From assembly GCA_020060545.1 (NCBI GenBank), contig JAGUZX010000043.1, positions 21,020 to 85,019 on the forward strand: a stretch of 64,000 nucleotides of DNA. Reading direction: 5' to 3'. How positions within the stretch are numbered: position 1 is the first letter of the stretch; each line of letters begins with the position of its first letter. Made by a program: the position numbers and the translations under genes. Source of the DNA: Desulfovibrio sp. (GTDB taxonomy: Bacteria > Bacillota > Dethiobacteria > DTU022). Under the pieces are notes generated by a model. That model did not search any database. It was not told where the DNA came from and saw only the letters and a program-made list of their open reading frames with translations. Positions 1 through 64,000 of this stretch are shown here, one piece after another.

Positions 1-2607
1 CGTACCGTCTTTCTTGACTTTTTTACTGGAAAGGGCCACCTGGTAATGCCGAGTTTTCCGCTCATCCCCCAGAACGACCCGACCCTGCTTTTAATCGGAG
101 CGGGGATGGCGCCCCTCAAACCTTTTTTTACCGGGGAGAAAAAACCGCCGCATACGCGCATCGCCACCTGCCAGAAGTGCGTGCGCACTCCCGACATAGA
201 CCGGGTGGGCCTGACGGGCCGCCATGCCACTTTTTTTGAAATGCTGGGCAATTTTTCTTTCGGTGATTATTTCAAGGAAGAGGCCATCGCCTGGGCCTGG
301 GAGCTGGTGCTGGAAGGTTACCGCCTCCCCCGGGAGAAGCTGTGGGTCAGCATATACGAGGAAGACGAGGAAGCCTTCACGATCTGGCACCGCCGGATCG
401 GTTTGCCTCCGGACCGGATCGTGCGGCTCGGTAAGAAAGATAATTTTTGGGAAATCGGCCTCGGCCCCTGCGGCCCCTGCTCCGAGATATACTATGACCT
501 GGGTCTGGAAGCGGGATGCGGGCGGGAGCAATGCGCCGTGGGCTGCGATTGCGACCGCTACCTGGAGATTTGGAATCTGGTTTTTACCCAATACAACCGC
601 GAACCCTCGGGTGAACTGACCGTCCTTAAACAGCAGAACATCGACACCGGGGCGGGGCTGGAGCGGCTGGCCATGGCGCTGCAGAATGTACCGTCTTTTT
701 ACGAGACCGACCTGATCCGTCCGGTTTACGAATATTTTGCCTCCCTTTCCGGAACAAGTGATAGGGGCGATAAACTCCCCTTGCGCATTATCACCGAGCA
801 CAGCCGCGGGATCACTTTCCTGGTGGCGGACGGAGTCGTCCCGGCCAACGAGGGCCGGGGGTATGTTCTGCGCCGCCTGCTGCGCCGGGCGTCCCGCTAC
901 GGCCGCCTCCTGGGTATTGAGGGAGGCTTCCTGGCCGGGGCGGTACCGCTGATCGGCACATTGATGGGTAGCACTTACCGCGAGTTAAAAGAACGGCAGG
1001 ATTACATCATGCAGGTGATTAAAACCGAGGAAAACCGTTTCCAGGAAACCCTCTCCCAGGGCATGGAAATCCTGGAGGGGTATATCGCGGCGCTGCGGGA
1101 GCAGGAGCGCCAGGCGCTTCCAGGCAACCTGGCCTTCAAGCTTTACGATACCTACGGTTTTCCCCTGGACTTGACGGAAGAAATCCTGGCCGAACAGGGT
1201 TTTACGATCGACAAGGAAGCATTTTCACAGAACCTGAACGAACAGCAAGCCCGGGCCCGGGCCGCCCGCCCCGCCTTCGAGCAGGCCGGGCGATCCGCCT
1301 ATGAAGCCGCCGAAAACCTGGAAACGATCTTTACCGGCTACGAAACGCTGCAGGAAGAGTCGCGCCTGATGCTGCTGCTGGTAGGCGGAGAACCCCGCTC
1401 TACAGCCGGTGAAGGGGAAGAGGTTGAGCTTTTTCTCGACCGCACCCCGTTTTACGCCGAGGCGGGAGGCCAGACCGGCGATACGGGGGTGGTTTTTACC
1501 GGCCGGGGGCGGGCCACCGTGCAAAACACCGTTTTCACACCCCGGGGGCGGATCGTACACCAGGCGCGAGTGGAAAGCGGCACCCTCTCCGTTGGCGAGC
1601 CGGTGAGTGCCCGGGTCGAGGAGGGCCGCCGCCGGGGGGTCTGCCGCAGCCATACCGCCACCCATCTCCTGCATCGCGCCTTGAAAGATAAACTGGGCGG
1701 TCAGGTCAACCAGGCCGGATCGCTGGTTACCGCGGACCGGCTGCGCTTTGATTTTACCCACTTTTCCGGGCTGACGCAGGACGAACTGCGGGAGGTCGAA
1801 GAAAAGATCAACCGGCGGGTCCTGCAAAACATGCCTGTCAACGCAGCCGCCACCACCCTGGAGGAGGCGCAGCGGATGGGCGCGACGGCACTGTTCATGG
1901 AAAAGTACGACCGTGAATTGGTCCGGGTGGTGAGCGCAGGCGATTACAGCAGGGAACTGTGCGGCGGCACCCATGTGGCCGCCACCGGTGAGATCGGCTT
2001 GGTCCGCCTGATCTCGGAGGAAGGAATCGGTTCAGGGTTGCGCCGGATCGAAGCGCTGACCGGCATGGAGGCATACCGTTATTCCGCCGCGGAGAGCGCC
2101 AGGCTAGCGCAGATGGCCAAGACTTTGCACACCGGCGCCAATCACCTGGAGCGAAGGGTGGAAGAGGTGCTGGAAGAAAACCGGCTTTTGCAGAAGGCCA
2201 ACCAGGAGTTAAAACAGCAGCTGGCCGGATTTGCCGTCAAGGAGCTGCTGGAACGGGTAAGAGATGTGGAGGGGGTTAAAGTGCTCAGCGCCGTGGTTTC
2301 AGCCGAAAGCCTGGAAACGCTGCGCTTGATGATCGACCAGGTCAAAAGCAACCTGTCTTCGGTGGTAGTAGTGCTGGGCGCGGTCAGCGACGGAAAAGTA
2401 ATCCTTGCCGGGGCCGTCAGCGGCGATTTAATCAAACAGGGCTTGAAGGCTAATAATATTATTACCACCGTAGCCAGGCAGGTTGGCGGGGGCGGGGGGG
2501 GGAGGCCGGAGCTGGCCCAGGCGGGCGGTAAAAACCCGGCCGGGCTCCCGGCTGCACTCCAGGCTGTTGAAGAGCTGGTCAGGCGGCAGGTAGCCGCCGG
2601 CCGGTGA
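1..2607 (+). CDS. alaS: Alanyl-tRNA synthetase, 5' end truncated by window start
   Basis: Reading frame is open from nt 1. [10 protein letters not shown]...[21 protein letters not shown] matches the AlaRS N-terminal region. Editing-domain HxxxH (HTATHLLH) and the C-terminal DHHA1-like region are present. 853+ aa. Confidence 0.95.
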
Positions 2608-2636
2608 AAAATTACCCAAACCGGGAGGCAAATAGC

Positions 2637-2909
2637 ATGGAAGAGCAATCCGAGAACACCGTTCTTTTTAAAGTAAGCGCGGATGAAGAAAACAAGGCCA
2701 AAAAAATACTGCTTGAGGTTTACAGGGCTTTAAAAGAGAAGGGGTATAATCCGCTGCATCAGCTGGTCGGCTACCTGCTCTCCGGGGATCCGGCCTATGT
2801 TACCAGCCACTTGAATGCACGCAGTTTAATCAGGCAGGTTGAACGGGATGAATTGCTGGAAGAACTGGTAGGAAGTTACCTGCAGAAAGCGGAGGCCGGT
2901 GAAGAATAA
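2637..2909 (+). CDS. IreB/YrzL family protein (UPF0297)
   Basis: ATG at 2637 lies 8 nt after GGGAGG. ~90 aa protein in the conserved Firmicute context between alaS and yqgF. The [10 protein letters not shown] motif is typical of UPF0297. Confidence 0.8.
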
Positions 2910-2947
2910 AGAAAATCGGGAGATAGAGCCGCGGAAGGAGCCGTTAC

Positions 2948-3367
2948 TTGCGGATATTGGGTTTGGACCTGGGCCAAAAAAGAATTGGAGTGGCGCTGTC
3001 CGATCCCCTGGGCTTGACCGCTCAGGGGCTTGCTGTAATTTCCTATAACCGGGACGAAGAGGCCCTGGAAAGGATCGCCGCTCTCTGCCGTGAATATGCG
3101 GTGGAACAAATTGTGGCCGGCCTGCCGCTCAATATGAACGGCTCGAGGGGCCCCGCGGTTCGTGAAGTGGAGCGCTTTGCTGCTTTGCTGAAGAAGCGGA
3201 CCGGCCTGCCGCTTACTTTAATCGACGAACGGTTGACTTCACAGGCCGCCGAAAGGGCTTTAATCGAGGGGAAGATGCGCCGGCAGAAACGAAAGGCGGT
3301 TAGAAACAGGCTTGCAGCCGTTTTAATCCTGCAGTCTTACCTGGCCGCTTTGCCCAAGACGGAGTAG
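2948..3367 (+). CDS. ruvX: Holliday-junction resolvase-like pre-16S rRNA nuclease RuvX/YqgF
   Basis: TTG start 8 nt after GGAAGGAG. N-terminal LGLDLGQKRIGVALSD is the RNase H-like YqgF signature. 139 aa. Confidence 0.9.
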   Translation: MRILGLDLGQKRIGVALSDPLGLTAQGLAVISYNRDEEALERIAALCREYAVEQIVAGLPLNMNGSRGPAVREVERFAALLKKRTGLPLTLIDERLTSQAAERALIEGKMRRQKRKAVRNRLAAVLILQSYLAALPKTE

Positions 3368-3439
3368 ATCGCTTGCTCCGGGAATAACCCAACCGCTGGA
3401 CGGGTAGATTCAACATTAACGGGAAAAGAGGTGTTAGAT

Positions 3440-3766
3440 ATGACTAAGAACGGTGAAGAAAGAACTGACCTGGTAACCCTGGTCGATGAGGAAGGCAACG
3501 AACATGAATTTGCCGTGGTCGATATTTTTCCGGTTAAATTAAAGCAATACGCGATCCTGGTCCCGGTCAGTTATGACGAGGAAGAGGAAGAAGAAGATCT
3601 TGATTTGGCCGACGACGCCTATATCTTCCGGATCGATCTCAACGAGGAAAGCGGGGAGGAAACGCTGGTCGAAGTAGAGGATGAAGCGGAATGGAACGAA
3701 GTCGCCGCCGAATGGGAAAGCCGGATCCAGGTTCTTGAAGAAGAAGACGAGAAAGAAATATTCTAA
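3440..3766 (+). CDS. DUF1292 family protein (YrzB-like), acidic
   Basis: ATG 7 nt after AAGAGGTG. Conserved position after yqgF. Acidic C-terminus, ~108 aa. Confidence 0.75.
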   Translation: MTKNGEERTDLVTLVDEEGNEHEFAVVDIFPVKLKQYAILVPVSYDEEEEEEDLDLADDAYIFRIDLNEESGEETLVEVEDEAEWNEVAAEWESRIQVLEEEDEKEIF

Positions 3767-3829
3767 TTGCAGGCAAAACGTTTAACGGGCAGGTGATCCT
3801 TTGGTCCTGCCCATGTTGCTTAATTAAGC

Positions 3830-4936
3830 GTGATACTATATAATCCAGGGGAGAACGGGGGTGCGCCGGTGCTGCCGAAGCGAGCTGTAACGGTATGGGG
3901 GGCTTTGCTGGCAGTCCTGCTTTTTTGTACGGCTGGACTGGCGATCAGTTTAAACAGGTTGCTGCTGCCGGTTGATTCCGGCGCCGTAGATGAAGCGGTC
4001 ATGGTCGAGATCCCCTCCGGGGCGAGCACTGAAAGGATCGCCCTGATCCTGGCGGAGGAGGGGATTATCCGAAGCGCCCTGGTCTTTCGCCTTTATGCCC
4101 GCTGGACCGGCCAGGATACCAGGTTTATCGCTGGCATCCATCTGCTCAGCCCGTCCATGGGATTAAAGGAGGTGGTTGCCAGGCTTATCAGCGAAGACGT
4201 CTATCGCGAGACCGCCTGGTTTACCATACCGGAAGGGTTTACCGTGGAGCAGATCGCGGATCGCCTTGCCGCGCTGGGATTGGTTGAACGGAAACGCTTC
4301 CTGGAGCTGGCATTGCAACCACCGGATAGCTTTTTTGAGCGGTTTCCGTATATCGGTGAGATCGAAAGAGCGCAGGTAAAATACCTCCTGGAAGGATACC
4401 TGTTCCCCGATACCTATGAAATAGCGTCCGGTGCGGCGGAAGAGGAGATCATGGCGATTATGCTCGCCCGCATGGAGTTTGTGTATAAAGACGCGGCAGC
4501 GGATAGCGGCCGCCATCCGGCGATGACCATGCACCAGGTCCTTACCCTGGCCGCCATCGTAGAAAAAGAAGCGGGCGTAGTGCAGGACCAGCGGCTAATC
4601 GCCGGCATCTTTTTTAACAGGCTGGCCGTAAACCATGCCCTTGACTCCTGCGCTACCGTCAACTATGTCCTGGGGGAAGCAAAAGAGGTTCTTTCAGGGC
4701 TGGATACGAAGATAGAGTCGCCATATAATACTTATAAATACCCGGGGTTGCCTCCCGGGCCGATCGGCGCTCCCGGCGCAAGCGCGATCCGGGCGGTTTT
4801 TAACCCCGAAGAAACCGACTATTTCTACTTTAACTCCAAGAGAGACGGCTCGGGTGAAAGTTACTTTTCCCGTACTTTGGAGGAACACAACCTTAATACT
4901 CTCCGGGCCGAAGAAAACAGCAGAAAGAGAGGTTAA
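3830..4936 (+). CDS. mltG: Endolytic murein transglycosylase MltG (YceG-like)
   Basis: N-terminal TM helix and YceG-domain motifs (…DTYE…, …YNTYKYPGLPPGPI…). A GTG at 3872 is an alternative start. Confidence 0.88.
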   Translation: MILYNPGENGGAPVLPKRAVTVWGALLAVLLFCTAGLAISLNRLLLPVDSGAVDEAVMVEIPSGASTERIALILAEEGIIRSALVFRLYARWTGQDTRFIAGIHLLSPSMGLKEVVARLISEDVYRETAWFTIPEGFTVEQIADRLAALGLVERKRFLELALQPPDSFFERFPYIGEIERAQVKYLLEGYLFPDTYEIASGAAEEEIMAIMLARMEFVYKDAAADSGRHPAMTMHQVLTLAAIVEKEAGVVQDQRLIAGIFFNRLAVNHALDSCATVNYVLGEAKEVLSGLDTKIESPYNTYKYPGLPPGPIGAPGASAIRAVFNPEETDYFYFNSKRDGSGESYFSRTLEEHNLNTLRAEENSRKRG

Positions 4937-4985
4937 CCGGTTCGTTTGTGGATTTTTAAACCGATCTGTTTTTGTTCGTAATTCA

Positions 4986-5012
4986 AGTGGGGACACTCCC
5001 ACTTTTTATTTT
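4986..5012 (+). terminator. Rho-independent terminator after mltG
   Basis: AGTGGG-gacact-CCCACT hairpin followed by TTTTTATTTT. Confidence 0.6.
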
Positions 5013-5232
5013 CCATCATCGATGAGAAGGCATTGCCAATGGCGGATTTTTGATTAAAGAGCAGGAATATCTAACTTTTTGTCCAATTTTTACTTTATAC
5101 AGCTTGTATACTGACCGCGGCAGGGTGGGTTTTGCGCACCGGGCGGCCGTCCTGCAGGCGGGTGCGGTTTTCGGCTTAACAGCGGCCCTTTTTTGGATCA
5201 TGGATCATGGATTATGGAGATGAACACGGTTC

Positions 5233-6465
5233 ATGGAGTCTGAAGCTGCCGATACCATCGAAACAAACCGCGGGCAGGTGGAGATATTTACCTTTGGCCG
5301 GTTTTTAATCAGGCGCAACGCCAAAAACCTGCCGGAAGGGCAAAGCCGTTCCAAAAAAGTTTGGGCGCTTTTTCAATATTTACTGGCGCAGCGCGGTAAA
5401 GCCATTTCTCCGGAAACGATCTTGGAAGCTTTATGGCCGGGACAAAACTATACGGATCCCAATTTGGCGCTGCGTTCTTTAGTCCATCGCCTGCGCCGGC
5501 TTCTCGCGGAAGGTCTTGATGAACCTGAACTTGCCCTGAACATTGTATTTTCTCAGGGAGGCTATAAATGGGACAGTAAAGTCGACTGCTGGCTCGATAC
5601 TGATGAGTTTGACCGGTTATGCCGGGAAGCTTATTTATGGAGCGATGAACAGCCCGCGCGCGCTATCGATACTTACCAAAAAGCGATCGCTTTATATGAA
5701 GGGCCTTTCCTCCCGGAGTGCTCCTACCATGAATGGGCTATCGCCAGGCAGAACTATTATCACCGTGCTTTTTTGGATAGTGTTTACAGGCTGGCGGAGC
5801 TTTTAAAGAGAGCGCACCGCTTTTCCGAAATAATCGAGGTTTGCCAAAAAGCCTTAAACCTGGAATATTTTGAAGAAGAGTTGCATATTCTTTTTCTTGA
5901 GGCGTTACTGGAAGAAGGGAAAATTAAGCAGGCCAGGGCGCATTACGACGAGGTTACTTCTACTTTTTACAGGGAACTCGGCACCAAGCCCTCGGAGGCG
6001 ATGCGGAATATTTACCGCCTGATCAAGATGGACAAGGACAACTTTGACCTGGATTTGACATATATCCAGGAGGGATTACGGTGCCGGCAGGAAAACCGGG
6101 GGGCTTTACTGTGCGACCCGGATGTCTTTCGTTATTTCTATAAACTGGAACGCTCCAGGAGAGAAAGAACGGGCCAGGCGGTATTCCTGGGCCTGCTGAC
6201 GATAACGCTGCCCGATTACCGGTTGCCCGCGCCTCAAATTTTGAAGGAAGCGATGCTTCACTTGGAAGCGGTTTTGGAAAAAACACTGCGCAAAGGGGAT
6301 GTCATATCCCGCTGGAATGAAGCGCAATTTTTGTTGATCCTGCCCGGTTTGAACCTGGAACAGGCCGAGCGGGTACTGAAGCGGGTCAATGCCGCGTTCA
6401 AGAGCCGTTACAATCTTGGCAGCCTGGTGCTGCATCGCAAGCAGCAGCCTCTGCTGCCTTTATAA
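5233..6465 (+). CDS. SARP/BTAD-type transcriptional regulator with C-terminal degenerate GGDEF domain (putative c-di-GMP effector)
   Basis: N-terminal OmpR/PhoB-type winged helix (VEIFTFGRFLIRRN…LRSLVHRLRRLL), a central TPR-like BTAD domain and a C-terminal GGDEF-like domain. The active site is degenerate (NEAQF instead of GG[DE]EF). An RxxD I-site (RKGD) sits 5 residues upstream. Confidence 0.8.
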   Translation: MESEAADTIETNRGQVEIFTFGRFLIRRNAKNLPEGQSRSKKVWALFQYLLAQRGKAISPETILEALWPGQNYTDPNLALRSLVHRLRRLLAEGLDEPELALNIVFSQGGYKWDSKVDCWLDTDEFDRLCREAYLWSDEQPARAIDTYQKAIALYEGPFLPECSYHEWAIARQNYYHRAFLDSVYRLAELLKRAHRFSEIIEVCQKALNLEYFEEELHILFLEALLEEGKIKQARAHYDEVTSTFYRELGTKPSEAMRNIYRLIKMDKDNFDLDLTYIQEGLRCRQENRGALLCDPDVFRYFYKLERSRRERTGQAVFLGLLTITLPDYRLPAPQILKEAMLHLEAVLEKTLRKGDVISRWNEAQFLLILPGLNLEQAERVLKRVNAAFKSRYNLGSLVLHRKQQPLLPL

Positions 6466-6502
6466 ACACCAAATCACTGGGCCGGACATCTCATAATGCA
6501 CC

Positions 6503-6536
6503 AACCGCGGTTAAGTCGCAAGAGCGCGGTTTTTTG
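6503..6536 (+). terminator. Putative terminator after regulator gene
   Basis: CCGCG...CGCGG stem followed by TTTTTTG. The loop is long, so confidence is low. Confidence 0.35.
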
Positions 6537-6659
6537 TTACAGGGACCGGAAAAAATAAATTGCGATTGGGTCAATGATGTTGTTGCAACTGAAATATAAC
6601 TGGCGCGTGTTAGTTTAAGATCACAGTTGTTGTAGAATTTAGTGAGGAGCCGCAGTATT

Positions 6660-6902
6660 ATGGCTGAGAACCCAAAAAATGCCTGGTCCCGCCGCAACAG
6701 TTCGGCCGATTTTGTGATCCGGTTTTATCCCGGCGGGGCTGCAAATTACCGGGGGAAAATTGAACACGTGCAATCGGGGCAAGTCCAGCAGTTTTGTGAT
6801 TTTACGGAAATGATGCTCCTGATCCAGGAAAAACTCGATCAAACGGGTTTTCCTCAATCGGATACCGAAATGCGTTCCTGGCCCGATAGTCCATCGAAGT
6901 GA
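6660..6902 (+). CDS. Small hypothetical protein, paralog 1 of a tandem pair (~80 aa)
   Basis: ATG 10 nt after GAGGAG. Shares FxIRF…Y/W-xG-xI…F…E(M/L)(M/I)(L/M)L…E(K/A)L…SW(P/D)D with the downstream ORF. Confidence 0.6.
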   Translation: MAENPKNAWSRRNSSADFVIRFYPGGAANYRGKIEHVQSGQVQQFCDFTEMMLLIQEKLDQTGFPQSDTEMRSWPDSPSK

Positions 6903-6916
6903 TAAAGGAAAAAAAG

Positions 6917-7056
6917 ATGATGTTTCAAAACGCTACGGGGAACAGTAAAGGATCGGATGGAAGCGCCGCCTTTTATGTGCGGATTCATTTCCGCCAAAAT
7001 GCCAGCTGGCAGGGGACAATCCAGTGGTTGGACGAAAAAAAGACGGTTTCTTTCCG
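6917..7056 (+). pseudogene. 5' part of small-protein paralog 2, interrupted by IS insertion
   Basis: The ORF runs into the IS left end and terminates inside the IS (…SFRRADA*). The original frame resumes after the right target-site duplication. Confidence 0.7.
7048..7056. repeat. Target-site duplication TTCTTTCCG (left copy)
   Basis: A 9-bp direct repeat that abuts the IS left terminal inverted repeat. An identical copy lies at 9872-9880. Confidence 0.8.
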
Positions 7057-7200
7057 CAGAGCTGACGCATGATCATAAACATCCATGCAGGGCGGGGGCT
7101 TGCGGGACCGGCGGAAAAAATTTTATCGCAAAATAGTACTGGACAATTTTAAACAGGTATGAAACAATAGTGTGGGAAACCATGGAAGGGGGCCTACACT

Positions 7201-8100
7201 ATGGCAAAACAGTACGATACGCCAGTCCTGCTATGCGGAAGATATTTTACCTTACAGGAGTTGCTGGAGATCCGGGAAACGGCGCGCATGTTCCCGAAAC
7301 TGAGCCGCGCTGAGCTGGCGAATACACTCTGTGAGAACTTGGATTGGGTAACGCCGACCGGTAAGTACAAGACAGCCTCATGTCTACAGCTTTTAGAAAA
7401 ACTTGAAGGGCAAGGCTTGATTGACCTGCCGGCTAAGCTGGAGTACAAGAGCGGCGATAAAAATGGGATCGGCTTTGGGCCGCAGACGGCGCCTGCTTCG
7501 CTGCTTGAAGGCCGGGTAGCCGACCTTGAGCCCATCGCCCTTGAGCCGGTGAGAGACCGAAGTGAACTTCGGCTCTGGAACGAGTATGTGCATCGCTACC
7601 ATGAGTTGGGCTACAAGCGGCCCTTTGGGGCCCATCAGCGCTACTTCATCGTTTCTGCTGCCGGGTCTTTAGGATGCCTTCTGTTTGCTGCTGCCGCCTG
7701 GGCGCTTCAAGCCCGCGACGAGTGGATTGGGTGGAGCGAAGTTGACCGCAGCCTGCGCCTGAACTTAATTGTAAACAACACCCGCCTGCTGATCTTTCCC
7801 TGGGTTAGGGTAAAAAACCTGGCCAGTAAAACCTTATCCCTGGCGGCAAAACGCATCAGTTCTGACTGGCAGGAGCGCTACGGTTACAGCCCGGTATTAC
7901 TGGAGACCTTTGTCGACCCGGAGAAACACCGGGGCACCTGTTACCGGGCGGCCAACTGGATCTTTTTAGGCCAAACCAAAGGGCGCGGCCGCACAGAAAT
8001 GCATAACAAAAGGCCCTTTACGCGCAAATATATTTATGTTTACCCGCTTTGTTGTGACTTCCGCTTTATTCTTTGCGGGAAAGGCGGGGATGTCAGGTGA
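7201..8100 (+). CDS. IS-associated accessory protein (DUF4338-like), orfA of the IS
   Basis: 299 aa. Its stop overlaps the transposase start (GTGA). This family is recurrently found next to DDE transposases. Confidence 0.6.
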   Translation: MAKQYDTPVLLCGRYFTLQELLEIRETARMFPKLSRAELANTLCENLDWVTPTGKYKTASCLQLLEKLEGQGLIDLPAKLEYKSGDKNGIGFGPQTAPASLLEGRVADLEPIALEPVRDRSELRLWNEYVHRYHELGYKRPFGAHQRYFIVSAAGSLGCLLFAAAAWALQARDEWIGWSEVDRSLRLNLIVNNTRLLIFPWVRVKNLASKTLSLAAKRISSDWQERYGYSPVLLETFVDPEKHRGTCYRAANWIFLGQTKGRGRTEMHNKRPFTRKYIYVYPLCCDFRFILCGKGGDVR

Positions 8101-9659
8101 ATGCATCGTTGCCGAAGGTTGTAAAGCGCCATGAACGCAGACAAAAACAGCGTGAGCAGAAGGAGCGGCAAAAAAGGCAGCCGGCTCAGTATCCTTTTGT
8201 TACTGCGTTTGCGAACCGCAAAAGTGACTGCAAAACAGTAGATGAAGAAAAAGAAGCCATCCAGCACACAACGGAGGCCGTACTTGATGTATACATACAG
8301 CTGCTGCCGGGGCTTTTGAAAAAGCTGTCCCTGATACCCGACCCGCGGAACCCCAAGAAAATTAAGCATCAGATAACTGTGCTGATGATCTACGGGATCC
8401 TGATGTTTGTCTTTCAAATCCCCTCCCGGCGCCAGACAAACCGGGAGATGACCACGCCGCAGCTTCATAAAAACCTTAAAGCCGTCTTCGGCGAACTTAA
8501 GGAGATGCCGCATCAGGATACCCTGTACCGCCTGTTGGCAGAGATAGATGTGGATCAGCTCGAGAACATCTACCTAGACATCCTAAGAAGCTTAATCCGC
8601 AAGAAAAAGTTCAAAAACCTGCTTTTAAGTAAGCGCTATCTCGTGGCAGTGGACGGCACACAAAAATACGTCATGAAAGAATGTTGGGACAAACGTTATC
8701 TTAGGCGAAAATTTCGCGGCAAAGACGGCAAATACCAGTATTATGCATACGTTTTAGAAGCGGTTTTAATCTTTTCAAACGGCATGGTGCTGCCTTTGAT
8801 GAGCGAATTTCTGGAGAACACCAAGGCGCTGGAAAGAATCGAGGACGACTTGGAATGGAAACAAGATTGCGAGTTGAAAGCATTCCACCGGCTGGCCAAA
8901 CGGCTGAAGAAAGAGTTTCCGAAACTGCCGCTCACCCTGCTTTTAGACGGGTTGTATGCGAACGGTCCCGTTATGAAAGTTTGCTTAAAGAATAAGTGGG
9001 ACTATATGATCGTTTTAAAAGACGGCTCCCTTGCCTGCGTTTGGCAGGAAGTCAAAGGACTGATGCGCCTAGATACCAAAGGAGAACACCGCTGTAAAAA
9101 AGTATGGCAGGGCCGTAGGCAAATCTTTAGATGGGTAAACGGCATCGAATATGAATATGGTCTGGGCAGAGGTAAAAAAGTGCTGACCATCAATGTGGTG
9201 ATCTGTAACGAAAGCTGGAAAGAAACCGATAGAAAGGGCAATATGGTGGGAAAAACCGGCCATCACGCCTGGATTTCCAGCGTGCCGCTGAACCACAAAA
9301 ATGTCTATGAACGCTGCAATCTGGCGGCCCGGAAACGCTGGTCGCACGAGAACAATATTCTAAAAGAAAAGCATCATGGTTACCACTATGAACACATCTT
9401 TGCCTATGACTTCGATGCGATGCGGGGTTATCACTACCTTATGCATATAGCCCGCATGTTAAATGAACTGATGCTTCATTCAATTAACCTGATCGAAGAG
9501 GTCAAGACAGTCGGCATCCAGGCATTCCTGCGTAAATTTCGCGAAGTTATGATCCACAGGGAGCTCGATACAAAGCAGCTTCGCCTGTTGTCAGAATCCC
9601 CGGGACAGTTGCGGCTGGTGCAGGAAGAAAACTGGCAAACGAACTGGCCGGCGGCATAA
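8097..9659 (+). CDS. DDE transposase, IS4-like
   Basis: LVAVDGTQ (first Asp) and a C-terminal R-x3-E-x6-K (RKRWSHENNILKEK) resembling the IS4 Y(2)R(3)E(6)K motif. ~520 aa. GTG start is coupled to the upstream ORF. Confidence 0.75.
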   Translation: MNASLPKVVKRHERRQKQREQKERQKRQPAQYPFVTAFANRKSDCKTVDEEKEAIQHTTEAVLDVYIQLLPGLLKKLSLIPDPRNPKKIKHQITVLMIYGILMFVFQIPSRRQTNREMTTPQLHKNLKAVFGELKEMPHQDTLYRLLAEIDVDQLENIYLDILRSLIRKKKFKNLLLSKRYLVAVDGTQKYVMKECWDKRYLRRKFRGKDGKYQYYAYVLEAVLIFSNGMVLPLMSEFLENTKALERIEDDLEWKQDCELKAFHRLAKRLKKEFPKLPLTLLLDGLYANGPVMKVCLKNKWDYMIVLKDGSLACVWQEVKGLMRLDTKGEHRCKKVWQGRRQIFRWVNGIEYEYGLGRGKKVLTINVVICNESWKETDRKGNMVGKTGHHAWISSVPLNHKNVYERCNLAARKRWSHENNILKEKHHGYHYEHIFAYDFDAMRGYHYLMHIARMLNELMLHSINLIEEVKTVGIQAFLRKFREVMIHRELDTKQLRLLSESPGQLRLVQEENWQTNWPAA

Positions 9660-9871
9660 TGGCCAAGTTATAAGGTAGAAGCCCGCCTGAGCCACACTAC
9701 CCGTCTGTCCTTTGGTTGGCACCTGGCAGGCCAAAGTGCGCAAAACGATTCACCAAAAAGCGCTGTTGGGGACTAAACAACAAGTTTCTGGAAATAATCG
9801 TCAGTTGACTTGTGCAAAAAAGCTGATTTCGGGCCTCGCAAGATTTTTAAGAATTTCATGCGTCAGCTCTG

Positions 9872-9880
9872 TTCTTTCCG
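9872..9880. repeat. Target-site duplication TTCTTTCCG (right copy)
   Basis: Identical to 7048-7056. Confidence 0.8.
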
Positions 9881-9989
9881 CAGTTTTCTTGAATTAATCA
9901 TGCTCATGACGGAAGCCCTGGGCAAAGTAAAAGGCCGGGAGGCGGCAGCTAATTTACTCTCCTGGGACGATAAAGAAGAGGTTTCGTAG
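9872..9989 (+). pseudogene. 3' part of small-protein paralog 2 (continues the frame interrupted at 7056)
   Basis: After excision of the IS plus one TSD copy in silico, the frame continues …SFRSFLELIMLMTEALGKVKG…LSWDDKEEVS*. This aligns with the C-terminus of paralog 1 (QQFCDFTEMMLLIQEKL…RSWPDSPSK). Confidence 0.7.
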
Positions 9990-10107
9990 TTCAAGGTTCA
10001 TATTTGGCGCAGGTGATAGACGGACGGTTGCGGCTTGAGGCTTAAATGAAAGGCATAGTGCCGGGCGTTTTAGTACAGGCAGTTAAGACTGGCGGGGTGA
10101 AAAGCTT

Positions 10108-12186
10108 TTGAATATTCTAGTTGTTGACCGCAATGAAATATTCCCGGATCTTCTCAAAAAGGTCCTGGTTGAAGACAAAAAATGGAACATTATTACCTGC
10201 TCCTCGGGGCTGGTAACGCTGAAGCTCATTCAAAAATTCACTCCCGATATGCTGATCATGGATCTCAACCTGCCCGATATCGACAGCTTTGAAATGCTAA
10301 GCAAGCTGAAAAGCTTCAGCCGGGAGATCTATACGCTGGTTTTAATCGACAAACTGGAGTACGGGAAGCTTGAGCAGGCGCTTTTAGTCGGCATTGACGA
10401 CTATGTGGTGAAACCGATCGAACAAAAAGAGATGATCGCGCGGATCAAGAAAGCGATCTGGTCCAGTTCCCGGAGAAGCGCCCCGGGGATGGACAGGGAG
10501 GCGGGCATCCCTAAGCCCTGGGCGCTGGACGAAGAGCTGCCGGGGGTCAACCATATCATCATCTATCCCAATACCGCCTCCAAAATCCAAGAAACACGGG
10601 GGGAAGCTGCGGCAACCGGGCTGGAAAACGCCGGCGGGACGGATTTTCTAAAAACGGCGCGCGCTGCCGCAGCTGAAATAAACCCTGACGCGGCCGGGCA
10701 TGTGCAAAAGGACAATCCGCCGGTGAAGAGCGCTTCAACCTATACCTTCGGGTTAGTTAAACCGGTTGGTTTAAGCGGAGCGGATGCCGGCCAAACAGCA
10801 GTTTGCGATCCCCCGCCGGAAATCGCCGGCTTAACCCGCTCCGCGATAACTAATGCTCCTGTAGAAACGGATTCTTTTAGCGGCCCGGGTAGCCGGGGTG
10901 AAGCGGCGCCGGCTGAAGCTGAGCCCAAAAGCTGCGGCCGTAATTTGGCCGAAGAAGAAAAGGCCGATCCGCCAGGGTATCTTGAGTGGCCCGGCGAGGA
11001 CGAGTTCAATACCCGCCTGAACACAGGCGGCGGTACGGGGGGCGCGGCGGCCGGAACCGAAAACGCCGGCGGTATTCCTTTTCGAAAAGAGGCCGCGTTT
11101 TTTTCGGCGGGAGCAGCGCCTGCCGCAAGCCGGGATCGTGAAGGCGGCGCGGCGCCGGAGCGTGACCCGTCATATTTCTTTGGTAAACCGGTACGGATGG
11201 ACAGGGCAGGTGAGCCGGCAGAACCGGGACCGGATCGCCTGGAACCTCCCGATGCGTTAAAAGTGGAAGCCGATTTATTACAGCCGGGAGAGTCGAGCGC
11301 TCAGGAAAAACCAAAACCTTGGCGAAGCGCCGGCAGCGTCACGGGAGAGGCAGGCGCAGGAAAGCAAAGCGCCGGGCCCCTTTCTGCCGGCAAAGAGAGC
11401 GGCGCTTATACGGCGGAAGATAAACCCGGCGAAGAGCGATCCAGTGATCGCGGTTTTGCGGCAGAGGGCCTTGCAACCTATTCCTTTGGGTTAAAGCAGG
11501 CGGGAAAATCCAGTCAAGCCGAGGACTGGCCGGCGGTCTCTAAAAGCCGGGCCTACGCCAGGCCTCCGCTGGGCGGCAAAGAGAAAAAGAAGAAACAACC
11601 GGCCGTCGTGAGGATTTTGGGCAACATTTTTTTTGCCGGCTTGATGGTGATGATGGTGACCCTGGCTTTTTTCCTGGTCCAAAGCAGAATGGCCGGAGGC
11701 CCGCCGTCGGTGTTTGGCCACCAGTTGTATGTGGTGCTCAGCGGCAGCATGAACCCCGCTTTTAGCACGGGGAGCCTGGCTTTCGTCTGCCCGATTGAGC
11801 CCGAAAATGTTAAAGTAGGCGATATTATTACTTTTAAAAGCTCGCCGGTCGGCAAAACCCTTACCACTCACCGCGTAGTGGAAATCGACGGCGAAGACGG
11901 GCTTAGTTTTGTGACACGGGGTGACGCAAACCGGGTCAACGACCCCAACCCGGTTCCGGCGGAAAATGTGATCGGAAAGGTAAACGGTGCCATCCCTTAC
12001 CTGGGGTATCTGCTGGATTTCGCCAAAACCAGAAACGGGCTGCTTTTCCTGGTGGTGGTGCCGGGACTGCTGGTGATTGCCTTCGAGTTGCGCAGCCTGT
12101 TCCGGTATGCGGTTGAAAACCAAAAGCAGAAAGAGCTGCAAAAGGGAGGCGGTTTATATGCCGGACGGGTGGTGGATCAGCAATGA
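10108..12186 (+). CDS. Response-regulator receiver domain fused through a ~380-aa low-complexity linker and a TM helix to a SipW-type (archaeal/ER-type) signal peptidase I
   Basis: N-terminal REC domain (phospho-acceptor D in LIMDLNLPD, K in DYVVKP). An Ala/Gly/Pro/Glu-rich linker spans ~aa 120-500. TM segment VVRILGNIFFAGLMVMMVTLAFF. C-terminal S26 domain with catalytic SGSMNP (Ser), TTHRV (His) and a GDAN box. TTG start. Confidence 0.85.
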   Translation: MNILVVDRNEIFPDLLKKVLVEDKKWNIITCSSGLVTLKLIQKFTPDMLIMDLNLPDIDSFEMLSKLKSFSREIYTLVLIDKLEYGKLEQALLVGIDDYVVKPIEQKEMIARIKKAIWSSSRRSAPGMDREAGIPKPWALDEELPGVNHIIIYPNTASKIQETRGEAAATGLENAGGTDFLKTARAAAAEINPDAAGHVQKDNPPVKSASTYTFGLVKPVGLSGADAGQTAVCDPPPEIAGLTRSAITNAPVETDSFSGPGSRGEAAPAEAEPKSCGRNLAEEEKADPPGYLEWPGEDEFNTRLNTGGGTGGAAAGTENAGGIPFRKEAAFFSAGAAPAASRDREGGAAPERDPSYFFGKPVRMDRAGEPAEPGPDRLEPPDALKVEADLLQPGESSAQEKPKPWRSAGSVTGEAGAGKQSAGPLSAGKESGAYTAEDKPGEERSSDRGFAAEGLATYSFGLKQAGKSSQAEDWPAVSKSRAYARPPLGGKEKKKKQPAVVRILGNIFFAGLMVMMVTLAFFLVQSRMAGGPPSVFGHQLYVVLSGSMNPAFSTGSLAFVCPIEPENVKVGDIITFKSSPVGKTLTTHRVVEIDGEDGLSFVTRGDANRVNDPNPVPAENVIGKVNGAIPYLGYLLDFAKTRNGLLFLVVVPGLLVIAFELRSLFRYAVENQKQKELQKGGGLYAGRVVDQQ

Positions 12187-12761
12187 GGTATAAGCTAATT
12201 CTAAGCATCGTCGTTTTGCTGCTGGCCGTTTCCCTTGTCAGCGGCGCCACCACCGCCTGGTTCTCCGACCAGGCGGTTATAGATCCCAATATATTTACCG
12301 TTACTGTCAGCTCGCAAAAAGACAGCGCCTGGGGCGACGGGACAGTCTATCATGCCACGAATCACCGCTATTTTGAATTTACCAAAAGCCAGCTCCTGGA
12401 GACCGGCGGGCGGCAGGCCGACCTTGTGCAGGGGCCGGACGGCAATAAAAAGGTGCTGGGCAAAGTCACGGTTTGGATTGAAACGGTCAGCGGCGTGCAA
12501 ACTTTGTGTGTCAAGTTTGACACCACCGGATACGGCTTGATCGAAAAAACCGATGTTTATGCGGGGCTGCCTTCGGCGGGCAATCCGCCCAACAGCCCCG
12601 GGAAGTATGGGTCGCACCGCACGTATTACGGCAACACGGTAACGATATCCCTGCATCACGATATCACCAGGATCAATGACGGCGGCGCGGGGGTGAGCAT
12701 TTCCCAACTGGGCGGCAGCACCTTAATCCGCATCGCCGCCCATGCCGATGTTTATCACTAG
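12183..12761 (+). CDS. TasA/camelysin (peptidase M73)-like secreted protein with SipW-cognate signal peptide
   Basis: Signal peptide followed by ATTAWFSD (the AxFxD SipW-cognate motif). ATGA overlap with the sipW-fusion stop indicates translational coupling. 192 aa. Confidence 0.8.
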   Translation: MRYKLILSIVVLLLAVSLVSGATTAWFSDQAVIDPNIFTVTVSSQKDSAWGDGTVYHATNHRYFEFTKSQLLETGGRQADLVQGPDGNKKVLGKVTVWIETVSGVQTLCVKFDTTGYGLIEKTDVYAGLPSAGNPPNSPGKYGSHRTYYGNTVTISLHHDITRINDGGAGVSISQLGGSTLIRIAAHADVYH

Positions 12762-12877
12762 GTGCCAAAACTGATCGCATCACGCCAAGACCGGCGATGT
12801 GATCGTTTGCGAGATTTTCGAGAGGGGGGAATAAAGCAACGCAGCATGATCTTGCCCTAAAACTCGCCTAAATTAAC

Positions 12878-12960
12878 GATAATGGCAAACCTGCCGCAAG
12901 GCGGGGACGCAAAGCCAAGGGCCTTTCGCAAGGATGGCAGCCTGGCCGCCGGGGGAAAAA
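12878..12960 (+). ncRNA. c-di-GMP-I (GEMM) riboswitch, copy 1
   Basis: GGCAAACC-UGCC-GCAA(tetraloop)-GGCGGGGACGCAAAGCC followed by a P2 region. It matches the invariant GEMM core (…GGCAAACC…GNRA…GGGACGCAAAGCC…) of the V. cholerae Vc2 aptamer. It lies 25 nt upstream of the RBS of the second TasA-like gene. Confidence 0.8.
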
Positions 12961-12986
12961 GATAAGTGTAAATGGAGGGAGCAAAA

Positions 12987-13604
12987 ATGAATCGAAAAGT
13001 AATGATGAGCGTCCTGGTGATCCTGATGGCCACGGCGGCCGTGGCCGGCGCCACCATGGCCTGGTTTACCGACACGGCAACAGTTGAACCCAACACTTTC
13101 GTGGCGGGGACATTGAAAATCAGGGCCAACGAGGTGTTCAATTGGGCGGATCAAACCAGGCCCAATTGGAACCCCGGGGACTGTGACCAAAAGGAAATTA
13201 CCCTTGAAGTGACGGGGACCAAGTCGGTCTATCTCCGGGCCCGGATTACGGAAACATGGACCATGGTCGGTGCAAGCACGGTAACTTACACCAGGCGGAA
13301 TGCGCCGAACATCACCTGGAAAGTGAACGGACAACCCTGGAACCATGACGGCGCCTGGCAGTTGATCACCATCGACGGCGTTGATTACTGGTTCTATAAA
13401 GGCCCCGTTGACGCCAAACTGGCCTCGGGAGCGCAATTGCTGGTTCTTTCGGAGGTCTGCCTGGATGGAGCGGCCACGGGCAACGACTACCAGGGGGCTA
13501 CGTATACGCTGGCCATTTCTTTTGAAGCGGTTCAGACCACGAACCAGGCGGTAAACGATGTATGGGGATACAAGTTCGAAGGCGGTTCATGGGTGCCCAG
13601 ATAG
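12987..13604 (+). CDS. TasA/camelysin-like secreted protein 2 with SipW-cognate signal peptide
   Basis: ATG 6 nt after GGAGGGAG. Signal peptide followed by ATMAWFTD. 205 aa. Paralogous to 12183..12761. Confidence 0.8.
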   Translation: MNRKVMMSVLVILMATAAVAGATMAWFTDTATVEPNTFVAGTLKIRANEVFNWADQTRPNWNPGDCDQKEITLEVTGTKSVYLRARITETWTMVGASTVTYTRRNAPNITWKVNGQPWNHDGAWQLITIDGVDYWFYKGPVDAKLASGAQLLVLSEVCLDGAATGNDYQGATYTLAISFEAVQTTNQAVNDVWGYKFEGGSWVPR

Positions 13605-13741
13605 AACAGAAAAGGAAAAAGGCAGTTGTTTTTTTCGTGTAATCCGAAACTTGACCCGCTCAATCTTTCCCATGGAAAGGGAAGGATTGGGCGGGGATCG
13701 CAGCGAGGCGGCATCATTTTGTTCAAAAGAGTTGGTGTCTG

Positions 13742-14407
13742 ATGCAAATGCAAAAATTCGTTCCGGCGATCATCAGTTTAGGGATAATGCTGGCTCTGGC
13801 CGGCCTGGTCCTGCTCATCCAACCTTACTATACGCTTGCCCAGGAAGACCATCCGTGCCGGATCACGGTTACCCCGCCGGAGGGCCGTTTTGCGATTGGG
13901 AATATGAATCCGGGTGACACGGCAAGTAAAAGCTTCACCGTGACCAAGGTCGGAGAGGCTCCTGCCTATCTTTACCTGAGGCAGGAATGGCTGCAGGGAA
14001 ACCCCCTCCCGGGTATGCCGGGAGATCTTTACAGCCAGCTCGTCATGGTAATCAGTTACCAGGGACGCCAGATTTACCGGGGCAAGATGAGCGCCCTGCC
14101 GAACCCGGTTAACGTTACCTTAATGACGCTGGGCCGCCCGATCCTGGTCGGCGAGTCGATCCGGCTCGACTGCAGCGTCCACCTTCCGGGGCCGGAGACC
14201 GGCAACGAGTTTCAGGGTTCGAGCGTGGTCACAAGGCTTGTTTTTTATACCGCCTGTTTCGAAGATGAGGAAGTTCCACCGGAGCCTCCGGAGATTGATC
14301 CTCCGGAGCTCCCGCCGACAAACGGCGTATTGCCGATGCTCCTGCTTGCCGCCGGGGTTTCAGTGATTTTCGCGGGGATTGTGCTCAGGAAAAAGGCGGA
14401 GGCGTAA
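13742..14407 (+). CDS. Secreted beta-rich protein with C-terminal LPPTNG-type cell-wall sorting signal (putative fibre anchor)
   Basis: N-terminal signal/TM. Pro-rich stalk (EEVPPEPPEIDPPE) followed by LPPTNG, a hydrophobic stretch and RKKAEA. This is the tripartite architecture of sortase substrates. Confidence 0.65.
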   Translation: MQMQKFVPAIISLGIMLALAGLVLLIQPYYTLAQEDHPCRITVTPPEGRFAIGNMNPGDTASKSFTVTKVGEAPAYLYLRQEWLQGNPLPGMPGDLYSQLVMVISYQGRQIYRGKMSALPNPVNVTLMTLGRPILVGESIRLDCSVHLPGPETGNEFQGSSVVTRLVFYTACFEDEEVPPEPPEIDPPELPPTNGVLPMLLLAAGVSVIFAGIVLRKKAEA

Positions 14408-14468
14408 GCGGCCGCCCGAGACCCTTCCGGTTACAGGCTGCCTGGCCGCCGCCAAAGGAGAGATCTTG

Positions 14469-14714
14469 ATGAACTGGAATTACCGGGTTTTGAAAGTGTA
14501 TGATCGCGAGCATGACAGCTATTATTACACGATTATCGAAGTTTTTTACGATCAAGCCGGCCGGATCGAGGGTTGGGTCAAAAACACTCAGCCCACGCGA
14601 TGGGAAGACTATGAGGGTTTAAGGCAAACGATCCTGGAACATCTGCCTGTTGCGTTTCAACAACCGGTGTTAATCGAGGTTGAAAATGAAAAATTGGTAG
14701 AATGCGCGGATTAA
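14469..14714 (+). CDS. Small hypothetical protein
   Basis: ATG 8 nt after AAGGAGAG. 81 aa with no recognisable domain. Confidence 0.45.
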   Translation: MNWNYRVLKVYDREHDSYYYTIIEVFYDQAGRIEGWVKNTQPTRWEDYEGLRQTILEHLPVAFQQPVLIEVENEKLVECAD

Positions 14715-14911
14715 GTTAGTAATCGATCCTATGCGGATGTATCATCCCAAAAAAAACTTGTGACTGGTAATATTTGTTGCAGGAATTTAAGGTTTATTGG
14801 CCAAAATAAGTATATGGATGTTTGGATTGGATGAGCTGTTAATTGAGACCTTAAAGGAGATGATGGCCGGCAAGATCCTGACTGCGAATTCAAGCAAGTA
14901 AAAATCCTGAC

Positions 14912-15000
14912 CGACAAGGCAAACCCGTCGAGAGGCGGGGACGCAAAGCCAAGGGTCTAAAGCCCGATTGACGGGCCATGATCGCCAGGCTACCGAAACA
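14912..15000 (+). ncRNA. c-di-GMP-I (GEMM) riboswitch, copy 2
   Basis: GGCAAACCCGUCGAGAGGCGGGGACGCAAAGCCAAGGGUCUAAAGCC…GGCUACCGAAACAGG. Same core as copies 1 and 3. The downstream GGTCCCTC…GAGGGAC hairpin (15020-15042) can sequester the RBS. Confidence 0.8.
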
Positions 15001-15048
15001 GGTTTTATTATTTCGGCTGTCGGTCCCTCACAAAGGAGGGACTTTATT

Positions 15049-16140
15049 TTGAGCAAAATAAGGTTTATTAATAGCATCGTGATCAGCGTTGTGATCGCCC
15101 TGATCCTTTCACTGCCGGGGATTTCAAAAATTACTGCCAGGGAAGATCTGACAATTTCGACTGTGGGCGCCGCGTCAAACGAAGCGGGAGCAGAAGAAGG
15201 CCCGGTGTTGCGGGAAGCAACGGCCGGCCTGCCTGGCGGCCCCGATCAGATTGGCCAGGCGGAAGCGGAAATAAACGGTGGTGCCGGAAACGCACCGGAA
15301 CAAAGTTCAACGCCGGGTTCCAGCCCGGAGCAGGGCGCTGTGCCAAAGCAGGAACTGGCTGCCGGGGAACAGTTGACGGAGAAGTCAACAGGCGCGCCGC
15401 CGCAGGAAGCGGTGAAAAATGAACCGGTCCAGGAGACGGTAAAAAGCGAGCCGGCCCCGCCCCCAACCAAGAGTGAAACGCCGCCGCCTGCCGCGCCGGT
15501 CAGCTTCAGTTGGGGCGCCGCGCAAACCTATCGTTACCGCACGGAGATAGTGTTAACCAACAGCGGAGCGGAAGTTTCACAGGGCGTACTGGTCAGGCTG
15601 CCCCTGCTGGAAAACAGCTCGCCGTATCAAAACACCACCCTCACTTCCATTAACTATGAACCTCTTGAGACCACGGGAAGGACAAGCTCTTTTCATCTCG
15701 GAGACATGCAGCCGGGTGAAACGAAAACGCTAATCGTGGATTATACCATTACGGTGCGCCCCGTTTGGCTCAATTCAACCAATGCGACCGTGGAAAAAGC
15801 AAGGCAGGCTTACCGGGAGTACGCCGGGAGCGGCAACTGCTTTGTTCTGGCGGCCGGTTTTGTAAACCGCAGCCGGGAATTGGGTCTTACCGCGCGGGTG
15901 GTCAACGGGATTGCCAACCCGCAAAGAGGGATATTCGCGCCGGGCTATATCCAAAACCGTCACAGCTGGGCCGAGTTTTATGTCGAAGGGCCGGGTTGGG
16001 TTCCGGTTGACCTTACTTTTCAATATTTCGGGCAGCTGCCCCAGGCTTCCCATATCGTCGAGAACTACGCCGACCAATCGCTGAAGCTCAACTATTTCGG
16101 GGGCAGAGTAAGCGCAGTTTGGCACACCAGAATCCTGTAA
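15049..16140 (+). CDS. Secreted transglutaminase-like cysteine protease superfamily protein with Pro/Glu-rich spacer
   Basis: TTG start 8 nt after GGAGGG, downstream of the riboswitch. Signal/TM MSKIRFINSIVISVVIALILSL. C-terminal transglutaminase-like core (Cys in GNCFVLAAGF, His in HSWAEFY, Asp in VPVDLT). Confidence 0.7.
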   Translation: MSKIRFINSIVISVVIALILSLPGISKITAREDLTISTVGAASNEAGAEEGPVLREATAGLPGGPDQIGQAEAEINGGAGNAPEQSSTPGSSPEQGAVPKQELAAGEQLTEKSTGAPPQEAVKNEPVQETVKSEPAPPPTKSETPPPAAPVSFSWGAAQTYRYRTEIVLTNSGAEVSQGVLVRLPLLENSSPYQNTTLTSINYEPLETTGRTSSFHLGDMQPGETKTLIVDYTITVRPVWLNSTNATVEKARQAYREYAGSGNCFVLAAGFVNRSRELGLTARVVNGIANPQRGIFAPGYIQNRHSWAEFYVEGPGWVPVDLTFQYFGQLPQASHIVENYADQSLKLNYFGGRVSAVWHTRIL

Positions 16141-16292
16141 AAGGATCCGGGGTGGGAAAATACGCCGTGAAAAAAAGAGAACAGTACCCGTCCGCTTTTA
16201 AGCGCAAATGGTTTGATCGGGTTTCCGAAGCAGCCATAAATTAAAGGTATAAATTAGCTTCCCCTGGAGGAGAATGATTCAGGGGGATTTTT

Positions 16293-17924
16293 TTGGAACG
16301 TTTTTTCCGCCAGAAACGGATCCTGTGGCTGCTGATCGGCCTGAGCGGCATCGTGTTTTTTCTGGCCGGCAAATTATTTTACCTGCAGCTGGTGCAGGGG
16401 CCTTCACTGACCCGGAGCGCCGTGCAGCAGCGCTTCCAAAGCATCATCCTGCTGGAAGGCCGCGGCGATATTCAGGATCGCCACGGGCGCTCTCTGCTGG
16501 ACGGGCGGCGCTCGATCGGGTTGCTCGCTTTCCCGGCCCAGTACCGCGGCAGTGAAGAAGAGATTATCCACCGCCTCTCTTCAGTAAACGGTATTGAAAA
16601 AATATCTTCCCCCCCGTATGGCCCCCTCCCTTTTTGGGTTACGCCCACCCTGAAACAGGATGTGCACACGCCACTTCCTACATTGCCGGGATTGATCCTC
16701 GCGTCCAGGGTGCAGCGCTACGGGCCTGACGCCCTCGCCAGGCATGCCGTGGGCTACCTCAAGGAAAGCGACGGCAGGGGAGTAAGCGGGATCGAGCTGT
16801 CTTTCGATCGCGAGCTGTCGGCGGGCCAAAAAACGGTCCTGGCGGCGCTGGTGGACGGGCGGAGCAGGCTGATCCCGGGCCTGGGTTACCGGATGCGCAA
16901 AGAAGAACCCGAAGCAAAAAACGTGGTCCTGGCCATCGATGGAGATCTGCAGCGCGAGGTGGAGCGGATCATGAACCGGCGGATCCGGCAGGGAGCGGTC
17001 GTGGTGATGGATCCCTGGAACGGGGATATCCTGGCCATGGCGAGCAGGCCTGATTTCAACCCGGGTGACCTGGGCGGGTCCTTGCTGCAGGAGTACGAAT
17101 CTTTTCTCAACCGGGCGCTCTGGGAATTCCAGCCCGGCTCGGTGTTCAAGGTGGTGGCCGCCGCCGCCGCGCTGAAAGAAGGCAAAGCCGGGCTATTTCA
17201 GACCTACCGCTGCCCGGGCGGTATTACTGTGGGCGGCCTTTTCTTCGCCTGCTCCAACCTGCACCAGAAGCAGGAGATCACCATGGTCGAGGCTTTCGCC
17301 CACTCCTGCAACAGCTATTTTATCAACCTGGCGCTTGAACTGGGCCCGGAGACGGTGGCCGCGTACGCGCGGCGTTTCGGTTTCGGTGAGGTTACGGGCC
17401 TGCCCGTGGGGGAGAAGCCCGGTTCCCTGCCCGCCGCGGCGGATCTGTCCAACCCGCGCGCCCAGGCCAACACCGCCATCGGCCAGGGCGCGGTACTGGC
17501 GACGCCGCTCCAGGTAGCGGCGATGTTCTCTGTAATAGCCAACGGCGGACACAAAATTCAGCCCCGCCTGGTACTGGCGCTGACGGACCGCTACGGGCGC
17601 GAATTCAGGCGCTTTTTGCCGCGGCGCGGTCAGGTGCTCCTCAGCCCGGTGACGGTAAGTCAGCTTAAATACCTGCTCATGGCGGTAATGGAGGAGGGGA
17701 CCGGGCGGCGGGGTAATACAACCGCCGCGCCGGCGGGGGCCAAGACCGGCACCGCCGAAAGCGGCCGCCGCCGGGACGGGCGGGAGGTGCTCAATCACTG
17801 GATCGCCGGCTTTTATCCGATTGAGCAGGCCGGGGCGGTAATCGCGGTATTTGCCGATGACCTCCTGGAGGGGACGGTGAGCGACGTATTCGGAGAGATC
17901 ACGAGATACCTGGAACGAAGGTGA
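16293..17924 (+). CDS. Class B penicillin-binding protein (FtsI/SpoVD-type transpeptidase)
   Basis: N-terminal TM. SVFK (SxxK), HSCNSYF (SxN) and AKTGTAE (KTG) motifs. 543 aa. Confidence 0.88.
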   Translation: MERFFRQKRILWLLIGLSGIVFFLAGKLFYLQLVQGPSLTRSAVQQRFQSIILLEGRGDIQDRHGRSLLDGRRSIGLLAFPAQYRGSEEEIIHRLSSVNGIEKISSPPYGPLPFWVTPTLKQDVHTPLPTLPGLILASRVQRYGPDALARHAVGYLKESDGRGVSGIELSFDRELSAGQKTVLAALVDGRSRLIPGLGYRMRKEEPEAKNVVLAIDGDLQREVERIMNRRIRQGAVVVMDPWNGDILAMASRPDFNPGDLGGSLLQEYESFLNRALWEFQPGSVFKVVAAAAALKEGKAGLFQTYRCPGGITVGGLFFACSNLHQKQEITMVEAFAHSCNSYFINLALELGPETVAAYARRFGFGEVTGLPVGEKPGSLPAAADLSNPRAQANTAIGQGAVLATPLQVAAMFSVIANGGHKIQPRLVLALTDRYGREFRRFLPRRGQVLLSPVTVSQLKYLLMAVMEEGTGRRGNTTAAPAGAKTGTAESGRRRDGREVLNHWIAGFYPIEQAGAVIAVFADDLLEGTVSDVFGEITRYLERR

Positions 17925-17948
17925 GGGTGGGAGAATTCTAATAACCTT

Positions 17949-17974
17949 GAATTAAGTATGGTGTCCCCCGAATT
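17949..17974. repeat. 26-bp repeat GAATTAAGTA(T/C)GGTGTCCCCCGAATT (copy A)
   Basis: 25/26 identical to 35620-35645. The reverse strand encodes ...IRGTPYLI..., the same peptide as the 5' end of the thiolase-like fragment gene. Confidence 0.6.
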
Positions 17975-18007
17975 TTAAGTCGGCAAACGAGCAACCGGCT
18001 ACTTTAC

Positions 18008-18250
18008 CTATTCCCGGGTTGATTCGCTCTTGTTAACCCAGAGAGCAAAAACCATGGCCAGGACGACTACCTCCCGCACCGGCTTGAAGATGTAATCCCA
18101 GATATGGGCGGCGGTGCTGATGCGCGGGTCGGGGATCAGGCCGTACTTTTCGGGACTGTCTTCCAGGACATACATCATCCCCAGCCCGTTCAACTCTTCA
18201 ATCCCGTATACGGTCGCCGCCGACCGGCCCGCGCGTTGCAGCTCCTTCAA
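18008..18250 (-). pseudogene. C-terminal fragment of a HybA-like Fe-S protein paralog
   Basis: 80-aa ORF homologous to only the last ~80 aa (including the C-terminal TM anchor …FKPVR…ALWVNKSES…) of the intact gene at 27411..28292. The N-terminal 4Fe-4S domains are absent. Confidence 0.7.
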
Positions 18251-18259
18251 CGACTCCTA

Positions 18260-18370
18260 GGTCATCGCTAGCTCCCGGGATACATCCATGATCTTCCGTC
18301 CACCCTCTTTCACCAAGCGTACCGCTTCTAACCTGAACTCCGGAGGGTACGGTGGTTTCGACTTCGGCAT
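18260..18370 (-). pseudogene. N-terminal fragment of an IS3-family transposase OrfA
   Basis: The reverse strand encodes MPKSKPPYPPEFRLEAVRLVKEGGRKIMDVSRELAMT with its own RBS (GGAGAGG). This is the typical IS3 OrfA HTH start. It ends at a TAG directly abutting the hybA-like fragment. Confidence 0.6.
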
Positions 18371-18450
18371 TAGTGAACCTCTCCTTTCAGGGATTAACCC
18401 AAGTATAAGAGTGTCCACTAAACCGGGTCAAGTCGTACCGCCCCGGTTTA

Positions 18451-19473
18451 TCAGCAAATCCTCGGCAGCGGCGTGCCGGCCAACATGCGCAGCTGCCTGG
18501 TGCCGCCCAGGCTGGTTCGCAGGTAAACGTTGCCTTTTCCCGGCTCGGCCACCCCGATAACGGCGCTCTCTTCCCCCTGGGGGTGTTCTCTTAACAGGCG
18601 TAAAACCGCATCGGCCGCTTCTTGCTTGACCACCAGCAGCGCCTTCCCTTCCGAAGCCAGGTAGTACGGGTCCACCCCCAACAGGTCGGCTACCGCTTTA
18701 ACTTTCGGCTTGATCGGGATGCTGCTTTCTTCCAAAACCAGATCTACTTTTCCGCTTGAGGCGAGCTCAATCAAAGTGGTGGCGATGCCGCCCCTGGTCG
18801 GGTCGCGCATTACCTTGATCTCCGGAAAAAGGGGTTGCAGTTTAGTAAATACGAAATTTAAGGGGGCACAGTCGCTGGTGGGGGAGTCCTGGGGGGCCAG
18901 CCCCAACCTCGCCGACAGGATCGCCGCCCCGTGGTCACCGATAGTCCCGCTGACAATCACCACGTCGGAAGGTTCGATATTCCCGGGGTGAAGATCTGCG
19001 CCGGTATGGACCAAGCCGATCCCGGTAGTGCTGATAAACAAGTTTTCGGGGCCGCCGTTGTCGGCCACCTTTGTATCCCCGGTAATGATCGGCAAACGGA
19101 GGCCGCGGGCGGTATCGGCCATGGATTGGACGACGGCCTCCAGCATCCGCCGGGGCATCCCCTCGGGCAGAATAAAGGCCGCAGAGAGCCATAGCGGTTG
19201 TGCGCCGCTGACAATAAGGTCGTTGACGGTGCCGCAAACGGCGAGCTTCCCGATATCGCCTCCCGGGAAAAAGAGGGGGGAGACGACGAACGAGTCGGTG
19301 GTCATGGCTAAACGCTGGTTATCTAAGGTCAGCACGGCTGCGTCACCGGCCTGATCAAGCCACTGATTGCTGAAAGCGGGGAAAAAAATTCTTTGCAGCA
19401 GCTCGTGGGTTAGTAAGCCGCCGTCCCCGTGGCTGGAGACGATTACTTCTTGCCTGGTGTTGCTGGTGCTCAT
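18451..19473 (-). CDS. hypE: Hydrogenase maturation factor HypE
   Basis: AIR-synthase-like fold. The C-terminus ends …PRIC (the carbamoyl/cyano-carrying Cys). ATG at MSTSN follows GGAGGAG. Confidence 0.9.
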   Translation of the reverse strand: MSTSNTRQEVIVSSHGDGGLLTHELLQRIFFPAFSNQWLDQAGDAAVLTLDNQRLAMTTDSFVVSPLFFPGGDIGKLAVCGTVNDLIVSGAQPLWLSAAFILPEGMPRRMLEAVVQSMADTARGLRLPIITGDTKVADNGGPENLFISTTGIGLVHTGADLHPGNIEPSDVVIVSGTIGDHGAAILSARLGLAPQDSPTSDCAPLNFVFTKLQPLFPEIKVMRDPTRGGIATTLIELASSGKVDLVLEESSIPIKPKVKAVADLLGVDPYYLASEGKALLVVKQEAADAVLRLLREHPQGEESAVIGVAEPGKGNVYLRTSLGGTRQLRMLAGTPLPRIC

Positions 19474-19487
19474 GGCGCTCCTCCGTG

Positions 19488-20585
19488 TTATCGCAGCATG
19501 TATTGGTAATAAGCGCTGCACGCTCCTTCCGACGAAACCATGCAGGGGCCTGCCGGGTCAGAAGGGGTGCAGCCTTTGTTGAACAGGGGGCACTCGAAGG
19601 GGGAAATTTTACCGGTTATAATATCCCCGCAGCGGCAGCGCGGGCGCGCTTCCACCGGCGGAGTGTGCAGTTCGTACCTTGTCCGCACATCGAAGGCGGC
19701 GTATCGCTCTGCCAGCCGGTAACCGCTGCTGGGGATAGGCCCCAGCCCTCTCCAGTGGGTTACCGGCTCTTCTTCAAAGCATAGATTAATTAAACGCTGG
19801 GCCGAAAGGTTGCCTTTGGCACGGACCACGTGAGAATAGGCGTTTTCCACGGCGGCCCTTTCTTCGTTAATCATCCTCAATAGCACATAGAGCCCCATTA
19901 GCAGCTCCAGGGGTTCAAACCCGGCGACAACTGCTGGAATACCGAACCGGCCGACAAAGTGAAACGCTTCGCTACCCAGCACCGTTGAAACATGGCCGGG
20001 CAGAATTAGTCCGTCCAGGTCACACCCTCCGTCTTGTAATAAGGCGAGCAGGGCCGGGGGGACCATTTTCAAGGCGGGGTATAGGTAAAAGTTGCTCAAC
20101 CCTGCTTCCGCCGCCTGTAGTAGGGTCGCGGCGATAGTGGGGGCCGTGGTTTCGAAGCCGATAGACAACAAGATTACGTTGTAACTTGGGTTTTGAGCTG
20201 CCAGGTCGACCGCTTCCAGCGGTGAATAGCATATGTGAACCTTGGCCCCCCTGGCTTTTTCCGTTTCCAAGGTGGTGAAAGTGCCGGGCACCCTCAACAT
20301 GTCGCCAAACGTAACGATGAGGGTGTCTTTCAGCTTAGCCAGGGCGAACATCCGGTCAAGGTCTTGTTGGTGGGTTACGCAAACCGGGCAGCCGGGGCCG
20401 CTTCTTAAATCCAAGTAGCTTCCGACCAGGCTGGTAATCCCTGAGCGGGCAAAAGAGACGGTGTGGGTGCCGCACACTTCCATGATCTTAACTTTGCGGC
20501 GTTTTTGTTCTTGTGCCCTTTGCCCGAGGGAATCTACTTTTCTTAACAGCGCTTTTAACAACCCGTCGTCTATTCTGTCCATCAA
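19488..20585 (-). CDS. hypD: Hydrogenase maturation factor HypD
   Basis: CGTH and GPGCPVC motifs. 365 aa. Confidence 0.9.
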   Translation of the reverse strand: MMDRIDDGLLKALLRKVDSLGQRAQEQKRRKVKIMEVCGTHTVSFARSGITSLVGSYLDLRSGPGCPVCVTHQQDLDRMFALAKLKDTLIVTFGDMLRVPGTFTTLETEKARGAKVHICYSPLEAVDLAAQNPSYNVILLSIGFETTAPTIAATLLQAAEAGLSNFYLYPALKMVPPALLALLQDGGCDLDGLILPGHVSTVLGSEAFHFVGRFGIPAVVAGFEPLELLMGLYVLLRMINEERAAVENAYSHVVRAKGNLSAQRLINLCFEEEPVTHWRGLGPIPSSGYRLAERYAAFDVRTRYELHTPPVEARPRCRCGDIITGKISPFECPLFNKGCTPSDPAGPCMVSSEGACSAYYQYMLR

Positions 20586-20806
20586 GCCGGCTCCTCCAGG
20601 ATGCTTTTCAGCAGCCGAATGCGCGCTTCTGCTTCCGAAGGGTCGATTATCTCCATGGCGAACCCTGCGTGCACCAAAACATAATCTCCCTCTTTTGCCT
20701 CGGGAACCAACCGGAGGTTAATGGCGCGCTCTACGCCCATGGTTTCGGCATAGGCTTTAAACCCGCCTTCGATTTTATTGATCTTCATCAAAACTCCCAG
20801 GCACAT
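20582..20806 (-). CDS. hypC: Hydrogenase maturation factor HypC
   Basis: N-terminal MCL…, 74 aa. Confidence 0.85.
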   Translation of the reverse strand: MCLGVLMKINKIEGGFKAYAETMGVERAINLRLVPEAKEGDYVLVHAGFAMEIIDPSEAEARIRLLKSILEEPA

Positions 20807-23111
20807 CTTCTTTCCACCTCTTGTACGCGATAAGCGCTTGACCGAGAGATACCCCCCCGTCGTTGGTAGGCACCTGCCGGTGCAGCAGCACCTTCATTTT
20901 TTGCTCCCCCAAAATGCGCTTTACTTTCAGGGTTAAGTAGGGATTAAGCCACGTTCCGCCGGACAAGGCGACGGTATTTAACCCCGTCCGTTCAGAGGCC
21001 GCTTTAATTGCTTCGGTGATCGCCTTGATCATTGTATCATGGAACCGGCGGGCCACCAAGGCTAGCTCCTTCCCTTGGGCGGCCTCTTCGAGCATGGCCG
21101 GGAACACGGGCGAAAAATCGATTTCTTTTCCGTGGATGGTGAAAGGGTATGGGTCAAGGGGCTTGCTTACGTCGTTTAAATCGATCATTTCTCCCAGCTC
21201 AATGGCGGCCTGCCCCTCGTAGGTATTTTGATAACATACACCTACGGCTGCCGCCGCAGCATCGAACAGGCGTCCGCAGCTGGAAGTTGGCACAACATTA
21301 ATACCCGCCGCAAGTTGCCTGCAGACGATATCGACCTCATGGCGGAAGTGCGTTTCTAAAAGGCTTCTGCCGGCGGACAGCCCGGCCTCGCCGGAACATT
21401 GATAGAGGTAGCTGAGGGCCATGCGCCAAGGCCACCTTACCGCAGCTTCCCCCCCCGGCATAGGAGTGTATTTTTGGTGGAAGTGCCGGGTAAAGGAAAG
21501 GGCATCGCCGCTGATTATTTCGAACCCCCAGACGGCGCCGTCAAGCCCGTAACCTGTCCCGTCGAGGACGGCGCCGATAGCCTTGCCGCGGTAGCCGTTG
21601 TCTCCCAGGCAGGAGGCAAAATGGGCGTGATGGTGGGAAACACCGTAGCGTTTGACGGCTGGAAGGCTCTTCGCTATGGATGAAACATGGTAGTCAGGGT
21701 GCAGGTCGTAACCGATAACCTCTACCTTAAGATCAAACAGGTGTTTAAAGGAAGTCAGGCTTTCGAAGTAAAACCGCTCGGCTTCAAGGGTGCCCATTTC
21801 TCCCAGGTGCTGACTTAAATAAGCTTTGTTCCCTTTAATGAGGCAGAAGGTGCTTTTCATTTCGGCTCCCGCGCCCAGTACGGTGAGCTGGGCCTGGAAC
21901 GGCAGATCAATCGGCTGGGGGGCAAAACCGCGCGAGCGGCGGTAGAGCTGGGTTTCCCCCTCCAACACCCTGGCCACCGAATCGTCGCACCTTTGGACTA
22001 TTGGCCGGTTGTGCACCAGGTAATAGTCGGCGACATCATTTAACCGATCTAACGCTTCCCCGTTGTCTTTAATAATCGGCAGGTCCGTGGGGTTGGCGCT
22101 GGTCAGGATCATCACATCAAAAGGCCCTTGCAACAGCATGTGGTGCAGCGGTGTATACGGGAGCATTACACCCAGGGTTGAAAGGTGCGGGTTGATGTTT
22201 TTCGGCAAAGGAGCCCCGGGTTTAACCTCCAGCAGCACGATGGGGGAGGAGGGGGAAGCGAGCAAAGCGGCCTCTTGATCGTTTACCCGGCAGTACCGGG
22301 CCGCTGTTTCCAAGTCTCGGCACATTACGGCGAAAGGTTTGTACGGCCTGTTTTTTTTGGCCCTGATCATTTCAACTACCTTCTCTGACGCAATACAAGC
22401 GAGGTGGTAGCCGCCCAGGCCCTTTACAGCAAAAATGTGGCCGCGGCGCATTTTGTCGTAGAAGAAGCTCAACCAGCTTTTTTCGCCGGCTTTAACTGCA
22501 CCGCTGGAGTCAGTAATTTGAACACGAGGCCCGCACGAAGGGCAGGCGATAGGTTGGGCATGAAAGCGGCGGTCGGCCGGGTCGTTATATTCCGCCAGGC
22601 ACGCTGGGCACGGCGGGAATGCTTTCATCGATGTACTGGAGCGGTCGTAAGGGATATCTTCGATAATGGTGAAACGGGGGCCGCAATTAGTGCAGTTGGT
22701 AAACGGGTACATATAATAACGGTGGCCGGGGGAGCGGACCTCGGCCAAGCAGCCGTTACAGGTAGCGATGTCCGGAGGCACCAGGACCCCTTTTTCCTGG
22801 CGGCTTCTGCTTAGGTCAATGTTAAACTGGCTGTAATTACGCACCGGTTGAGGGGTTTGAAGGACCGAATCTATTTTGGCTAAGGGGGGCGGGTTTTGCA
22901 CCAGGCGGCGGCAAAACAGGTTGATTTGGTCCGGCTCCCCTTCTATTTCCAGCACTACGCCGTCACCCTCGTTCCTTACCCAACCGTAAAGGGCGCACTC
23001 CTGGGCCAGCTTGTACACATAAGGCCTGAACCCGACCCCCTGAACGACCCCTTTAATCTTTAAGGCTAGGCAGATCTTTTTCTCTGTAGTAGCTTTTCCA
23101 GCCATTTGCAC
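20775..23111 (-). CDS. hypF: Carbamoyltransferase HypF
   Basis: Acylphosphatase domain (VQGVGFRP), two Zn-finger pairs (CxxC), YrdC-like and Kae1-like domains. 778 aa. Confidence 0.9.
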   Translation of the reverse strand: MQMAGKATTEKKICLALKIKGVVQGVGFRPYVYKLAQECALYGWVRNEGDGVVLEIEGEPDQINLFCRRLVQNPPPLAKIDSVLQTPQPVRNYSQFNIDLSRSRQEKGVLVPPDIATCNGCLAEVRSPGHRYYMYPFTNCTNCGPRFTIIEDIPYDRSSTSMKAFPPCPACLAEYNDPADRRFHAQPIACPSCGPRVQITDSSGAVKAGEKSWLSFFYDKMRRGHIFAVKGLGGYHLACIASEKVVEMIRAKKNRPYKPFAVMCRDLETAARYCRVNDQEAALLASPSSPIVLLEVKPGAPLPKNINPHLSTLGVMLPYTPLHHMLLQGPFDVMILTSANPTDLPIIKDNGEALDRLNDVADYYLVHNRPIVQRCDDSVARVLEGETQLYRRSRGFAPQPIDLPFQAQLTVLGAGAEMKSTFCLIKGNKAYLSQHLGEMGTLEAERFYFESLTSFKHLFDLKVEVIGYDLHPDYHVSSIAKSLPAVKRYGVSHHHAHFASCLGDNGYRGKAIGAVLDGTGYGLDGAVWGFEIISGDALSFTRHFHQKYTPMPGGEAAVRWPWRMALSYLYQCSGEAGLSAGRSLLETHFRHEVDIVCRQLAAGINVVPTSSCGRLFDAAAAAVGVCYQNTYEGQAAIELGEMIDLNDVSKPLDPYPFTIHGKEIDFSPVFPAMLEEAAQGKELALVARRFHDTMIKAITEAIKAASERTGLNTVALSGGTWLNPYLTLKVKRILGEQKMKVLLHRQVPTNDGGVSLGQALIAYKRWKEDVPGSFDEDQ

Positions 23112-23722
23112 CAGTCGCCGAGCCCCTCCCCGGTTTTAGTGGAGACAGTAAATAAGGCGAGGTTTTCGTTAATTTTTCTGAGGTCTTCGTTCAATTGATT
23201 CAAATTAAAGTCACAGTACGGCAGAAGGTCCGTTTTGGTGACTACCGCTGCGTCGGCGACCTTAAACGCCAGAGGGTATTTTCTCGGCTTATCGTTGCCC
23301 TCGGTTACGCTGAGCAGAACTACCCGAATATCTTCGCCCAGGTCAAATTCGGCGGGGCATACCAGGTTGCCGATGTTTTCAATAAACAGTAGTTCAGCGG
23401 AGAGTAAATTTTCCTGCGCCAGCAGATGGCCGATATATCCCGCCTCCAGGTGACAAGATCCCTCTGTGTTAATTTGCACAATTTGGTTACACCATGAAGA
23501 CAATCTGCGGGCGTCTTCGTCGGTGTAAAGGTCGCCTTCGATTACCGCAGTACGGTACCCTGATAGTTTTTTTAGGGTGTGCTCCAAAAGGGCTGTTTTC
23601 CCCGAACCGGGCGAGCCGATTAGGTTGACCATTAGGACTCCGCTTGCTCTTAACAGGCTGCGGTTTTCACCGGCGTTGTTTTGGTTAGCTTCAAGCAGCT
23701 CTTTGGCCAAATATACTCTCAT
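23066..23722 (-). CDS. hypB: Hydrogenase nickel-incorporation GTPase HypB
   Basis: P-loop GSPGSGKT and CH motif. Confidence 0.9.
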   Translation of the reverse strand: MRVYLAKELLEANQNNAGENRSLLRASGVLMVNLIGSPGSGKTALLEHTLKKLSGYRTAVIEGDLYTDEDARRLSSWCNQIVQINTEGSCHLEAGYIGHLLAQENLLSAELLFIENIGNLVCPAEFDLGEDIRVVLLSVTEGNDKPRKYPLAFKVADAAVVTKTDLLPYCDFNLNQLNEDLRKINENLALFTVSTKTGEGLGDWCKWLEKLLQRKRSA

Positions 23723-23726
23723 ATGG

Positions 23727-24068
23727 CTATTCTCCCTCGTAGTAGTCGATATAAACCTTTCTCCCCTCTTCTATACTGGAGGCAGGCTTGCCGCAAGCGG
23801 GGCAGCAGAAAAAAGGAGGGGCGAGGCGAAATTCCCGGGAGCAGGCCCGGCATTTTTCTCGTGCTTCCCGGACAGACACTTCAAAATTCGCCTCCGAAAG
23901 TACGGTCCCCTTAACCAGGTTTCCCAGGGCGAACATAAGGGCGCGGTTGCTAGCCGAAGACAGTTCGCCGGCAATCAAACGTACTCGTGTAATCTTTTTA
24001 ATGTTTTTTTGCCGTGCGTCTTCCAATATAATTTGGACGATTGAATAAGCTAAAGACAGTTCATGCAT
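23727..24068 (-). CDS. hypA: Hydrogenase nickel-incorporation protein HypA
   Basis: MHE start and two CxxC pairs. 113 aa. Confidence 0.9.
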   Translation of the reverse strand: MHELSLAYSIVQIILEDARQKNIKKITRVRLIAGELSSASNRALMFALGNLVKGTVLSEANFEVSVREAREKCRACSREFRLAPPFFCCPACGKPASSIEEGRKVYIDYYEGE

Positions 24069-24562
24069 GTTTTTAAATATAAACCAATTTCCTCTTTAAG
24101 CCTACTTTCGATAAATCCCAGCTGTTCCGAGAGCTCTTCGCTCAAGCCGATCCCCGCGTCAATCCTTTTGATCTGGATTCCGATAATGACCACGTTTTCC
24201 GGCAAAGTGCCCAGCAAATCGGCATGCTGCAGAAGCTGTAACGGGCCTGCTTGGTGACCGGAAAGGTTCTTTCTTAAGTGAAATCTCTCCAGGTCCTCCA
24301 GGGAAAATTTAAAGATACTGCCGGGCGCAGACGCCAGATCTACGGAGTCCAGGATCATCAAATCGGAGTAATCCTGGAACAAGTAGAGCAGCCCCAGCCC
24401 GATGGTCCCTCCGTTAATGATATCGGCATGATTACTTTGATAGCTAGACGCCAGCCTTTCCGCCATCACGGCCCCGATCCCGTCATCGCCGCACAGCCAG
24501 TTTCCGATACCGAGTACGAGCAGTTTTCTGTTAGAGCATGGTTTAAGCTGTCGCAACAGCAT
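24050..24562 (-). CDS. Hydrogenase maturation endopeptidase (HybD/HyaD family)
   Basis: LVLGIGNWLCGDDGIG signature. Confidence 0.85.
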   Translation of the reverse strand: MLLRQLKPCSNRKLLVLGIGNWLCGDDGIGAVMAERLASSYQSNHADIINGGTIGLGLLYLFQDYSDLMILDSVDLASAPGSIFKFSLEDLERFHLRKNLSGHQAGPLQLLQHADLLGTLPENVVIIGIQIKRIDAGIGLSEELSEQLGFIESRLKEEIGLYLKTCMNCL

Positions 24563-24637
24563 TCCTCCTGTTAAAGGGGATCCAAAAGTAGATGGTAGGC
24601 TGCCCCGGTTTCTTCATCCGGGGCAGCCCGATCCCTT

Positions 24638-26230
24638 TTAAAAAACAGGGTAAAGCGGTACAAATTTCTTGCCTTTGGGGTGGATGATGTGAATGGCGCA
24701 AGCCAGGCACGGATCGAAAGAGCGGATTATCCGCACGATATTGAGCGGGTTGTCCAGGTCGGGCACCGGAGCGCCGATCAAGGCTTCTTCGATGGGACCG
24801 CGCTGCCCCTGCTTGTCTTGCGGCGAGGCGTTCCACGTCGTGGGCACGACCATCTGGTACTGTTTGACTTTCTTTCCCGAGATGCGGATCCAATGGCCCA
24901 GGGCTCCCCGAGGCGCTTCGTTAAGCCCAGCTCCGGCCCCTTCGAAGGGAGGCTCCCAGTGATCGGTGTCGTGGATTAACGCGTTACCCGCGGAGCCGTA
25001 CACGCCTGTTTCCCCTATTAACTGGGTAAGCTCATTTGCCCACTTCGTTACCGCAGCGGCCATTGCCAGGGCGTCTACCGCCCTGGCAGCGTGGCGCATG
25101 ACCACTCCGGGGCGCTTGATATTATATTCTCTCATCAGCCTCATGAAGGTTTCATTTTTCATAATCAGCACTCTGGCCAGGGGGCCTACCTCCATCGGCT
25201 TACCCTGGTAGCGGGGCGCCTTAACGAAACTATAACCCTCTTTTTTGTCCAGGTCGACGACCGTTTCTCTTTCGGAGGGGTGGCCGGGCCGCGGTTCGTT
25301 TTTATACCATGAAAAGTCAACCTGCTCCCTGATTTCCGCCGGGTTAAACGGCTGGATGTGGTCAAAGTCATTATCGAAGATGACCCCGCTGGGGAAAAGG
25401 TAATTGGTGCCGCTGCCGTCCAGCGGGTACCCGCCGTAGCTCAGGTAATGGCCGGCGGTTGCGCCGACGGACGCTTTTTCCAGGGGAAGCAGCGGTCCGG
25501 TGGCCAGCAGCAGGGCGTCGGGAATATAAACGTTTCTTACAAAATCTATTACTTCGTTGATAATGCGTATAAACTGCTGAACCTGCCCCAAGGTAGGGTA
25601 ACAGGTCACCCCCCCTACAACCATACTGGAGTGGTGGGGCTGCTTGCCGGCAAATATGGCCGAAGCTTTTCTACCTTTGGCTTGGATTTCCAGAGCACGG
25701 AGGTAGTGATATACTAGTTCTGTTACCAGTTCAGGATCTTTAACGCAAAAATCATCGGGCTTGTAGCTGGGCAAGACAGGGTACAGGTCGCCGGCGTCGG
25801 CTAGAGCTTTAATTTTATCCTTGACCGCAACCAGTTCAGAGACGCTGCCTTGATAATTGAGCACCGCCGTAGGGTCAATGTAGTCCAGGGCGGCGAGGTG
25901 ATAAAAGTGCAGCACATGGTCATGCAGCCACATGGCGCCCATCATCAAGTTCCGCAGCACCCGGCCCATTTCGGGGACGGTAGCCCCGTGGGCTTCTTCA
26001 ATGGCCAGGCAAGAGGCCCAGCCGTGCACGCCGGCGCACACGCCGCAGACCCGTTCGGTGACGTAAGGCACATCCCTGGGGTCCTTGCCCAATACGATCT
26101 GCTCTAAGCCGCGAAACATGGTTCCGATGCACCTGGCGTCGAACGCTACCCCGTTTTCCACGGTGACTTCGACTTTTAAATGCCCCTCGATCCTGGTTAC
26201 GGGGTCGACGACAATTTTATTCGCCATCAT
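24638..26230 (-). CDS. [NiFe] hydrogenase large subunit
   Basis: N-terminal RIEGH…RVCGVCAGVHG (L1 CxxC) and C-terminal DPCLACAIH with the protease-cleaved extension. 530 aa. Confidence 0.92.
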   Translation of the reverse strand: MMANKIVVDPVTRIEGHLKVEVTVENGVAFDARCIGTMFRGLEQIVLGKDPRDVPYVTERVCGVCAGVHGWASCLAIEEAHGATVPEMGRVLRNLMMGAMWLHDHVLHFYHLAALDYIDPTAVLNYQGSVSELVAVKDKIKALADAGDLYPVLPSYKPDDFCVKDPELVTELVYHYLRALEIQAKGRKASAIFAGKQPHHSSMVVGGVTCYPTLGQVQQFIRIINEVIDFVRNVYIPDALLLATGPLLPLEKASVGATAGHYLSYGGYPLDGSGTNYLFPSGVIFDNDFDHIQPFNPAEIREQVDFSWYKNEPRPGHPSERETVVDLDKKEGYSFVKAPRYQGKPMEVGPLARVLIMKNETFMRLMREYNIKRPGVVMRHAARAVDALAMAAAVTKWANELTQLIGETGVYGSAGNALIHDTDHWEPPFEGAGAGLNEAPRGALGHWIRISGKKVKQYQMVVPTTWNASPQDKQGQRGPIEEALIGAPVPDLDNPLNIVRIIRSFDPCLACAIHIIHPKGKKFVPLYPVF

Positions 26231-27326
26231 GCGACACTCCTTCCTTTTTCTTCTTTAGCAAATCTGCTACTTTGTTTATTACAAAAGGTGCTGCGGCAAT
26301 TCCCGCCCCCAGGGCCACAGATCCGGCGTGAATTCCTCTCGCTCTTTGGGCAACAGGCATCGCCTCATCTTCTCGGCCGGGGGGAAGCGGCGACACGTAG
26401 AGAGGAGCCAGATCTTTGTAGAACTGGGGCTGTGTGCACCCGGCACACGGTGAGCCCGCCCTGATGCAGGTGCTGACTCCGTCGTTCCACCAGATGCGGT
26501 TGCAATCGGCGTAGGTTACCGGGCCTTTGCAGCCCATCTTGAGCAGGCACCAGTCCACTGTAGCGGGGTTGTTCCAGTCCTCCAAGAACTGGCCCCGCTC
26601 GAAGTAAGATGCCCGGGGGCAGGTATCGTGGACGAAGTGGCTGCCGAAATAGGCAAGAGGCCGGTTATCGCTGTCTAGCGGGGGCAGCTCGTTAAAGCTC
26701 AAGTAATACAGCAGGGTCCCGGCGAGCCAGTCCGGCTTTAACGGGCAGCCTGGGATGTTGACAACGGGCTTTCCGGACACGATTTCAGACACACCTTTCG
26801 CCCCGGTAAACCCGGCCCGGGGGATCCCTCCGTAGGCGGCGCAAGACCCTGCGGCGATTACCGCATCGGCGTTCTTCGAGGCTTTGAGGACTATTTCGTC
26901 AAACGGTAACCCCTCCACGACGCAGTAGCGGGGATCCCTGGTCGGGATCGACCCTTCCACGACCAGCAGGTAACCGCCTTCTTTCACCGTATCCTCCAAG
27001 GCTTTAATGCTAAGGTGCCCCGCTGCGTTCATTACCGTGCTGTTAAACCGCATCGACACCAAGTCTAACAGCACTTCGCCAGGACCAGGGTTCAGTGATG
27101 AAAGCAAGGAGCAGCTGCAACCGGTGCAGCCTTGCCCCTGGATCCAGATTACCGGCTTTTTGTTCAAGGCGGTCGTAGCTGCTTCCGCAAATAAGCCGCC
27201 GAAGTAGTAATCCAAGCCCAGCGCCACCGCTGTTGCGGCGCAGTACTTGATAAAGGTGCGCCTGGGGATACCCTTCAACTCCATTTTTAGCAGGCCTGTT
27301 TCCATGATTGAGTCCCGATCTTTCAT
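26217..27326 (-). CDS. [NiFe] hydrogenase small subunit with Tat signal
   Basis: Twin-arginine leader (GIPRRTFIKYCAATAVALG). Fe-S cluster Cys ligands (CTGCSCS, GCPL…). 369 aa. Confidence 0.9.
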   Translation of the reverse strand: MKDRDSIMETGLLKMELKGIPRRTFIKYCAATAVALGLDYYFGGLFAEAATTALNKKPVIWIQGQGCTGCSCSLLSSLNPGPGEVLLDLVSMRFNSTVMNAAGHLSIKALEDTVKEGGYLLVVEGSIPTRDPRYCVVEGLPFDEIVLKASKNADAVIAAGSCAAYGGIPRAGFTGAKGVSEIVSGKPVVNIPGCPLKPDWLAGTLLYYLSFNELPPLDSDNRPLAYFGSHFVHDTCPRASYFERGQFLEDWNNPATVDWCLLKMGCKGPVTYADCNRIWWNDGVSTCIRAGSPCAGCTQPQFYKDLAPLYVSPLPPGREDEAMPVAQRARGIHAGSVALGAGIAAAPFVINKVADLLKKKKEGVSHDGE

Positions 27327-27410
27327 CCTTTCTTTACCTCCTCCATTAATTCAAGGTGCTGTTGGCTCTGCTTCAGCCGCATTAATTATTAACAAGGCAA
27401 ATTAAGCATG

Positions 27411-28292
27411 TTATTCTGCATGTTTTGACTCCGATTTATTCACCCACAAGGCGAACGCCAGAACCATGACCAGAAAAGCGCGGACCGGTTTAAACACATA
27501 GCTCCATACCTGAGCTGAAGCAGGAACTCGCGGGTTTTCCGGCAGCCCGTACTTCGATTGGCTGTCTTCTTTCCCCTCACTAAGGACATAAACCATTTGG
27601 AGCCCTTCCAGTTCTGATAGCCCGTACAGCTCAACATTTTTATTTCCGTTCTTTTTTAGCTCCTCCACCCTGGCGCTGGCCAAGTTGAGAATATCGCTTC
27701 GGTCGCCGAACGTCAGCGCCCCGGTGGGGCAGCTGTGGGCGCACGCAGGGGCTAACCCTTTGGCGAGGCGGTCGGAGCATAGGGTGCACTTTCTGGCTAT
27801 GTTGCGCGAATGGTCAAAGCCGACCACATTGAAGGTGCAGTTGGCAATGCAGTAATTGCAGCCGATACATTTCTTCTCGTCAATGACCACAGCGCCGAAT
27901 ACATTATGAGTAATTGCGTTGGCCGGGCAGACAATAACACAGGCGGCGTTGCGGCAGTGCATGCAGCTTTGCCTGGTGTAGATCCATTTTTCGCTTTCAC
28001 TGCCTTCCGCACCGTTGATATATTGTTTAAAAACAATGTTTATCCAGTTAATAGCGGAAAAACGGGGGCTGCCGTTGTCTGTCTTGGAAAACTTGTATTC
28101 TTCTACCGGCAGCCGGTTCCACTGTTTGCAGGCTTGCACGCAAACCCGGCAGCCGGTGCATTTGGAAATATCAATCAGGATGGATTTTTCCTGGCCGGCT
28201 GATACAGCATTTACCACCCCGGCTCCTGAAATAGCTGCCGCAGCGGCTGCTGCACCGGTAAGCTTGATAAAAGTACGCCGTGGAAGCTTCAT
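27411..28292 (-). CDS. HybA/FdnH-like periplasmic 4x[4Fe-4S] electron-transfer subunit with Tat signal and C-terminal TM anchor
   Basis: MKLPRRTFIKL Tat motif. Four CxxCxxCxxxCP ferredoxin motifs. C-terminal helix FKPVRAFLVMVLAFALW. Confidence 0.85.
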   Translation of the reverse strand: MKLPRRTFIKLTGAAAAAAAISGAGVVNAVSAGQEKSILIDISKCTGCRVCVQACKQWNRLPVEEYKFSKTDNGSPRFSAINWINIVFKQYINGAEGSESEKWIYTRQSCMHCRNAACVIVCPANAITHNVFGAVVIDEKKCIGCNYCIANCTFNVVGFDHSRNIARKCTLCSDRLAKGLAPACAHSCPTGALTFGDRSDILNLASARVEELKKNGNKNVELYGLSELEGLQMVYVLSEGKEDSQSKYGLPENPRVPASAQVWSYVFKPVRAFLVMVLAFALWVNKSESKHAE

Positions 28293-28338
28293 AGTCTATA
28301 ATCACCCCCAAAATATTTACTGGGCATCCGGGTAATCA

Positions 28339-37546: not shown

Positions 37547-39676
37547 ATGGGTTTGACGGCTCAATCAACGGGAAGCGGCGCCCTGAAGAACGATTTGCAG
37601 CCGCGGGCGTTTGGTCCCGGCGAGCTGGTGGTCGCCCTGGCCGGAAACCCCAACACGGGAAAGAGCACCGTTTTTAACAGCCTGACAGGGCTCAGGCAGC
37701 ACACCGGGAATTGGCCCGGCAAAACGGTGGCCGGCGCCCGGGGAAAATACCAATTCCGCGGTAAAAACTTTATCCTGGTCGACTTGCCGGGGACCTATTC
37801 ACTGCTGGCCCATTCGGTTGAAGAAGAGGTAGCCCGGGATTTTATCTGTTTCGGGGGGGCCGGTGTGACGGTGGTGGTGACGGACGCCACCTGCCTTGAG
37901 CGCAACCTGAACCTCGTGCTGCAGATCCTGGAGATCACGCCCCGGGTCGTTGTTTGCGTCAATTTAATGGATGAGGCCGCGCGCAAAAAAATCGGCATCG
38001 ACCTGGACGGCCTCGGCGCCGTCCTCGGTGTGCCGGTGGTAGGGACCAACGCCCGCGAGGGGCGCGGGCTGGTGGAGCTCAAAGAGGCTGTTTTCCGTAT
38101 TGCCGTAGGGCTGGAGCAGCCGCAACCGTTTCCGGTCATTTATGAACCGGCAGTTGAAGAAGCAGTGCGGCTCCTGGCAGGCCCGGCCGGGGAGGTGTTA
38201 AAGCACCGGGTGAGCGGCCGCTGGTTGGCCCTGCGCTTACTCGAAAACGACAAGGGGATCGTTCACTCCCTGGAGGGGCACCTGGGCGTTGACCTTTCCA
38301 GGGATCCGGTGCTCAACATACTGTTGGAGAAGGCTGCCCGGAAGCTCGGATCCAATGTCCAGGACGTCATTGCCACGGCTGTCGTCCGCCGGGCGGAAGA
38401 GATCGCCGCCAAAGTGGTCTGCCCGGAGAACAGGCCTCTCAGCCGGTCGGATCGCGGCATTGACGACCTGGTCACCTCCCGGCGGTGGGGCGTGCCGATC
38501 ATGGTAGCCATGCTGGGCGTGGTTTTCTGGATTACTATTTCCGGCTCAAACTACCCGTCAAAAATGCTGGCTGCGGTTTTTTTCAGGGTGGAGGGCTGGC
38601 TGACCGCTCTTTTTGCCGCGGCCGGGTGGCCCGGCTGGCTGCACGGCCTCCTGGTCCTGGGGGTCTATCGCACCCTGGCCCGGGTGGTCTCGGTAATGCT
38701 GCCGCCGATGGCGATCTTCTTCCCCCTGTTTACCCTGCTGGAGGATCTGGGCTACCTGCCCCGGGTGGCGTTCAACCTGGATAACCTGTTTAAAAAAGCG
38801 CGCGCCCACGGCAAGCAGGCTCTGACCATGTGCATGGGCTTTGGCTGCAACGCCGCCGGGGTGATCAGCTGCCGGATCATCAACTCTCCCCGGGAAAGGC
38901 TCATAGCCGTGATCACCAATAACTTTGTTCCCTGCAATGGCCGCTTTCCAATCTTGATTACCCTTTCCGCCATCTTTATCGGCGGGGCTGCCGGCGGTTT
39001 TCACTCGCTCGCGGCGGCGGCCGCCGTTTTGGGCACCGTGATTTTCGGTGTCCTGATCACTCTGGGTGTTTCCAGGCTCTTGTCGGCGACAATATTGAAA
39101 GGGCTGACGTCTTCCTTTATCCTGGAAATGCCGCCTTACCGCAAGCCGCAGGTGGGGCGGGTCCTGGTCCGCTCATTACTGGACCGGACGCTTTTCGTCC
39201 TGGGCCGTGCCGTGGTGGTGGCGGCGCCGGCCGGGCTGGCGATCTGGCTGATGGCCAATATTCAGGCCGGCGGGATGAGCCTACTGGACCACGGCGCTGT
39301 TTTTTTACAGCCGTTTGCCGGGCGGATCGGCCTGGACGGTTATATTTTGATGGCTTTCATCCTGGGGTTGCCGGCCAACGAGATTGTCATCCCGATCCTG
39401 ATCATGAGTTACCTGTCAGGCGGGGCGATGCTGGAACCGGAGTCGCTGGAGGACCTGAGGCGGCTTTTCGCCGCCAACGGTTGGACCGGGCTGACGGCGG
39501 TGTGCGCCATGCTCTTTACCTTAAACCATTTCCCCTGCGGGACAACGCTTTTCACCATCCGCCGGGAAACCCAAAGCGCCAAATGGACCCTGGTATCCTT
39601 CCTGCTGCCGACACTGACCGGCATCACTGTCTGTTTTATCGTCGCCCAGGCCGCCCGCCTGCTGGGCCTGGTCTAA
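37547..39676 (+). CDS. feoB: Ferrous iron transporter FeoB
   Basis: N-terminal G-domain (GNPNTGKST…DLPG) and polytopic permease domain. 709 aa. Confidence 0.92.
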   Translation: MGLTAQSTGSGALKNDLQPRAFGPGELVVALAGNPNTGKSTVFNSLTGLRQHTGNWPGKTVAGARGKYQFRGKNFILVDLPGTYSLLAHSVEEEVARDFICFGGAGVTVVVTDATCLERNLNLVLQILEITPRVVVCVNLMDEAARKKIGIDLDGLGAVLGVPVVGTNAREGRGLVELKEAVFRIAVGLEQPQPFPVIYEPAVEEAVRLLAGPAGEVLKHRVSGRWLALRLLENDKGIVHSLEGHLGVDLSRDPVLNILLEKAARKLGSNVQDVIATAVVRRAEEIAAKVVCPENRPLSRSDRGIDDLVTSRRWGVPIMVAMLGVVFWITISGSNYPSKMLAAVFFRVEGWLTALFAAAGWPGWLHGLLVLGVYRTLARVVSVMLPPMAIFFPLFTLLEDLGYLPRVAFNLDNLFKKARAHGKQALTMCMGFGCNAAGVISCRIINSPRERLIAVITNNFVPCNGRFPILITLSAIFIGGAAGGFHSLAAAAAVLGTVIFGVLITLGVSRLLSATILKGLTSSFILEMPPYRKPQVGRVLVRSLLDRTLFVLGRAVVVAAPAGLAIWLMANIQAGGMSLLDHGAVFLQPFAGRIGLDGYILMAFILGLPANEIVIPILIMSYLSGGAMLEPESLEDLRRLFAANGWTGLTAVCAMLFTLNHFPCGTTLFTIRRETQSAKWTLVSFLLPTLTGITVCFIVAQAARLLGLV

Positions 39677-39778
39677 CGTGACAGTGGGGACGGGGCAATT
39701 TTGTCACAGTGCGGTTTCGCCGGCGCGCGTGTTTTTGTACAAGGGGCGTAGCATGCCCCGCCCACGGTACGTGCCTGC

Positions 39779-39808
39779 AAAAAACGCGGGCGCAGTGCGC
39801 TGCGCCCG
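39779..39808 (-). terminator. Rho-independent terminator (minus strand) after the IDH/IMDH-family gene
   Basis: Reverse complement reads GGGCGCAG-cgca-CTGCGCCC followed by GCGTTTTTT. Confidence 0.6.
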
Positions 39809-39865
39809 TACAGCGGGGGAAACGCGCACTTTGCCCGTGTCTAGATGTTTGACCGCGAAAAACGC

Positions 39866-40918
39866 TTATAAAACGTACTCCGCCACCAGGTCACCCACCT
39901 CGCCGGTGGAATAGCCCATCTCCCCGGCGTTGAGGCTGCGCAAGTGCTCCCGGCAGACGGTGGCAACGGCCTGCTCGACCGCTTTGGCCGCTTCTGCTTC
40001 CCCGAGATAATCGAGCATCATCGCCGCGGCGCAAACGGCCGCCAGCGGGTTAATCATGCCCCGCCCGGTGTACTTCGGCGCCGAGCCCCCGATCGGCTCA
40101 AACATGGAAACCCGCCCCGGGTGAAGGTTCGCCCCGGCGGCGATACCCATACCGCCCTGGATCATCGCGCCCAGGTCGGTGATGATATCGCCGAACATAT
40201 TGTCGGTAACGATGACATCAAACCACTCCGGGTTTTTAATCATCCACATGCAGATGGCGTCCACATGGGCGTAATCCCTTTGGATATCCGGGTACTCCGC
40301 CCCCACCTCGTGAAAAGCCCTCTCCCAGAGGTCGAAAGCGTAGGTCAATACGTTGGTCTTTCCGCAGAGCGTCAGTTTTTTCCGCCCCCTCCGGGTGCGG
40401 CAGTGGTCAAAGGCGTAGCGCAGGCAGCGTTCGACTCCGAAGCGGGTATTCACCGATTCCTGGACGGCGACCTCAAAAGGGGTGCCGCGGCGTAAAAAAC
40501 CGCCCGCGCCCGCGTAAAGGCCTTCGGTGTTTTCGCGGACCACTACAAAATCGATATCGGCGGGACCCTTGGATTTAAGCGGGCCCTCCACCCCCGGGTA
40601 GAGCTTGACCGGGCGCAGGTTTATGTAGAGATCCAGATCAAAACGGAGCTGCAGCAAAAGCCCTTTTTCCAGGATGCCCGGCTTGACATCGGGGTGTCCG
40701 ATAGCACCCAGGTAGAGGGCGTCGCAAAGTTTGATCTCTTCCAAAACAGAGGGAGGGAGCAGCTCCCCGGTGCGCAGGTAGCGTTCACCTCCGAGGTCAT
40801 ATTCCACCGTTTCCAGGGCAAGACCGAACCTGTCCCGGGCTGCGTCAAGCACTTTCAACCCTTCGCGGATCTGCTCCGGCCCGGTGCCGTCCCCTGGAAT
40901 GACCGCAATTTTATACAT
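39866..40918 (-). CDS. Isocitrate/3-isopropylmalate dehydrogenase family protein (LeuB-like)
   Basis: [13 protein letters not shown]-terminus, and the NMFGDIITD and GSAPKY motifs of beta-decarboxylating dehydrogenases. Start at MYKIAV lies 9 nt after GGAGGAGG. Confidence 0.8.
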
Positions 40919-41281
40919 CAGCCACAACCTCCTCCAATGCTGCAATCAAATCGCTGGTTAATCAATCATACCCTATTTTTGGCCTTGATAAAAGATCCCT
41001 TTTTAGCCGTTTTTCCGCAGGTATCAGCCAAATATACTGAAGCAGGCAGGACTTTCATTAAACCGGCGGCTGTGGTAAAGTAATAGCAGCAGCAGAACCG
41101 GTGCCGCCTCGGAACTGGGTCCCGGTGCAGAAAAGCCTTTGAGTTAAAAAAAAAGTGTTTTTTGGATACAACTATAAAAAAGTTTCCCGTTCCGCAAGCC
41201 GGCGGTCGCCCGCTTGCGGAGCGGTACGGACCTGTCCGCGGTAAATAACTTCAGTCTAATGGCAGGAGGGAGGAGCTTGCA

Positions 41282-41788
41282 TTGTTACGGCTGCTTTATC
41301 CAAAACAGCATCTAAACAGCATTTTCGAACTCGACCCGGATGAACTGCGCTCAATGGGGATCAGGGGGCTGATTGCAGACATGGATAACACCCTTGTTCC
41401 CTGGAACGACCGCTCGGTGCATCCCCGCCTGGCCCTGTGGCTGGCGGGGTTGAAGGAAAAAGGGTTCCGCCTCTGCATTGTTTCCAACAATACCGCCGAT
41501 CGGGGCGGCCAGCTGGCACTGGAGCTGGATATTCCCGCCATCTGGTACGCGGTAAAGCCCCGGCGGCGCGCTTTCCGGCTGGCCCTGCAGAAAATGGAAC
41601 TTTCCGCCCCGGAAGTGGCGGTAATCGGCGATCAAATTTTTACCGATGTTCTTGGCGGCAACCGCCTCGGGCTCTATACCATCCTGGTTACTCCCATTTC
41701 AGATAAGGAATTCATCTGGACCCGCCTGATGCGCCAGTTCGAACGCATGGTTTTAAACCGCTTAAAGAAAAAAAAGATCATCCGCTAG
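41282..41788 (+). CDS. yqeG: YqeG-family HAD-IIIA phosphatase
   Basis: Colinear with B. subtilis YqeG (…DMDNTLVPW…VSNN…GDQIFTDVLGGNR…). TTG start after GGAGGGAGGAG. Confidence 0.85.
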   Translation: MLRLLYPKQHLNSIFELDPDELRSMGIRGLIADMDNTLVPWNDRSVHPRLALWLAGLKEKGFRLCIVSNNTADRGGQLALELDIPAIWYAVKPRRRAFRLALQKMELSAPEVAVIGDQIFTDVLGGNRLGLYTILVTPISDKEFIWTRLMRQFERMVLNRLKKKKIIR

Positions 41789-41902
41789 CTGCCGCATACC
41801 GGCAAACCGCCCGCGCCTGGGGGCCTGCATGACGGTATGCGGCGGAGTTGCATTGATGATGGCTTTCCGGACCATAATAAGGGTTCAGGGAGGCCTGATC
41901 GC

Positions 41903-42127
41903 ATGAACATCCTTGTGGTACAGAAACGGCTGCCGTACCGCCCGCAGTGCCTGGGCGATCAGGCCGATGCTTTTTTAAAAGAGGTGCGGCAGCTGATCCG
42001 GGCCGCCGAAATCCAGCACGCCTCGTGCTCCCTGGAGCTGTCCGATATCGGCTTCGCCCCGGCCGGGGATTATATTGAAGTAAAGCTTTACTTCCGTGAG
42101 CATGCCCTTTTGAGCCGTGAGAAGTGA
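41903..42127 (+). CDS. Small hypothetical protein
   Basis: ATG 9 nt after GGGAGG. 74 aa. Unknown function. Confidence 0.4.
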   Translation: MNILVVQKRLPYRPQCLGDQADAFLKEVRQLIRAAEIQHASCSLELSDIGFAPAGDYIEVKLYFREHALLSREK

Positions 42128-42192
42128 GCGATCGGATGTGAGAAAAAACAAAAAAAACCATGAAAAATATTAGATTATTTGGAAATCAGTAT

Positions 42193-42220
42193 TGACTACT
42201 GGCAAAAAAACGTGTAATAT
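42193..42220 (+). promoter_or_regulatory. Sigma-A-type promoter driving the riboswitch leader (TTGACT-16-TAATAT)
   Basis: Near-consensus -35 and -10 hexamers ~40 nt upstream of the GEMM aptamer. Confidence 0.5.
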
Positions 42221-42254
42221 GTTTTTTGAAGTAAGTTGATAATGCGAATAAAAC

Positions 42255-42342
42255 TCGTTTCAGGGCAAACCCGTTGAAAAGCGGGGACGCAAAGCCGACA
42301 GGCCTAAAGCGCTACTGCCAGGGCGGCTGGGTTACCGGGCGG
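42255..42342 (+). ncRNA. c-di-GMP-I (GEMM) riboswitch, copy 3
   Basis: CAGGGCAAACCCGUUGAAAAGCGGGGACGCAAAGCCGACAGGCCUAAAGCGCUACUGCCAGGGCGGCUGGGUUACCGGGCGG. Near-identical to the Vc2 consensus (GGCAAACC…GAAA…GGGACGCAAAGCC…GGCCUAAA…GGGUUACCG). Confidence 0.88.
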
Positions 42343-42345
42343 ATC

Positions 42346-42382
42346 AAAAATCCCAAGGAAAACCCTGGGGATTTTTATGTTT
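42346..42382 (+). terminator. Intrinsic terminator forming the riboswitch expression platform
   Basis: AAAAAUCCCAAGG-aaaa-CCCUGGGGAUUUUU hairpin followed by AUGUUUU. Confidence 0.6.
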
Positions 42383-42456
42383 TAGCATCAAACAGGATTG
42401 AGTTTTTTCGAGGTAATTTAGGCTACACTTCTTTTTTCTATAATTTACGACAGTTA

Positions 42457-42485
42457 TTGACAAAATAATCTGTCTGGTTCATAAT
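42457..42485 (+). promoter_or_regulatory. Second sigma-A-type promoter (TTGACA-17-CATAAT) immediately upstream of pilB
   Basis: Consensus -35 and a good -10 hexamer, 40 nt upstream of the pilB RBS (AGGGAGGAG). Confidence 0.5.
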
Positions 42486-42525
42486 AAAAGAAAAAAATGC
42501 CTTTTTTATCAGGGAGGAGAAACTG

Positions 42526-45138
42526 ATGGTACGCTTTGTCCGCAAGCGATTGGGCGATATCCTTTTGGAAGCCGGCGTCATCACGGAACAGCAGCTGGAA
42601 GAAGTATTGCAGGAACAGGTCACCAGCCGCAAACGGATCGGGCGGCTGCTCATCGAAAAAGAGCTGATCACCGAGGAACACTTGATCGATATCCTCGAGC
42701 GGCAGCTGGGCATCTCCCAGGTCAATCTCTATAACTATAATATCGACCCGAAGGTCGCCTCGTTGATCCCCATGTCGCTGGCCCAACGCTACATGGTGAT
42801 TCCAATTGGCAGAAAAGAACAAAAGATAATCCTGGCCATGGCCGACCCGATGAATATTATCGCCCTCGATGATGTGGCTATGATTACCGGTTCAGAGATC
42901 ATCCCGGTAATCGCTTCGGAGAGTTCTGTCCAGCATGCCATCAACCAAATCTATGGCCTGCAGGAGTCCCTGGAGATGAGCCTGGAGGATAAGAAAGTCA
43001 AGACCAAAGAAGACGAGGAGGAGCTCGCACGGCTGCGCGCCCTGGTGGAAGACGCACCCATTGTCAAAGTAGTCAATTCGCTGATCCACCAGGCGGCCAG
43101 CGAAGGGGCCAGTGACATCCATATCGAGCCGTCGGGCAAAGGGGTCAGGGTGCGCATGCGCATCGACGGGATCCTGCATGACCTGATGTCGCCGCCGAAA
43201 GACACGCAACCCTTAATTGTTTCCCGGATCAAGATCATGGCCAACCTGGACATCGCAGAGCGAAGGCTTCCCCAGGACGGTCGGATCCAGATGCAGGTGG
43301 GCTTAAACGACATCAACCTCCGGGTCTCGACGATGCCCACCATTCACGGTGAGAAAGTAGTAATCCGGCTGCTGGAAAAAGACCGGGTGATCGTTTCCCT
43401 GGACAAGCTTGGTTTTAATGAGCACAATTTCGAACTTTACAAACAATTTTTATTAAACCACTCCGGCATGATCCTGGTCACCGGGCCAACCGGTTGCGGT
43501 AAAACCACGACCCTTTATTCAACCTTGAATTATCTCAACCGTCCGGAGGACAATATCATCTCCGTGGAAGACCCGGTGGAATACCGCCTGGACGGGGTCA
43601 ACCAGATCCAGGTCAACCCGCGCATCAATTTAAACTTTGCCAACGCCCTGCGTTCCATCCTCCGGCAGGATCCCAACATCATCATGATCGGTGAAATCAG
43701 GGATCTCGAGACGGCGGAAATCGCCACCCGCGCCGCGCTGACCGGGCACCTTGTCCTGAGCACCCTGCACACCAACGATGCCGTCCGGGCCATCTCCCGG
43801 CTGATCGATATGGGCGTGGAAAACTATTTGATTACCTCCTCCCTGGTCGGCGTGATCGCCCAGCGCCTGGTCAGGCTGATCTGCCCCCACTGCCGCGAGA
43901 GTTACGCGCTCCCGGACCGGGAAAAAATCTTATTTCAAAAGATTTTCCGAAAAGTACCTCTGCAAACGCTTTACCGGGGGGCGGGGTGCAAAAGCTGCAA
44001 CCAGACCGGCTACCGGGGCCGCATCGCCATCCACGAGGTGCTTTCGGTCAGCCCCGCGATCCGGCGCCTGGTCCTGGCGGGAGCGACAGTGGAGCAGCTG
44101 CAGCGGCAAGCCCTGGTGGAGGGGATGGTTACCCTTCTGGAGGATGGGCGCCGCCGGGTTGAAGAAGGAATTACTTCCCTGGAGGAAATCTTGCGGGTCG
44201 CTTTTAACAGCATGAATATCGACGGTGAAAGCAGGCATCTCGAACCGGCGGTTGAGGCGGTTGGAGCGGCTCAAACGGCTCCGGAGGCGCCGGCGGTCGG
44301 GCTTGTTCCGGAAAGCGGGCGCTTGACCGGCGCCGGGCCTGAAATAATGCCTGGACGCGCCGGCTTGCAGCAGCCTCCCGCCCGGGAAGAAAGCAGTTAT
44401 GTTTTTAACCAGCTTAAAAACATGAAAGGCGCGCCTGTAACGCCTGGTGTTACCGCCCGGGAAATGCAGCCGGAAAAAATAATCACGCCCGCCGTCGCCA
44501 TCAAATTAAAAGGCCCCGCCAGCGCCAAAGTCGGTGAAACCTATACCTGCCATTTCAGCGTGATCAATAAGGGGAATGTGCCTTTAACCGGGGTAACGGT
44601 AACGGATTCACTCTTCGGAGAGGATTGGAGTTACCCGATCGGAGAGCTTCCGCCTGGCGCCGAATCGGCGTTTGTGATGAACTTTACCACCGACAGGGGG
44701 CATGCCGGCAGCCTGGAGAATACGGCCACGGTTACGGGATTTTACCGGTCAACCCCTGTTACCGCCCAGGACAAGCAGATCATCGAGATTATCGATCTTG
44801 TCCAGCCCGGCCTGGCTATTGAAATCTCCGGTCCGGCCACAGCCATACCCGGGGAAACGGTAGTTTATAAATTCACGGTTACCAATTCTGGCAGTGTTCC
44901 CCTGAAAAGGGTCAAAGTCACGGATCCCCTTTTCGGCACCGGCTGGCGCAACTTCATCAACGCGATCGCGCCGGGACAATCGGTTAAATTCAACGTGGAG
45001 TATACCATTCCGGCAAGCGCCTATGCGCGGCTGAAGAATACGGCCACCGCCTCCGGATGGCATGAAGACGAGGTAACCGCGCAGGGGAGTCACACGATCG
45101 AGATTTTGTCCTGGCAAACCGGGACCGTGTCGAGGTGA
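42526..45138 (+). CDS. pilB: Type IV pilus assembly ATPase PilB/GspE with N-terminal MshEN-type c-di-GMP-binding motif and a C-terminal extension of two DUF11 repeat domains
   Basis: N-terminus KRLGDILLEAGVITEQQLEEVLQEQ fits the MshEN RLGxxLLxxGxIxxxxLxxxLxxQ motif, and a second partial copy follows. Walker A GPTGCGKTT, Asp and His boxes, and a tetracysteine Zn motif (CPHC…CKSC). The core ends …GITSLEEILRV and is followed by a ~300-aa in-frame extension with two ~100-aa DUF11-like repeats (…TVTNSGSVPL…V.VTD…). Confidence 0.85.
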   Translation: MVRFVRKRLGDILLEAGVITEQQLEEVLQEQVTSRKRIGRLLIEKELITEEHLIDILERQLGISQVNLYNYNIDPKVASLIPMSLAQRYMVIPIGRKEQKIILAMADPMNIIALDDVAMITGSEIIPVIASESSVQHAINQIYGLQESLEMSLEDKKVKTKEDEEELARLRALVEDAPIVKVVNSLIHQAASEGASDIHIEPSGKGVRVRMRIDGILHDLMSPPKDTQPLIVSRIKIMANLDIAERRLPQDGRIQMQVGLNDINLRVSTMPTIHGEKVVIRLLEKDRVIVSLDKLGFNEHNFELYKQFLLNHSGMILVTGPTGCGKTTTLYSTLNYLNRPEDNIISVEDPVEYRLDGVNQIQVNPRINLNFANALRSILRQDPNIIMIGEIRDLETAEIATRAALTGHLVLSTLHTNDAVRAISRLIDMGVENYLITSSLVGVIAQRLVRLICPHCRESYALPDREKILFQKIFRKVPLQTLYRGAGCKSCNQTGYRGRIAIHEVLSVSPAIRRLVLAGATVEQLQRQALVEGMVTLLEDGRRRVEEGITSLEEILRVAFNSMNIDGESRHLEPAVEAVGAAQTAPEAPAVGLVPESGRLTGAGPEIMPGRAGLQQPPAREESSYVFNQLKNMKGAPVTPGVTAREMQPEKIITPAVAIKLKGPASAKVGETYTCHFSVINKGNVPLTGVTVTDSLFGEDWSYPIGELPPGAESAFVMNFTTDRGHAGSLENTATVTGFYRSTPVTAQDKQIIEIIDLVQPGLAIEISGPATAIPGETVVYKFTVTNSGSVPLKRVKVTDPLFGTGWRNFINAIAPGQSVKFNVEYTIPASAYARLKNTATASGWHEDEVTAQGSHTIEILSWQTGTVSR

Positions 45139-45147
45139 CGCTCCCCG

Positions 45148-46233
45148 TTGACTTTAGAGATTAACGATCTTTTAATGGAAACGGTGGCACAGGGCGCTTC
45201 GGACCTGCACATCTCGGTGGGGATCCCGCCGCTGCTGCGGCTGCACGGTGAGCTAGTGCCGATGTCCAGGCCCCCTTTGCGCCCGGCGGACACGGCCGGC
45301 CTGGTCCGGCAGGTGCTGACCGAAGCCCAAGCGGAAACTTTTTTGGCCAGCGGTGAACTGGATTTTTCCTTTTCCGCTCCCGGCGTGGGGAGGTTCCGGG
45401 TCAATGTTTACCGCCAGCGCGGCACCGCGGCGATGGCCATGCGGGCGGTGACCGGGGAGATCCCCTCCCTGGAAAGTTTGGGCCTGCCCGCGGTAACGGC
45501 GCAGCTGGTAAAATATCACAAGGGGCTGGTCCTGGTCACCGGCCCGACCGGCAGCGGCAAATCGACCACCCTGGCGGCGATGATCGACCTGATTAACCAG
45601 CAGCGCCGCTGCCATATTCTGACGCTGGAGGACCCGATCGAATACCTGCACCAGCATAAAAAAAGCATGGTCAACCAGCGCGAGATCGGCCAGGACAGCG
45701 CCGGGTTCGCCCGGGCGTTGCGTTCGGCCCTGCGCCAGGATCCCGATGTAATCCTGGTCGGCGAGATGCGCGACCTGGAGACGATCGCCATCGCCATCAC
45801 CGCCGCCGAGACCGGGCACCTGGTGCTGGCGACCCTGCATACCGTGGACGCCCCCCAGACGATCGACAGGGTGATCGATGTTTTTCCCCCGCACCAGCAG
45901 CAGCAGATCCGGGTCCAGCTGGCCAATACCCTGGTCGGGGTGCTCTCCCAGCGCTTGCTCAAGCGTCAAGGCGGGAAGGGGCGGGTGGCGGCGGTTGAAA
46001 TCCTGCTCAACAACGCGGCGGTGCGCAACCTGATCCGTGAAGGAAAGGTTTACCAGCTCTATTCGGTGATGCAGACCGGCTCGCGCAGCGGGATGCAGCT
46101 GATGGATGCAAGCCTGGTCAAGCTCTACCAGCAGGGTGCGATCGATTACGATACCGCCCTGGAGCATGCCGCGAAGCCGGAAAACATGAAAAACGTTATC
46201 TCCGCTCCGGGCGGAAGAGAGTACAACCTTTAG
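45148..46233 (+). CDS. pilT: Twitching-motility retraction ATPase PilT
   Basis: Walker A GPTGSGKST and the PilT AIRNLIRE-like motif (AVRNLIREGK). 361 aa. TTG start after GAGGTGA. Confidence 0.9.
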   Translation: MTLEINDLLMETVAQGASDLHISVGIPPLLRLHGELVPMSRPPLRPADTAGLVRQVLTEAQAETFLASGELDFSFSAPGVGRFRVNVYRQRGTAAMAMRAVTGEIPSLESLGLPAVTAQLVKYHKGLVLVTGPTGSGKSTTLAAMIDLINQQRRCHILTLEDPIEYLHQHKKSMVNQREIGQDSAGFARALRSALRQDPDVILVGEMRDLETIAIAITAAETGHLVLATLHTVDAPQTIDRVIDVFPPHQQQQIRVQLANTLVGVLSQRLLKRQGGKGRVAAVEILLNNAAVRNLIREGKVYQLYSVMQTGSRSGMQLMDASLVKLYQQGAIDYDTALEHAAKPENMKNVISAPGGREYNL

Positions 46234-46246
46234 GAGGAGTCGCTTC

Positions 46247-47476
46247 TTGTCGCCGAACTACCACTACAGGGCCAAGGATTGGGGAGGCAAAACCGTGGAG
46301 GGCGTTTACTCGGCAGTGAATTTACGCGAGGCGCTTGATCACCTCCGCGCCCGGGACCTGTTCGTATTGGATCTGAAAGAGCAGGCCGCTACCGCCGGGC
46401 GGTCGTCCCGGCGGGGGAGACCGGCCGGTCTCCTGAGCAGAAAAAAGGTGAAGAGCCGCGATCTGATGGTTTTCTGCCGCCAGTTCCACACGATGATCCA
46501 GGCCGGCACTACCGCTTTGCAGGGCCTCAAAGTCCTGGCCCAGCAGGCGGAGCATCCCTTACTCGCGGAGAAGCTTGACGCGGTTGCCGTCAGCGTGGAA
46601 CGGGGCAGCACGCTGGCCGAGGCTTTCGGGCGGCACCCGGCGGTTTTCCCGAGCATCCTCGTCAACATGGTCAACGCCGGCGAGGAAGGAGGGGTGCTCG
46701 ATACGGTCATGGACCGCCTGGCCGACCACTTTGAGAAACAGCACGACCTGGAGATGAAAATCAGTTCCGCCACGACCTACCCAATCGTGATCACAGCGCT
46801 GGCTTTTGCGGTGATGGCACTGATGGTCCTCTTCGTCCTGCCGCAGTTCGCCGCGATTTTCGAAGGCCTGGGCATGCGGCTGCCCTGGATCACCCGGGCG
46901 CTGCTGGAGGTAAGCCACTTTGTGATCAAGTATTGGTACCTGGTGCTGGGGCTCCTGGCTGGACTGGTGGTCGCATTGGCGTATTACATTAAAACTGAAC
47001 GGGGCAGGCGGGCCTACGACCGCGCCCGCCTCAAGGTGCCTCTGTTCGGCCCGATCTACCGGAAAGCGGTGGTGGCCCGTTTTGCGCGCACCCTGGGCAC
47101 GCTCATCGCCAGCGGGGTGGACCTGATCAACGCCCTGGAGCTGGTCGAGCGCGTGATCGACAACCGTATTTACGCGGAAACGCTGGCCCGGACCCGGGAC
47201 GTGATCCGCCAGGGACAGGCCATAGCGCTGCCGCTGGCCGCCAGCGGCCTCTTCCCGCCGATGCTGGTGGAGATGGTCCACGTCGGCGAAGAAACGGGCG
47301 CCCTGGACAACATGCTCTCCCGCACCGCCGACTTTTACGAGCAGGAGGTCACCTTCTTCCTGGATCGGCTGGGCACGATCATCGAGCCTCTGCTTCTAAT
47401 CGGGATCGGCATATTCGTCGGGCTGCTCCTGGTTTCCATTGTCATGCCGATGTTCCAGATCTACGAGATGATTTAG
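46247..47476 (+). CDS. pilC: Type IV pilus platform protein PilC (GspF family)
   Basis: Two T2SSF domains. 409 aa. Confidence 0.9.
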   Translation: MSPNYHYRAKDWGGKTVEGVYSAVNLREALDHLRARDLFVLDLKEQAATAGRSSRRGRPAGLLSRKKVKSRDLMVFCRQFHTMIQAGTTALQGLKVLAQQAEHPLLAEKLDAVAVSVERGSTLAEAFGRHPAVFPSILVNMVNAGEEGGVLDTVMDRLADHFEKQHDLEMKISSATTYPIVITALAFAVMALMVLFVLPQFAAIFEGLGMRLPWITRALLEVSHFVIKYWYLVLGLLAGLVVALAYYIKTERGRRAYDRARLKVPLFGPIYRKAVVARFARTLGTLIASGVDLINALELVERVIDNRIYAETLARTRDVIRQGQAIALPLAASGLFPPMLVEMVHVGEETGALDNMLSRTADFYEQEVTFFLDRLGTIIEPLLLIGIGIFVGLLLVSIVMPMFQIYEMI

Positions 47477-47566
47477 CAGAAAAGACAGTTCAAGGTTAAA
47501 CCCTTCCAAGGGAAACCTTTTTACATAGAGAGAGAGAAATAATAGACGGGAAAGGAGGTGAAAATG

Positions 47567-47953
47567 ATGATTTTGAAGATAGCGCAGCTTTTGCGCTGCC
47601 TGCACAGGGAGGAGAAAGGTTTCACCTTAATCGAACTGCTTGTTGTTATCGCCATCCTCGGCGTCCTGGCCGCGATCGCCGTGCCGCTGGTGTCGGCCCG
47701 GATTGAAGAGGCAAGAGGAGCGGCCAATACGGCCAACCTGTCGCTGCTGCAGAAGGCGGTTGAGCTTTACCGGGCGGATACCGGCGTGCTGCCGGCTGTA
47801 GGCGCAGCTTTCCAGACCGACTTAGTCACCCAGCCTGCTAATGTTACCGGCTGGAAAGGCCCATATATAAGGGAGGCAGTTTCTCCACCTGCAGGTTACG
47901 GGGACTATACCATGAGTGATACTGGAGTTGTGTCTAATGCAGTTGCACCGTAA
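47567..47953 (+). CDS. pilA: Type IV major pilin (prepilin; class III signal peptide)
   Basis: Leader followed by G/FTLIELLVVIAILGVLAAIAVP, with E at +5. ATG 6 nt after GGAGGTG. Followed by a strong terminator. Confidence 0.85.
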   Translation: MILKIAQLLRCLHREEKGFTLIELLVVIAILGVLAAIAVPLVSARIEEARGAANTANLSLLQKAVELYRADTGVLPAVGAAFQTDLVTQPANVTGWKGPYIREAVSPPAGYGDYTMSDTGVVSNAVAP

Positions 47954-48000
47954 GAGTAGCTAAACAGCATGTGTACAGCTTGAGAGTAGAGATGATAAGA

Positions 48001-48033
48001 GCGGCGGCAGCGCTGCTGCCGCCGCTATATTTA
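48001..48033 (+). terminator. Rho-independent terminator/attenuator after pilA
   Basis: Perfect 11-bp stem GCGGCGGCAGC-gc-GCUGCCGCCGC followed by UAUAUUU. Confidence 0.75.
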
Positions 48034-48161
48034 AATCCGAAAATTGATTGCCGCGTAGCGGCCGCAATAATAGCTCTGGTGCATCATTGAGCCCATGTTT
48101 TTTGGCCGTGGTGCCGGTATTGAATCCTTTTCTCCCCCTTTATATGGAGAGGCAAATAAGG

Positions 48162-48623
48162 ATGGTGGTTGCGGTGCGCGAAAATAAAATCCTGTTGATG
48201 AAAAACGAGGGCGGATATACCTTTGTGGAACTGATCGTGAGCATCACCATCCTTGCCATCGTCACCGTCCCGATCCTTTCTCTCTTCGTCAGCGGATACA
48301 CCGTGCTGGCTTCGGCAGGGAGGCAGACGATCGCCGCCAACCTCTGCCGGGAGAAGATCGAGGCGGTCAAGGTGAACGGGTACGACTTCTACATGCAGTA
48401 TTTCGAGCAGCACGGGGCGAACCTTTACCGGGAAGAAGAGAACCCGGTGGAGGGGTTTCCCGTTTTCCGGCGCGTGACCAGGGTCTGGGAAGAAAATGTG
48501 TTGCCCGACCCTCTCACCCCGGATTTCCAGATCAGCCTGCTGAAAATCATTGTCCAGGTGTTCTGGGAGCATCAGGGCGCGGAGCGCGCGGTGCAGATGG
48601 AAACCAACCTGGCCAGAAGGTGA
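48162..48623 (+). CDS. Minor pilin/pseudopilin (prepilin-type N-terminus)
   Basis: …NEGG/YTFVELIVSITILAIV with Glu at +5. Confidence 0.7.
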   Translation: MVVAVRENKILLMKNEGGYTFVELIVSITILAIVTVPILSLFVSGYTVLASAGRQTIAANLCREKIEAVKVNGYDFYMQYFEQHGANLYREEENPVEGFPVFRRVTRVWEENVLPDPLTPDFQISLLKIIVQVFWEHQGAERAVQMETNLARR

Positions 48624-48627
48624 AACC

Positions 48628-49110
48628 GTGAAGAGAAGCAAGCAAGACAAAGGGTTTACCCTGGCTGAAGTCTTGATGGTTGTGGCTATTCTCGGCCTGG
48701 TCATAGCCGGCATTTACAGCTTTTACTTTTCCGGCCTGCGCAGCTGGCACAAAGGCGTGGACCGGATGGACTACCAGCAGAGCGCCCGCATCGCCATGGA
48801 TAAAATCGTCAAGGAGCTGCAGTTTGCCAACCAGGTTACCGTGGGCGGGGGCGGAACGGAACTCCGCTACAGCTTCGTTAACGACGAAAATAATTACGTC
48901 TTCAAACGGGTAGGGCCGGAGAACGAAGACCTGGTATTAATTTACGAGCGCGGCGACGGCTCTTCGACACAGCTTAAAATAGCCCTGGGCATCACCGGTC
49001 TCGACTTTTCCATCGATGCCCGGAACTATGTCCGGATTACCGTCAGCGCCGGCGCCGGCGCGGAGCGGGTGACCCTGCACAGCAGTGTTCGTCCCAGGAA
49101 TATACCTTGA
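48628..49110 (+). CDS. Minor pilin/pseudopilin (prepilin-type N-terminus)
   Basis: GTG start. KG/FTLAEVLMVVAILGLVIA. Confidence 0.7.
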   Translation: MKRSKQDKGFTLAEVLMVVAILGLVIAGIYSFYFSGLRSWHKGVDRMDYQQSARIAMDKIVKELQFANQVTVGGGGTELRYSFVNDENNYVFKRVGPENEDLVLIYERGDGSSTQLKIALGITGLDFSIDARNYVRITVSAGAGAERVTLHSSVRPRNIP

Positions 49111-49140
49111 TTTTCCGGCGGATCAAAGGAGATTGATGCA

Positions 49141-50298
49141 ATGGACCGGTTTTTCGGTGCGGAGCGGGGTTCGGTTCTGGTCATGGTGTTGGTATTTTCC
49201 GCCGCCCTGCTGATCCTCGGCGGAGCTCTGATCACCTACGCCGTGAACGACAACTTTATCGCGCGCCACCAGGAGCATGACACGCGGCTCTACTATATCG
49301 CCGAAGCCGGGATCGAAGCGGGCGTGGCAGCTTTACGCAAGAATTACTCCTTTCACCGCAATATCGAACAGGAAATCGGCGGTGGAAGCTACCACGCCAC
49401 CATTATCATTCCTCCCCACGCCGATTACCCGGAGCTGCCCGCGGGGCAGCGCATGGTTATCTCCACCGGCCGCCTGGAAGGCAAGGCGCTGACCCTAAAA
49501 GTGATCGTCTCGCTGAACGACCTCTATTCCAAGGCGCTGATGGTCTCCAGTAAGCTGCATCTTACGAATACTACGATCAACGGCAACCTGCATTACAACG
49601 AATTGCTGAAAGTGCTCCCCGGGACGACCGAGATCCGGGGAGACCTGAGCTACCCCCAGGGCAAGGCTCCGGAAATCGTCCCCCCGGCCGTACTGACCGT
49701 CACTGGGCAGACCAGCATCGCACCGCCCATCCCTATCCCTACCATTGATTTCGACAGCTTTATCAAGGACGTGGATATAACTTATACCGGCAGCCAGACT
49801 TGGACTACGGCGCCGCCGTTTAAGAAAATACTGGTTAAGGGCGACTTGACCGTCAGGCCTGGGAAAGATCAGACCTTCGACTTTAACGGGGTGATTATCG
49901 TCCAGGGCGATCTAACAATCAATCCCCAAAAGGGCGCCAATACTTTCCTCAACGGCTCTTTTGTCGCGGGCGGCGGGATCAAGGTCCAGCCCGATGCCGA
50001 CATAAACCCGGCAATGAATGAAAAGAAAGTAATTTTTGTCTCCAACCGGTATATCAACATCTCTACCACCGGCAGCACCGCCCCCGCCCTGTTCGGCGGG
50101 AGCGTGCTTCTTTTTTCCAAGGGGGATATCAATATCTCCGGAAAAACAGACGATAAGCTGCAGATATTCGGCACGATTATCGCGGAAGGCACCTTCTACC
50201 TGACAGACGCCGTGCTGACTTACGACCCCGATGTTTTCATCGATTCCGATTATATCCCCGGATTACAGGTGGTGATCAGGGAATGGCTGAAACTCTAG
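49141..50298 (+). CDS. PilX-N-domain minor pilin-like protein with large beta-rich C-terminal domain
   Basis: ERGSVLVMVLVFSAALLILG is a PilX_N-type hydrophobic N-terminus. 385 aa. Confidence 0.65.
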   Translation: MDRFFGAERGSVLVMVLVFSAALLILGGALITYAVNDNFIARHQEHDTRLYYIAEAGIEAGVAALRKNYSFHRNIEQEIGGGSYHATIIIPPHADYPELPAGQRMVISTGRLEGKALTLKVIVSLNDLYSKALMVSSKLHLTNTTINGNLHYNELLKVLPGTTEIRGDLSYPQGKAPEIVPPAVLTVTGQTSIAPPIPIPTIDFDSFIKDVDITYTGSQTWTTAPPFKKILVKGDLTVRPGKDQTFDFNGVIIVQGDLTINPQKGANTFLNGSFVAGGGIKVQPDADINPAMNEKKVIFVSNRYINISTTGSTAPALFGGSVLLFSKGDINISGKTDDKLQIFGTIIAEGTFYLTDAVLTYDPDVFIDSDYIPGLQVVIREWLKL

Positions 50299-50369
50299 CA
50301 GGCCCGGCGGAAGAAACCGGTGCAGCCACGGCGCATAATCTGCTTCTCCAGCAGGCGGCGCCGCGAAAA

Positions 50370-51440
50370 ATGCGGTTAAAAGGGCGTTACTCCAAGATCG
50401 GCCTTGACCTCGGCTCGTCCCAGATTAAGCTGGCCCAGTTAAAGCACAAAAACGGGCAAATCTACCTCTGGCAGTACGGGATTTATCCCCTGCCCGAAGG
50501 GGCGCTCGAAGGGGGTAAGGTGGAAGATCCGGGCTTGCTCGCCGAACGCTTGCAGTGGGTCCTCCAGAGGCGCCGCTTTCATAAACGGCGGGTGAACCTT
50601 TGCGTGGGCAGCCAGAACGTAGTCCTGCGCCAGGTGCTCCTGCCGGAGATGCACCCCAAGGAAATCCCCTCTGCCGTCCGCTGGGAGGCGGAGAAGCAGG
50701 TCATGATGCCCCTGGAGGAGACCGTGGTCGACTACCTTTACCTGGGCAGGCGGCTAGTCGATGATAAAATGATGATCGAGCTGGCGCTGGTCGCGGTGCC
50801 CAAGGAAGTGGTTAACGGGTATCTCGAGGCGGTTACCGGCGCCGGTTTTTACCCCGAGGCGATCGAAATAGAACCCCTGGCCCTGCAGCGGATGCTGAAC
50901 CTGGAACTGCCCGGCGGCGCTGCCGGGGATCCGGCCATCTCCATGCTGCTGGATTTGGGGGCGGAATACAGCAACCTTGTCCTCCTGAAGAACGGCCATT
51001 TCCGCTTTGCCCGCACCCTGAGCATCGGGGTGGATCATTTTTGCCGCCGTGTGGCCGAGGCGGGGCAGTTAAGCCTGGAAACAGCGCGGCGCCAAATTTT
51101 CAGCCGGGATCCTTTTTCCCTGGATGGTTTTCAGGATGTTGCCGATGACCTGGCCAACCAGGTCAGCCGTTCGATAGAATATTATGCCAATAATATTTGG
51201 GACGGCAAGCGACAAGGATCGGAGCAAGAGATGGAAATCAACCGGATGTTATTCTGCGGCGGAGGGGCCGCGATAGATCGGCTGGCTTCTTTCCTGGGTT
51301 TTGAGCTTAAGGTTGAACCGAAGCTGCTCAGCCCTCTGGAATTTATCCAGGCCGGTAAGAAGCTATACCAGCCGGACCTGGAGCAGGAGGAAAACATGCT
51401 TAACGTGGCGGTGGGCCTGGCCTTGCGGGGGTGGCGCTGA
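50370..51440 (+). CDS. pilM: Type IV pilus assembly protein PilM (actin-like ATPase fold)
   Basis: KIGLDLGSSQIKLAQL N-terminal motif. The start is chosen at the internal ATG; the upstream in-frame extension lacks an RBS. Confidence 0.75.
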   Translation: MRLKGRYSKIGLDLGSSQIKLAQLKHKNGQIYLWQYGIYPLPEGALEGGKVEDPGLLAERLQWVLQRRRFHKRRVNLCVGSQNVVLRQVLLPEMHPKEIPSAVRWEAEKQVMMPLEETVVDYLYLGRRLVDDKMMIELALVAVPKEVVNGYLEAVTGAGFYPEAIEIEPLALQRMLNLELPGGAAGDPAISMLLDLGAEYSNLVLLKNGHFRFARTLSIGVDHFCRRVAEAGQLSLETARRQIFSRDPFSLDGFQDVADDLANQVSRSIEYYANNIWDGKRQGSEQEMEINRMLFCGGGAAIDRLASFLGFELKVEPKLLSPLEFIQAGKKLYQPDLEQEENMLNVAVGLALRGWR

Positions 51441-51991
51441 TGAAAACCGAAATTAACCTGCGCCCGAGGGCGTTCGTCGTTTCCAGGGAGTTTTACTGGC
51501 CCAGGGTCCTGGGTACCCTTGCCGGCTTGCTGCTCATCCTGGCCGTGGCGGGAGGCTCTGTTTTACTCTATCTATACCAGGTTAACCTGGAAGCTGAAAC
51601 CGCCCTGCTCAGAGGAAATGTCGAGCAGCTCCGGGTTGAAGCGGCTCCGATCGCGGCCATAGAAGAGGAGCTCCGTTCGTTTAAAGACAGGGCGCAGCTG
51701 AAAGACAGGTTGATCGGGTCAAGTTCTTTATCCTGGTCCGGCATGCTGCAGGAGGTAGATGACCTGGCGGAGCGGGGCGCGATTGATCTGGAACATCTGG
51801 CCGGCAGCGCCGGCGGCGGGATAGTCATCCGGGGTAACGGCTTGACCATGCGCGGTGTGGCGGCTTTCCTGCAAGACCTGGAGAAGCTCAATTTTCTTCG
51901 TGATGTGGTCCACCTGTTCATCTCTCTAAATACAATGGACAGATTCGGCTTTGAAGCCAAAGCCAGTCTGACCGATGGGGGCTCGAAATAG
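51440..51991 (+). CDS. pilN: Type IV pilus assembly protein PilN
   Basis: ATGA overlap with the pilM stop. MKTEINLRP, a single TM helix and a coiled coil. Confidence 0.75.
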   Translation: MKTEINLRPRAFVVSREFYWPRVLGTLAGLLLILAVAGGSVLLYLYQVNLEAETALLRGNVEQLRVEAAPIAAIEEELRSFKDRAQLKDRLIGSSSLSWSGMLQEVDDLAERGAIDLEHLAGSAGGGIVIRGNGLTMRGVAAFLQDLEKLNFLRDVVHLFISLNTMDRFGFEAKASLTDGGSK

Positions 51992-51993
51992 TC

Positions 51994-52536
51994 TTGGTTC
52001 AACAAAAACAGCCTGTTTCCAAACAACTGAAAATACTGCTGCTGCTGGCCGTTGTTGCGGTTGGTTTTCTGGCCTGGCGCTATTATTGGAACCCTAAGCT
52101 CCAATTACTGGCCGGGTTAAGGCTGGAACAGGCGCAGCTGCGCGGCGAATACGCCCGTCTTGACGAAAAGATAAAGGTTCAAAAGCAAGTGGAGCAGGAA
52201 TGGCGGCGGTGGCGGGAAGAAGGAGAACAGTTGAAGGTTCTGCTCCCTTCGATACAGGAGCTGCCCCGGGTTTTGGGAAACCTGGAGGATATACTGGGGC
52301 GGTACCCGCTTTTGATTGAATCTTTCGCCTCCGGTGAATTGAGAAAAGACCCGGGTTATGTCGTAGTTCCCTTATCATTGCGTGTTTCGGGTCCTGACGC
52401 GGAACTGATGGCTCTTTTAGCGGAGTTGGAACAATTTCCTCACCTGCTCCTGATCGAGCAGGTTGCCTGGCAGAAGCAACCGGAGCAGTCAATCCTTAAT
52501 CTAAACTTTGCCCTTGTTTTACTACCGGAAGGGTAG
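51994..52536 (+). CDS. pilO: Type IV pilus assembly protein PilO-like
   Basis: TM helix plus coiled coil. Positionally and structurally PilO. Confidence 0.65.
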   Translation: MVQQKQPVSKQLKILLLLAVVAVGFLAWRYYWNPKLQLLAGLRLEQAQLRGEYARLDEKIKVQKQVEQEWRRWREEGEQLKVLLPSIQELPRVLGNLEDILGRYPLLIESFASGELRKDPGYVVVPLSLRVSGPDAELMALLAELEQFPHLLLIEQVAWQKQPEQSILNLNFALVLLPEG

Positions 52537-52559
52537 GTTAATGCATTAATGGGGCGGTA

Positions 52560-53033
52560 ATAAGGAAAAACGGCCAATGTGGCTTTTCTTATGTGGAATT
52601 GCTGTGCGTCATTGCCATCCTGACCGTGCTCTATCTGCTTGCTGTGCCGTACGTGTTTAATATCATACATAAGTCAAAGCTGGAGGCGGCGGCCTGGCGG
52701 TTGGTTTCAGACATGCGCCTGGCGCGCCAGGCGGCGATAACCACCGGCAAAACCACCCGGATCGAGTTCCGGGAAGCGGCCGGCGACTACCGGATTTTCC
52801 TCCCCGAGAAGACGGTCAGGGTGCGGCTGCCGGACAGTATAGTGTACGCCGGAAATAATTTTCCCCTCGTGCAGGGCGTAAGGAAGGTCAGTTTTACCCC
52901 CACCGGGGCTCCCAGCCAGGGAGGCACCGTCATTTTTAAAAACAGGCGGGGCGATAAGCTGTATGTGGTCATGACCCCGGCCACCGCCCGGATCAGGGTC
53001 TCCAAGGTCCCCCCCGCCCACTGGGATCAGTAA
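52560..53033 (+). CDS. GspH/FimT-like pseudopilin; prepilin N-terminus lacks a canonical start codon
   Basis: The in-frame sequence from 52560 reads (ATA)RKNGQCG/FSYVELLCVIAILTVL. The only canonical start, GTG at 52593, lies after the prepilin cleavage motif. Confidence 0.55.
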   Translation: MRKNGQCGFSYVELLCVIAILTVLYLLAVPYVFNIIHKSKLEAAAWRLVSDMRLARQAAITTGKTTRIEFREAAGDYRIFLPEKTVRVRLPDSIVYAGNNFPLVQGVRKVSFTPTGAPSQGGTVIFKNRRGDKLYVVMTPATARIRVSKVPPAHWDQ

Positions 53034-53106
53034 TAAGTTCATTTGGTGCCAGGCACCGAATGAACTTTTCAGTTCATTTTTGGTGCCTGGCACCAAATGA
53101 ACTAAA
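53034..53106 (+). terminator. Long inverted-repeat terminator closing the pilus operon
   Basis: Two ~30-nt mutually complementary arms, GTTCATTTGGTGCCAGGCACCGAATGAAC and GTTCATTTTTGGTGCCTGGCACCAAATGAAC. Each arm is itself palindromic. Confidence 0.65.
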
Positions 53107-53214
53107 TTTAGCCACGGAAGAGGCAGGAATTTTGCCCGTTACAGGGGAATGTTATGAAGAAAGGCGGAGTTGGGATCCGTAAAAAAATAGTGGGTAACGA
53201 CAGGAGGAAGTAAG

Positions 53215-54279
53215 TTGAACGATCGTCTGCGGCAATTGCAGGAAAAGCTCGCGGCGGAGGATATCGACGCACTGCTGGTCACCCAACCTGCCAACCGGCG
53301 TTATTTGAGCGGTTTCGATGGGACCAGCGGCGTGCTTCTGGTCGGCCGGGAGAAAGCTTTTTTAGTCACCGATTTTCGCTATCTGGAACAGGCCGAAAAG
53401 CAGGCGCCGCACTGCAAGCTGTGTCCATGGAAAGATGATTTGCCAAAAAGCCTGGCGCCGCTGGTGGAGGCGGAAAGGTGGCAAAAAATCGGCTTCGAGG
53501 AGAAGCACCTTACCTGTGCTGCCTACCGCGAATTGGCGGCAGGCATTTCTACTGAACTGGTTGGCCGGGATGGCCTGGTCGAGGATCTGCGGCTGATCAA
53601 GAGCGAATCGGAACTCGCCATTTTACGCCGCGGCGCCGCCTGCCTGGACCGGGCTTTCGAGCATATCTGTAAGTTTATCAGGCCCGGCCTGACGGAGCAG
53701 GCGGTTTCCCTGGAGCTTGAATACCGGCTGCGGTGTCTCGGAGCCGAAGGCATTTCCTTCCGCTATATCGTTGCCTCGGGTGAGCGGGGGGCGATGCCCC
53801 ACGGCGTGGCTTCACCGAAGACGCTATCCGCAGGGGAGCTGGTCACCATGGATTTCGGCGCCGTGTTCGACGGCTACAACACCGATATGACCCGCACCGT
53901 GGCCTTGGGCGAACCTGACGCCCGGCAGCGCCAGATTTACGAAACAGTCCGGGCGGCCCAACAAAAGGCGCTCCTAGGGATCAAACCCGGTATGACGGGA
54001 AAAGAAGCGGACGCGCTGGCCCGGGAGCCGATTAAAGAAGCCGGATTTGGAGAATACTTTGGGCATGGGCTGGGTCACGGGGTCGGCCTGGATTACCACG
54101 AACAGCCGGTCCTGTCACCGCGCAGCGAGACAATCCTGGCCCCGGGCATGGTTGTCACCGTAGAACCGGGCATCTATATCCCCGGTTGGGGAGGGGTCCG
54201 CATCGAAGAGATGGTGCTGATTACGGCGCAAGGGGCGGAAATGCTGACTCTCAGCACCCGGGAGTTGGCGGTAATCTAA
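53215..54279 (+). CDS. Xaa-Pro aminopeptidase (M24B family)
   Basis: Creatinase-N fold plus M24 metal ligands (…[13 protein letters not shown]…). TTG start after GGAGGAAG. Confidence 0.88.
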
Positions 54280-54302
54280 ATACAAGGGAGCGGCAGCAAC
54301 CG

Positions 54303-54860
54303 ATGATTTCTACGAACGATTTTCATACCGGTCTTACCGTTGAACTGGACGGTGAACTCTATGTCGTTGTTGAATTCCAGCATGTCAAGCCGGGCAAGGG
54401 ATCCGCTTTTGTCCGCTCCCGGCTGAAAAATTTACGCACCGGCGCGGTTACCGAACGGACCTTCCGCGCCGGGGAGAAAGTTTCCAGGGCCCACCTGGAA
54501 CGCAGGCTTATGGAATATCTCTATAGCAGCGCAGATGAGTTTTTCCTGATGGACCTGGAAACCTACGAGCAGATCACCTTGAACCGGGCGCAGGTGGGCG
54601 ACGGGGTTAAATATTTAAAAGAAAACGAAAAACTGAACGTGGTCATGCACGGTGAAAAGGTAGTCGGAGTGGAACTGCCCAACACCGTGGAGTTAAAGGT
54701 AGTCAAGACGGATCCGGGAGTGAAGGGCGATACCGCCTCCGGCGGATCCAAGCCGGCAGTTCTGGAAACAGGCCTGGTAGTGCAGGTGCCCTTTTTTATC
54801 AACGCCGGTGATATTTTAAGGATTGACACCCGCAGCGGTGCATATATCGAGCGGGTTTAG
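54303..54860 (+). CDS. efp: Elongation factor P
   Basis: [43 protein letters not shown] matches the EF-P N-terminus; the conserved Lys loop is present. 185 aa. Confidence 0.95.
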
Positions 54861-54896
54861 CGGAATAATATGGTATGTATTTTGAAGGGAGGCATT

Positions 54897-55379
54897 ATGG
54901 TGGCGGAAGATTTAAAGGAAAGGGTGGCCTACCTGCGCGGGCTGGCCGAGGGCTTGGGGATTGGTGAAGGGAGCAAGGAAGAAAAAGTTCTCCAAAAAGT
55001 AATCGATATCCTGGAAAAGACCGCGGCGGAAATCGACCAGCTTAGAACCGATTTTGAAGAGTTGTTCGAGTATACCGAAGCCATCGACGAGGACCTGACG
55101 GAGCTGGAAGAGGATTTCTACGAGGAAGAAGACGACGACTTCGACGATGATGACGAGGAAGAAGACGATTTTGACGGGGGCTTTTCCGTGGAATGCCCCA
55201 ATTGCCGGGAAGTGGTCGTGGTGAGCGACGACCTCCTGAACCAGGATTCGGCCATTGAAGTAACCTGCCCCGGCTGCGGGGAGGTCGTCCTGGTTGACGA
55301 CGAGAAGTGGGAAGAGGAGGATTTGGAAGAGCTTTTGGACGAAGAGGAGAAAGACGCGGGAGAAAAAAAAGACGGGTAG
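54897..55379 (+). CDS. Acidic protein with C-terminal CxxC…CxxC zinc ribbon
   Basis: Glu/Asp-rich. CPNC…CPGC. Sits between efp and spoIIIAA. Confidence 0.6.
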   Translation: MVAEDLKERVAYLRGLAEGLGIGEGSKEEKVLQKVIDILEKTAAEIDQLRTDFEELFEYTEAIDEDLTELEEDFYEEEDDDFDDDDEEEDDFDGGFSVECPNCREVVVVSDDLLNQDSAIEVTCPGCGEVVLVDDEKWEEEDLEELLDEEEKDAGEKKDG

Positions 55380-55409
55380 GGTTTTAAATCACGACGGCTG
55401 GCTGATCAT

Positions 55410-55448
55410 CCCCCTCTTCCATCGCGGCGGAGGGGGATTTTTTTTATT
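55410..55448 (+). terminator. Rho-independent terminator
   Basis: CCCCCTC-ttccatcgcggcg-GAGGGGG followed by ATTTTTTTTATTT. Confidence 0.7.
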
Positions 55449-55451
55449 TCA

Positions 55452-55483
55452 TAAATATCGGAAGGCGGCAGGTCATATACATT
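55452..55483 (+). promoter_or_regulatory. Candidate sigma-E-type promoter for the spoIIIA operon
   Basis: AAATAT (-35-like) then 15 nt then CATATACAT, which resembles the sigma-E -10 consensus CATACAnT. Confidence 0.3.
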
Positions 55484-55542
55484 AATACAGGCCGGGGTAG
55501 AAGGCAAGCTTTGACGAGCTTTCAGGGGGTCGTGAAAAGACT

Positions 55543-56523
55543 GTGGAATCCGGCAGCGCTTCTACCAGGGAACAGGTGAGCCATTTTCTGCCGAAAGTGA
55601 TCCGGGATATTCTGGACCGCTCTTCCCTGCCCCTGTGGGAAGATCTGGAGGAAATCAGGTTAAGGCTGGGGCGTCCCCTGGCCCTGCACCGCCGGGAAGG
55701 GGATTTTTACTTAAACGAAAGAGGCGAACCAGCGCTCCCCGGCCAGGCTTACCGGCCCGGCCGGCAGGACCTGGATCGGGCGCTGGAGTTGATCAGCGAT
55801 TCATCTCTTTACGCTTTCGAGCAGGAACTGCGCTGCGGCTATATTACGCTGCCCGGCGGGCACAGGGTAGGGTTATGCGGCCAGGCGGTGTTGGAGGCGG
55901 GACGGTTGATCCGCTTAAAACATATCACCGGGTTCAACTACCGCATCGCCCGGGAAATAATCGGCACGGCCCTGCCCTATGTGCGCTATTTTATTGACTA
56001 CCGCCAGGCCCGGGTGAAACACAGCTTAATCCTGTCACTGCCCCGGGGCGGTAAAACGACCTTCCTGCGGGACTTGACGCGGCTGCTTGGGGACGGCGTC
56101 CCCGAGCTCGGGTTCAGGGGGTTTAAGGTGGCCGTGGTCGACGAGCGCTCGGAAATCGCCGGTTCTTTTCAGGGCATGCCGCAACTGCAGGTAGGCAGCT
56201 GCACTGATGTCCTCGATGCCTGCCCGAAAGCGGAAGGGATGATGATGCTGCTCCGGTCCATGGGGCCACAGGTGATTGTAACCGACGAAATCGGCAGCGT
56301 TGAGGATACCAAAGCCGTTGAAGAGGTAATCCATGCCGGGGTTGCAGTGGTCACCACCGCTCACGGCGGCAGCCTGGCTGAGCTGCGCGGCCGTCCCGGA
56401 TTGCGCAGGCTCCTGGAGCAGCGGATCTTTGAACGGGTTCTCTTTCTCGGGCGCAGCCGGGGTGTAGGGACGGTGGAACAGATTATCGATCCACGGGATG
56501 GGAAGGTCTTCCTCGGAAAATAA
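55543..56523 (+). CDS. spoIIIAA: Stage III sporulation protein AA (AAA+ ATPase)
   Basis: Walker A LPRGGKTTFLRD. Colinear with B. subtilis SpoIIIAA. GTG start. Confidence 0.88.
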   Translation: MESGSASTREQVSHFLPKVIRDILDRSSLPLWEDLEEIRLRLGRPLALHRREGDFYLNERGEPALPGQAYRPGRQDLDRALELISDSSLYAFEQELRCGYITLPGGHRVGLCGQAVLEAGRLIRLKHITGFNYRIAREIIGTALPYVRYFIDYRQARVKHSLILSLPRGGKTTFLRDLTRLLGDGVPELGFRGFKVAVVDERSEIAGSFQGMPQLQVGSCTDVLDACPKAEGMMMLLRSMGPQVIVTDEIGSVEDTKAVEEVIHAGVAVVTTAHGGSLAELRGRPGLRRLLEQRIFERVLFLGRSRGVGTVEQIIDPRDGKVFLGK

Positions 56524-56551
56524 GGGCTAACAGAAGGGGAGGCTTGGGGAA

Positions 56552-57082
56552 GTGGGGCAACTAATCTTGAAAGTGGTCGGGGCCGTCATTGTGATCGCCG
56601 CCGCATCGGCCTGCGGCGAACAGAAGGCCCGCGCGCTCGCCCTGCGGGTGCAGCATCTCCAGCAGTTCCGGCGCGCGCTGGCACTTCTGGCCGCGGAAAT
56701 ATCCTTTACCCGCCCGGTGCTGCCCTATGCCTTTAAAACTGCGGCGGAGCGATCCTCTTTTCCAGCCCGTGAGCTCCTCCTTGAGGCCGCCGTCATGCTC
56801 CTGGCCGGAGGCGAACTGACCGCCCGGGAGATCTGGAAAAAGGCGGTGGACCGCGTTTTGCCCGAGACCTGCTGTACCGCGGCGGACCGGGAGATCATCG
56901 AGAGCCTTGGAGCGTCCCTCGGCGTATGCGAGCAGGAAGGCCAGTTGAACCAGATCCGGTTAACCATGTCGCAACTGGATTGCGCCCTGGAAGAGGCTCT
57001 CGGTCAGAAGCACCGCAGCGAAAAGATGTGGCGTTACCTCGGTTTTGCCGGTGGAGCGGCGCTGGTCATTTTTTTCTTGTAA
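56552..57082 (+). CDS. spoIIIAB: Stage III sporulation protein AB
   Basis: Position in operon and family similarity. 176 aa. Confidence 0.8.
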   Translation: MGQLILKVVGAVIVIAAASACGEQKARALALRVQHLQQFRRALALLAAEISFTRPVLPYAFKTAAERSSFPARELLLEAAVMLLAGGELTAREIWKKAVDRVLPETCCTAADREIIESLGASLGVCEQEGQLNQIRLTMSQLDCALEEALGQKHRSEKMWRYLGFAGGAALVIFFL

Positions 57083-57097
57083 AGCGGGGGAGAGCAC

Positions 57098-57304
57098 ATG
57101 AACGCGGTAAATATTGACCTTCTGTTCAAGATTGCAGGCATCGGTATCTTTATCTCGGTCTTGAACCTGGTGCTGAAACAGGCCGATAAACAGGAACAGG
57201 CCCAGATGTTGACCCTGGTCGGGGTAGTGATCGTCCTGTTGATGGTACTCCAGCTGATCAGCGAGCTTTTTACCAGTATCAAAACTATTTTCAACCTCTT
57301 CTGA
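57098..57304 (+). CDS. spoIIIAC: Stage III sporulation protein AC
   Basis: 68-aa two-TM protein with the conserved AGIGIFISVLN motif. Confidence 0.85.
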   Translation: MNAVNIDLLFKIAGIGIFISVLNLVLKQADKQEQAQMLTLVGVVIVLLMVLQLISELFTSIKTIFNLF

Positions 57305-57417
57305 GCTGTGTTCCGGTTTGCCGGCGCAGCGCCGCACAAGCCGCCCGGCGCCTGGTGCGGCGAAATGGAAAAAGATCAAAATTAGCAGGTCAATCATACG
57401 GGGTTGAGTCTTGTAGG

Positions 57418-57804
57418 ATGGAAATTGTGCAGGTTGTGGGCCTGGGTTTAATCGCCACACTGCTGGTTGTAATTTTGCGGGAATACCGCCCTGAACTGGC
57501 GATGCAGGTCTCCCTGGTGGCGGGTCTCATCGTGATGCTCCTGGTGGTGAACCGGATCGCGGGAGCGGTGCAGGTCATCACGGAAACGGCGGTAGGAGCG
57601 GGGATAAACCTGGTTTACCTGCAGACTTTGCTCAGGATCATCGGCATCGCCTACCTGGCAGAATTTGGCGCCCAAGCCTGCCGTGACGCCGGTGAAGGCA
57701 GTATTGCTTCGCGGGTTGAACTTGCCGCCAAGGTGATTATTCTGGTAATGGCGGTGCCGATTATCGTCGAGATTATGGAAAGCATCCTGCGCCTGATTCC
57801 CTAG
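57418..57804 (+). CDS. spoIIIAD: Stage III sporulation protein AD
   Basis: MEIVQVVGLGLIAT…IGIAYLAEFGAQ…AVPII is colinear with B. subtilis SpoIIIAD. Confidence 0.85.
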   Translation: MEIVQVVGLGLIATLLVVILREYRPELAMQVSLVAGLIVMLLVVNRIAGAVQVITETAVGAGINLVYLQTLLRIIGIAYLAEFGAQACRDAGEGSIASRVELAAKVIILVMAVPIIVEIMESILRLIP

Positions 57805-57815
57805 GAGAGGTAACG

Positions 57816-59009
57816 ATGAAGATGAAGCCACGCCCGGGCCATCGCCGATATTTCCATGCGGTTATAACGGCTGCCGGCATCCTGCTAATCCTGATGACGG
57901 CTGTTCCGGCCGCCGCCCAGCCGCCGCCCGGCTTGCAGCTGCGCGACGAGATCGATTTAAGTTTTTTTGAACGTTACTGGTTGGAGCTGGAACGGGAGGT
58001 CCAGGAATATCTACCCGGCCTGAGCTGGCGGAAGATTTTGGACAGCCTGCAATCCGGGGAGCCGGCCCTGGATCCCGGACGGATTATCAGAGGCCTGGGA
58101 CGCTTCTTGGCCGGCGAGGTGCTCCTGAACCTGAAACTGACGGGGCAGCTGCTGCTGCTGGTTGTGGCGGCGGCTTTTTTAAAAAACCTCGAGACCGCCT
58201 TTGAACGGGAGCAGGTGGCCGCCTTAACGCAAGTAATCGTTTTTATCGTCCTGGTCGGGATCTGCCTGCAAAGCTTCAGAGCGGCCTTAAGCCTGGCCGG
58301 AAACGCGATTAACAACATGGTCGATTTCACCCTGGCCATGCTGCCGACGCTGCTTGCCTTGCTGGCCGCTCAAGGCAGCCTGGCATCATCGGCGATGCTG
58401 CATCCGATGGTTGTATTCGGGATCAGTTTTTTCGCCGTGGCGATCCGGTCGGTTATTTTCCCCCTGCTCTTTTTTAGCGCCGTCCTGGGGCTGGCCAACC
58501 ATTTCTCTCCCCACTTTAAGGTAGGTAAGCTTTCCGACTTCACGAAGGATTTAAGTGTATGGGGTATGGGCATCAGTATGACCGTCTTTGTCGGGATCCT
58601 GGCCGTCCAGGGAGCGGCAGGCACGGTAGCCGACTCGGTAAGCCTCAGGACGGCCAAATATATGGCCGGTACATTTATTCCCGTCGTCGGGAAAATGCTA
58701 TCCGACGCGGTGGAAACTGTCGCGGGAGCCTCAATGATCCTGAAAAACGGGATCTACCTGGCCGGTGTCGTGGTGCTGCTGTTGCTGACGGTCTTCCCCT
58801 TGTTAAAAATCGCGGCGATGACTCTCGTGTTCAAGCTCAGCGCGGCCCTGGTTCAACCCCTTGGGGAAACGAACCTGTCGGATTGCATCAATACGATGGG
58901 GAATTGCCTGGCAATGCTTATGGGCGCTTTGGCCGCCGCGGCATTATTATTCTTTCTGGCCGTAACGGTGGTGGTCGGCGCGGGCAATGTGGCGATTATG
59001 TTCCGCTAA
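57816..59009 (+). CDS. spoIIIAE: Stage III sporulation protein AE
   Basis: Signal peptide plus polytopic membrane protein. 397 aa. Confidence 0.85.
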   Translation: MKMKPRPGHRRYFHAVITAAGILLILMTAVPAAAQPPPGLQLRDEIDLSFFERYWLELEREVQEYLPGLSWRKILDSLQSGEPALDPGRIIRGLGRFLAGEVLLNLKLTGQLLLLVVAAAFLKNLETAFEREQVAALTQVIVFIVLVGICLQSFRAALSLAGNAINNMVDFTLAMLPTLLALLAAQGSLASSAMLHPMVVFGISFFAVAIRSVIFPLLFFSAVLGLANHFSPHFKVGKLSDFTKDLSVWGMGISMTVFVGILAVQGAAGTVADSVSLRTAKYMAGTFIPVVGKMLSDAVETVAGASMILKNGIYLAGVVVLLLLTVFPLLKIAAMTLVFKLSAALVQPLGETNLSDCINTMGNCLAMLMGALAAAALLFFLAVTVVVGAGNVAIMFR

Positions 59010-59021
59010 AGGAGGAACCCG

Positions 59022-59630
59022 ATGATCGCGGTCCTGGGCAATCTGGTCCGAAACCTGGTTGTGATTATATTTGTAAACACCCTGCTGGAAATGCTTCTGC
59101 CGCGGGGGCAGTTTCACCGGTATATCCGCCTGGTGACGGGGCTGATCGTGATCATGATGGTGGTAAACGCCTTCACCGCGCTCTTGGTCAGGGTCCCCGA
59201 AACCTATTTCTCGATGCCGCCGGCGTCCTCTGCGATCGCCGGGGTTGACGAAAAAGGCACCTCGTTGTGGCTGCAAAGCAGGCGAAAAGCTTTGGCCCTC
59301 TTCAAAGATACATTGACGCAACTGATCCGCAAAGAAGTGGAGGCGGCAGGCTGGCGCTTCGTGGAAGCCCGGTTTACCCTGGAGGATGACCCGGCGCGAG
59401 ATAACTTCGGGATGCTTTACGCGGTGGAAGTGCAAGTTAGGGCGCTTGCCGGCGAATCCGGCAGACCAATCGAGGCGGTTTTAATCAACACGGTAGAAGT
59501 GGGTGCCGGAGCGGCGGGCACTGAAAGAAGCGAACGCTTCGATGCCGGCCGGGTGCCTGAACTGGAAGAGGTCCTGGCCCGGCGGCTCCAGGTTTCCGGC
59601 GGAATCATTAGCGTCGTGCGGCTGAATTAA
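59022..59630 (+). CDS. spoIIIAF: Stage III sporulation protein AF
   Basis: Two N-terminal TM helices. 202 aa. Confidence 0.8.
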   Translation: MIAVLGNLVRNLVVIIFVNTLLEMLLPRGQFHRYIRLVTGLIVIMMVVNAFTALLVRVPETYFSMPPASSAIAGVDEKGTSLWLQSRRKALALFKDTLTQLIRKEVEAAGWRFVEARFTLEDDPARDNFGMLYAVEVQVRALAGESGRPIEAVLINTVEVGAGAAGTERSERFDAGRVPELEEVLARRLQVSGGIISVVRLN

Positions 59631-59687
59631 AAGGTTTCGATCCGGGAACGGGCGCTTTTTTGATTAATTTTTGGGGAGGCAATCAGG

Positions 59688-60278
59688 TTGGAGCTCTTTG
59701 ATCGGGTCCGTAATTTATTCCACCGGCCCGGCCGGGACGGCGCCCGCCGGAAGACAGGTTCCCGTCTCCTGATCTTGCTGGTGGTTGGGGTTGGTTTGCT
59801 GGTTTTCAACTCTGTTTGCAGTCCGGGTGGGAAAAACGGTGCTTCAACCCGCTACGAAATAGCGCAGCCGGAAACAGGGTACCGGGAGGAACAGCAGGTT
59901 ATAGCGGAACTGGCGGCGGTGCTTAACCAGATCCGGGGGGTGAGCAACGTCCGGATTTATTTGACCGTGGAATCATCGGGGCTGGCGGAGGCGGTGGCGG
60001 ACCAGGAAAAAACTCGCCGGTTGACCGAGGAAAGCGACAGCGGAGGTGGGAGACGGGTCGTCGATGAAGAAACGCTGCGCCTGACGTATGTGAAGTTAAG
60101 GGATGCTCAAGGCAGGGAGGCGCCTTTGATCATCCGGCAGGCTCAGCCCCGCTACCGGGGGGTCCTTGTCGTTGCTGACGGTGTCGGCGATCCCGCGGTC
60201 AAGGCGCGGGTGGTGGAGGCGCTGCAGGCGGTCCTGAACCTGCCCTCCCACCGGATTACGGTCCTCCCGCGCGGTTAG
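59688..60278 (+). CDS. spoIIIAG: Stage III sporulation protein AG
   Basis: TM helix plus ring-forming domain. TTG start after GGGGAGG. Confidence 0.8.
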   Translation: MELFDRVRNLFHRPGRDGARRKTGSRLLILLVVGVGLLVFNSVCSPGGKNGASTRYEIAQPETGYREEQQVIAELAAVLNQIRGVSNVRIYLTVESSGLAEAVADQEKTRRLTEESDSGGGRRVVDEETLRLTYVKLRDAQGREAPLIIRQAQPRYRGVLVVADGVGDPAVKARVVEALQAVLNLPSHRITVLPRG

Positions 60279-60349
60279 AGGTAAGCAGTCTGAAGCCGGA
60301 GGCCGGAAAAACCGGGTTTTCCAAATTAAACGACAGGGGGAGGATGATC

Positions 60350-60874
60350 ATGAAGAAATACAAAAAATTGGTTTGGATGGTTTTTATCGCGGTCCTGGCC
60401 GGAGCGACGTGGTGGGTAATCGGCGGCCTGGACGTGGAGATGCAGAGCAGTTACGACGTGATCCCGGATGATGCGCTGGTGCTCGCAAATGTTGCCGAAA
60501 AAGACGACTGGGGTTTTGATCAGAGCGGCGCTTTTTTTGTGGAGTACCGCCTGCAGAGGCAAAGGATCAGGGACCAGGAAGTGGAGATGCTGCAGGAAGT
60601 TCTCAACAACCCCAATTCCAGCCAGGAGGGGAAGGAAGAGGCCGAGCACCTTCTCTTCGAAATTATCAAACTGATGGAACAGGAGCTGCTCGTAGAAAAT
60701 ATGATCAAGGCCCAGGGATACGAGGACGCCATCTTTTTTTACCGGAACCGGGTCGCTACCGTGATGATAAAGCAAAAAGAGCTCAGCGAAAGGCAATTCC
60801 TGCAAATTGCAGAGAGTGTGGCGGGGCTGCTGGGGATAGAGCGTGAATCGGTTCAGGTAATTACCAGATCTTGA
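60350..60874 (+). CDS. spoIIIAH: Stage III sporulation protein AH
   Basis: TM helix plus YscJ/FliF-like domain. ATG 6 nt after GGGGGAGG. Confidence 0.8.
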   Translation: MKKYKKLVWMVFIAVLAGATWWVIGGLDVEMQSSYDVIPDDALVLANVAEKDDWGFDQSGAFFVEYRLQRQRIRDQEVEMLQEVLNNPNSSQEGKEEAEHLLFEIIKLMEQELLVENMIKAQGYEDAIFFYRNRVATVMIKQKELSERQFLQIAESVAGLLGIERESVQVITRS

Positions 60875-60883
60875 GGCGATAAA

Positions 60884-60912
60884 TTGAACAAATAGTTACC
60901 CTTTGGTATAAT
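60884..60912 (+). promoter_or_regulatory. Consensus sigma-A promoter (TTGAAC-17-TATAAT) for the asp23 operon
   Basis: Perfect -10 and near-perfect -35 hexamers at optimal spacing. ~150-nt leader before the asp23 ATG. Confidence 0.6.
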
Positions 60913-61070
60913 AGAGCACAAGGGCATGGCCAATGTAGCTGAACTTAACAGAGAATTCCTGACCTCCGGTTTTGCTCAGGAGGGCCGGGGGATTAACTTT
61001 TTAGGGATCATTGCCCGCAGGGTCAGCTTCTACTGCGGCGTTGATGATCATAAGAACAGGAGGTTAAATT

Positions 61071-61481
61071 ATGTTTACCGAAGAAGGAAGGGCGATGCCC
61101 TCCGACTTGGGGACAATCCGTATCGCCGATGAAGTTGTTTCCGTTATTGCCGGCCTGGCGGCTATGGAAGTCGAAGGCGTGGCGGCTATGAGCGGCGGGA
61201 TCGCCGGCGGAATTGCCGAGGTTCTGGGACGGCGCAACCTGTCCAAAGGAATCAAAGTTGAAGTCGGCACCGAAGAAGCAAAGGCGGATATTTATATTAT
61301 TGTTAAATATGGAGTCAGGATCCCCGATGTGGCCTGGGAGATTCAAGAGAGTGTCAAAAAAGCGGTTGAAGGGATGACCGGGCTGCGGGTGCTGCAGGTA
61401 AATGTACATATTCAGGGAGTAAATTTCCCGTACAAGGACAAAGACGGCGGTGACAGGGAAGCTGAAGTTACGGTCAAATAG
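61071..61481 (+). CDS. asp23: Asp23/Gls24 family alkaline-shock protein
   Basis: DUF322/Asp23 domain. 136 aa. Confidence 0.85.
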   Translation: MFTEEGRAMPSDLGTIRIADEVVSVIAGLAAMEVEGVAAMSGGIAGGIAEVLGRRNLSKGIKVEVGTEEAKADIYIIVKYGVRIPDVAWEIQESVKKAVEGMTGLRVLQVNVHIQGVNFPYKDKDGGDREAEVTVK

Positions 61482-61512
61482 CTTGTAAACCAGTCAGGGG
61501 GGGGATTGGCAG

Positions 61513-62046
61513 GTGAAAGTATTGGCTCGTTTGGTCCTTGTTCTGTTGGGACTGCTATTGATTGGAACGGGTTTGTATATTCTGGCGGTAAGTGCGGATC
61601 TCGATCTCGCCGGCGGCGCCGCCCTGGCCGGGTTGGCTGACAAACCGGTCCTTGCCGCCATAGGCGCAGGCTTTCTGCTGGCGGGGCTGATCTTGATCTC
61701 TTTGGGTTTCCGCTCCCCGAAGAAAACGCCGGGAACGGTCCTCCAGGTCAGCGAGTTCGGGGAGATCCGGATTGCCATCGTTGCGATCGAGAACATGGTC
61801 CTGCGGGTGGTTCAACAAAACAAGGGTGTGAGGGATATCAGCCGGCGGGTGTTCGCTACGCCCCAGGGGTTGGTGATCAACATGCGCCTCCGGGTGGTCC
61901 CCGATCTCCAGCTGCCGGATTTAATCAGTGAACTGCAGGGCAAGGTTAAGAGCCATATCGAGGAGATTACCGGTATATTTGTGCAAGAAGTCAAAGTGAT
62001 GGTTGAGAATATCGTCCTGGATCAGGTGCCTGTAAAAGTGAAATAA
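61513..62046 (+). CDS. amaP: Asp23 membrane-anchor protein AmaP-like
   Basis: N-terminal TM helices and a C-terminal Asp23-like domain directly after asp23. Confidence 0.7.
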   Translation: MKVLARLVLVLLGLLLIGTGLYILAVSADLDLAGGAALAGLADKPVLAAIGAGFLLAGLILISLGFRSPKKTPGTVLQVSEFGEIRIAIVAIENMVLRVVQQNKGVRDISRRVFATPQGLVINMRLRVVPDLQLPDLISELQGKVKSHIEEITGIFVQEVKVMVENIVLDQVPVKVK

Positions 62047-62063
62047 CCGAGGAGGGAAGCGCT

Positions 62064-62291
62064 ATGCCGGATTTAAACTGGTGGAACCTGATGAGCAGGC
62101 ACTGGGGCAAGCTGCTTGGAGGACTCCTGGGCCTGATCTTTGCCCTGCTGGTCCTGAAATACGGGTGGTGGGGGGCGCTTTTTATCATTGCCTGTACCGC
62201 CGTCGGGATCTTTGCCGGCTGGCGCATTGATGTTTTCGGCGGGTTGCGAAACTTAATCGAGCGCTTCTTTTCGTCCCGCGAGAGCTATTAG
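62064..62291 (+). CDS. DUF2273 small membrane protein
   Basis: 75-aa two-TM protein, conserved partner in asp23 operons. Confidence 0.7.
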   Translation: MPDLNWWNLMSRHWGKLLGGLLGLIFALLVLKYGWWGALFIIACTAVGIFAGWRIDVFGGLRNLIERFFSSRESY

Positions 62292-62455
62292 CGGCCCGGC
62301 CCGGGGTTGATGAGCTTAACCGGCCTTACGTTGTTGTGCGTGTCAGCCGCCTCCCGGCTCCCTGTTGCAATCCCTCAACACGCTGCAGTCGTCTTTTTCC
62401 GGAGCGGGTGGAGGGTGAATACCGGATTGAAAAAATATACGGAGGGACACACTAA

Positions 62456-62872
62456 TTGAGCCGTCGTCTATCCCGAGAAGTAGCTTTCAGGGCCCTGTTC
62501 CAGGTCGATGTCGGCAAGTGCAGTCCGGCCCTGGCCCTGCGCCATTCCCTGGAAGGGTTTAGTTTTGCGCCCGCGGAAGAACAGTTTATCCGGGAATTGG
62601 TGGAAGGGACCCTCGAGCATCGTCCTTTTTTGGACGATTTAATCAGCAAGCACCTGGTCAGGTGGGAACTGAACCGCCTTTCAGCGGTAGACCGCAACCT
62701 GTTGCGGTTGGCCCTGCACGAAATCCTTCACCGGCCCGATATACCCAGCGCTGTTTCGATTAATGAAGCCCTTGAACTGGCCAAAAAATATGGCAGCAGC
62801 GGGGAGACGGTCGGTTTCATTAACGGTGTGCTCGACCGGGTGGTTGGAGAAGCGCTTCACCGGGAGAGCTGA
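62456..62872 (+). CDS. nusB: Transcription antitermination factor NusB
   Basis: SRRLSREVAFRALFQVDV N-terminal signature. TTG start after GGAGGGA. 138 aa. Confidence 0.9.
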   Translation: MSRRLSREVAFRALFQVDVGKCSPALALRHSLEGFSFAPAEEQFIRELVEGTLEHRPFLDDLISKHLVRWELNRLSAVDRNLLRLALHEILHRPDIPSAVSINEALELAKKYGSSGETVGFINGVLDRVVGEALHRES

Positions 62873-62877
62873 CGGTA

Positions 62878-63822
62878 ATGTTCCTGGGCCTTGATACCTC
62901 CGCTTATACCACCTCCCTGGCCCTGGTGGACCGGGAGGAGCGGTTAATCTGGGAAAGCCGCCTGCCCCTGCCGGTACGGGAGGGCGGGCTGGGGCTGCGC
63001 CCCTCCGAAGCCGTTTTTCATCACCTGTTAAACTTGCCCCGCCTTTGGGCCGCAGGCGCCGCTCATCTTGAAGCAGCTTCCCTGGCGGCGGTGGCCGCCT
63101 CGGCCAGGCCGCGGCCATGGCCAAGTTCCTACATGCCGGTCTTTAAAGTCGGCGAAGCCTTTGGCGCTTTTACCGCGCAAACCTCCGGCCTTATTTTTTT
63201 GCCTTCAACGCACCAGGAAGGACATATCATGGCCGGTCTCTGGTCGGCCGGGTTGCCTCCGGGCCGCTACCTGGTCCTGCATCTTTCCGGCGGCACGACC
63301 GAGCTTCTGGCTGCAGAAGAAAGTACGCCGGGTAATCTGGCGATCACCCTGCAGGGCGGCGCCGCGGATTTGAATGCCGGACAGTTTATCGACCGGATTG
63401 GAGTGGCCATGGGCCTCAAGTTTCCCGCCGGGCCCGCCCTGGAACGGTTGGCCCGCGGCGGCAACACCGGGGCGGTCGTCCTGCCCGTAGCGCAGAAAGG
63501 GACGGCGTTCAGTTTTTCGGGGCCCGCCAGCCACGCCCGGCGCCTTCTGGAGCGAGGCTGCCCGCGGGCGGACCTGGCCCGGGCTGTCGAAGTCTGCGTC
63601 GCCGATTCCCTGGTCAGGGCGATCAAATCATTGGACGGAGCGGCCGGCTTCCGGGCCCTGCTCCTCGTGGGAGGGGTGGCGGCCAACCTTTTTATCCGGG
63701 AATACATCAGGCAGGGGCTTCCGGAGCTGCCCTTGCATTGTGCTGCAGCTGAATTTTCCGGGGACAATGCGGTGGGGTTGGCCGTATTGGCCGCGCGTAA
63801 ATTCAACTTTCACCGGCTTTGA
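62878..63822 (+). CDS. Divergent Kae1/TsaD (peptidase M22) family protein
   Basis: LGLDTSAYTTSLALVD N-terminus, H-x-E-G-H metal motif (THQEGH), SGG and GGVAAN motifs. It is shorter (314 aa) than canonical TsaD and has substituted loop regions. Confidence 0.65.
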   Translation: MFLGLDTSAYTTSLALVDREERLIWESRLPLPVREGGLGLRPSEAVFHHLLNLPRLWAAGAAHLEAASLAAVAASARPRPWPSSYMPVFKVGEAFGAFTAQTSGLIFLPSTHQEGHIMAGLWSAGLPPGRYLVLHLSGGTTELLAAEESTPGNLAITLQGGAADLNAGQFIDRIGVAMGLKFPAGPALERLARGGNTGAVVLPVAQKGTAFSFSGPASHARRLLERGCPRADLARAVEVCVADSLVRAIKSLDGAAGFRALLLVGGVAANLFIREYIRQGLPELPLHCAAAEFSGDNAVGLAVLAARKFNFHRL

Positions 63823-64000
63823 AAAAGATGAAATATTAAGAGGGAAACCCCAAAAATGCGGCGAATAAAACATGGGTTGTGCATTTTACAACGAACATCT
63901 AAACGCGCGCGATGCATCACTATTAAAGGAGGAAAGGATATTGTACAGGCTTATAACAAAAAAAGTACTCTCAAGCGTCCATAAGTTGTTTGAAGTGGAT

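What the first reader, a model, noticed from the sequence alone, without database searches (positions are those of the whole stretch)
5233..16140. Candidate c-di-GMP-controlled extracellular fibre/matrix locus (regulator, small proteins, REC-SipW, two TasA-like proteins, LPXTG-type anchor, transglutaminase)
Taken together, these genes look like a self-contained, previously undescribed module analogous to tapA-sipW-tasA but wired to c-di-GMP. The evidence is a degenerate-GGDEF SARP regulator, two riboswitches, SipW-cognate AxFxD proteins that are translationally coupled to their peptidase, a sortase-type anchored protein in the TapA position, and a secreted transglutaminase that could cross-link the fibres. 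The IS insertion into one of the small genes marks the region as accessory.
Basis: inference. Interest (0 to 1): 0.85.

Follow-up and report, generated by a model that had tools for sequence, protein, structure and literature searches.

The report
c-di-GMP-gated TasA-like fibre locus
This is a conserved gene cluster of uncultured Syntrophomonadaceae-like bacteria that most likely builds cell-attached TasA-type protein fibres and switches them on through the second messenger c-di-GMP; this combination of known parts does not appear in the searched literature.

Summary
Window 5233-16140 encodes a SARP regulator with a degenerate GGDEF domain, two small paralogous proteins (the second split by a 2.8-kb IS), a receiver-SipW signal-peptidase fusion, two proteins with SipW-type signal peptides, a TasA-fold protein with a C-terminal LPxTxG sorting signal, and a transglutaminase-like protein. 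Rfam finds c-di-GMP-I aptamers at 12875-12954 and 14908-14997.

Comparative genomics turns the guess into a real module. About 30 loci from uncultured Syntrophomonadaceae/Bacillota genomes keep the same genes, in most cases directly after mltG, usually with an aptamer directly upstream of the main TasA-like gene.

New points:
- The regulator keeps an invariant RxxD I-site.
- A SARP-type 11-bp direct-repeat operator precedes the small genes in nearly every locus.
- The receiver-SipW fusion occurs in at least 68 protein clusters.
- The anchored protein is a TasA homologue lacking the donor strand.
- The first "TasA-like" protein shares only the signal peptide and donor strand, which makes it TapA-like.

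Corrections:
- The locus is lineage-conserved, not accessory.
- The sorting motif is non-canonical.
- The start codons of two genes move.

Fibre formation, ligand binding and cross-linking remain untested. Verdict: a new variant of known kinds (TasA/SipW fibres, c-di-GMP riboswitch-controlled surface structures).

The parts
5233..6465 (+). SARP-type regulator (winged helix + BTAD) with a C-terminal degenerate GGDEF domain. The active-site motif reads NEAQF. The RxxD I-site (R353, D356) is intact.
   Evidence: Pfam and NCBIfam. Profile hits to AfsR 8HVR and to GGDEF structures. Alignment A1 shows R353 and D356 invariant, five residues upstream of the degenerate motif.
6584..6616 (+). Predicted SARP operator and promoter: direct repeats TGCAAC (6584-6589) and TATAAC (6595-6600) with an 11-bp period, then a -10-like TAGTTT (6611-6616) 8 bp after the 3' repeat read as an 8-mer.
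   Evidence: Only match in the 64-kb window. The same YRTAAC-N5-YRTAAC motif occurs in 18 related loci, almost always in the regulator-to-small1 spacer. The geometry matches the published SARP promoter rule (PMC10936776).
6660..6902 (+). small1, an 80-aa cytoplasmic protein of an unnamed family with a beta-beta-beta-alpha core.
   Evidence: Orthologues in about 20 loci. AlphaFold model pLDDT 73.5. No Pfam or NCBIfam hit.
6917..7059 (+). small2, 5' part (a paralogue of small1), interrupted by the IS.
7060..9871 (+). Insertion sequence of about 2.8 kb. Terminal inverted repeats lie at 7057-7072 / 9856-9871 and the target duplication at 7048-7059 / 9872-9883. It carries a DruA/DUF4338-like ORF (7201-8100) and a DDE transposase (8073-9659).
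   Evidence: repeats; Pfam; single copy in the window.
9884..9989 (+). small2, 3' part. Joined to 6917-7059 it gives an 82-aa ORF.
   Evidence: The restored ORF aligns over residues 2-82 with orthologues in L003/L004.
10108..12186 (+). Receiver domain (residues 1-120), a low-complexity linker of about 370 aa, a transmembrane segment, the SipW-type signal peptidase I domain (residues about 500-675) and a C-terminal transmembrane segment.
   Evidence: The fusion is found in 68 of the top 150 cluster representatives. S547, H588 and D606 are conserved. The receiver keeps D52 and K102 but lacks the second acidic residue and the Thr.
12183..12761 (+). SipW substrate 1 ('TasA1'): SipW-type signal peptide and donor-strand-like N-terminus (WFSDQAVIDPNIFTV) on a non-TasA beta-rich body. 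It overlaps the sipW stop codon (ATGA). It is TapA-like by its features.
   Evidence: TIGR04088 8e-06. hhalign similarity to the TasA family only in residues 1-51.
12875..12954 (+). c-di-GMP-I-type aptamer in the leader of the main TasA-like gene.
   Evidence: RF03167, 70.5 bits, E 1.1e-14. It keeps GCAAAGC, that is A and not the variant model's G. Orthologous aptamers occur in ten further loci.
12987..13604 (+). Main TasA-family subunit ('TasA2'), with a SipW-type signal peptide and donor strand.
   Evidence: PF12389 2.5e-10; TIGR04088 1.2e-08; TIGR04090 5.4e-13. The family profile hits B. subtilis TasA 5OF1/8AUR at E about 5e-07.
13742..14407 (+). TasA-fold protein with an ordinary signal peptide, no donor strand, an acidic and proline-rich stalk, and a C-terminal LPPTNG + transmembrane segment + basic tail. 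Predicted cell-anchored fibre base.
   Evidence: hhalign to the TasA2 family at 98.5% probability, with shared NxNPGD and GNE(F/Y)QG motifs. LPxTxG is conserved in seven orthologues.
14908..14997 (+). c-di-GMP-I aptamer in the leader of the transglutaminase gene.
   Evidence: RF01051, 79.4 bits, E 5.6e-14. Orthologous aptamer-transglutaminase pairs occur in L001 and L027.
15022..15043 (+). Hairpin followed by a U-tract that doubles as an intrinsic terminator and a Shine-Dalgarno sequester. Its 5' arm (15022-15025) overlaps UGUCGGUC (15018-15025), which can instead pair with GACCGACA (14909-14916) 5' of the aptamer.
   Evidence: Best terminator-like site in the scan. Alternative pairing and conservation in the window, L001 and L027.
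15049..16140 (+). Secreted or membrane-tethered transglutaminase-like protein. Cys-His-Asp motifs are present (GNCFV, HSWAEF, VPVDL).
   Evidence: PF01841 5.3e-12. The motifs were read from the sequence. The orthologue in L001 is 43% identical.

Best explanation
The locus is a lineage-conserved biogenesis and control module for cell-attached TasA-type protein fibres, switched on by c-di-GMP at several levels.

Proposed sequence of events (steps 1-6 are inferred from anatomy and conservation):
1. At high c-di-GMP, the SARP regulator binds the messenger at the retained RxxD I-site of its dead GGDEF domain.
2. The regulator activates the promoter carrying its 11-bp direct repeats. This drives small1-small2 and, in this genome, probably the downstream REC-SipW and TapA-like genes.
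3. c-di-GMP binds the aptamer in the leader of the main TasA-like subunit and frees its ribosome-binding site.
4. c-di-GMP binds a second aptamer that controls a terminator and Shine-Dalgarno hairpin in front of a transglutaminase-like protein.
5. The SipW domain, which has intact Ser/His/Asp residues, cleaves the two proteins that carry SipW-type signal peptides.
6. The main subunit polymerises by N-terminal donor-strand exchange, as B. subtilis TasA does. The sipW-coupled protein has a donor strand plus an unrelated body, and acts like TapA as nucleator or cap. The TasA-fold protein that lacks a donor strand and ends in LPxTxG, a membrane span and a basic tail accepts a strand and ties the fibre to the cell envelope.

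More speculative steps:
- The transglutaminase-like enzyme may cross-link or trim the assembly.
- The atypical receiver domain on SipW and the small1/small2 pair are regulatory parts of unknown mechanism.

Shown here: gene content, domain identities, conserved synteny, aptamers, the operator motif and conserved catalytic or binding residues. In this particular genome an IS has split small2, so the module may be misregulated.
For: Domains.

Synteny:
- The same genes occur in most of about 30 loci from uncultured Syntrophomonadaceae/Bacillota MAGs.

Aptamers:
- Rfam hits at E 1e-11 to 1e-16 lie directly upstream of the TasA2 orthologue in L002, L003, L004, L009, L012, L014, L024, L026 and L030. 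L010 has a weaker hit (37.6 bits, E 0.002).
- Aptamers also lie upstream of the transglutaminase gene in the window, L001 and L027.
- In 8 of 9 TasA2 leaders the free-energy minimum pairs the Shine-Dalgarno sequence, in six of them with CCUUCAUUU of aptamer helix P2. Enforcing the aptamer fold frees it fully in six and partly in two more, at a cost of 0.9-5.7 kcal/mol. This implies an ON switch.

Regulator:
- RxxD is invariant while the GGDEF motif is lost.
- The YRTAAC-N5-YRTAAC operator is unique in the window and lies in the regulator-to-small1 spacer in 18 loci. Its geometry matches that described for SARPs (PMC10936776).

Peptidase:
- The REC-SipW fusion is recurrent, with conserved S547, H588 and D606.

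Fibre parts:
- The anchored protein is homologous to TasA2 (hhalign 98.5%) but starts at the first core strand.
- Its sorting-type C-terminus is conserved.
- TasA1 shares only the signal peptide and donor strand.
- The donor-strand mechanism and the role of TapA are documented in PMC9674648 and PMC10151520.

Small proteins: small1-small2 natural fusions exist, which argues that the pair acts together.
Against: - No experiment exists and all relatives are uncultured, so fibre formation, SipW processing and c-di-GMP binding are untested.
- In the window's own TasA2 leader the Shine-Dalgarno sequence is predicted free in both states, so the switch direction is not supported for this genome.
- L001 has no aptamer upstream of its TasA2 orthologue. 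The distant version of the module (L005/L006/L031) has none at Rfam's gathering threshold (L005/L006); L031 was not scanned.
- No sortase signature (TLxTC) occurs in the 64-kb window or the fetched loci. The motif is LPxTxG rather than LPXTG, and TIGR01167 did not match.
- The receiver lacks two of the five canonical residues, and no kinase gene lies in the locus.
- The body of TasA1 could not be modelled (pLDDT 45).
- The IS splits small2 and separates the predicted promoter from REC-SipW by 2.8 kb.
Confidence: 0.68

Rival explanations
1. The module decorates spores rather than vegetative cells or biofilm. On this reading the TasA-like proteins and the transglutaminase are spore-coat or appendage components. 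TasA was first described as spore-associated, and Bacillus Tgl cross-links coat proteins.
For: - The solved TasA entries are named 'Spore coat-associated protein N'.
- The transglutaminase-like gene lies next to a SpoVD-like penicillin-binding protein in both the window and L001.
- The role of Tgl in coat cross-linking comes from my own knowledge and was not checked here.
Against: - The c-di-GMP aptamers, and a third aptamer on a type IV pilus operon in the same window, point to a surface or adhesion regulon of vegetative cells.
- The anchored protein has a cell-envelope sorting signal.
- No sporulation sigma-factor promoter or spo gene lies inside the locus.
- The penicillin-binding protein is a flanking gene, absent from most related loci.
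Confidence: 0.1
2. The SipW substrates are secreted soluble proteins, for example camelysin-type proteases, adhesins or antimicrobial proteins, and do not polymerise. On this reading the anchored protein is a separate adhesin.
For: The Pfam family is named Peptidase_M73 (camelysin). JGI labels homologues 'ribosomally synthesized peptide with SipW-like signal peptide'. Polymerisation is untested.
Against: - No HExxH motif is visible in the TasA2 sequence.
- The donor-strand segment and the interface motifs NxNPGD and GNE(Y/F)QG are the most conserved parts of the family.
- A donor-only protein and an acceptor-only protein are co-conserved in the same locus. That pattern makes sense only for an ordered polymer.
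Confidence: 0.1
3. In this particular genome the module is disabled or deregulated. The IS has destroyed small2 and cut the SARP-dependent promoter off from REC-SipW and the TapA-like gene, so what is seen is a decaying copy of a system that works in relatives.
For: - The IS has perfect inverted repeats and an intact target duplication, which suggests a recent event.
- small2 is split.
- The window's TasA2 leader has lost the anti-Shine-Dalgarno pairing seen in orthologues.
Against: - All other ORFs are intact, with conserved catalytic residues.
- The IS genes point the same way, so read-through or an outward promoter could still drive REC-SipW.
- TasA2 and the transglutaminase gene have their own leaders.
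Confidence: 0.3
4. The aptamer in front of TasA2 senses a ligand other than c-di-GMP, because Rfam assigns it to the variant family c-di-GMP-I-GGC rather than to c-di-GMP-I.
For: The best-scoring model is RF03167 for the window and for most orthologous leaders.
Against: - At the position where the two Rfam consensus sequences differ (GACGCGAAGCC against GACGCAAAGCC), all nine leaders carry the canonical A.
- The assignment probably reflects the short second helix.
- That this position defines the variant is my reading of the two consensus lines. It was not checked in the original paper.
Confidence: 0.07

Closest known systems
Bacillus subtilis tapA-sipW-tasA operon (TasA fibres assembled by donor-strand exchange)
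   Same: - An ER/archaeal-type signal peptidase SipW is encoded with its substrates.
- The major subunit is of the TasA/camelysin family, with a SipW-type signal peptide and an N-terminal donor strand.
- An accessory protein has a donor-strand-like N-terminus and an unrelated body, and its gene overlaps sipW.
(PMC9674648; PMC10151520.)
   Different: - Here SipW carries an N-terminal receiver domain and a long linker.
- A third component is a TasA-fold protein without a donor strand but with a C-terminal LPxTxG sorting signal.
- The major subunit has a c-di-GMP aptamer.
- The regulator is a SARP-GGDEF protein rather than SinR/SlrR.
- A transglutaminase-like gene and a small-protein pair belong to the module.
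Clostridium perfringens sipW-bsaA biofilm matrix operon (BsaA polymers)
   Same: A SipW-dependent TasA-like matrix protein in an anaerobic Firmicute. The window protein is nearest to the BsaA family model TIGR04090 (5.4e-13; PMC7395162).
   Different: - The score (49.2) is below the family cutoff (60).
- The searched text of the C. perfringens paper mentions riboswitches and c-di-GMP only in its reference list.
- That paper found no LPXTG-like motif in BsaA, and polymerisation did not need the neighbouring srtB gene.
c-di-GMP riboswitch-controlled surface structures of Clostridioides difficile (pilA1 type IV pili, the sortase-anchored adhesin CD2831) and the Bacillus cereus-group collagen adhesin
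   Same: c-di-GMP aptamers in the leaders of genes for pili or cell-wall-anchored adhesins in Firmicutes. The same window also has an aptamer in front of a type IV pilus operon. The comparison systems are recalled from my own knowledge and were not read here.
   Different: - The controlled cargo here is a TasA-family fibre subunit and a transglutaminase-like protein.
- No paper in the searched library links c-di-GMP riboswitches with TasA, camelysin or SipW.
SARP regulators (AfsR, ActII-ORF4, DnrI) and degenerate-GGDEF c-di-GMP receptors with an I-site (PelD, PopA and similar)
   Same: - Winged helix plus BTAD architecture.
- The target promoter has 11-bp-spaced direct repeats ending 8 bp from the -10 element.
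- The GGDEF domain has lost its active-site motif but keeps RxxD five residues upstream. The receptor examples are from my own knowledge.
   Different: - I know of no described fusion of a SARP domain to a degenerate GGDEF domain.
- The host is a Firmicute, not an actinomycete.
- The target is a surface-structure locus, not antibiotic biosynthesis.

Membership tests
TasA/camelysin family (PF12389; TIGR04088 signal peptide) | SipW-dependent-type signal peptide | tested here: met
   TIGR04088 gives 25.9 bits (12183-12761) and 34.8 bits (12972/12987-13604), against a cutoff of 19.
TasA/camelysin family (PF12389; TIGR04088 signal peptide) | Homology to the TasA beta-sandwich body | tested here: met
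   This holds for 12987-13604 only. PF12389 scores 40.9 bits against a cutoff of 22.5. The family profile matches 5OF1 at E 4.4e-07 over profile positions 33-185. It is NOT met for 12183-12761: PF12389 scores 17.2, below the cutoff and covering residues 4-36 only, and hhalign aligns residues 1-51 only. The anchored protein 13742-14407 meets it by hhalign at 98.5%.
TasA/camelysin family (PF12389; TIGR04088 signal peptide) | Forms filaments by N-terminal donor-strand exchange | not testable with these tools
   The donor-strand-like segment WFTDTATVEPN is present. No multimer prediction or experiment was available.
BsaA family (TIGR04090) | Score above the NCBIfam cutoff | tested here: not met
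   49.2 bits against a cutoff of 60. Related, but not a member by the curated threshold.
SipW / archaeal-ER-type signal peptidase I | Model score and catalytic Ser/His(/Asp) | tested here: met
   TIGR02228 scores 127.3 against a cutoff of 51.85. S547, H588 and D606 are conserved in at least 136 of 150 relatives. The Bacillus SipW equivalog NF046067 scores 145.5, below its cutoff of 190, so the protein is not an equivalog.
Response-regulator receiver domain | Pfam score and the five conserved residues (CheY D12, D13, D57, T87, K109) | tested here: inconclusive
   PF00072 scores 60.3 against a cutoff of 30.2. D12, D57 and K109 are present. D13 is Arg and T87 is Ile, and across 68 fusions the D13 and T87 positions are mostly non-canonical. 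This is an atypical receiver and phosphorylation is uncertain.
c-di-GMP-I riboswitch (RF01051 / clan CL00126) | Covariance-model score above gathering | tested here: met
   79.4 bits against 35 (14908-14997). 70.5 bits against 59 for RF03167 (12875-12954).
c-di-GMP-I-GGC variant (RF03167) | G at the position where the variant consensus reads GACGCGAAGCC | tested here: not met
   The window and all eight orthologous leaders read GCAAAGC. By this nucleotide the aptamer is canonical.
c-di-GMP-I riboswitch (RF01051 / clan CL00126) | Binds c-di-GMP and switches expression | not testable with these tools
   Only in-silico alternative folds are available.
SARP family regulator | OmpR-type winged helix plus BTAD; target promoter with direct repeats 11 or 22 bp apart, the 3' repeat 8 bp from the -10 element | tested here: met
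   PF00486 scores 31.2 against 26.2 and PF03704 scores 68.8 against 22.1. AfsR 8HVR matches at E 1e-05. The operator is at 6584-6616 and in 18 related loci. The rule is quoted from PMC10936776. DNA binding itself is untested.
GGDEF diguanylate cyclase | GG(D/E)EF active site | tested here: not met
   The motif reads NEAQF, NDAQF, HESQF or STSQY in the five aligned orthologues. PF00990 scores 23.9 against a cutoff of 23.8.
Degenerate-GGDEF c-di-GMP receptor | RxxD I-site five residues upstream of the GGDEF position; binds c-di-GMP | tested here: inconclusive
   RKGD (R353, D356) is invariant in alignment A1. Binding is not testable here.
Sortase substrate (LPXTG cell-wall anchor, TIGR01167) | LPXTG motif, hydrophobic span and basic tail; a cognate sortase | tested here: inconclusive
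   The tripartite signal is conserved, but the motif is LPxTxG (LPPTNG, LPRTSG, LPRTDG, LPRTGG). There was no TIGR01167 hit at E 0.01 or better. No TLxTC protein occurs in the window or the loci. The rest of the genome was not seen.
Transglutaminase-like superfamily (PF01841) | Domain score and the Cys-His-Asp triad | tested here: met
   46.4 bits against a cutoff of 23. The motifs GNCFV, HSWAEF and VPVDL were read in the sequence. The activity (cross-linking or protease) is unknown.

The most novel reading that the evidence does not exclude
The locus encodes a three-part donor-strand-exchange pilus of a Gram-positive-type anaerobe. The parts are an envelope-anchored acceptor-only base, a TasA-like shaft and a TapA-like donor-only nucleator or tip. 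Its production is gated by c-di-GMP at three independent points: an I-site-bearing SARP activator, a translational ON riboswitch on the shaft subunit, and a riboswitch on a cross-linking transglutaminase. Its dedicated signal peptidase is itself a signalling protein, through a built-in atypical receiver domain that is exchanged with the regulator in sister lineages. In syntrophic fatty-acid oxidisers such fibres could be the regulated glue for partner contact.
Probability: 0.3. Interest if true: 0.78.

Novelty: new variant of a known kind. Interest (0 to 1): 0.62.

Why it matters
TasA fibres are the textbook protein scaffold of Bacillus biofilms, but c-di-GMP is not known to control them. In Firmicutes, c-di-GMP riboswitches are known for pili and adhesins, not for TasA-type matrix.

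If the model holds, this locus would:
- connect the two fields;
- offer a natural base-shaft-tip arrangement with which to test the polarity of donor-strand exchange in TasA-type fibres;
- add three candidate signalling parts that appear undescribed in the searched literature: a SARP activator with an I-site-only GGDEF domain, a receiver-signal-peptidase fusion present in dozens of protein clusters, and a family of more than 300 small paired proteins.

The hosts are uncultured Syntrophomonadaceae-like bacteria recovered as metagenome-assembled genomes. Aggregation with partner organisms is central to syntrophic metabolism, so a regulated adhesion fibre would be ecologically relevant.

Tried and rejected
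- **Homologue search with full-length REC-SipW.** It returned only the protein itself and one unrelated hit, because the low-complexity linker dominated the word index. The exhaustive HMMER search replaced it.
- **Exact look-up of the source contig for P0001.** Not on record. The organism is inferred only from relatives.
- **AlphaFold of 12183-12761 from a single sequence.** pLDDT 45, so it was not used for fold search.
- **Sequence searches against the PDB.** The transglutaminase-like protein gave no hit. 12183-12761 gave only chance-level hits.
- **Sortase.** No TLxTC-containing ORF occurs in the window or the loci. This was a regex test only.
- **IS.** No second copy in the window and no plasmid match. 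The family was left unassigned beyond 'DDE transposase with a DDE_Tnp_1_assoc N-terminus'.
- **L001.** A relaxed Rfam search upstream of the TasA2 orthologue found no aptamer.
- **Rejected: 'accessory island'.** GC content is somewhat lower than in the flanks, but synteny in about 24 of the related loci argues for vertical conservation.
- **Rejected: the GGC-variant ligand.** See the rival explanations.
- **Literature.** No paper links c-di-GMP riboswitches with TasA, SipW or camelysin, or a receiver domain with SipW. The library holds open-access papers only.

Full report
**1. What is in the sequence**

- **Regulator, 5233-6465.** It has an OmpR-type winged helix, a BTAD domain and a weak GGDEF domain.
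- **Small proteins.** Two small ORFs follow: 6660-6902, and 6917 onward.
- **Insertion sequence.** The second small ORF is interrupted by a 2.8-kb element.
  - It has perfect 16-nt inverted repeats at 7057-7072 and 9856-9871.
  - It has a 9-12-nt target duplication at 7048-7059 and 9872-9883.
  - It carries a DruA/DUF4338-like ORF and a DDE transposase.
  - Removing the element and one copy of the duplication restores an 82-aa ORF. That ORF aligns over its whole length with orthologues elsewhere.
- **REC-SipW, 10108-12186.** It is a receiver domain, a low-complexity linker of about 370 residues, and a SipW-type signal peptidase flanked by hydrophobic segments.
- **First SipW substrate, 12183-12761.** Its start codon overlaps the peptidase stop codon (ATGA). 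It carries a SipW-dependent signal peptide.
- **Second SipW substrate, 12987-13604.** It lies after a 225-nt spacer. It carries the same signal peptide type and matches Peptidase_M73/TasA and, below threshold, the BsaA family.
- **Anchored protein, 13742-14407.** It has an ordinary signal peptide and ends in LPPTNG, a hydrophobic stretch and RKKAEA.
- **Transglutaminase-like protein, 15049-16140.**
- **Aptamers.** Rfam places c-di-GMP aptamers at 12875-12954 and 14908-14997. A third lies at 42254-42339.

Two start codons needed correction. TTG 15049 follows a Shine-Dalgarno sequence.

**2. It is a conserved module, not an accessory island**

- Homologues of the 12987 protein led to contigs with the same neighbourhood.
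- A scan of one genome per species with an alignment of the regulator returned 27 loci. All come from uncultured 'Syntrophomonadaceae bacterium' or 'Bacillota bacterium' MAGs.
- A tblastn map of all 33 loci shows a recurrent order in most of them: mltG, SARP-GGDEF regulator, small1, small2, TasA-like protein(s), aptamer, orthologue of the 12987 protein, further TasA-like protein, anchored protein, REC-SipW.
- The window and its closest relative L007 place REC-SipW and the coupled substrate directly after small2.
- The transglutaminase gene with its aptamer recurs in L001 and L027.

The locus is therefore fixed at one chromosomal site across many species. The lower GC content and the IS do not make it accessory.

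**3. The c-di-GMP links**

*Riboswitches*
- Rfam finds an aptamer directly upstream of the TasA2 orthologue in L002, L003, L004, L009, L012, L014, L024, L026 and L030. L010 has a weak one.
- L001 has none, even at a relaxed threshold.
- The distant versions L005 and L006 have none at the gathering threshold. L031 was not scanned.
- Rfam labels most of these aptamers c-di-GMP-I-GGC. Every leader nevertheless keeps GCAAAGC at the one place where the two consensus sequences differ, so I treat them as canonical c-di-GMP-I aptamers with a short second helix.
- In eight of nine TasA2 leaders the minimum-energy fold pairs the Shine-Dalgarno region. In six of them the pairing is AAAAUGGAGG with CCUUCAUUUU, which belongs to aptamer helix P2.
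- Enforcing the aptamer fold frees the site fully in six of these leaders and partly in two more, at a cost of 0.9-5.7 kcal/mol. This is the design of a translational ON switch.
- The window's own leader has a different P2 loop and shows no such pairing. Its behaviour is open.
- The transglutaminase leader has a hairpin at 15022-15043 that is both a terminator and a Shine-Dalgarno sequester.
- The 5' arm of that hairpin overlaps UGUCGGUC, which can pair with GACCGACA just 5' of the aptamer. Both segments are identical in the window, L001 and L027.
- I read this as an antiterminator that extends the aptamer's closing helix, which would make it an ON switch. The direction is not established.

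*Regulator*
- In five orthologues the GG(D/E)EF motif is replaced by NEAQF, NDAQF, HESQF or STSQY.
- The RxxD I-site exactly five residues upstream is invariant.
- This is the pattern of c-di-GMP receptors derived from cyclases, a point I take from my own knowledge.

**4. A predicted operator**

- The spacer between the regulator and small1 contains YRTAAC-N5-YRTAAC, an 11-bp period.
- If the 3' repeat is read as an 8-mer, it is followed after 8 bp by a -10-like hexamer.
- The window has a single match in 64 kb, at 6584-6600.
- Eighteen related loci have matches, and all but one match lie in the same spacer on the coding strand.
- This is the published geometry of SARP-dependent promoters (PMC10936776).
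- The motif is absent upstream of the TasA2 aptamer and of the transglutaminase gene.
- The regulator therefore probably drives the small1-small2 operon. In this genome that operon plausibly continues into REC-SipW, because I saw no terminator in 9990-10107.

**5. The fibre parts**

- A profile of the TasA2 family matches B. subtilis TasA (5OF1, 8AUR) at E about 5e-07 over most of the body.
- The anchored protein is homologous to that family (hhalign 98.5%). It shares the motifs NxNPGD and GNE(F/Y)QG.
- After its signal peptide, however, the anchored protein begins at the first core strand. It lacks the segment that forms the donor strand in TasA.
- Its C-terminus is conserved as LPxTxG, a hydrophobic span and a basic tail in seven orthologues.
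- The sipW-coupled protein shows the opposite pattern. It shares the signal peptide and the donor-strand segment (residues 1-51), and the rest is unrelated.
- In B. subtilis the N-terminal strand of each TasA inserts into the next subunit. TapA has a similar N-terminus on a complete, unrelated fold, and nucleates the fibre (PMC9674648, PMC10151520).
- I therefore propose three roles: an acceptor-only base, a shaft subunit and a donor-only TapA-like nucleator or cap. This is inference and has not been modelled.

**6. The peptidase fusion**

- An exhaustive HMMER search found 68 cluster representatives among the best 150 that combine a receiver and a SipW domain. Their linkers span 22-567 residues.
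- The peptidase residues S547, H588 and D606 are conserved.
- The receiver keeps the phospho-acceptor Asp and the Lys. It usually lacks the second acidic residue and the Thr, so it is atypical.
- No kinase gene lies in the locus.
- In L018, L019 and L021 a related receiver is fused to a BTAD-GGDEF paralogue instead. This hints that the receiver talks to the regulator.
- No paper in the library mentions a signal peptidase, SipW and a receiver domain together.

**7. The small proteins**

- small1 and small2 are paralogues.
- The family has 322 members in the protein database, none of them named. Two members are natural small1-small2 fusions.
- A model of small1 (pLDDT 73.5) shows three strands and a helix, with no informative structural neighbour.
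- They are the first genes behind the SARP operator and are probably regulatory. The mechanism is unknown.

**8. Comparison and verdict**

- The system works like tapA-sipW-tasA and is related to it through SipW and the TasA family.
- It differs in five ways: a receiver on the peptidase, an envelope-anchored TasA-fold base, riboswitch control, a SARP-GGDEF activator, and the transglutaminase and small-protein genes.
- c-di-GMP riboswitches on pili and adhesins are known in Firmicutes. The same window has one on a type IV pilus operon.
- I found no report of one on TasA-type genes.
- I class the locus as a new variant of known kinds.
- The main uncertainties are the absence of any experiment, the non-canonical sorting motif with no sortase in view, the unresolved switch direction in this genome, and the IS that may have disabled part of the control circuit.

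Noticed in passing
window 42254-48623: A third c-di-GMP-I aptamer (42254-42339, 67.6 bits) precedes a type IV pilus operon. The operon has a PilB-like ATPase with an MshEN domain and unusual C-terminal CARDB/DUF11/DUF7507 repeats (42526-45138), a PilT-like ATPase, PilC and two pilins. L004 20061-20150 has the same aptamer placement after a HAD phosphatase.
   Followed up: partly
window 7060-9871: The IS that splits small2 carries a DruA/DUF4338-like ORF (PF14236 2.5e-43) next to a DDE transposase with a DDE_Tnp_1_assoc N-terminus. It is single-copy in the window and has no plasmid match. The family was not assigned.
   Followed up: partly
window 14469-14714: An 81-aa ORF with a good ribosome-binding site lies between the anchored protein and the transglutaminase aptamer. 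It has no homologue in any related locus and no Pfam match.
   Followed up: partly
L018 11251-12774; L019 11270-12430; L021 2585-4126: A second regulator paralogue in which a receiver domain replaces the winged helix (REC-BTAD-GGDEF). Its receiver resembles the one fused to SipW in the window.
   Followed up: partly
P0195 (165 aa), P0196 (168 aa): Natural fusions of small1 and small2 in metagenomic proteins, which suggests that the two small proteins act as a pair.
   Followed up: no
L010 8552-8630: The aptamer upstream of the TasA-like gene scores only 37.6 bits and reads AAC where all the others read GGC before AAACC. This is possibly a change at a ligand-contact nucleotide.
   Followed up: no
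L005 3964-20591; L006; L031: This is a distant version of the module. The regulator is 31% identical, SipW has no receiver, there are three TasA-like genes and no aptamer was found in L005/L006. In L005/L006 EPS-type glycosyltransferases follow, and in L005 an HD_5-domain protein lies upstream.
   Followed up: no
window 12773-12806: An imperfect hairpin followed by a T-rich stretch lies after the sipW-coupled gene. It may end that transcript, so the TasA2 aptamer would need its own promoter. The terminator scan did not call it.
   Followed up: no
window 12875-12954 and orthologous leaders: Rfam assigns these aptamers to the c-di-GMP-I-GGC variant model although they carry the canonical A at the position where the two consensus sequences differ. 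Automated annotation of such leaders as 'GGC variant' may be misleading.
   Followed up: partly

What the first reader, a model, noticed from the sequence alone, without database searches (positions are those of the whole stretch)
5233..6465. SARP/BTAD transcription factor carrying a degenerate GGDEF domain with an intact RxxD I-site
The C-terminal ~150 aa align to a GGDEF domain whose active-site motif is NEAQF (catalytically dead). The inhibitory-site RxxD (RKGD) is retained exactly 5 residues upstream. This is the hallmark of GGDEF domains repurposed as c-di-GMP receptors. Fusion to a SARP-type DNA-binding/BTAD module would make this a c-di-GMP-responsive activator, a combination I have not seen described. 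Candidate direct-repeat targets (GTTGTTG at 6579-6585 and 6626-6632) lie upstream of the small paralog genes.
Basis: partly seen in the sequence, partly recalled or inferred. Interest (0 to 1): 0.75.

Follow-up and report, generated by a model that had tools for sequence, protein, structure and literature searches.

The report
SARP regulator with c-di-GMP-sensor-like domain
This gene encodes a SARP-type transcription activator fused to a shrunken, catalytically dead GGDEF domain that keeps only the c-di-GMP-binding site, and it sits beside a biofilm-fibre gene cluster carrying c-di-GMP riboswitches, so it is probably an undescribed kind of c-di-GMP-responsive regulator.

Summary
The ORF (5233..6465, +, 410 aa) is real. 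[quoted passage not shown] That domain is truncated and lacks all catalytic residues; NEAQF replaces GGDEF. It keeps RKGD exactly 5 residues upstream.

In 80 homologues, only five C-domain positions are invariant. Three of them (R353, D356, R384) match the PleD c-di-GMP inhibitory-site triad. The family is large and found in anaerobic Bacillota.

The family usually sits next to three things:
- two uncharacterised small-protein genes
- a sipW/TasA-like (or sortase-pilin) matrix cluster with a transglutaminase gene
- c-di-GMP riboswitches, in 23 of 34 related loci and twice in this window (12875-12954, 14908-14997)

A conserved SARP-type promoter lies before the small genes. It has two T(G/A)TAAC heptamers 11 bp apart, 10 nt before the -10 element (window 6583-6616).

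An IS element (7060-9871) has split the second small gene. No paper found describes this fusion.

Verdict: this is plausibly a c-di-GMP-sensing SARP activator of matrix genes. Ligand binding is inferred, not shown. I rate it a new variant of known kinds, interest about 0.65.

The parts
5233..6465 (+). SARP-GGDEF* regulator gene (410 aa). Winged-helix DNA-binding domain about aa 16-113; BTAD aa 121-264; flexible linker aa 265-289; minimal degenerate GGDEF domain aa 290-410.
6289..6300 (+). I-site motif RKGD (R353-D356). R353 and D356 are invariant in 80 of 80 homologues.
   Evidence: The alignment to SiaD and DgcR places it on their RxxD.
6316..6330 (+). NEAQF (aa 362-366) in place of GG(D/E)EF. 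Family consensus is [NSH][ED][AS]Q[FYL]; no member has GGDEF.
6382..6384 (+). R384 codon. Invariant arginine on helix alpha-3, 28 residues after D356, matching the D362-R390 spacing of PleD.
   Evidence: aligned to the R of SiaD VLERV and DgcR ILDRV. PleD numbering is from my own knowledge.
6503..6540 (+). Terminator-like hairpin and T-run after the regulator gene. It separates the regulator from the small-gene promoter.
6583..6616 (+). Predicted SARP box and promoter: repeat 1 TTGCAAC (6583-6589), repeat 2 ATATAAC (6594-6600), 11-bp period, then 10 nt, then -10 TAGTTT (6611-6616).
   Evidence: Anchored alignment of homologous spacers. The pattern occurs at this position in 23 loci. It is the best PWM hit in the whole 64-kb window: 8.2, next best -5.7, shuffle maxima at most 1.8.
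6642..6902 (+). Small protein A. The likely true start is ATG 6660, giving 80 aa. It belongs to an uncharacterised family with no signal peptide.
   Evidence: P0110 is 80 aa and 100% identical.
6899..7059 (+). Small protein B, 5' part, cut by the IS insertion.
7060..9871 (+). Insertion sequence. It has 13-16 nt perfect terminal inverted repeats and a duplicated target TTCTTTCCG(CAG) at 7048-7059 and 9872-9883. It carries a DruA-like ORF (7201..8100) and a DDE transposase (8073..9659).
9884..9989 (+). Small protein B, 3' part. Removing 7060-9883 restores an 88-codon ORF ending ...WDDKEEVS, the family-typical C-terminus.
   Evidence: and the alignment.
10108..12186 (+). Receiver domain fused to a SipW-type signal peptidase (692 aa).
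   Evidence: SipW 1.3e-42 over residues 502-675.
12183..12761 (+). Protein with a SipW-dependent-type signal peptide.
12875..12954 (+). c-di-GMP-I-GGC variant riboswitch aptamer, directly upstream of the TasA-like gene.
   Evidence: 70.5 bits, E=3.5e-15. It has the same position in L008, L017, L019, L023, L041, L048, L059 and L060.
12972..13604 (+). TasA/BsaA-like matrix protein (Peptidase_M73 family, SipW-type signal peptide).
13742..14407 (+). Conserved cluster protein of unknown family. A homologue is found in 27 of the 87 related loci fetched at that point.
14908..15043 (+). c-di-GMP-I riboswitch aptamer (14908-14997) followed by a terminator-like hairpin (15022-15043).
   Evidence: (79.4 bits, E=1.7e-14).
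14968..16140 (+). Transglutaminase-like gene. The mechanical ORF start overlaps the riboswitch, so the true start is probably after 15050.

Best explanation
The gene encodes a SARP-family activator whose C-terminal module is a minimal, catalytically dead GGDEF domain. That domain retains only the product-binding (inhibitory, I-) site and serves as a c-di-GMP sensor.

Proposed mechanism:
1. The N-terminal winged helix plus BTAD binds, as two protomers, two T(G/A)TAAC heptamers spaced 11 bp apart. These overlap the -35 region of the promoter in front of two small-protein genes (window 6583-6616). From there the protein recruits RNA polymerase in the way shown for AfsR.
2. c-di-GMP binding to R353/D356/R384 switches this activity, most likely by promoting dimerisation or releasing the DNA-binding module. 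The direction (activation by c-di-GMP) is inferred.
3. The transcript probably runs on into the sipW/TasA-like matrix-fibre and transglutaminase genes. Those genes are gated a second time by c-di-GMP riboswitches, giving two layers of control by one messenger.

Shown in silico: domain identity and fold, loss of all catalytic features, family-wide invariance of the I-site triad, the conserved box-promoter, the gene neighbourhood and the riboswitches.

Inferred: ligand binding, its sign, the operon extent and the role of the small proteins.
For: Architecture:
- Pfam finds Trans_reg_C, BTAD and GGDEF.
- A family profile hits AfsR (1.2e-15), EmbR, and the GGDEF domains of SiaD and DgcR.
- The AlphaFold models are confident: pLDDT 88.6 for the full protein and 92.6 for the C-domain.

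I-site:
- Of the roughly 125 C-domain positions, only five are invariant in 80 homologues: F299, L352, R353, D356 and R384. Three of them are the I-site triad.
- If invariant positions were placed at random, the chance of this is 3e-5.
- The GGDEF position is degenerate in all 80 members.

c-di-GMP context:
- Two c-di-GMP riboswitches lie in the same cluster of this window.
- Riboswitches are present in 23 of 34 related loci.
- Canonical diguanylate cyclase genes are the immediate neighbours of the regulator in L030 and L083, and lie within 9 kb in five more loci.

Target site:
- The exact pattern TAAC-N7-TAAC-N10-TANNNT occurs 27 times in 87 loci (about 2.2 Mb counting both strands). Nearly all copies lie 100-500 nt downstream of the regulator's stop codon on the same strand.
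- The window's site is the unique best PWM hit.
- The geometry matches the published SARP rule: direct repeats 11 bp apart, the 3' repeat close to the -10 element (PMC10936776).

Neighbourhood:
- 28 of 41 species loci with at least 6 kb of downstream sequence carry sipW and/or TasA-like genes.
- Look-ups seeded from the small proteins alone again return SARP plus Peptidase_M73 genes.

Precedent: the degenerate GGDEF protein YdaK of B. subtilis needs its RxxD motif to drive exopolysaccharide production (PMC5422440).
Against: - No binding data exist.
- The Pfam GGDEF score is at the threshold (23.9 against 23.8). The domain is truncated, so the I-site pocket could differ from canonical ones.
- RxxD and the alpha-3 arginine are common across GGDEF domains, so part of their conservation could be inherited or structural.
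- The riboswitches already provide c-di-GMP sensing for the cluster, so the protein might integrate a different signal.
- 11 of 34 related loci show no riboswitch, and 13 of 41 show no recognisable sipW or TasA-like gene. Many of these are short contigs or distant members.
- In this window the IS insertion separates the promoter from the matrix genes, so the circuit may be broken in this strain.
- No GGDEF or EAL enzyme gene is present within the 64-kb window itself.
Confidence: 0.6

Rival explanations
1. The GGDEF-derived domain binds no ligand. It acts as a dimerisation or protein-docking module, for example for the small A/B proteins, a diguanylate cyclase or the REC-SipW protein. The RxxD/R conservation would then reflect that interface or the fold itself.
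For: The former active-site hairpin is itself conserved as W-N-E-A-Q (W361 69/80, N362 66/80, Q365 76/80), which suggests a surface under selection other than the I-site. BTAD-GGDEF* also occurs with an N-terminal receiver domain instead of the winged helix (P0083, P0085), so BTAD-GGDEF* may be a structural unit. SARPs act as side-by-side dimers (PMC10936776).
Against: The three invariant polar residues are exactly those that contact c-di-GMP in diguanylate cyclases and in degenerate receptors. The loci are saturated with c-di-GMP riboswitches.
Confidence: 0.2
2. The I-site-like pocket binds a different nucleotide, such as c-di-AMP, cGAMP, pGpG, (p)ppGpp or GTP, rather than c-di-GMP.
For: The domain is highly diverged and truncated. 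A PleD structure with both c-di-GMP and ppGpp bound exists in the PDB (9g85, listed). c-di-AMP is widespread in Bacillota (my own knowledge).
Against: The Arg/Asp/Arg triad is the guanine- and phosphate-recognising set of c-di-GMP I-sites. The genomic context is c-di-GMP-specific: class I and class II riboswitches and neighbouring GGDEF cyclases.
Confidence: 0.1
3. The protein senses c-di-GMP but with the opposite sign. c-di-GMP would release it from DNA or block activation, so the small genes are expressed at low c-di-GMP.
For: The sequence does not fix the sign. Some c-di-GMP transcription factors are inhibited by the ligand, FleQ being an example (my own knowledge).
Against: SARPs are activators. 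Matrix and pilus genes are usually induced by c-di-GMP. The downstream riboswitches precede terminator-like hairpins, and a coherent circuit would need the same sign.
Confidence: 0.1
4. The protein is an active diguanylate cyclase, as one database entry names a homologue (P0024).
For: Only the weak PF00990 match.
Against: GGDEF is replaced by NEAQF in this protein and is degenerate in all 80 members. The beta-1 metal-binding aspartate and the NDxxGHxxGD substrate loop are absent (TITLPDYRLPAPQ instead). The C-terminal third of the domain is missing.
Confidence: 0.01

Closest known systems
AfsR/AfsS and the small SARPs of Streptomyces (ActII-ORF4, RedD, DnrI), and EmbR of Mycobacterium
   Same: It has the same N-terminal OmpR-type winged helix plus BTAD (AfsR E=1.2e-15, EmbR 3.2e-9). 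The predicted target is a pair of direct heptamer repeats 11 bp apart next to the -10 element, as published for SARPs. As with afsR-afsS, the regulator gene is followed directly by small-protein gene(s) whose promoter carries the box.
   Different: It is found in anaerobic Bacillota, not Actinobacteria. The C-terminal signal module is a degenerate GGDEF domain instead of NOD/TPR (AfsR) or FHA (EmbR). The neighbours are biofilm-matrix or pilus genes, not antibiotic clusters. The repeat sequence is T(G/A)TAAC.
Degenerate-GGDEF c-di-GMP receptors that use the I-site (PelD, PopA, YdaK, SgmT)
   Different: Those proteins act post-translationally or through a kinase. None is itself a DNA-binding transcription factor. 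The domain here is shorter (about 120 aa, ending after beta-4).
c-di-GMP-responsive transcription factors (BldD, FleQ, VpsT, VpsR, MrkH, Clp, BrlR)
   Same: The proposed logic is the same: the second messenger controls promoter binding or activation of matrix or development genes. For BldD, the ligand drives dimerisation (PMC4151990, listed).
   Different: There is no homology. None of them is a SARP, and none uses a GGDEF-derived sensor domain.
tapA-sipW-tasA (Bacillus) and sipW-bsaA (Clostridium perfringens) matrix operons
   Same: The downstream genes encode a SipW-type signal peptidase and TasA/BsaA-family proteins with SipW-type signal peptides (PMC7395162, listed).
   Different: Those operons are controlled by SinR/SinI or by a two-component system. 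Here SipW is fused to a receiver domain, and the cluster carries c-di-GMP riboswitches and a SARP-GGDEF* regulator.
PucR/CdaR-type regulators with a GGDEF-like sensor domain (Pfam PF17853)
   Same: They are transcription factors that combine a DNA-binding domain with a non-catalytic GGDEF-like domain. There is a weak match to GGDEF_2 (E=0.17).
   Different: They have a different DNA-binding domain (a C-terminal HTH) and a different domain order. To my knowledge they have no conserved RxxD I-site and no link to c-di-GMP.

Membership tests
SARP family | N-terminal OmpR/PhoB-type winged-helix DNA-binding domain | tested here: met
   PF00486 at 31.2 bits (cut-off 26.2), residues 40-98. The profile aligns to AfsR residues 49-285.
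SARP family | Bacterial transcriptional activator domain (BTAD) directly after the winged helix | tested here: met
   PF03704 at 68.8 bits, residues 121-264, covering the full profile.
SARP family | Target promoters with direct repeats at 11 or 22 bp spacing, the 3' repeat about 8 bp from the -10 element | tested here: met
   A conserved T(G/A)TAAC-N5-T(G/A)TAAC box lies 10 nt (8 nt after the conserved GG) before TATAAT, downstream of the regulator gene in 23 or more loci and in the window. The rule is quoted from PMC10936776. Physical binding was not tested.
GGDEF domain (PF00990) / diguanylate cyclase | Sequence match to the family model | tested here: inconclusive
   23.9 bits against a cut-off of 23.8, covering profile positions 62-108 of 161 only. 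TIGR00254 scores 16.8 against 37.4. The family profile against PDB GGDEF domains is significant (5.7e-9).
GGDEF domain (PF00990) / diguanylate cyclase | GGDEF fold | tested here: met
GGDEF domain (PF00990) / diguanylate cyclase | GG(D/E)EF catalytic motif and metal- and GTP-binding residues | tested here: not met
   NEAQF in this protein. None of 80 homologues has GG(D/E)EF. The beta-1 DxD and the NDxxGHxxGD loop are absent.
Degenerate-GGDEF c-di-GMP receptors (PelD/PopA/YdaK type) | RxxD motif five residues before the (degenerate) GGDEF position | tested here: met
   R353-K-G-D356, then 5 residues, then N362. R and D are invariant in 80 of 80.
Degenerate-GGDEF c-di-GMP receptors (PelD/PopA/YdaK type) | Third I-site residue: arginine on helix alpha-3 (PleD R390 equivalent) | tested here: met
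   R384 is invariant in 80 of 80. It aligns to the R of SiaD VLERV and DgcR ILDRV. The equivalence to PleD R390 rests on spacing and my own knowledge.
Degenerate-GGDEF c-di-GMP receptors (PelD/PopA/YdaK type) | Measured c-di-GMP binding that depends on the I-site | not testable with these tools
   This needs DRaCALA, ITC or MST with R353A/D356A/R384A controls.
c-di-GMP regulon (functional class) | Organism makes c-di-GMP, and the locus responds to it | tested here: met
   Two c-di-GMP-I-type aptamers lie in the window cluster. There are 42 aptamers in 23 of 34 related loci. Canonical GGDEF cyclase genes lie in 7 flanks.

The most novel reading that the evidence does not exclude
This would be a new class of c-di-GMP effector. 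It would be the first SARP-family transcription factor, and to my knowledge the first DNA-binding regulator in Clostridia-like Bacillota, that senses c-di-GMP directly. It would do so through a stripped-down GGDEF domain reduced to its I-site. It would act in a two-layer circuit with c-di-GMP riboswitches to switch on TasA-like fibre or sortase-pilus matrix loci. Its first targets would be a pair of uncharacterised small cytoplasmic proteins (A/B), which may relay the signal in the way AfsS does for AfsR.
Probability: 0.5. Interest if true: 0.75.

Novelty: new variant of a known kind. Interest (0 to 1): 0.65.

Why it matters
In Firmicutes, c-di-GMP signalling is known mainly through riboswitches and a few PilZ or degenerate-GGDEF proteins. 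To my knowledge no transcription factor that reads the signal has been described there.

If this family binds c-di-GMP, it adds a new effector class. By the C-domain profile the family has about 2,000 clusters at 50% identity with E<=1e-10.

It would also extend SARPs beyond actinobacterial antibiotic control, and it would show how a cyclase's feedback site can be recycled as a sensor on a DNA-binding protein.

It gives an immediately testable circuit: a defined protein, three point mutants, a 34-bp operator and riboswitch-gated targets. The circuit concerns biofilm-fibre production in syntrophic and subsurface anaerobes that are otherwise hard to study.

Tried and rejected
- **TATAAC as the -10 element.** I first read the enriched word TATAAC in the spacers as a -10 element. 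The anchored alignment showed it is the repeat unit, with the real -10 ten nucleotides further on.
They are at chance level and not conserved.
- **Active cyclase.** Rejected because every catalytic feature is missing.
- **c-di-GMP enzymes in the window.** Regex searches for GGDEF, EAL, HD-GYP and PilZ proteins in the 64-kb window found none; the only hits were two spurious EAL matches. A first, overly strict regex on the loci also found none, and a looser one found 7.
- **Locating the window protein.** The look-up of encoding contigs for the window protein returned nothing, so the source organism was not identified. The best species-level relative is 58% identical.
- **The search for related loci with the 80-sequence alignment.** It failed for lack of conserved stretches. 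A 20-sequence alignment worked.
- **Small proteins A/B.** No Pfam or NCBIfam hit.
- **Further SARP boxes.** A PWM scan of the window found no second box in front of sipW, the TasA-like gene or the regulator itself.
- **Riboswitch upstream of the regulator or the small genes.** None in this window at E<=0.1.
- **afdb50 fold library.** Unavailable.
- **Literature.** Searches for SARP/BTAD with GGDEF or c-di-GMP found no description of this fusion.
Full report
**1. The observation**

The ORF 5233..6465 (+) of 410 aa is present as stated. Pfam finds three domains:
- Trans_reg_C, residues 40-98, 31.2 bits
- BTAD, residues 121-264, 68.8 bits
- GGDEF, residues 344-390, 23.9 bits against a cut-off of 23.8, covering profile positions 62-108 of 161

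The sequence shows RKGD at residues 353-356, then five residues (VISRW), then NEAQF at 362-366.

The GGDEF assignment is marginal in Pfam but holds up under stronger tests:
- An alignment of 46 C-terminal regions, searched as a profile against PDB sequences, hits SiaD (5.7e-9), DgcR (4.3e-8), SadC and others.

The domain is nevertheless a stripped-down version, beta-alpha-beta-alpha-beta-beta-alpha-beta, that ends after beta-4. It is about 120 residues, not about 150. It lacks the beta-1 aspartates, the NDxxGHxxGD loop and the whole C-terminal third of a canonical domain. Cyclase activity can be excluded.

**2. The family**

The protein database returns more than 85 full-length homologues of 400-417 aa with the same architecture. 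A scan of species-representative genomes finds relatives in 104 genomes, nearly all uncultured Bacillota. These include Syntrophomonadaceae, Peptococcaceae, Dethiobacter, Halanaerobiales and Tissierellales, plus the isolates Alkaliphilus serpentinus and Tissierella sp. P1.

A search of 1.84 billion cluster representatives with the C-domain profile gives 67 clusters at E<=1e-30 and 1,967 at E<=1e-10. In the best 150, the domain almost always sits at about residues 275-410 of a roughly 400-aa protein, or in a shorter protein that is probably a gene fragment. A few relatives carry a receiver domain in place of the winged helix (REC-BTAD-GGDEF*).

In the 80-sequence alignment, the GGDEF position is degenerate in every member, with consensus [NSH][ED][AS]Q[FYL]. 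Only five C-domain positions are invariant: F299, L352, R353, D356 and R384.
- R353 and D356 are the RxxD motif.
- R384 lies on helix alpha-3, 28 residues after D356. It aligns to the conserved arginine of SiaD (VLERV) and DgcR (ILDRV).
- From my own knowledge of PleD (R359, D362, R390), this is the third residue of the primary inhibitory site.

If invariant positions were placed at random, all three would fall among five invariant positions out of 125 with a probability of 3e-5. The one function of a GGDEF domain that selection has kept here is the c-di-GMP product-binding site.

**3. The surroundings**

The gene lies in a conserved chromosomal block, alaS-ireB-ruvX-DUF1292-mltG-[regulator]. 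Downstream, most relatives carry the same module:
- **Small genes.** One to three small genes of 65-100 codons.
- **Signal peptidase.** A SipW-type signal peptidase, here fused to a receiver domain (10108..12186; SipW 1.3e-42).
- **Matrix proteins.** Proteins with SipW-dependent signal peptides of the TasA/BsaA/camelysin family (12183..12761 and 12972..13604).
- **Transglutaminase and PBP.** A transglutaminase-like protein (to 16140) and a penicillin-binding protein.

Of 41 species loci with at least 6 kb of downstream sequence, 28 have recognisable sipW and/or TasA-like genes. In Gracilibacter the same position holds a SpaA-type pilin, a sortase and a transglutaminase.

**4. c-di-GMP riboswitches**

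An Rfam scan of the first 20 kb of the window finds exactly two RNA elements, and both are c-di-GMP aptamers:
- A class I-GGC variant at 12875-12954 (70.5 bits), immediately before the TasA-like gene.
- A class I aptamer at 14908-14997 (79.4 bits), before the transglutaminase gene and followed by a terminator-like hairpin at 15022-15043.

I scanned 34 related loci, and 23 carry between one and four c-di-GMP aptamers of class I, I-GGC or II inside the same cluster. Notable placements:
- In Gracilibacter, a class II aptamer precedes the pilin gene.
- In L033, a class II aptamer lies about 700 nt upstream of the regulator gene.
- In L014, a SARP box is followed by a weak class I aptamer and then a TasA-like gene.

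Canonical diguanylate cyclase genes, with RxxD and GG(D/E)EF, flank the regulator directly in L030 and L083 and lie within 9 kb in five other loci. These organisms therefore make c-di-GMP, and this gene cluster is one of its outputs. This is independent contextual support for the receptor reading.

**5. The target site**

However, a repeated 7-mer is expected in 53% of shuffles of that spacer, and the word is found in only 2 of 34 homologous spacers.

Aligning the spacers between the regulator and the first small gene shows a different and conserved structure. Two heptamers T(G/A)TAAC lie 11 bp apart, followed after 10 nt by TATAAT. The consensus is TTTGTAACAGGnTTATAACGGCnnnTnnnTATAAT.

The exact pattern TAAC-N7-TAAC-N10-TANNNT occurs 27 times in the 87 loci held at that point. 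Almost all copies lie 100-500 nt after the regulator's stop codon on the same strand.

In the window, the site is TTGCAAC (6583-6589), ATATAAC (6594-6600) and a -10 element TAGTTT (6611-6616). It is the single best PWM match in 64 kb: 8.2, against -5.7 for the next best and at most 1.8 for shuffle maxima. The PWM was built from the related sites, so its scores on those sites are circular. The window site and several others (L022, L028, L032) were not used to build it.

This geometry is the published signature of SARP promoters: direct repeats 11 bp apart, with the 3' repeat close to the -10 element (PMC10936776). A terminator-like hairpin at 6503-6540 separates the regulator gene from this promoter.

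**6. The small proteins and the IS**

The small genes form one uncharacterised family with two subtypes:
- A: ...DFIVRI...GKIEHVQSGQVQ.F.DFLEM..L.Q.KLD..G.PQ.DTELR.W
- B: ...F.VR..YRQN.SWQGTIQWLDGKKT..FRS.LEL..L...A...W.DKE.VS

They have no signal peptide, no Pfam or NCBIfam match and no credible PDB relative. They have at least 258 database homologues, and those that carry any name are called hypothetical. Two look-ups seeded from small proteins alone again landed next to a SARP-BTAD gene and Peptidase_M73 genes.

In this window, small gene B is split. An IS element with perfect terminal inverted repeats (7057-7072 and 9856-9871) and a duplicated target sits inside it. The IS carries a DruA-like ORF and a DDE transposase. 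Deleting 7060-9883 restores an 88-codon ORF with the family-typical end WDDKEEVS. In this strain, the promoter and the matrix genes are therefore separated by 2.8 kb of mobile DNA.

**7. Mechanism proposed**

The protein most likely works in three steps:
1. It binds the two repeats as a pair of protomers and activates the small-gene promoter in the SARP manner. This is inferred from homology and from the operator geometry.
2. c-di-GMP bound at R353/D356/R384 controls this activity. I favour ligand-promoted dimerisation or release of the DNA-binding module. This step is inferred.
3. The matrix genes further downstream are gated again by c-di-GMP riboswitches. The aptamers are shown; the operon continuity is inferred from the lack of a terminator between 9989 and 10108.

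The afsR-afsS pair, a SARP whose first target is the small gene next to it, is the closest analogy for the small proteins.

The rival readings are a ligand-free docking or dimerisation domain, a different nucleotide ligand, and the opposite regulatory sign. None is excluded. An active cyclase is excluded.

**8. Comparison and novelty**

The protein meets the tested SARP criteria. It has the GGDEF fold but fails the catalytic criteria. It meets the sequence criteria of the degenerate-GGDEF I-site receptors (PelD, PopA, YdaK, SgmT). Binding itself cannot be tested here.

None of those receptors is a DNA-binding protein, and none of the known c-di-GMP transcription factors is a SARP or uses a GGDEF-derived sensor. 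Full-text searches for SARP or BTAD together with GGDEF or c-di-GMP found no description of this fusion. Databases label members only as SARP/BTAD regulators or, wrongly, as diguanylate cyclase.

I rate it a new variant of known kinds, with moderate to high interest. The mechanism is well motivated and directly testable, but it is so far supported only in silico.

Noticed in passing
window 12875-12954 and 14908-14997: Two c-di-GMP riboswitch aptamers lie in the matrix-gene cluster. A class I-GGC variant sits before the TasA-like gene. A class I aptamer sits before the transglutaminase gene and is followed by a terminator-like hairpin at 15022-15043.
   Followed up: yes
related loci L008, L017, L019, L023, L041, L048, L059, L060, L071 (coordinates): The c-di-GMP-I-GGC variant aptamer is found consistently right in front of Peptidase_M73/TasA-like genes. 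Canonical class I aptamers sit in front of the transglutaminase gene, often in tandem pairs (L023, L048, L089). To my knowledge the ligand of the GGC variant is not established. This association could help to settle it.
   Followed up: partly
window 7060-9871: An insertion sequence has 13-16 nt perfect terminal inverted repeats and a 9-12 bp target duplication. It carries a DruA-like (PF14236) ORF next to a DDE transposase, and it has split small gene B. A Druantia-type DruA domain inside an IS is unusual.
   Followed up: partly
window 10108-12186: A 692-aa protein has an N-terminal receiver domain, about 380 residues with no family match, and a C-terminal SipW-type signal peptidase. Relatives of 417-513 aa occur in the same position in other loci (L005, L007). 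A phosphorylation-controlled signal peptidase would be unusual.
   Followed up: partly
window 6642-6902, and 6899-7059 with 9884-9989: Two paralogous small cytoplasmic proteins (subtypes A and B) belong to a family with no Pfam, NCBIfam or PDB relative. The family has at least 258 database homologues and is almost always found just after the SARP-GGDEF* gene.
   Followed up: partly
L089 3794-5035 and 5280-6524; P0083 and P0085: One genome has two tandem paralogues of the regulator after mltG. Other relatives replace the winged helix with a receiver domain (REC-BTAD-GGDEF*). This suggests BTAD-GGDEF* is the conserved functional unit.
   Followed up: no
L023 8954-8994; L033 8204-8286: In L023 a SARP-box-like site (PWM 15.2) lies just upstream of the regulator gene itself. 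In L033 a class II c-di-GMP aptamer lies about 700 nt upstream of it. Both hint at autoregulation or riboswitch control of the regulator in some species.
   Followed up: no
L001-L004 (Dethiobacteria) 7245-7668: In this lineage the regulator is followed directly by the transglutaminase and PBP genes. There are no small genes and no sipW or tasA genes. A weak box-like site (PWM 5.0) lies at 7342. This looks like a reduced version of the module.
   Followed up: no

What the first reader, a model, noticed from the sequence alone, without database searches (positions are those of the whole stretch)
6660..9989. Tandem pair of small paralogous proteins of unknown family; second copy split by the IS
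ORFs 6660..6902 and 6917..7056 plus 9872..9989 share a distinctive motif. A beta-hairpin-like FxIRF…(Y/W)xGxI…F is followed by an amphipathic E(M/L)(M/I)LM…E(K/A)L helix and a SWxD tail. Neither has a signal peptide. The proteins are positioned between the regulator and the REC-SipW gene. Reconstructing the pre-insertion sequence restores a full-length second paralog, so the family was under selection before IS insertion.
Basis: seen in the sequence. Interest (0 to 1): 0.55.

Follow-up and report, generated by a model that had tools for sequence, protein, structure and literature searches.

The report
Undescribed small-protein pair heading c-di-GMP-gated fibre operon
Two small neighbouring genes, one cut in two by a mobile element, belong to a large but never-described protein family of Clostridia that sits with a particular regulator in front of genes for surface fibres and adhesins switched by the signal molecule c-di-GMP, so it is probably a missing part of how these bacteria control attachment.

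Summary
ORF A is 6660..6902 (80 aa). ORF B is 6917..7059 joined to 9884..9989 (82 aa, in frame). They are true paralogues: a profile built only from B-type proteins hits A at E 1.7e-15. B is split by a 2.8-kb IS with perfect 16-nt inverted repeats and a 9-12-bp target duplication. An uninterrupted A-B locus in a relative matches the reconstruction colinearly at 82% over 896 nt. dN/dS is about 0.3 for both genes.

The family matches nothing in Pfam, NCBIfam, PHROGs, PADLOC or PDB sequences, and no PDB or viral fold. It is nevertheless large: 2225 clusters at 50% identity, all named taxa Clostridia. Most top hits are natural A-B fusions, and some carry three or four domains. AlphaFold gives each domain a beta-beta-beta-alpha core.

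The context is conserved. A SARP-like BTAD regulator with a degenerate GGDEF domain lies nearby in 40 of 83 loci. GTAAC direct repeats lie upstream and are 33-fold enriched. A signal-peptide protein lies downstream. In 26 of 83 loci a c-di-GMP riboswitch (class I or II) starts right after the module. The window's own operon holds two such riboswitches.

My best reading is a new cytoplasmic regulatory module of c-di-GMP-controlled adhesin and fibre loci. The mechanism is untested.

The parts
5233..6465 (+). Partner regulator. It has an OmpR-type winged helix, a BTAD (SARP-like, TPR-like) domain and a C-terminal degenerate GGDEF-like domain. GGDEF is replaced by NEAQF, and RKGD (RxxD) is retained 5 residues upstream.
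   Evidence: Pfam BTAD 8.3e-19, Trans_reg_C 2.4e-07, GGDEF 3.8e-05. Homologues lie within 8 kb of the module in 40 of 83 loci, and 20 lie directly upstream on the same strand. RxxD is kept in nearly all of 45 aligned homologues.
6513..6532 (+). Terminator-like hairpin with a T-run after the regulator gene. It suggests that the A-B operon has its own promoter.
   Evidence: Pattern scan. Equivalent hairpins are visible after the regulator in L001 and L006.
6585..6600 (+). GCAAC-N6-ATAAC, a one-mismatch variant of the GTAAC direct-repeat box found upstream of module genes. It is an inferred binding site for the SARP-like regulator.
   Evidence: It aligns with TGTAACCGAGATATAACC of L001. TAAC-N6-8-TAAC occurs in 36 of 84 upstream regions, at 1.46 per kb against 0.044 per kb background. 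The exact box is absent here.
6660..6902 (+). A-type paralogue, 80 aa. It has an acidic beta-beta-beta-alpha core and the tail GFPQSDTEMRSWPD.
6917..7059 (+). B-type paralogue, N-terminal part (residues 1-47). It carries the near-invariant hairpin RIHFRQNASWQG.
7048..7059 (.). Left copy of the target-site duplication TTCTTTCCGCAG. The duplication is 9 bp if the CAG belongs to the inverted repeat.
7057..9871 (+). Insertion sequence of 2815 bp with perfect 16-nt terminal inverted repeats. It carries a DruA/DUF4338-like ORF (7201..8100) and a DDE transposase with a DDE_Tnp_1_assoc domain (8073..9659).
9872..9883 (.). Right copy of the target-site duplication.
9884..9989 (+). B-type paralogue, C-terminal part. 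It carries the helix SFLELIMLMTEAL and the tail LLSWDDKEEVS-COOH.
10108..12186 (+). Downstream gene of the operon: a receiver domain fused through a long low-complexity linker to a SipW-type signal peptidase.
   Evidence: Pfam Response_reg 2.5e-16; NCBIfam SipW 1.3e-42.
12875..12954 (+). c-di-GMP-I (GGC variant) riboswitch aptamer inside the operon, immediately before the TasA-like gene 12972..13604.
   Evidence: Rfam 70.5 bits against a gathering score of 59.
14908..14997 (+). Second c-di-GMP-I riboswitch aptamer in the operon, before the 390-aa ORF 14968..16140. That ORF sits where L001's PF01841 transglutaminase-core gene sits; it was not itself scanned.
   Evidence: Rfam 79.4 bits against a gathering score of 35. 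The same two positions are occupied in the syntenic locus L001.

Best explanation
A and B are the two halves of a cytoplasmic heteromeric module. Each half has a three-stranded sheet plus one helix, and together they probably form a pseudo-symmetric pair. The module belongs to an undescribed domain family of Clostridia.

The module is the first gene product of operons for secreted surface fibres and adhesins. Those operons are driven by a dedicated SARP-like regulator (winged helix, BTAD, degenerate GGDEF) and are gated by c-di-GMP riboswitches.

The most likely role is a locus-specific regulatory adaptor. Under this reading the regulator binds GTAAC direct repeats and transcribes the module. 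The module then feeds back on that regulator or on expression of the downstream genes.

Two features could mediate this. One is B's near-invariant surface hairpin RxxxRQNA(S/T)WQG. The other is the conserved (R/Q)SW-acidic tails, which could dock on the TPR-like BTAD domain.

Shown here: the family, the paralogy, the natural fusions, the fold prediction, the genomic linkage and the purifying selection. Inferred: heterodimerisation, the regulatory role and the binding partners.

In this window the B half has been knocked out by an IS insertion. The insertion is probably recent, because both halves are still in frame.
For: Family and paralogy. An exhaustive profile search found 2225 cluster representatives at E<=1e-3 and 803 at E<=1e-10. 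The B-only profile hits A at E 1.7e-15.

Evidence that A and B work together.
- Of the 160 sequences then in hand (11 first-round hits plus the 150 best, P0010 counted once), 104 carry two or three domains.
- 54 fusions align as A then B. The longer proteins examined read A-B-A-B (P0161, P0162) or A-B-B (P0171).
- Separate A and B genes are 14-33 nt apart in four lineages.

Fold. A model of A joined to reconstructed B has pTM 0.70 and core pLDDT 88-94. B alone reaches only 80-87 in its core.

Linkage to the regulator. A close homologue (E 1e-37 to 1e-158) lies within 8 kb in 40 of 83 loci, and in 21 of 36 loci that have at least 6 kb on both sides. Twenty regulator genes lie directly upstream of a module gene. 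The arrangement recurs in Dethiobacteria and Clostridium sp. MCC353.

Operator. TAAC-N6-8-TAAC lies upstream in 36 of 84 loci, a 33-fold enrichment.

Downstream genes. These almost always encode signal-peptide proteins, often of 500-2600 aa, or SipW with TasA-like proteins.

c-di-GMP.
- Two riboswitches lie in the window's operon.
- In 25 of 83 loci a class I aptamer starts -4 to 146 nt after the module's stop codon.
- One locus has a class II aptamer in the same position.
- 24 of 25 gaps between module and aptamer lack a run of five or more T.

Selection. dN/dS is about 0.3 for both genes.
Against: No experiment or annotated homologue supports any function.

The module's cores are not strongly basic: median net charge is -2 for A and +1 for B. 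That argues against a classical nucleic-acid binder.

The acidic C-terminal tail is conserved only in the subclade closest to the window and is missing from many gut fusions.

In some loci a GTAAC box lies between the module and the riboswitch. There the adhesin can have its own promoter and co-transcription is not general.

The 83 loci are the hits nearest to the B-type profile plus a few chosen contigs, so they are a biased sample. Gene calls in them are stop-to-stop ORFs.

The structure model used a synthetic A+B fusion, and no error map between the domains was available.
Confidence: 0.5

Rival explanations
1. The module is itself a c-di-GMP receptor. B's hairpin R-x-x-x-R-Q-N-x-S-x-x-G would bind the dinucleotide, much as the PilZ motifs RxxxR and (D/N)xSxxG do, with the degenerate A half as scaffold. 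The module would then pass the signal to the regulator or to the secretion machinery. This is a specific version of the main explanation.
For: The motif is near-invariant in B domains (R21, R25, Q26, N27, A28, W30 and G32), and A lacks it. The module sits directly before c-di-GMP riboswitches of two classes in 26 of 83 loci. The partner regulator keeps an RxxD I-site-like motif beside a dead GGDEF. The PilZ motif definition comes from established knowledge (Amikam and Galperin 2006), not from a tool.
Against: None of 101 members hits Pfam PilZ even at E<=5. The predicted fold is beta-beta-beta-alpha, not a PilZ barrel. The two motifs are contiguous here, whereas in PilZ they are roughly 20-30 residues apart. 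A protein receptor is not needed to explain the linkage, because the riboswitches already sense c-di-GMP. No binding data exist.
Confidence: 0.2
2. The module is a dedicated cytoplasmic chaperone or targeting factor for the secreted protein encoded next to it. It would act like the small dimeric alpha/beta chaperones of other export systems and keep giant adhesins or TasA-like subunits export-competent.
For: It lies immediately upstream of, and probably in one transcript with, a signal-peptide protein in most loci. It is small, the A half is acidic, and it appears dimeric. Type IV pilus-like secretion genes and SipW are frequent neighbours. PMC11580942, whose abstract was seen although the paper was not read, proposes that such genes in C. 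perfringens form a type II secretion-like system and reports secretion of a matrix protein.
Against: The downstream proteins are very diverse: TasA-like, VWA giants, small secreted proteins and REC-SipW. B's hairpin is nearly invariant across all of them. The strongest linkage is to a transcription factor and its operator. In the window and in L001 the next gene is the peptidase, not a substrate.
Confidence: 0.15
3. The module is a PUR/Whirly-like single-stranded nucleic-acid binder that acts on the leader RNA, for instance on the riboswitch or on operon read-through.
For: The best PDB Foldseek hits for the two-domain model are Pur-alpha 3k44 (E 0.063) and Whirly proteins 3r9y, 1l3a and 4koo. 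Both of those folds are built from repeated strands-plus-helix units that pair up. The module sits next to structured RNA leaders.
Against: The hits are not significant: no hit reaches E<=1e-3, TM-scores are 0.16-0.26 and rmsd is 13 A. The single-domain model gives only generic beta-beta-beta-alpha hits, namely chemokines and a Thermus protein of unknown function. The cores are not basic. There is no sequence match to PUR families.
Confidence: 0.08
4. The ORFs are chance open frames, or decayed remnants without function.
For: They are short, have no annotation, and show no pairwise BLASTP similarity. One of them is disrupted.
Against: There are thousands of homologues with conserved motifs. 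The order is syntenic in distant taxa. dN/dS is about 0.3. The structure prediction is confident. Ribosome-binding sites are present.
Confidence: 0.01

Closest known systems
AfsR-AfsS of Streptomyces, a SARP regulator with an adjacent small effector gene (from established knowledge; not tested here)
   Same: A SARP/BTAD regulator gene is followed, after its own terminator, by a small cytoplasmic protein gene. The promoter of that gene carries direct repeats of the kind SARPs bind, at about 11-nt spacing. The small protein is internally repetitive or paralogous.
   Different: There is no sequence similarity. AfsS is a 63-aa protein with short repeats and is not a beta-beta-beta-alpha domain. 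The regulator here ends in a degenerate GGDEF domain instead of NB-ARC/TPR. The module here heads the structural operon itself. The taxon is Clostridia rather than Actinobacteria.
SinI/SinR and SlrA/SlrR, and RemA/RemB, the small regulators of the Bacillus subtilis tapA-sipW-tasA operon (from established knowledge)
   Same: These are small cytoplasmic proteins, some in paralogous pairs, that control expression of a SipW/TasA fibre operon.
   Different: No Pfam or NCBIfam match to those families was found at E<=1. The predicted fold is different. The module here is encoded inside the operon and is linked to a SARP-type activator and to c-di-GMP riboswitches. As far as I recall from published work, neither feature is part of the Bacillus circuit.
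PilZ domain c-di-GMP receptors
   Same: The residues R-x-x-x-R and N-x-S-x-x-G are present and near-invariant in B. The genomic setting is c-di-GMP-controlled surface structures.
   Different: The two motifs are contiguous in one hairpin instead of about 20-30 residues apart. The predicted fold is a three-stranded sheet plus helix, not a six-stranded barrel. No PilZ profile match was found.
PUR repeat / Whirly fold
   Same: A repeated unit of strands followed by a helix, two units per functional domain. These are the top Foldseek hits, although they are not significant.
   Different: There are three strands per unit, not four. TM-scores are 0.16-0.26. There is no sequence relationship, and the module is not basic.
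UpxY/UpxZ of Bacteroides capsule loci (from established knowledge)
   Same: Two small regulatory genes sit at the head of each of several paralogous surface-structure loci in one genome. Here one Syntrophomonadaceae genome has at least six module genes at three loci, and Syntrophomonas loci repeat the regulator-module cassette.
   Different: UpxY is a NusG-like antiterminator. No such similarity was found here.

Membership tests
PilZ (PF07238) | Match to the PilZ profile | tested here: not met
   No PilZ hit was found for A, B or 12 relatives at E<=1. PilZ is also not among the 25 families shown, out of 42 matched, for 101 members at E<=5.
PilZ (PF07238) | RxxxR and (D/N)xSxxG motifs, with RxxxR in a flexible N-terminal segment about 20-30 residues before (D/N)xSxxG | tested here: inconclusive
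   Both residue patterns are present and conserved in B as RIHFRQNASWQG. They are contiguous within one hairpin.
PilZ (PF07238) | Six-stranded beta-barrel fold | tested here: not met
   AlphaFold models show three strands plus one helix per domain.
PilZ (PF07238) | Binds c-di-GMP | not testable with these tools
   This needs ITC, DRaCALA or MST on purified protein.
PUR repeat / Whirly-like fold | Significant structural superposition on a PUR or Whirly domain | tested here: not met
PUR repeat / Whirly-like fold | Sequence match to PurA or DUF3276 profiles | tested here: not met
   No such hit was found.
RemA (DUF370) / SinI-SinR type biofilm regulators | Match to the family profiles | tested here: not met
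   No Pfam or NCBIfam family matched at E<=1 except one chance-level zf-FCS hit at E 0.25.
MbtH-like proteins (a beta-beta-beta-alpha fold, often in SARP-regulated clusters) | Match to the PF03621 profile, or a structural match to solved MbtH-like proteins | tested here: not met
   PF03621 gave no hit for the 12 proteins scanned singly at E<=1 and is not among the 25 of 42 families listed for the 101 members. No MbtH-like chain appears among the top 50 Foldseek hits.
The new A/B family itself (working definition) | Core F-x-(I/V)-R ... G-x-I ... F-(R)-S-x-L-E-(L/M) helix, with the B subtype carrying R-x-x-(F/Y)-R-Q-N-A-(S/T)-W-Q-G | tested here: met
   Window A scores 122.9 bits against the family profile, and the two halves of B score 69.5 and 43.3 bits. 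Reconstructed B scores 118.5 bits against the B-only profile.

The most novel reading that the evidence does not exclude
The B domain is a new class of c-di-GMP-binding protein domain. A PilZ-like RxxxR/NxSxxG motif would sit on a minimal beta-beta-beta-alpha scaffold, paired with a degenerate A domain. Together with the SARP regulator carrying a degenerate GGDEF domain and the riboswitches, it would form a three-layer c-di-GMP circuit. That circuit would decide which adhesin or fibre locus is expressed in Clostridia, including abundant gut Oscillospiraceae and Lachnospiraceae.
Probability: 0.2. Interest if true: 0.85.

Novelty: categorically new. Interest (0 to 1): 0.62.

Why it matters
Little is known about how anaerobic Firmicutes control adhesins, pili and matrix fibres. 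That includes the dominant gut families Oscillospiraceae and Lachnospiraceae and subsurface Peptococcaceae and Syntrophomonadaceae. Most current knowledge comes from Bacillus and Clostridioides difficile.

This work defines a widespread, unannotated protein module and its conserved wiring. The wiring consists of a SARP-like regulator with a dead GGDEF domain, a GTAAC direct-repeat operator, the module, a c-di-GMP riboswitch, and then a secreted adhesin or a SipW/TasA fibre. That gives a concrete, testable regulatory unit and a new domain to add to the family databases.

If the module binds c-di-GMP or the regulator, it adds a new effector type to second-messenger signalling in Gram-positive bacteria. 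The IS-disrupted copy in this window is a natural knock-out that could be compared with intact relatives.

Tried and rejected
- **Pairwise BLASTP of A against B:** no hit. Profile methods were needed.
- **Profile libraries:** Pfam, NCBIfam, PHROGs and PADLOC were run on A, B, fusions and all 101 aligned members. No consistent hit appeared.
- **PDB sequence profiles:** three alignments gave only chance hits, namely a MarR protein and designed repeat proteins.
- **Fold searches:** Foldseek against PDB with the two-domain and one-domain models, and against BFVD, gave nothing at E<=1e-3.
- **First word-index searches:** these gave only 8 and 3 hits and wrongly suggested a tiny family.
- **Literature:** a search for the motif string found no paper, and searches on BTAD with GGDEF, or SipW with riboswitch, returned no listed title or abstract describing the module.
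- **SipW/TasA as the defining partner:** rejected, because it is present in only 9 and 8 of 83 loci.
- **Strongly basic DNA-binding protein:** not supported by the net charges.
- **Sigma-70 promoter upstream of A:** the scan found none, and the exact TAAC-N-TAAC box is absent from the window.


Full report
**What is in the sequence.**
ORF A (6660..6902) encodes 80 aa. ORF B starts at 6917 and leaves its native frame after codon 7054-7056. Its continuation runs in frame to the stop at 9989.

Joining 6917..7059 to 9884..9989 gives 249 nt and an 82-aa protein:
MMFQNATGNSKGSDGSAAFYVRIHFRQNASWQGTIQWLDEKKTVSFRSFLELIMLMTEALGKVKGREAAANLLSWDDKEEVS

The interruption is a mobile element.
- It has perfect 16-nt inverted repeats at 7057-7072 and 9856-9871.
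- A 12-nt direct repeat TTCTTTCCGCAG lies at 7048-7059 and 9872-9883. The duplication is 9 bp if CAG belongs to the inverted repeat.
- The repeat terminus occurs only at these two places in the window, against 0.02 expected.
- Inside are a DruA/DUF4338-like ORF (7201..8100, PF14236 at 2.5e-43) and a DDE transposase with a DDE_Tnp_1_assoc domain (8073..9659).

Otherwise the description is accurate.

**Are A and B paralogues, and is B's reconstruction real?**
BLASTP of A against B finds nothing. A profile built from 14 B-type proteins, with no A-type member, aligns A from residue 1 to 77 at 42.9 bits, E 1.7e-15. Reconstructed B scores 118.5 bits against the same profile.

An intact 81-aa protein (P0001) is 79% identical to reconstructed B over 99% of its length. 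P0001 and an A orthologue (P0010, 82% identical) lie on one uninterrupted 1012-bp contig. The IS-less reconstruction of the window aligns colinearly with that contig over 896 nt at 82% identity.

Nei-Gojobori dN/dS against that relative is 0.31 for A and 0.28 for B. Only these three ORF pieces in the 64-kb window match the family.

**How big is the family, and is it known?**
The first word-index searches gave 8 and 3 hits. An exhaustive HMMER search of 1.84 billion cluster representatives with the A+B alignment found 2225 proteins at E<=1e-3 and 803 at E<=1e-10.

A second search with a fusion alignment found 783 proteins at E<=1e-5. Every source name was 'hypothetical protein' and no Pfam domain was on record. 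The named taxa were Clostridium, Dethiobacteria, Soleaferrea, Lachnospiraceae, Oscillospiraceae and Eubacteriales.

A scan of 185,579 species genomes for R[IV]x[FY]RQNA[ST]W gave 245 confirmed sites. They lie in Peptococcaceae, Syntrophomonadaceae, Oscillibacter, Pseudoflavonifractor, Anaerotruncus, Faecousia, Lachnospiraceae and others.

Nothing known matches.
- Pfam, NCBIfam, PHROGs and PADLOC give no hit.
- No Pfam family is shared by more than 4 of 101 members even at E<=5.
- No PDB sequence matches.
- No paper contains the motif.

**Architecture and fold.**
Of the 160 sequences in hand, 90 have two domains and 14 have three recognisable domains. The two-domain proteins align as A then B. 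The longer ones inspected read A-B-A-B (P0161, P0162) or A-B-B (P0171). Some Syntrophomonadaceae loci have B alone.

B is the conserved half, with F-x-V-R-I-x-F-R-Q-N-A-S/T-W-Q-G ... W ... F-R-S-x-L-E-L ... L. A keeps mainly G, F, E, D, FPQ and R-x-(W/F).

I modelled window A joined to reconstructed B with 100 natural fusions as the alignment. AlphaFold2 gave pLDDT 77 and pTM 0.70, with core blocks at 88-94. Each domain has strands at 17-22, 32-36 and 42-45 plus a helix at 48-62; the second domain has strands at 98-107, 110-117 and 122-126 plus a helix at 129-143. The N-termini and tails are disordered.

B alone gives the same beta-beta-beta-alpha at lower confidence, with core blocks at 80-87. 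The natural fusions, the short A-B spacers and the better confidence of the pair all point to an A-B pseudo-dimer. That remains an inference, because no inter-domain error map was available.

**Fold comparison.**
Foldseek against PDB found no match at E<=1e-3.
- For the two-domain model the best hits are Pur-alpha 3k44 (E 0.063, TM 0.24) and Whirly proteins.
- For B alone the best hits are generic beta-beta-beta-alpha proteins such as chemokines and the Thermus protein 2yzt (best E 0.38).
- BFVD gave nothing.

**Genomic context: the regulator.**
In two MAGs the order is the same as in the window. One has YceG, BTAD regulator, A, B, a small membrane protein, REC-SipW and TasA-like genes. The other has BTAD, A, B, a 289-aa protein, SipW and three camelysin/TasA-like genes.

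Across 83 non-redundant loci, a close homologue of the window's regulator (5233..6465) lies within 8 kb in 40 loci. It is present in 21 of the 36 loci that have at least 6 kb on both sides. Twenty regulator genes sit directly upstream of a module gene on the same strand. SipW and TasA-like genes are present in only 9 and 8 loci.

Other arrangements are these.
- Dethiobacteria: BTAD, then an A-B fusion, then a small secreted protein.
- Clostridium sp. MCC353: BTAD divergent from a four-domain protein.
- Soleaferrea: A-B fusion, a 1298-aa VWA protein, SipW, then two TasA-like genes.

The regulator has an OmpR-type winged helix, a BTAD domain with TPR-like hits and a GGDEF-like C-terminus. In 45 aligned homologues the GGDEF signature is replaced (WNEAQF or CSVSQF). 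An RxxD five residues upstream is kept almost everywhere.

**Genomic context: operator and downstream genes.**
A terminator-like hairpin follows the regulator gene at 6513-6532. Upstream of module genes, the direct repeat TAAC-N6-8-TAAC (mostly GTAAC at 11-12-nt spacing) occurs on the coding strand in 36 of 84 regions. That is 1.46 per kb against 0.044 per kb in the loci as a whole.

The window has a one-mismatch version, GCAAC-N6-ATAAC at 6585-6600, which aligns with the box of L001. Direct repeats at this spacing are what SARP and OmpR-type activators bind. That statement is established knowledge, and the assignment to this regulator is inferred.

The gene after the module almost always encodes a protein with an N-terminal signal peptide, often 500-2600 aa long. 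In Oscillospiraceae the neighbourhood also holds PilT/GspE-like and GspF-like genes, pseudopilin-like genes, a lipoprotein I read as transglutaminase-like, and sortases. These neighbour assignments rest on my reading of the sequences, not on profile scans.

**c-di-GMP.**
Rfam finds three c-di-GMP-I riboswitches in the window.
- 12875-12954 lies directly before the TasA-like gene 12972..13604.
- 14908-14997 lies before the 390-aa ORF 14968..16140, which occupies the position of L001's PF01841 transglutaminase-core gene.
- 42254-42339 lies before a gene pair that reads like a PilB/PilT type IV pilus pair, an assignment made by eye.

The syntenic locus L001 has the first two in the same places. 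A covariance model built from eight of these aptamers was searched over 84 sources and gave 35 hits.

In 25 of 83 loci an aptamer starts -4 to 146 nt after the module's stop codon, on the same strand and before the secreted-protein gene. Most of these gaps are 30-90 nt. One further locus, in Vallitaleaceae, has a class II c-di-GMP riboswitch in exactly that position.

The gaps lack a run of five or more T in 24 of 25 cases. After the aptamer, a segment ATTTCG is complementary to CGAAAT just beyond the GAAAGGAGAA ribosome-binding site, which suggests translational gating. Four longer gaps contain their own GTAAC box. The module is therefore a fixed companion of c-di-GMP-gated surface-protein genes.

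**Interpretation.**
The best-supported reading is that A and B form a cytoplasmic pseudo-dimeric module belonging to the regulon of the adjacent SARP-like regulator. It acts as a regulatory adaptor for c-di-GMP-controlled fibre and adhesin loci. I put this at about 0.5.

Two features suggest how it might work. First, B's near-invariant polar hairpin R-x-x-x-R-Q-N-A-S/T-W-Q-G contains the residues of the PilZ motifs RxxxR and (D/N)xSxxG, although they are contiguous here and sit on a different fold. Second, both paralogues end in a disordered tail with a conserved (R/Q)(S/T)W-acidic motif. In the window's subclade that tail ends ...W(D/E)(D/E)xEE(V/I)S-COOH. This recalls the EEVD peptides that TPR domains bind, and the BTAD domain is TPR-like. 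Both ideas are leads, not results.

The rivals are a direct c-di-GMP receptor (0.2, a subset of the main idea), a secretion chaperone (0.15), a PUR/Whirly-like RNA binder (0.08) and non-genes (refuted).

**The IS event.**
The insertion removes B's helix and tail and leaves a 47-residue stump plus four foreign residues. The same interrupted arrangement is seen on a second metagenome contig. Both halves are undamaged, so the event is probably recent.

The IS genes point the same way as the operon, so any polarity effect on REC-SipW and the TasA-like genes is uncertain. This organism is in effect a natural B knock-out.

**Caveats.**
- The 83 loci are the hits closest to the B profile plus a few chosen contigs, so they are not a random sample.
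- Neighbour genes were called as stop-to-stop ORFs.
- The riboswitch model was built from eight sequences with a shortened calibration, although its bit scores are 53-92.
- The modelled protein is a synthetic fusion.
- No function has been tested.

Noticed in passing
window 12875-12954, 14908-14997, 42254-42339 (+): There are three c-di-GMP-I riboswitch aptamers. Two lie inside the SipW/TasA-like operon: one before the TasA-like gene 12972..13604 and one before the 390-aa ORF 14968..16140, positional counterpart of L001's transglutaminase-core gene. The third lies before a type IV pilus PilB-like (42526..45138) and PilT-like (45148..46233) gene pair.
   Followed up: yes
window 5233-6465 (residues about 340-400): The SARP-like regulator ends in a GGDEF-like domain whose GGDEF signature is NEAQF. 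The I-site-like RKGD five residues upstream is retained, and the RxxD is kept in nearly all of 45 homologues. It may be a c-di-GMP-sensing transcription factor.
   Followed up: partly
window 7057-9871: This IS carries a DruA/DUF4338-like ORF (PF14236 at 2.5e-43, with a weak Mom-like hit) in front of a DDE transposase with a DDE_Tnp_1_assoc domain. A Druantia-associated domain as an IS passenger or accessory gene is unusual. The IS family was not resolved; NCBIfam hits to ISAs1, IS1380, ISH3 and IS701 are all weak.
   Followed up: partly
window 10108-12186: A response-regulator receiver domain is fused through a roughly 370-aa low-complexity Ala/Gly/Pro/Glu-rich linker and a membrane segment to a SipW-type signal peptidase. 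The orthologue in L001 (417 aa) has the same fusion with a shorter linker. This suggests phosphorylation-controlled signal-peptide processing.
   Followed up: no
L001, L002, L006, L011, L032 and 31 other loci, upstream of module genes; window 6585-6600 (variant): There is a conserved direct repeat GTAAC-N6/7-GTAAC at 11-12-nt spacing, 33-fold enriched. In L042, L049, L059 and L077 a similar direct-repeat box (TAAC-N7-8-TAAC or a one-mismatch variant) also lies between the module gene and the riboswitch.
   Followed up: partly
L032 8313-8355 and the equivalent region in about 20 Oscillospiraceae loci: The riboswitch expression platform looks translational. ATTTCG just after the aptamer can pair either with GAAAT before the aptamer or with CGAAAT just past the GAAAGGAGAA ribosome-binding site of the giant adhesin gene.
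   Followed up: no
L058 8167-8251: A class II c-di-GMP riboswitch occupies the same position, right after the module gene, that class I aptamers occupy in 25 other loci.
   Followed up: partly
L002-L005 10560 onward (soda-lake sediment contigs): The protein encoded after the A-B pair has an N-terminal membrane or signal segment and then a run of more than 80 consecutive aspartates that reaches the contig end.
   Followed up: no
L028 (Syntrophomonadaceae chromosome OY781889, 2.77 Mb region): Four A-B fusion genes lie within 16 kb, each followed by a gene for a secreted protein. The same chromosome has two further loci (L021, L070). This suggests a multi-locus family that may be expressed in a coordinated or exclusive way.
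   Followed up: no
window 13742-14407: This 221-aa protein in the fibre operon has an N-terminal signal-like segment and a C-terminal hydrophobic anchor preceded by PPTNG and followed by RKKAEA. It looks like a cell-wall sorting signal, although no sortase was noticed in the part of the window examined.
   Followed up: no

What the first reader, a model, noticed from the sequence alone, without database searches (positions are those of the whole stretch)
10108..12186. Receiver (REC) domain fused to a SipW-type signal peptidase through a ~380-aa disordered linker
Signal peptidases are not normally two-component outputs. Here a phospho-acceptor REC domain is cytoplasmic and N-terminal to a TM helix and an extracytoplasmic S26 catalytic domain (SGSMNP Ser, TTHRV His). 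The domains are separated by an Ala/Gly/Pro/Glu-rich low-complexity region (~10470-11580). This suggests phosphorylation-gated or partner-gated processing of the cognate TasA-like substrates encoded immediately downstream, a signalling architecture I am not aware of having been described. The REC domain keeps only one acidic residue of the usual N-terminal pair (LVVDRNE), so it may be a pseudo-receiver.
Basis: partly seen in the sequence, partly recalled or inferred. Interest (0 to 1): 0.85.

Follow-up and report, generated by a model that had tools for sequence, protein, structure and literature searches.

The report
Receiver domain fused to SipW peptidase
This is a real, single gene joining a two-component receiver domain, through a long floppy cytoplasmic tether, to a membrane signal peptidase that matures biofilm-fibre proteins; over 100 uncultured relatives share the design, yet no paper found here describes it.

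Summary
ORF 10108-12186 (+) encodes 692 aa in four parts:
- a receiver (REC) domain, aa 3-114
- a linker of about 376 aa, predicted disordered
- a TM helix
- a SipW-type S26B signal peptidase with intact Ser547/His588/Asp606

It overlaps the first of two downstream TasA/BsaA-like genes that carry SipW-type signal peptides.

It is not an assembly artefact. I found 117 non-redundant REC-SipW fusions (320-884 aa), mostly in Dethiobacteria-like Bacillota MAGs.

Linker length tracks the state of the receiver. With linkers of 200 aa or more, 60 of 64 keep the phospho-acceptor Asp and the conserved Lys, while only 1 of 64 has the second metal-binding acid. With linkers under 60 aa, 0 of 38 keep both.

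The linkers carry clade-specific aromatic short motifs. The window protein has three Y-x-F-G copies. Thirteen long-linker relatives are catalytically dead peptidases that still keep REC and the motif. No histidine kinase lies in the window or near any recognised fusion.

Best reading: this is an active, dedicated fibre-subunit peptidase with a cytoplasmic REC-plus-tether arm that works by motif docking. Rigid allosteric gating of catalysis is unlikely.

No paper describing this architecture was found. Databases call it only "signal peptidase I". I class it as a new variant of a known kind, of moderate-to-high interest.

The parts
10108..12186 (+). Whole REC-linker-SipW gene (692 aa, TTG start, stop included)
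   Evidence: The exact protein is in NCBI and IMG, named only 'signal peptidase'.
10114..10449 (+). Receiver (REC) domain, aa 3-114. Key residues: D7, R8 (replaces the second acid), D52 (phospho-acceptor), D81 (at the Thr/Ser position), Y99, K102.
   Evidence: PF00072 scores 60.3 bits. Residues were mapped against PleD and CheY/Spo0F. AlphaFold2 predicts a (beta-alpha)5 fold at pLDDT 76-93.
10261..10263 (+). Codon for D52, the phospho-acceptor Asp
   Evidence: It aligns to PleD D53 and CheY D57. It is conserved in 60 of 64 fusions with linkers of 200 aa or more.
10468..11595 (+). Cytoplasmic disordered linker, aa 121-496, ending in the polybasic stretch KEKKKK (aa 491-496)
   Evidence: The frame is open against chance. 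pLDDT is below 50 with no secondary structure. No Pfam or NCBIfam hit. Homologous fusions have linkers of 16-574 aa.
10741..10752 (+). Linker motif 1: Y212-T-F-G
   Evidence: It lies in a repeat unit similar to unit 2 (11 of 2000 shuffles reach the score).
11173..11184 (+). Linker motif 2: Y356-F-F-G
   Evidence: L001 and L002 have related motifs, SSYFVTP and SSFFITAP.
11479..11490 (+). Linker motif 3: Y458-S-F-G. It sits about 40 aa before the TM helix, a membrane-proximal position comparable to the SAD[DE]FL[FY]G motif of the largest long-linker clade, which lies about 50-80 aa before the TM.
   Evidence: Unit 2 versus unit 3 similarity is reached by 12 of 2000 shuffles.
11605..11685 (+). 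TM helix 1 (about aa 500-526), N-in orientation, preceded by KEKKKK
   Evidence: Hydropathy and an AlphaFold2 helix at aa 497-529.
11701..12027 (+). Extracytoplasmic S26B catalytic domain with Ser547 (nt 11746-11748), His588 (11869-11871) and Asp606 (11923-11925)
   Evidence: TIGR02228 scores 127 bits. These are invariant columns in the family alignment. The triad is intact in 104 of 117 fusions.
12037..12093 (+). TM helix 2 (about aa 644-662), followed by a cytoplasmic C-terminal tail to aa 692
   Evidence: Hydropathy and an AlphaFold2 helix at aa 642-680.
12183..12761 (+). First putative substrate: 192-aa protein with a SipW-cognate signal peptide (GATTAWFSD). Its start overlaps the peptidase stop (ATGA).
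   Evidence: TIGR04088 scores 25.9 bits against a cut-off of 19. The overlap is visible in the sequence.
12972..13604 (+). Second putative substrate: 210-aa TasA/BsaA/camelysin-like protein (GATMAWFTD)
   Evidence: TIGR04088 scores 34.8 bits, and there is a partial TIGR04090/BsaA match. Peptidase_M73 E = 2.5e-10.
13742..14407 (+). p221: conserved cluster member with an N-terminal TM and a C-terminal sortase-like sorting signal (LPPTNG, hydrophobic stretch, RKK)
   Evidence: Homologues occur in most SipW loci and end in LP[RK]T[GDSE]G, a hydrophobic stretch and a basic tail.
14968..16140 (+). Membrane-anchored transglutaminase-like protein; the gene is enriched next to REC-SipW fusions
   Evidence: PF01841 E = 5e-12. 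Present at 8 of 22 fusion loci against 1 of 33 stand-alone loci, Fisher p = 0.0017.

Best explanation
Shown here: the gene encodes a single membrane protein with four parts. These are a cytoplasmic receiver domain, a cytoplasmic disordered tether of about 376 aa carrying three Y-x-F-G motifs, a TM helix, and an extracytoplasmic SipW-type (S26B, Ser-His-Asp) signal peptidase.

Inferred from family knowledge: the peptidase half is catalytically competent. It is the dedicated processing enzyme for the TasA/BsaA-like fibre subunits encoded just downstream, within a conserved fibre cluster that also has a sortase-anchored base protein and a transglutaminase-like enzyme.

Inferred, and the part I commit to: the REC-plus-linker half is a cytoplasmic regulatory arm that works through tethered protein-protein interaction. 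The linker's short aromatic motifs are docking sites, and their availability or partner choice depends on the state of the REC pocket (D7/D52/K102 retained). That state is either phosphorylated by an unlinked donor or locked in a phospho-independent form by R8 and D81. A long, length-variable disordered tether cannot carry a rigid conformational change to the catalytic domain. So the arm most likely couples fibre-subunit export to a cytoplasmic partner (localisation, sequestration or feedback) rather than switching catalysis on and off.
For: Identity:
- Both domains score above their curated cut-offs.
- The catalytic triad is intact and invariant.
- Cognate signal peptides sit next door, with an ATGA stop/start overlap.
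- AlphaFold2 gives folded REC, TM helices and catalytic domain with a disordered middle.

Genuine and selected:
- 117 non-redundant fusions from independent assemblies.
- The frame is open against chance.

The arm is functional rather than decaying:
- With linkers of 200 aa or more, D57 is kept in 60 of 64, K109 in 61 of 64, and an acid at position 12 in 60 of 64.
- Among the 65 fusions that keep both D57 and K109, Y106, P110 and D104 are also 97-100% conserved, while REC identity has a median of 41% and a minimum of 20%.

Docking motifs:
- [FYW]x[FYW]G occurs 32 times against 5.6 +/- 2.2 in shuffles.
- Motifs are clade-specific and membrane-proximal: LPGxSAD[DE]FL[FY]G, SFE[ED][LI]FG, and S[YF]xF.
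- They are almost exclusive to these proteins within the loci.
- The window linker shows internal-duplication similarity around its three motifs.

Independence from catalysis:
- 13 of 64 long-linker proteins lack the catalytic Ser and/or His, and the seven examined in the genome loci still keep REC D57/K109 and a SADx[YF]L motif.

Against rigid gating:
- Linker length ranges from 16 to 574 aa.

Precedent from the literature:
- REC domains bind short peptides; CheY binds the FliM N-terminal peptide, and the D13K-containing variant is constitutively active (bioRxiv 10.1101/781468).
- B. subtilis SipW is reported to have a second, regulatory role in matrix gene expression (Terra et al. 2012, PMID 22328672, as summarised in PMC13082335).
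Against: - No partner has been identified.
- AlphaFold2 did not dock any motif. The three motif regions have pLDDT of about 27-42. The small rise at aa 361-380 coincides with stray alignment fragments, and the alignment used had no coverage of the linker.
- The window's Y-x-F-G motifs resemble those of other clades only loosely.
- The correlation between linker length and REC state involves only a few clades, so the counts are not phylogenetically independent.
- Strict conservation of the phospho-acceptor pocket is what classical phosphorylation control would also predict.
- Peptidase activity and substrate assignment are inferred from homology and gene order. They were not tested.
Confidence: 0.45

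Rival explanations
1. Classical response-regulator logic. An unlinked histidine kinase or a small-molecule donor phosphorylates D52. REC~P, for example through dimerisation, then switches SipW processing of the TasA-like pre-proteins on or off.
For: - REC sits N-terminal to an enzymatic domain, as in ordinary response regulators.
- D57 and K109 are conserved in 60 of 64 long-linker fusions despite deep divergence.
- In C. perfringens the sipW-bsaABCRSD operon carries its own two-component system, so TCS control of this pathway has precedent (PMC7395162).
- REC-driven dimerisation would work whatever the tether length.
Against: - The second metal-binding acid is absent in 63 of 64 long-linker fusions and is Arg in the window protein. 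The Thr/Ser switch residue is replaced by D/E/N/S.
- No kinase lies in the 64-kb window or within about 10 kb of any recognised fusion.
- A disordered tether of about 376 aa cannot transmit allostery.
- Dead-peptidase paralogs keep REC, so catalysis cannot be the only output.
- All 38 short-linker fusions keep an intact peptidase but none keeps both D57 and K109.
Confidence: 0.25
2. Phospho-independent structural appendage. The REC-like domain and tether only provide dimerisation, stability, turnover control or membrane-domain/polar localisation for the peptidase, with no signal-dependent switching.
For: - The canonical quintet is incomplete.
- R8 sits at the position where a Lys substitution (in the D13K-Y106W variant) makes CheY constitutively active.
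- No kinase lies nearby.
- The short-linker clade has clearly degenerate receivers yet retains the domain.
Against: - A purely structural role does not obviously need an invariant D57/K109/Y106 set in domains that are only about 30-40% identical.
- It also does not explain conserved linear motifs within an otherwise fast-evolving tether.
Confidence: 0.2
3. Artefact. Two adjacent genes, a response regulator and sipW, are read as one because of a sequencing frameshift or assembly error, or the linker is non-coding or foreign DNA.
For: - The linker's GC content (61%) differs from REC (45%) and SipW (54.5%).
- One related locus (L019) appears to carry a split copy.
- An IS lies just upstream.
Against: - The linker has 0 stops in 380 codons, and 0 of 20,000 shuffles stayed open.
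- The same architecture occurs in 117 non-redundant proteins from many independent assemblies and environments.
- The closest relatives, L001 and L002, have the same fusion with a linker of about 105-114 aa.
Confidence: 0.02

Closest known systems
[quoted passage not shown]
   Same: - Same catalytic family and Ser-His-Asp residues.
- Same N-in TM anchor, extracytoplasmic domain and C-terminal TM.
- Dedicated to adjacent TasA-family substrates with the TIGR04088-type signal peptide.
- SipW is reported to be bifunctional, with a regulatory role beyond cleavage (Terra et al. 2012, cited in PMC13082335).
   Different: - B. subtilis SipW is about 190 aa with a very short cytoplasmic N-terminus. This protein adds roughly 500 cytoplasmic residues (REC plus a disordered tether).
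- It scores below the Bacillus SipW equivalog cut-off (145.5 against 190 bits).
- My recollection, not checked here, is that the regulatory role of B. subtilis SipW maps to its C-terminal region, not to an N-terminal domain.
Clostridium perfringens sipW-bsaABCRSD operon (BsaA fibres plus the BsaS/BsaR two-component system)
   Same: It has a SipW peptidase, TasA-like BsaA/BsaB fibre subunits and two-component signalling genes in one operon (PMC7395162; PMC11580942). It shows that receiver-based control is coupled to this pathway elsewhere. It also offers a plausible route to a gene fusion.
   Different: There the response regulator BsaR is a separate DNA-binding protein acting on the sipW promoter, and a kinase, BsaS, is present. 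Here REC is covalently tethered to the peptidase. There is no DNA-binding domain and no kinase nearby.
Response regulators with non-DNA-binding outputs (for example CheB, PleD, RssB, PorX)
   Same: An N-terminal REC is followed by an enzymatic or adaptor domain. The REC of this protein aligns best to PleD, VicR and PhoP receivers.
   Different: Those outputs are cytoplasmic and joined by short structured linkers that allow allosteric or dimerisation control. Here the output lies across the membrane, behind a tether of about 376 disordered residues, and the receiver lacks two canonical residues.
Atypical or pseudo-receivers, and constitutively active CheY carrying D13K
   Same: The second acidic residue is lost (R8 in the window protein) and so is the Thr/Ser. 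D13K-containing CheY is active without phosphorylation (bioRxiv 10.1101/781468). The short-linker relatives are clear pseudo-receivers.
   Different: The window protein and its long-linker relatives keep the phospho-acceptor Asp, the Lys and the aromatic switch residue under strong conservation. They are therefore not aspartate-less receivers.

Membership tests
Receiver domain superfamily (Pfam PF00072, CheY-like) | Profile score above the gathering threshold across the full domain | tested here: met
   60.3 bits against 30.2, profile positions 1-111 of 111. There are 108 PDB receiver hits at E < 1e-5.
Receiver domain superfamily (Pfam PF00072, CheY-like) | (beta-alpha)5 fold | tested here: met
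   AlphaFold2 predicts five strands alternating with five helices over aa 2-124 at pLDDT 76-93.
Canonical phosphorylatable receiver | Phospho-acceptor Asp (CheY D57) and conserved Lys (K109) | tested here: met
   D52 and K102. Both are kept in 60 of 64 long-linker relatives.
Canonical phosphorylatable receiver | Acidic pair that binds Mg2+ (CheY D12 and D13) | tested here: not met
   D7 is present, but R8 replaces the second acid. The second position is acidic in only 1 of 64 long-linker fusions.
Canonical phosphorylatable receiver | Thr/Ser switch residue (CheY T87) | tested here: not met
   D81 (HMMER alignment) or I80 (MAFFT alignment) occupies this position. Relatives have D/E/N/S.
Functional two-component response regulator | Cognate histidine kinase or phosphotransfer to the receiver | tested here: inconclusive
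   A kinase-core HMM finds nothing in the 64-kb window or in any locus with a recognised fusion. Orphan kinases elsewhere in the genome cannot be excluded, and phosphotransfer cannot be tested with these tools.
ER/archaeal-type signal peptidase I (S26B; TIGR02228, SipW-like) | Profile score above the curated cut-off | tested here: met
   127.3 bits against 51.85.
ER/archaeal-type signal peptidase I (S26B; TIGR02228, SipW-like) | Catalytic Ser, His and Asp. Tjalsma et al. 2000 showed Ser, His and Asp to be critical in B. subtilis SipW (my recollection). | tested here: met
   S547, H588 and D606 lie in invariant columns.
ER/archaeal-type signal peptidase I (S26B; TIGR02228, SipW-like) | N-in TM anchor, extracytoplasmic catalytic domain and C-terminal TM | tested here: met
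   KEKKKK precedes the hydrophobic stretch at aa 500-526, and a second hydrophobic stretch lies at aa 644-662. AlphaFold2 predicts matching helices.
ER/archaeal-type signal peptidase I (S26B; TIGR02228, SipW-like) | Adjacent substrates with the SipW-cognate signal peptide (TIGR04088) | tested here: met
   Both downstream ORFs pass the cut-off. Actual cleavage cannot be tested here.
Bacillus SipW equivalog (NF046067) | Score above the equivalog cut-off | tested here: not met
   145.5 bits against 190. It belongs to the same family but is not an orthologue-level match.
Aspartate-less or pseudo-receiver | Phospho-acceptor Asp absent | tested here: not met
   D52 is present in the window protein. 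By contrast, 31 of 38 short-linker relatives lack it.

The most novel reading that the evidence does not exclude
The family is a transmembrane signalling device that runs in the opposite direction to a normal response regulator. The SipW or SipW-like ectodomain engages signal peptides or nascent fibre subunits and acts as the sensor. The tethered REC-plus-motif arm is the cytoplasmic output. The catalytically dead paralogs would then be dedicated receptors. This would be a new way of reporting secretion or fibre-assembly status to the cytoplasm.
Probability: 0.15. Interest if true: 0.85.

Novelty: new variant of a known kind. Interest (0 to 1): 0.62.

Why it matters
Signal peptidases are usually treated as unregulated housekeeping enzymes. 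Receiver domains are usually catalogued with cytoplasmic outputs.

This family puts a receiver on a dedicated fibre-subunit peptidase and is conserved across more than 100 non-redundant proteins. It has gone unnoticed partly because Pfam matches only the REC half, so domain censuses would record these proteins as REC plus an unknown region.

It offers a natural series for studying receiver evolution and tether function:
- intact-pocket receivers with long, motif-bearing tethers
- decayed receivers with short tethers
- dead-peptidase paralogs

If the arm couples secretion to regulation, it would extend the reported second, regulatory role of B. subtilis SipW into a defined molecular module.

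One practical limit: every example found so far is in an uncultured MAG.

Tried and rejected
- **Full-length homologue search.** It returned only the protein itself plus unrelated receivers. P0005-P0007 looked similar in length but are not SipW fusions.
- **Exact-sequence contig look-up.** Nothing on record.
- **Self-BLASTP of the linker.** It reported no repeats. Only targeted local alignment of the units around the motifs gave modest significance, and units 1 versus 3 were not significant.
- **Promoter and terminator scan of 9600-16400.** Counts were at the shuffle expectation, so it says nothing about operon structure.
- **Unbiased search for gene families that track the fusion.** Apart from the transglutaminase-like gene it found only housekeeping synteny: AlaRS, DUF1292, YceG, isocitrate dehydrogenase, HAD, acyl-CoA dehydrogenase and PhzF. 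I rejected these as functional partners.
- **AlphaFold2 pLDDT rise at aa 361-380.** I considered it as evidence of motif docking and rejected it. It coincides with stray aligned fragments from P0018 and P0030. No contact or PAE output was available.
- **Frameshift or foreign insertion as the origin of the linker.** Rejected on open-frame statistics and family conservation.
- I did not use the second structure job or the third homologue search. The structure tool reports no contacts, so a docking test could not have been read out.
Full report
**Observation**

It starts with TTG, the most upstream start possible in that frame. Homologues begin at the same 'MNIL' position.

Pfam finds a full-length receiver domain at aa 3-114 (PF00072, 60.3 bits, gathering score 30.2) and nothing else. 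NCBIfam finds an archaeal/ER-type signal peptidase I at aa 505-661 (TIGR02228, 127.3 bits, cut-off 51.85). The Bacillus SipW equivalog scores 145.5 bits, below its 190-bit cut-off.

The quoted motifs are real. Ser547 lies in SGSMNP, His588 in TTHRV and Asp606 in RGDAN, and all three sit in invariant family columns.

The stop codon overlaps the start of the next gene (ATGA at 12183-12186). That gene and the following one both carry the SipW-cognate signal peptide, TIGR04088. The second also resembles BsaA, TasA and camelysin.

**Is the linker real?**

The linker (aa 121-496) has no stop in 380 codons, while the other five frames have 7-19. None of 20,000 composition-preserving shuffles stayed open. 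It is rich in Ala, Gly, Pro and Glu, with net charge -13.

AlphaFold2 used an alignment that covers only the folded parts. It gives a confident (beta-alpha)5 REC at aa 1-124 and pLDDT below 50 with no secondary structure across essentially all of aa 131-492. It then predicts a TM helix at 497-529, a beta-rich catalytic domain and a C-terminal helix at 642-680.

Hydropathy and the KEKKKK stretch before TM1 put REC and the linker in the cytoplasm and the catalytic domain outside.

**It is a family, not a one-off**

- A search with the SipW half returned many close relatives of 320-372 aa that also carry PF00072.
- A scan of one genome per species found 80 loci. HMMs for the two halves identified 40 fusion ORFs in 32 of those loci, 325-813 aa long, several with two fusion genes per locus.
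- An exhaustive HMMER search of 1.84 billion cluster representatives placed 67 REC+SipW fusions among the top 150 hits, up to 884 aa.
- After removing duplicates there are 117 full-length fusions.

Nearly all come from MAGs labelled Dethiobacteria, 'Syntrophomonadaceae' or Bacillota. I found none in a cultured strain. Public annotation calls them only 'signal peptidase (I)'.

An alignment shows that the REC-like domains are homologous across the whole family. In a neighbour-joining tree of the peptidase domain, the fusions cluster apart from the bulk of the roughly 200-aa stand-alone SipWs. This rules out a frameshift or mis-assembly for the window gene.

**Where the window protein sits**

Its closest relatives are L001 (identical to P0143; 417 aa, 59% identity) and L002 (435 aa). 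Both have the same REC and peptidase but a linker of only about 105-114 aa. The window's long linker is therefore an independent expansion. It is not inherited from the other long-linker clades.

Segments around its three Y-x-F-G motifs (aa 212-215, 356-359 and 458-461) are weakly but significantly similar. Units 1 versus 2 are matched by 11 of 2000 shuffles and units 2 versus 3 by 12 of 2000. Units 1 versus 3 are not significant. That fits growth by internal duplication of a motif-bearing unit.

**State of the receiver**

Residues were mapped against PleD, CheY and Spo0F.

| CheY position | Window residue | Status |
|---|---|---|
| D12 | D7 | kept |
| D13 | R8 | lost |
| D57 | D52 | kept |
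| T87 | D81 | lost |
| Y106 | Y99 | kept |
| K109 | K102 | kept |

Across the 117 fusions the receiver state tracks linker length.

| Linker length | n | D57 | K109 | D57 + K109 | Acid at 12 | Acid at 13 | Intact Ser/His/Asp |
|---|---|---|---|---|---|---|---|
| 200 aa or more | 64 | 60 | 61 | 60 | 60 | 1 | 51 |
| 60-200 aa | 15 | 7 | 5 | 5 | 6 | 1 | 15 |
| under 60 aa | 38 | 7 | 2 | 0 | 1 | 4 | 38 |

Among the 65 proteins that keep D57 and K109, REC identity has a median of 41% and a minimum of 20%. Even so, D104, Y106 and P110 are 97-100% conserved. The counts come from a handful of clades and are not independent. The contrast with the decayed short-linker clade still shows that the pocket is under selection in the long-linker forms.

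The pocket is unusual, because the second acid and the Thr/Ser are systematically missing. A CheY variant carrying D13K is a classic constitutively active form (bioRxiv 10.1101/781468), and the window protein has Arg at that position. So 'pseudo-receiver' is too simple and 'ordinary receiver' is also wrong.

**The linkers carry short conserved motifs**

The pattern [FYW]x[FYW]G occurs 32 times in 47 long linkers against 5.6 +/- 2.2 in shuffles. Printing the membrane-proximal 100 residues shows clade-specific motifs:
- LPGxSAD[DE]FL[FY]G, about 50-80 residues before the TM helix, in the largest clade.
- PGESADx[YF]L in the dead-peptidase clade.
- SFE[ED][LI]FG plus KVEYL in the E-N-D-K clade.
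- S[YF]xF in L001 and L002, and three times in the window protein. The window's last copy lies about 40 residues before the TM helix.

Within the loci these motifs are almost confined to the fusion proteins. They look like docking sites inside an otherwise fast-evolving disordered tether.

**Dead-peptidase paralogs**

Thirteen of the 64 long-linker proteins lack the catalytic Ser and/or His. In four genome loci (L004, L005, L013, L018) such a copy is encoded immediately after an intact fusion. The seven dead copies seen in the genome loci keep REC D57/K109 and a SAD motif. Whatever the cytoplasmic arm does, catalysis by the attached domain is not required for it. The window has only one fusion gene, and it is intact.

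**Genomic context**

No histidine kinase or second receiver was found in the 64-kb window. I tested this with phmmer using three hybrid kinases and with a kinase-core HMM at E up to 1. In the related loci the kinase-core HMM hit only loci with stand-alone or truncated SipW ORFs, never one with a recognised fusion.

The conserved neighbours are:
- one to three TasA-like genes;
- a p221 homologue that ends in a sortase-type sorting signal;
- a membrane-anchored transglutaminase-like gene.

The first two are common to all SipW loci. The transglutaminase-like gene is enriched at fusion loci: 8 of 22 against 1 of 33, p = 0.0017. Other fusion-associated families are housekeeping synteny.

**Mechanism**

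Shown here:
- the fusion is genuine and has this anatomy;
- the catalytic residues are intact;
- cognate-type substrates lie adjacent;
- the REC pocket and the linker motifs are under selection;
- no kinase lies in cis.

Inferred: the peptidase processes the adjacent fibre subunits. The REC-plus-tether arm acts by tethered, motif-mediated protein-protein interaction that depends on the REC state.

I prefer this over direct phospho-gating of catalysis for two reasons. A disordered tether that varies from 16 to 574 aa cannot carry a rigid conformational signal. And dead peptidases keep the arm.

Receiver domains are known to bind short peptides; CheY binds the FliM N-terminal peptide. B. subtilis SipW is reported to have a second, regulatory role (Terra et al. 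2012, as summarised in PMC13082335). Classical phosphorylation control remains a serious rival because the acceptor pocket is so well conserved. A purely structural role is also possible.

**Literature and novelty**

- No paper in the held library combines SipW, signal peptidase and receiver domain.
- None of the 20 top-ranked titles and abstracts among the 96 papers that mention both SipW and response regulators points to a fusion; I opened only one of them (PMC7395162).
- Further searches found nothing on such a fusion or on membrane-anchored response regulators.
- An archaeal two-component census does not mention peptidase outputs.

The nearest precedent is the C. perfringens sipW-bsaABCRSD operon. 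There a separate kinase and DNA-binding regulator sit in the same operon as sipW (PMC7395162).

Pfam matches only the REC half, so domain-architecture surveys would miss the peptidase.

I class this as a new variant of a known kind. It is conserved and mechanistically open, and it is currently confined to uncultured organisms.

Noticed in passing
L004:2310-4004, L005:2904-4604, L013:7442-9184, L018:10803-12428, L071:651-2423, L019:5085-7139, L008:15494-17230: A clade of REC-linker-SipW paralogs has lost the catalytic Ser (now D/E/R/N) and His (now Q/K/M/N/S). They keep REC D57/K109 and a PGESADx[YF]L linker motif. In four loci (L004, L005, L013, L018) they sit immediately after a catalytically intact fusion gene. 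These are predicted pseudo-peptidases.
   Followed up: partly
window 13742-14407, plus homologues in about 33 related loci: The 221-aa cluster protein has a C-terminal sortase-type sorting signal. Relatives end in LP[RK]T[GDSE]G, a hydrophobic stretch and a basic tail; the window version reads LPPTNG. It is likely the cell-wall-anchored base of the TasA-like fibre. No sortase gene was looked for.
   Followed up: partly
window 14968-16140: The membrane-anchored transglutaminase-like gene (PF01841; Cys, His and Asp candidates visible by eye) is strongly enriched next to REC-SipW fusions: 8 of 22 loci against 1 of 33, p = 0.0017. This hints at cross-linking or processing of the fibre.
   Followed up: partly
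window 7201-9659: A DruA-like (Druantia) ORF of 299 aa overlaps a DDE transposase ORF of 528 aa. Neither has a counterpart in the syntenic relative L001, which otherwise shares alaS, DUF1292, yceG and the next gene upstream. This looks like a mobile insertion about 450 bp upstream of the fusion gene and could affect its promoter.
   Followed up: partly
L011:15-2182, L024:861-2917, L041:9635-11700: Short-linker loci carry two tandem REC-SipW genes of about 325-365 aa, both catalytically intact and both with decayed receivers. In L011, L024 and L041 the two genes overlap by 4 nt.
   Followed up: no
L019:1342-3347: A 434-aa ORF carrying the FEELFG linker motif is followed by a 169-aa SipW-only ORF. 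This is probably a fusion gene split by a frameshift or assembly error in that MAG.
   Followed up: no
window 46-6465 and 16293-17924: The fibre cluster sits in a conserved chromosomal slot: alaS, DUF1292 and yceG/mltG upstream and a class B PBP downstream. The same order is seen in L001, L028, L035 and L041.
   Followed up: partly
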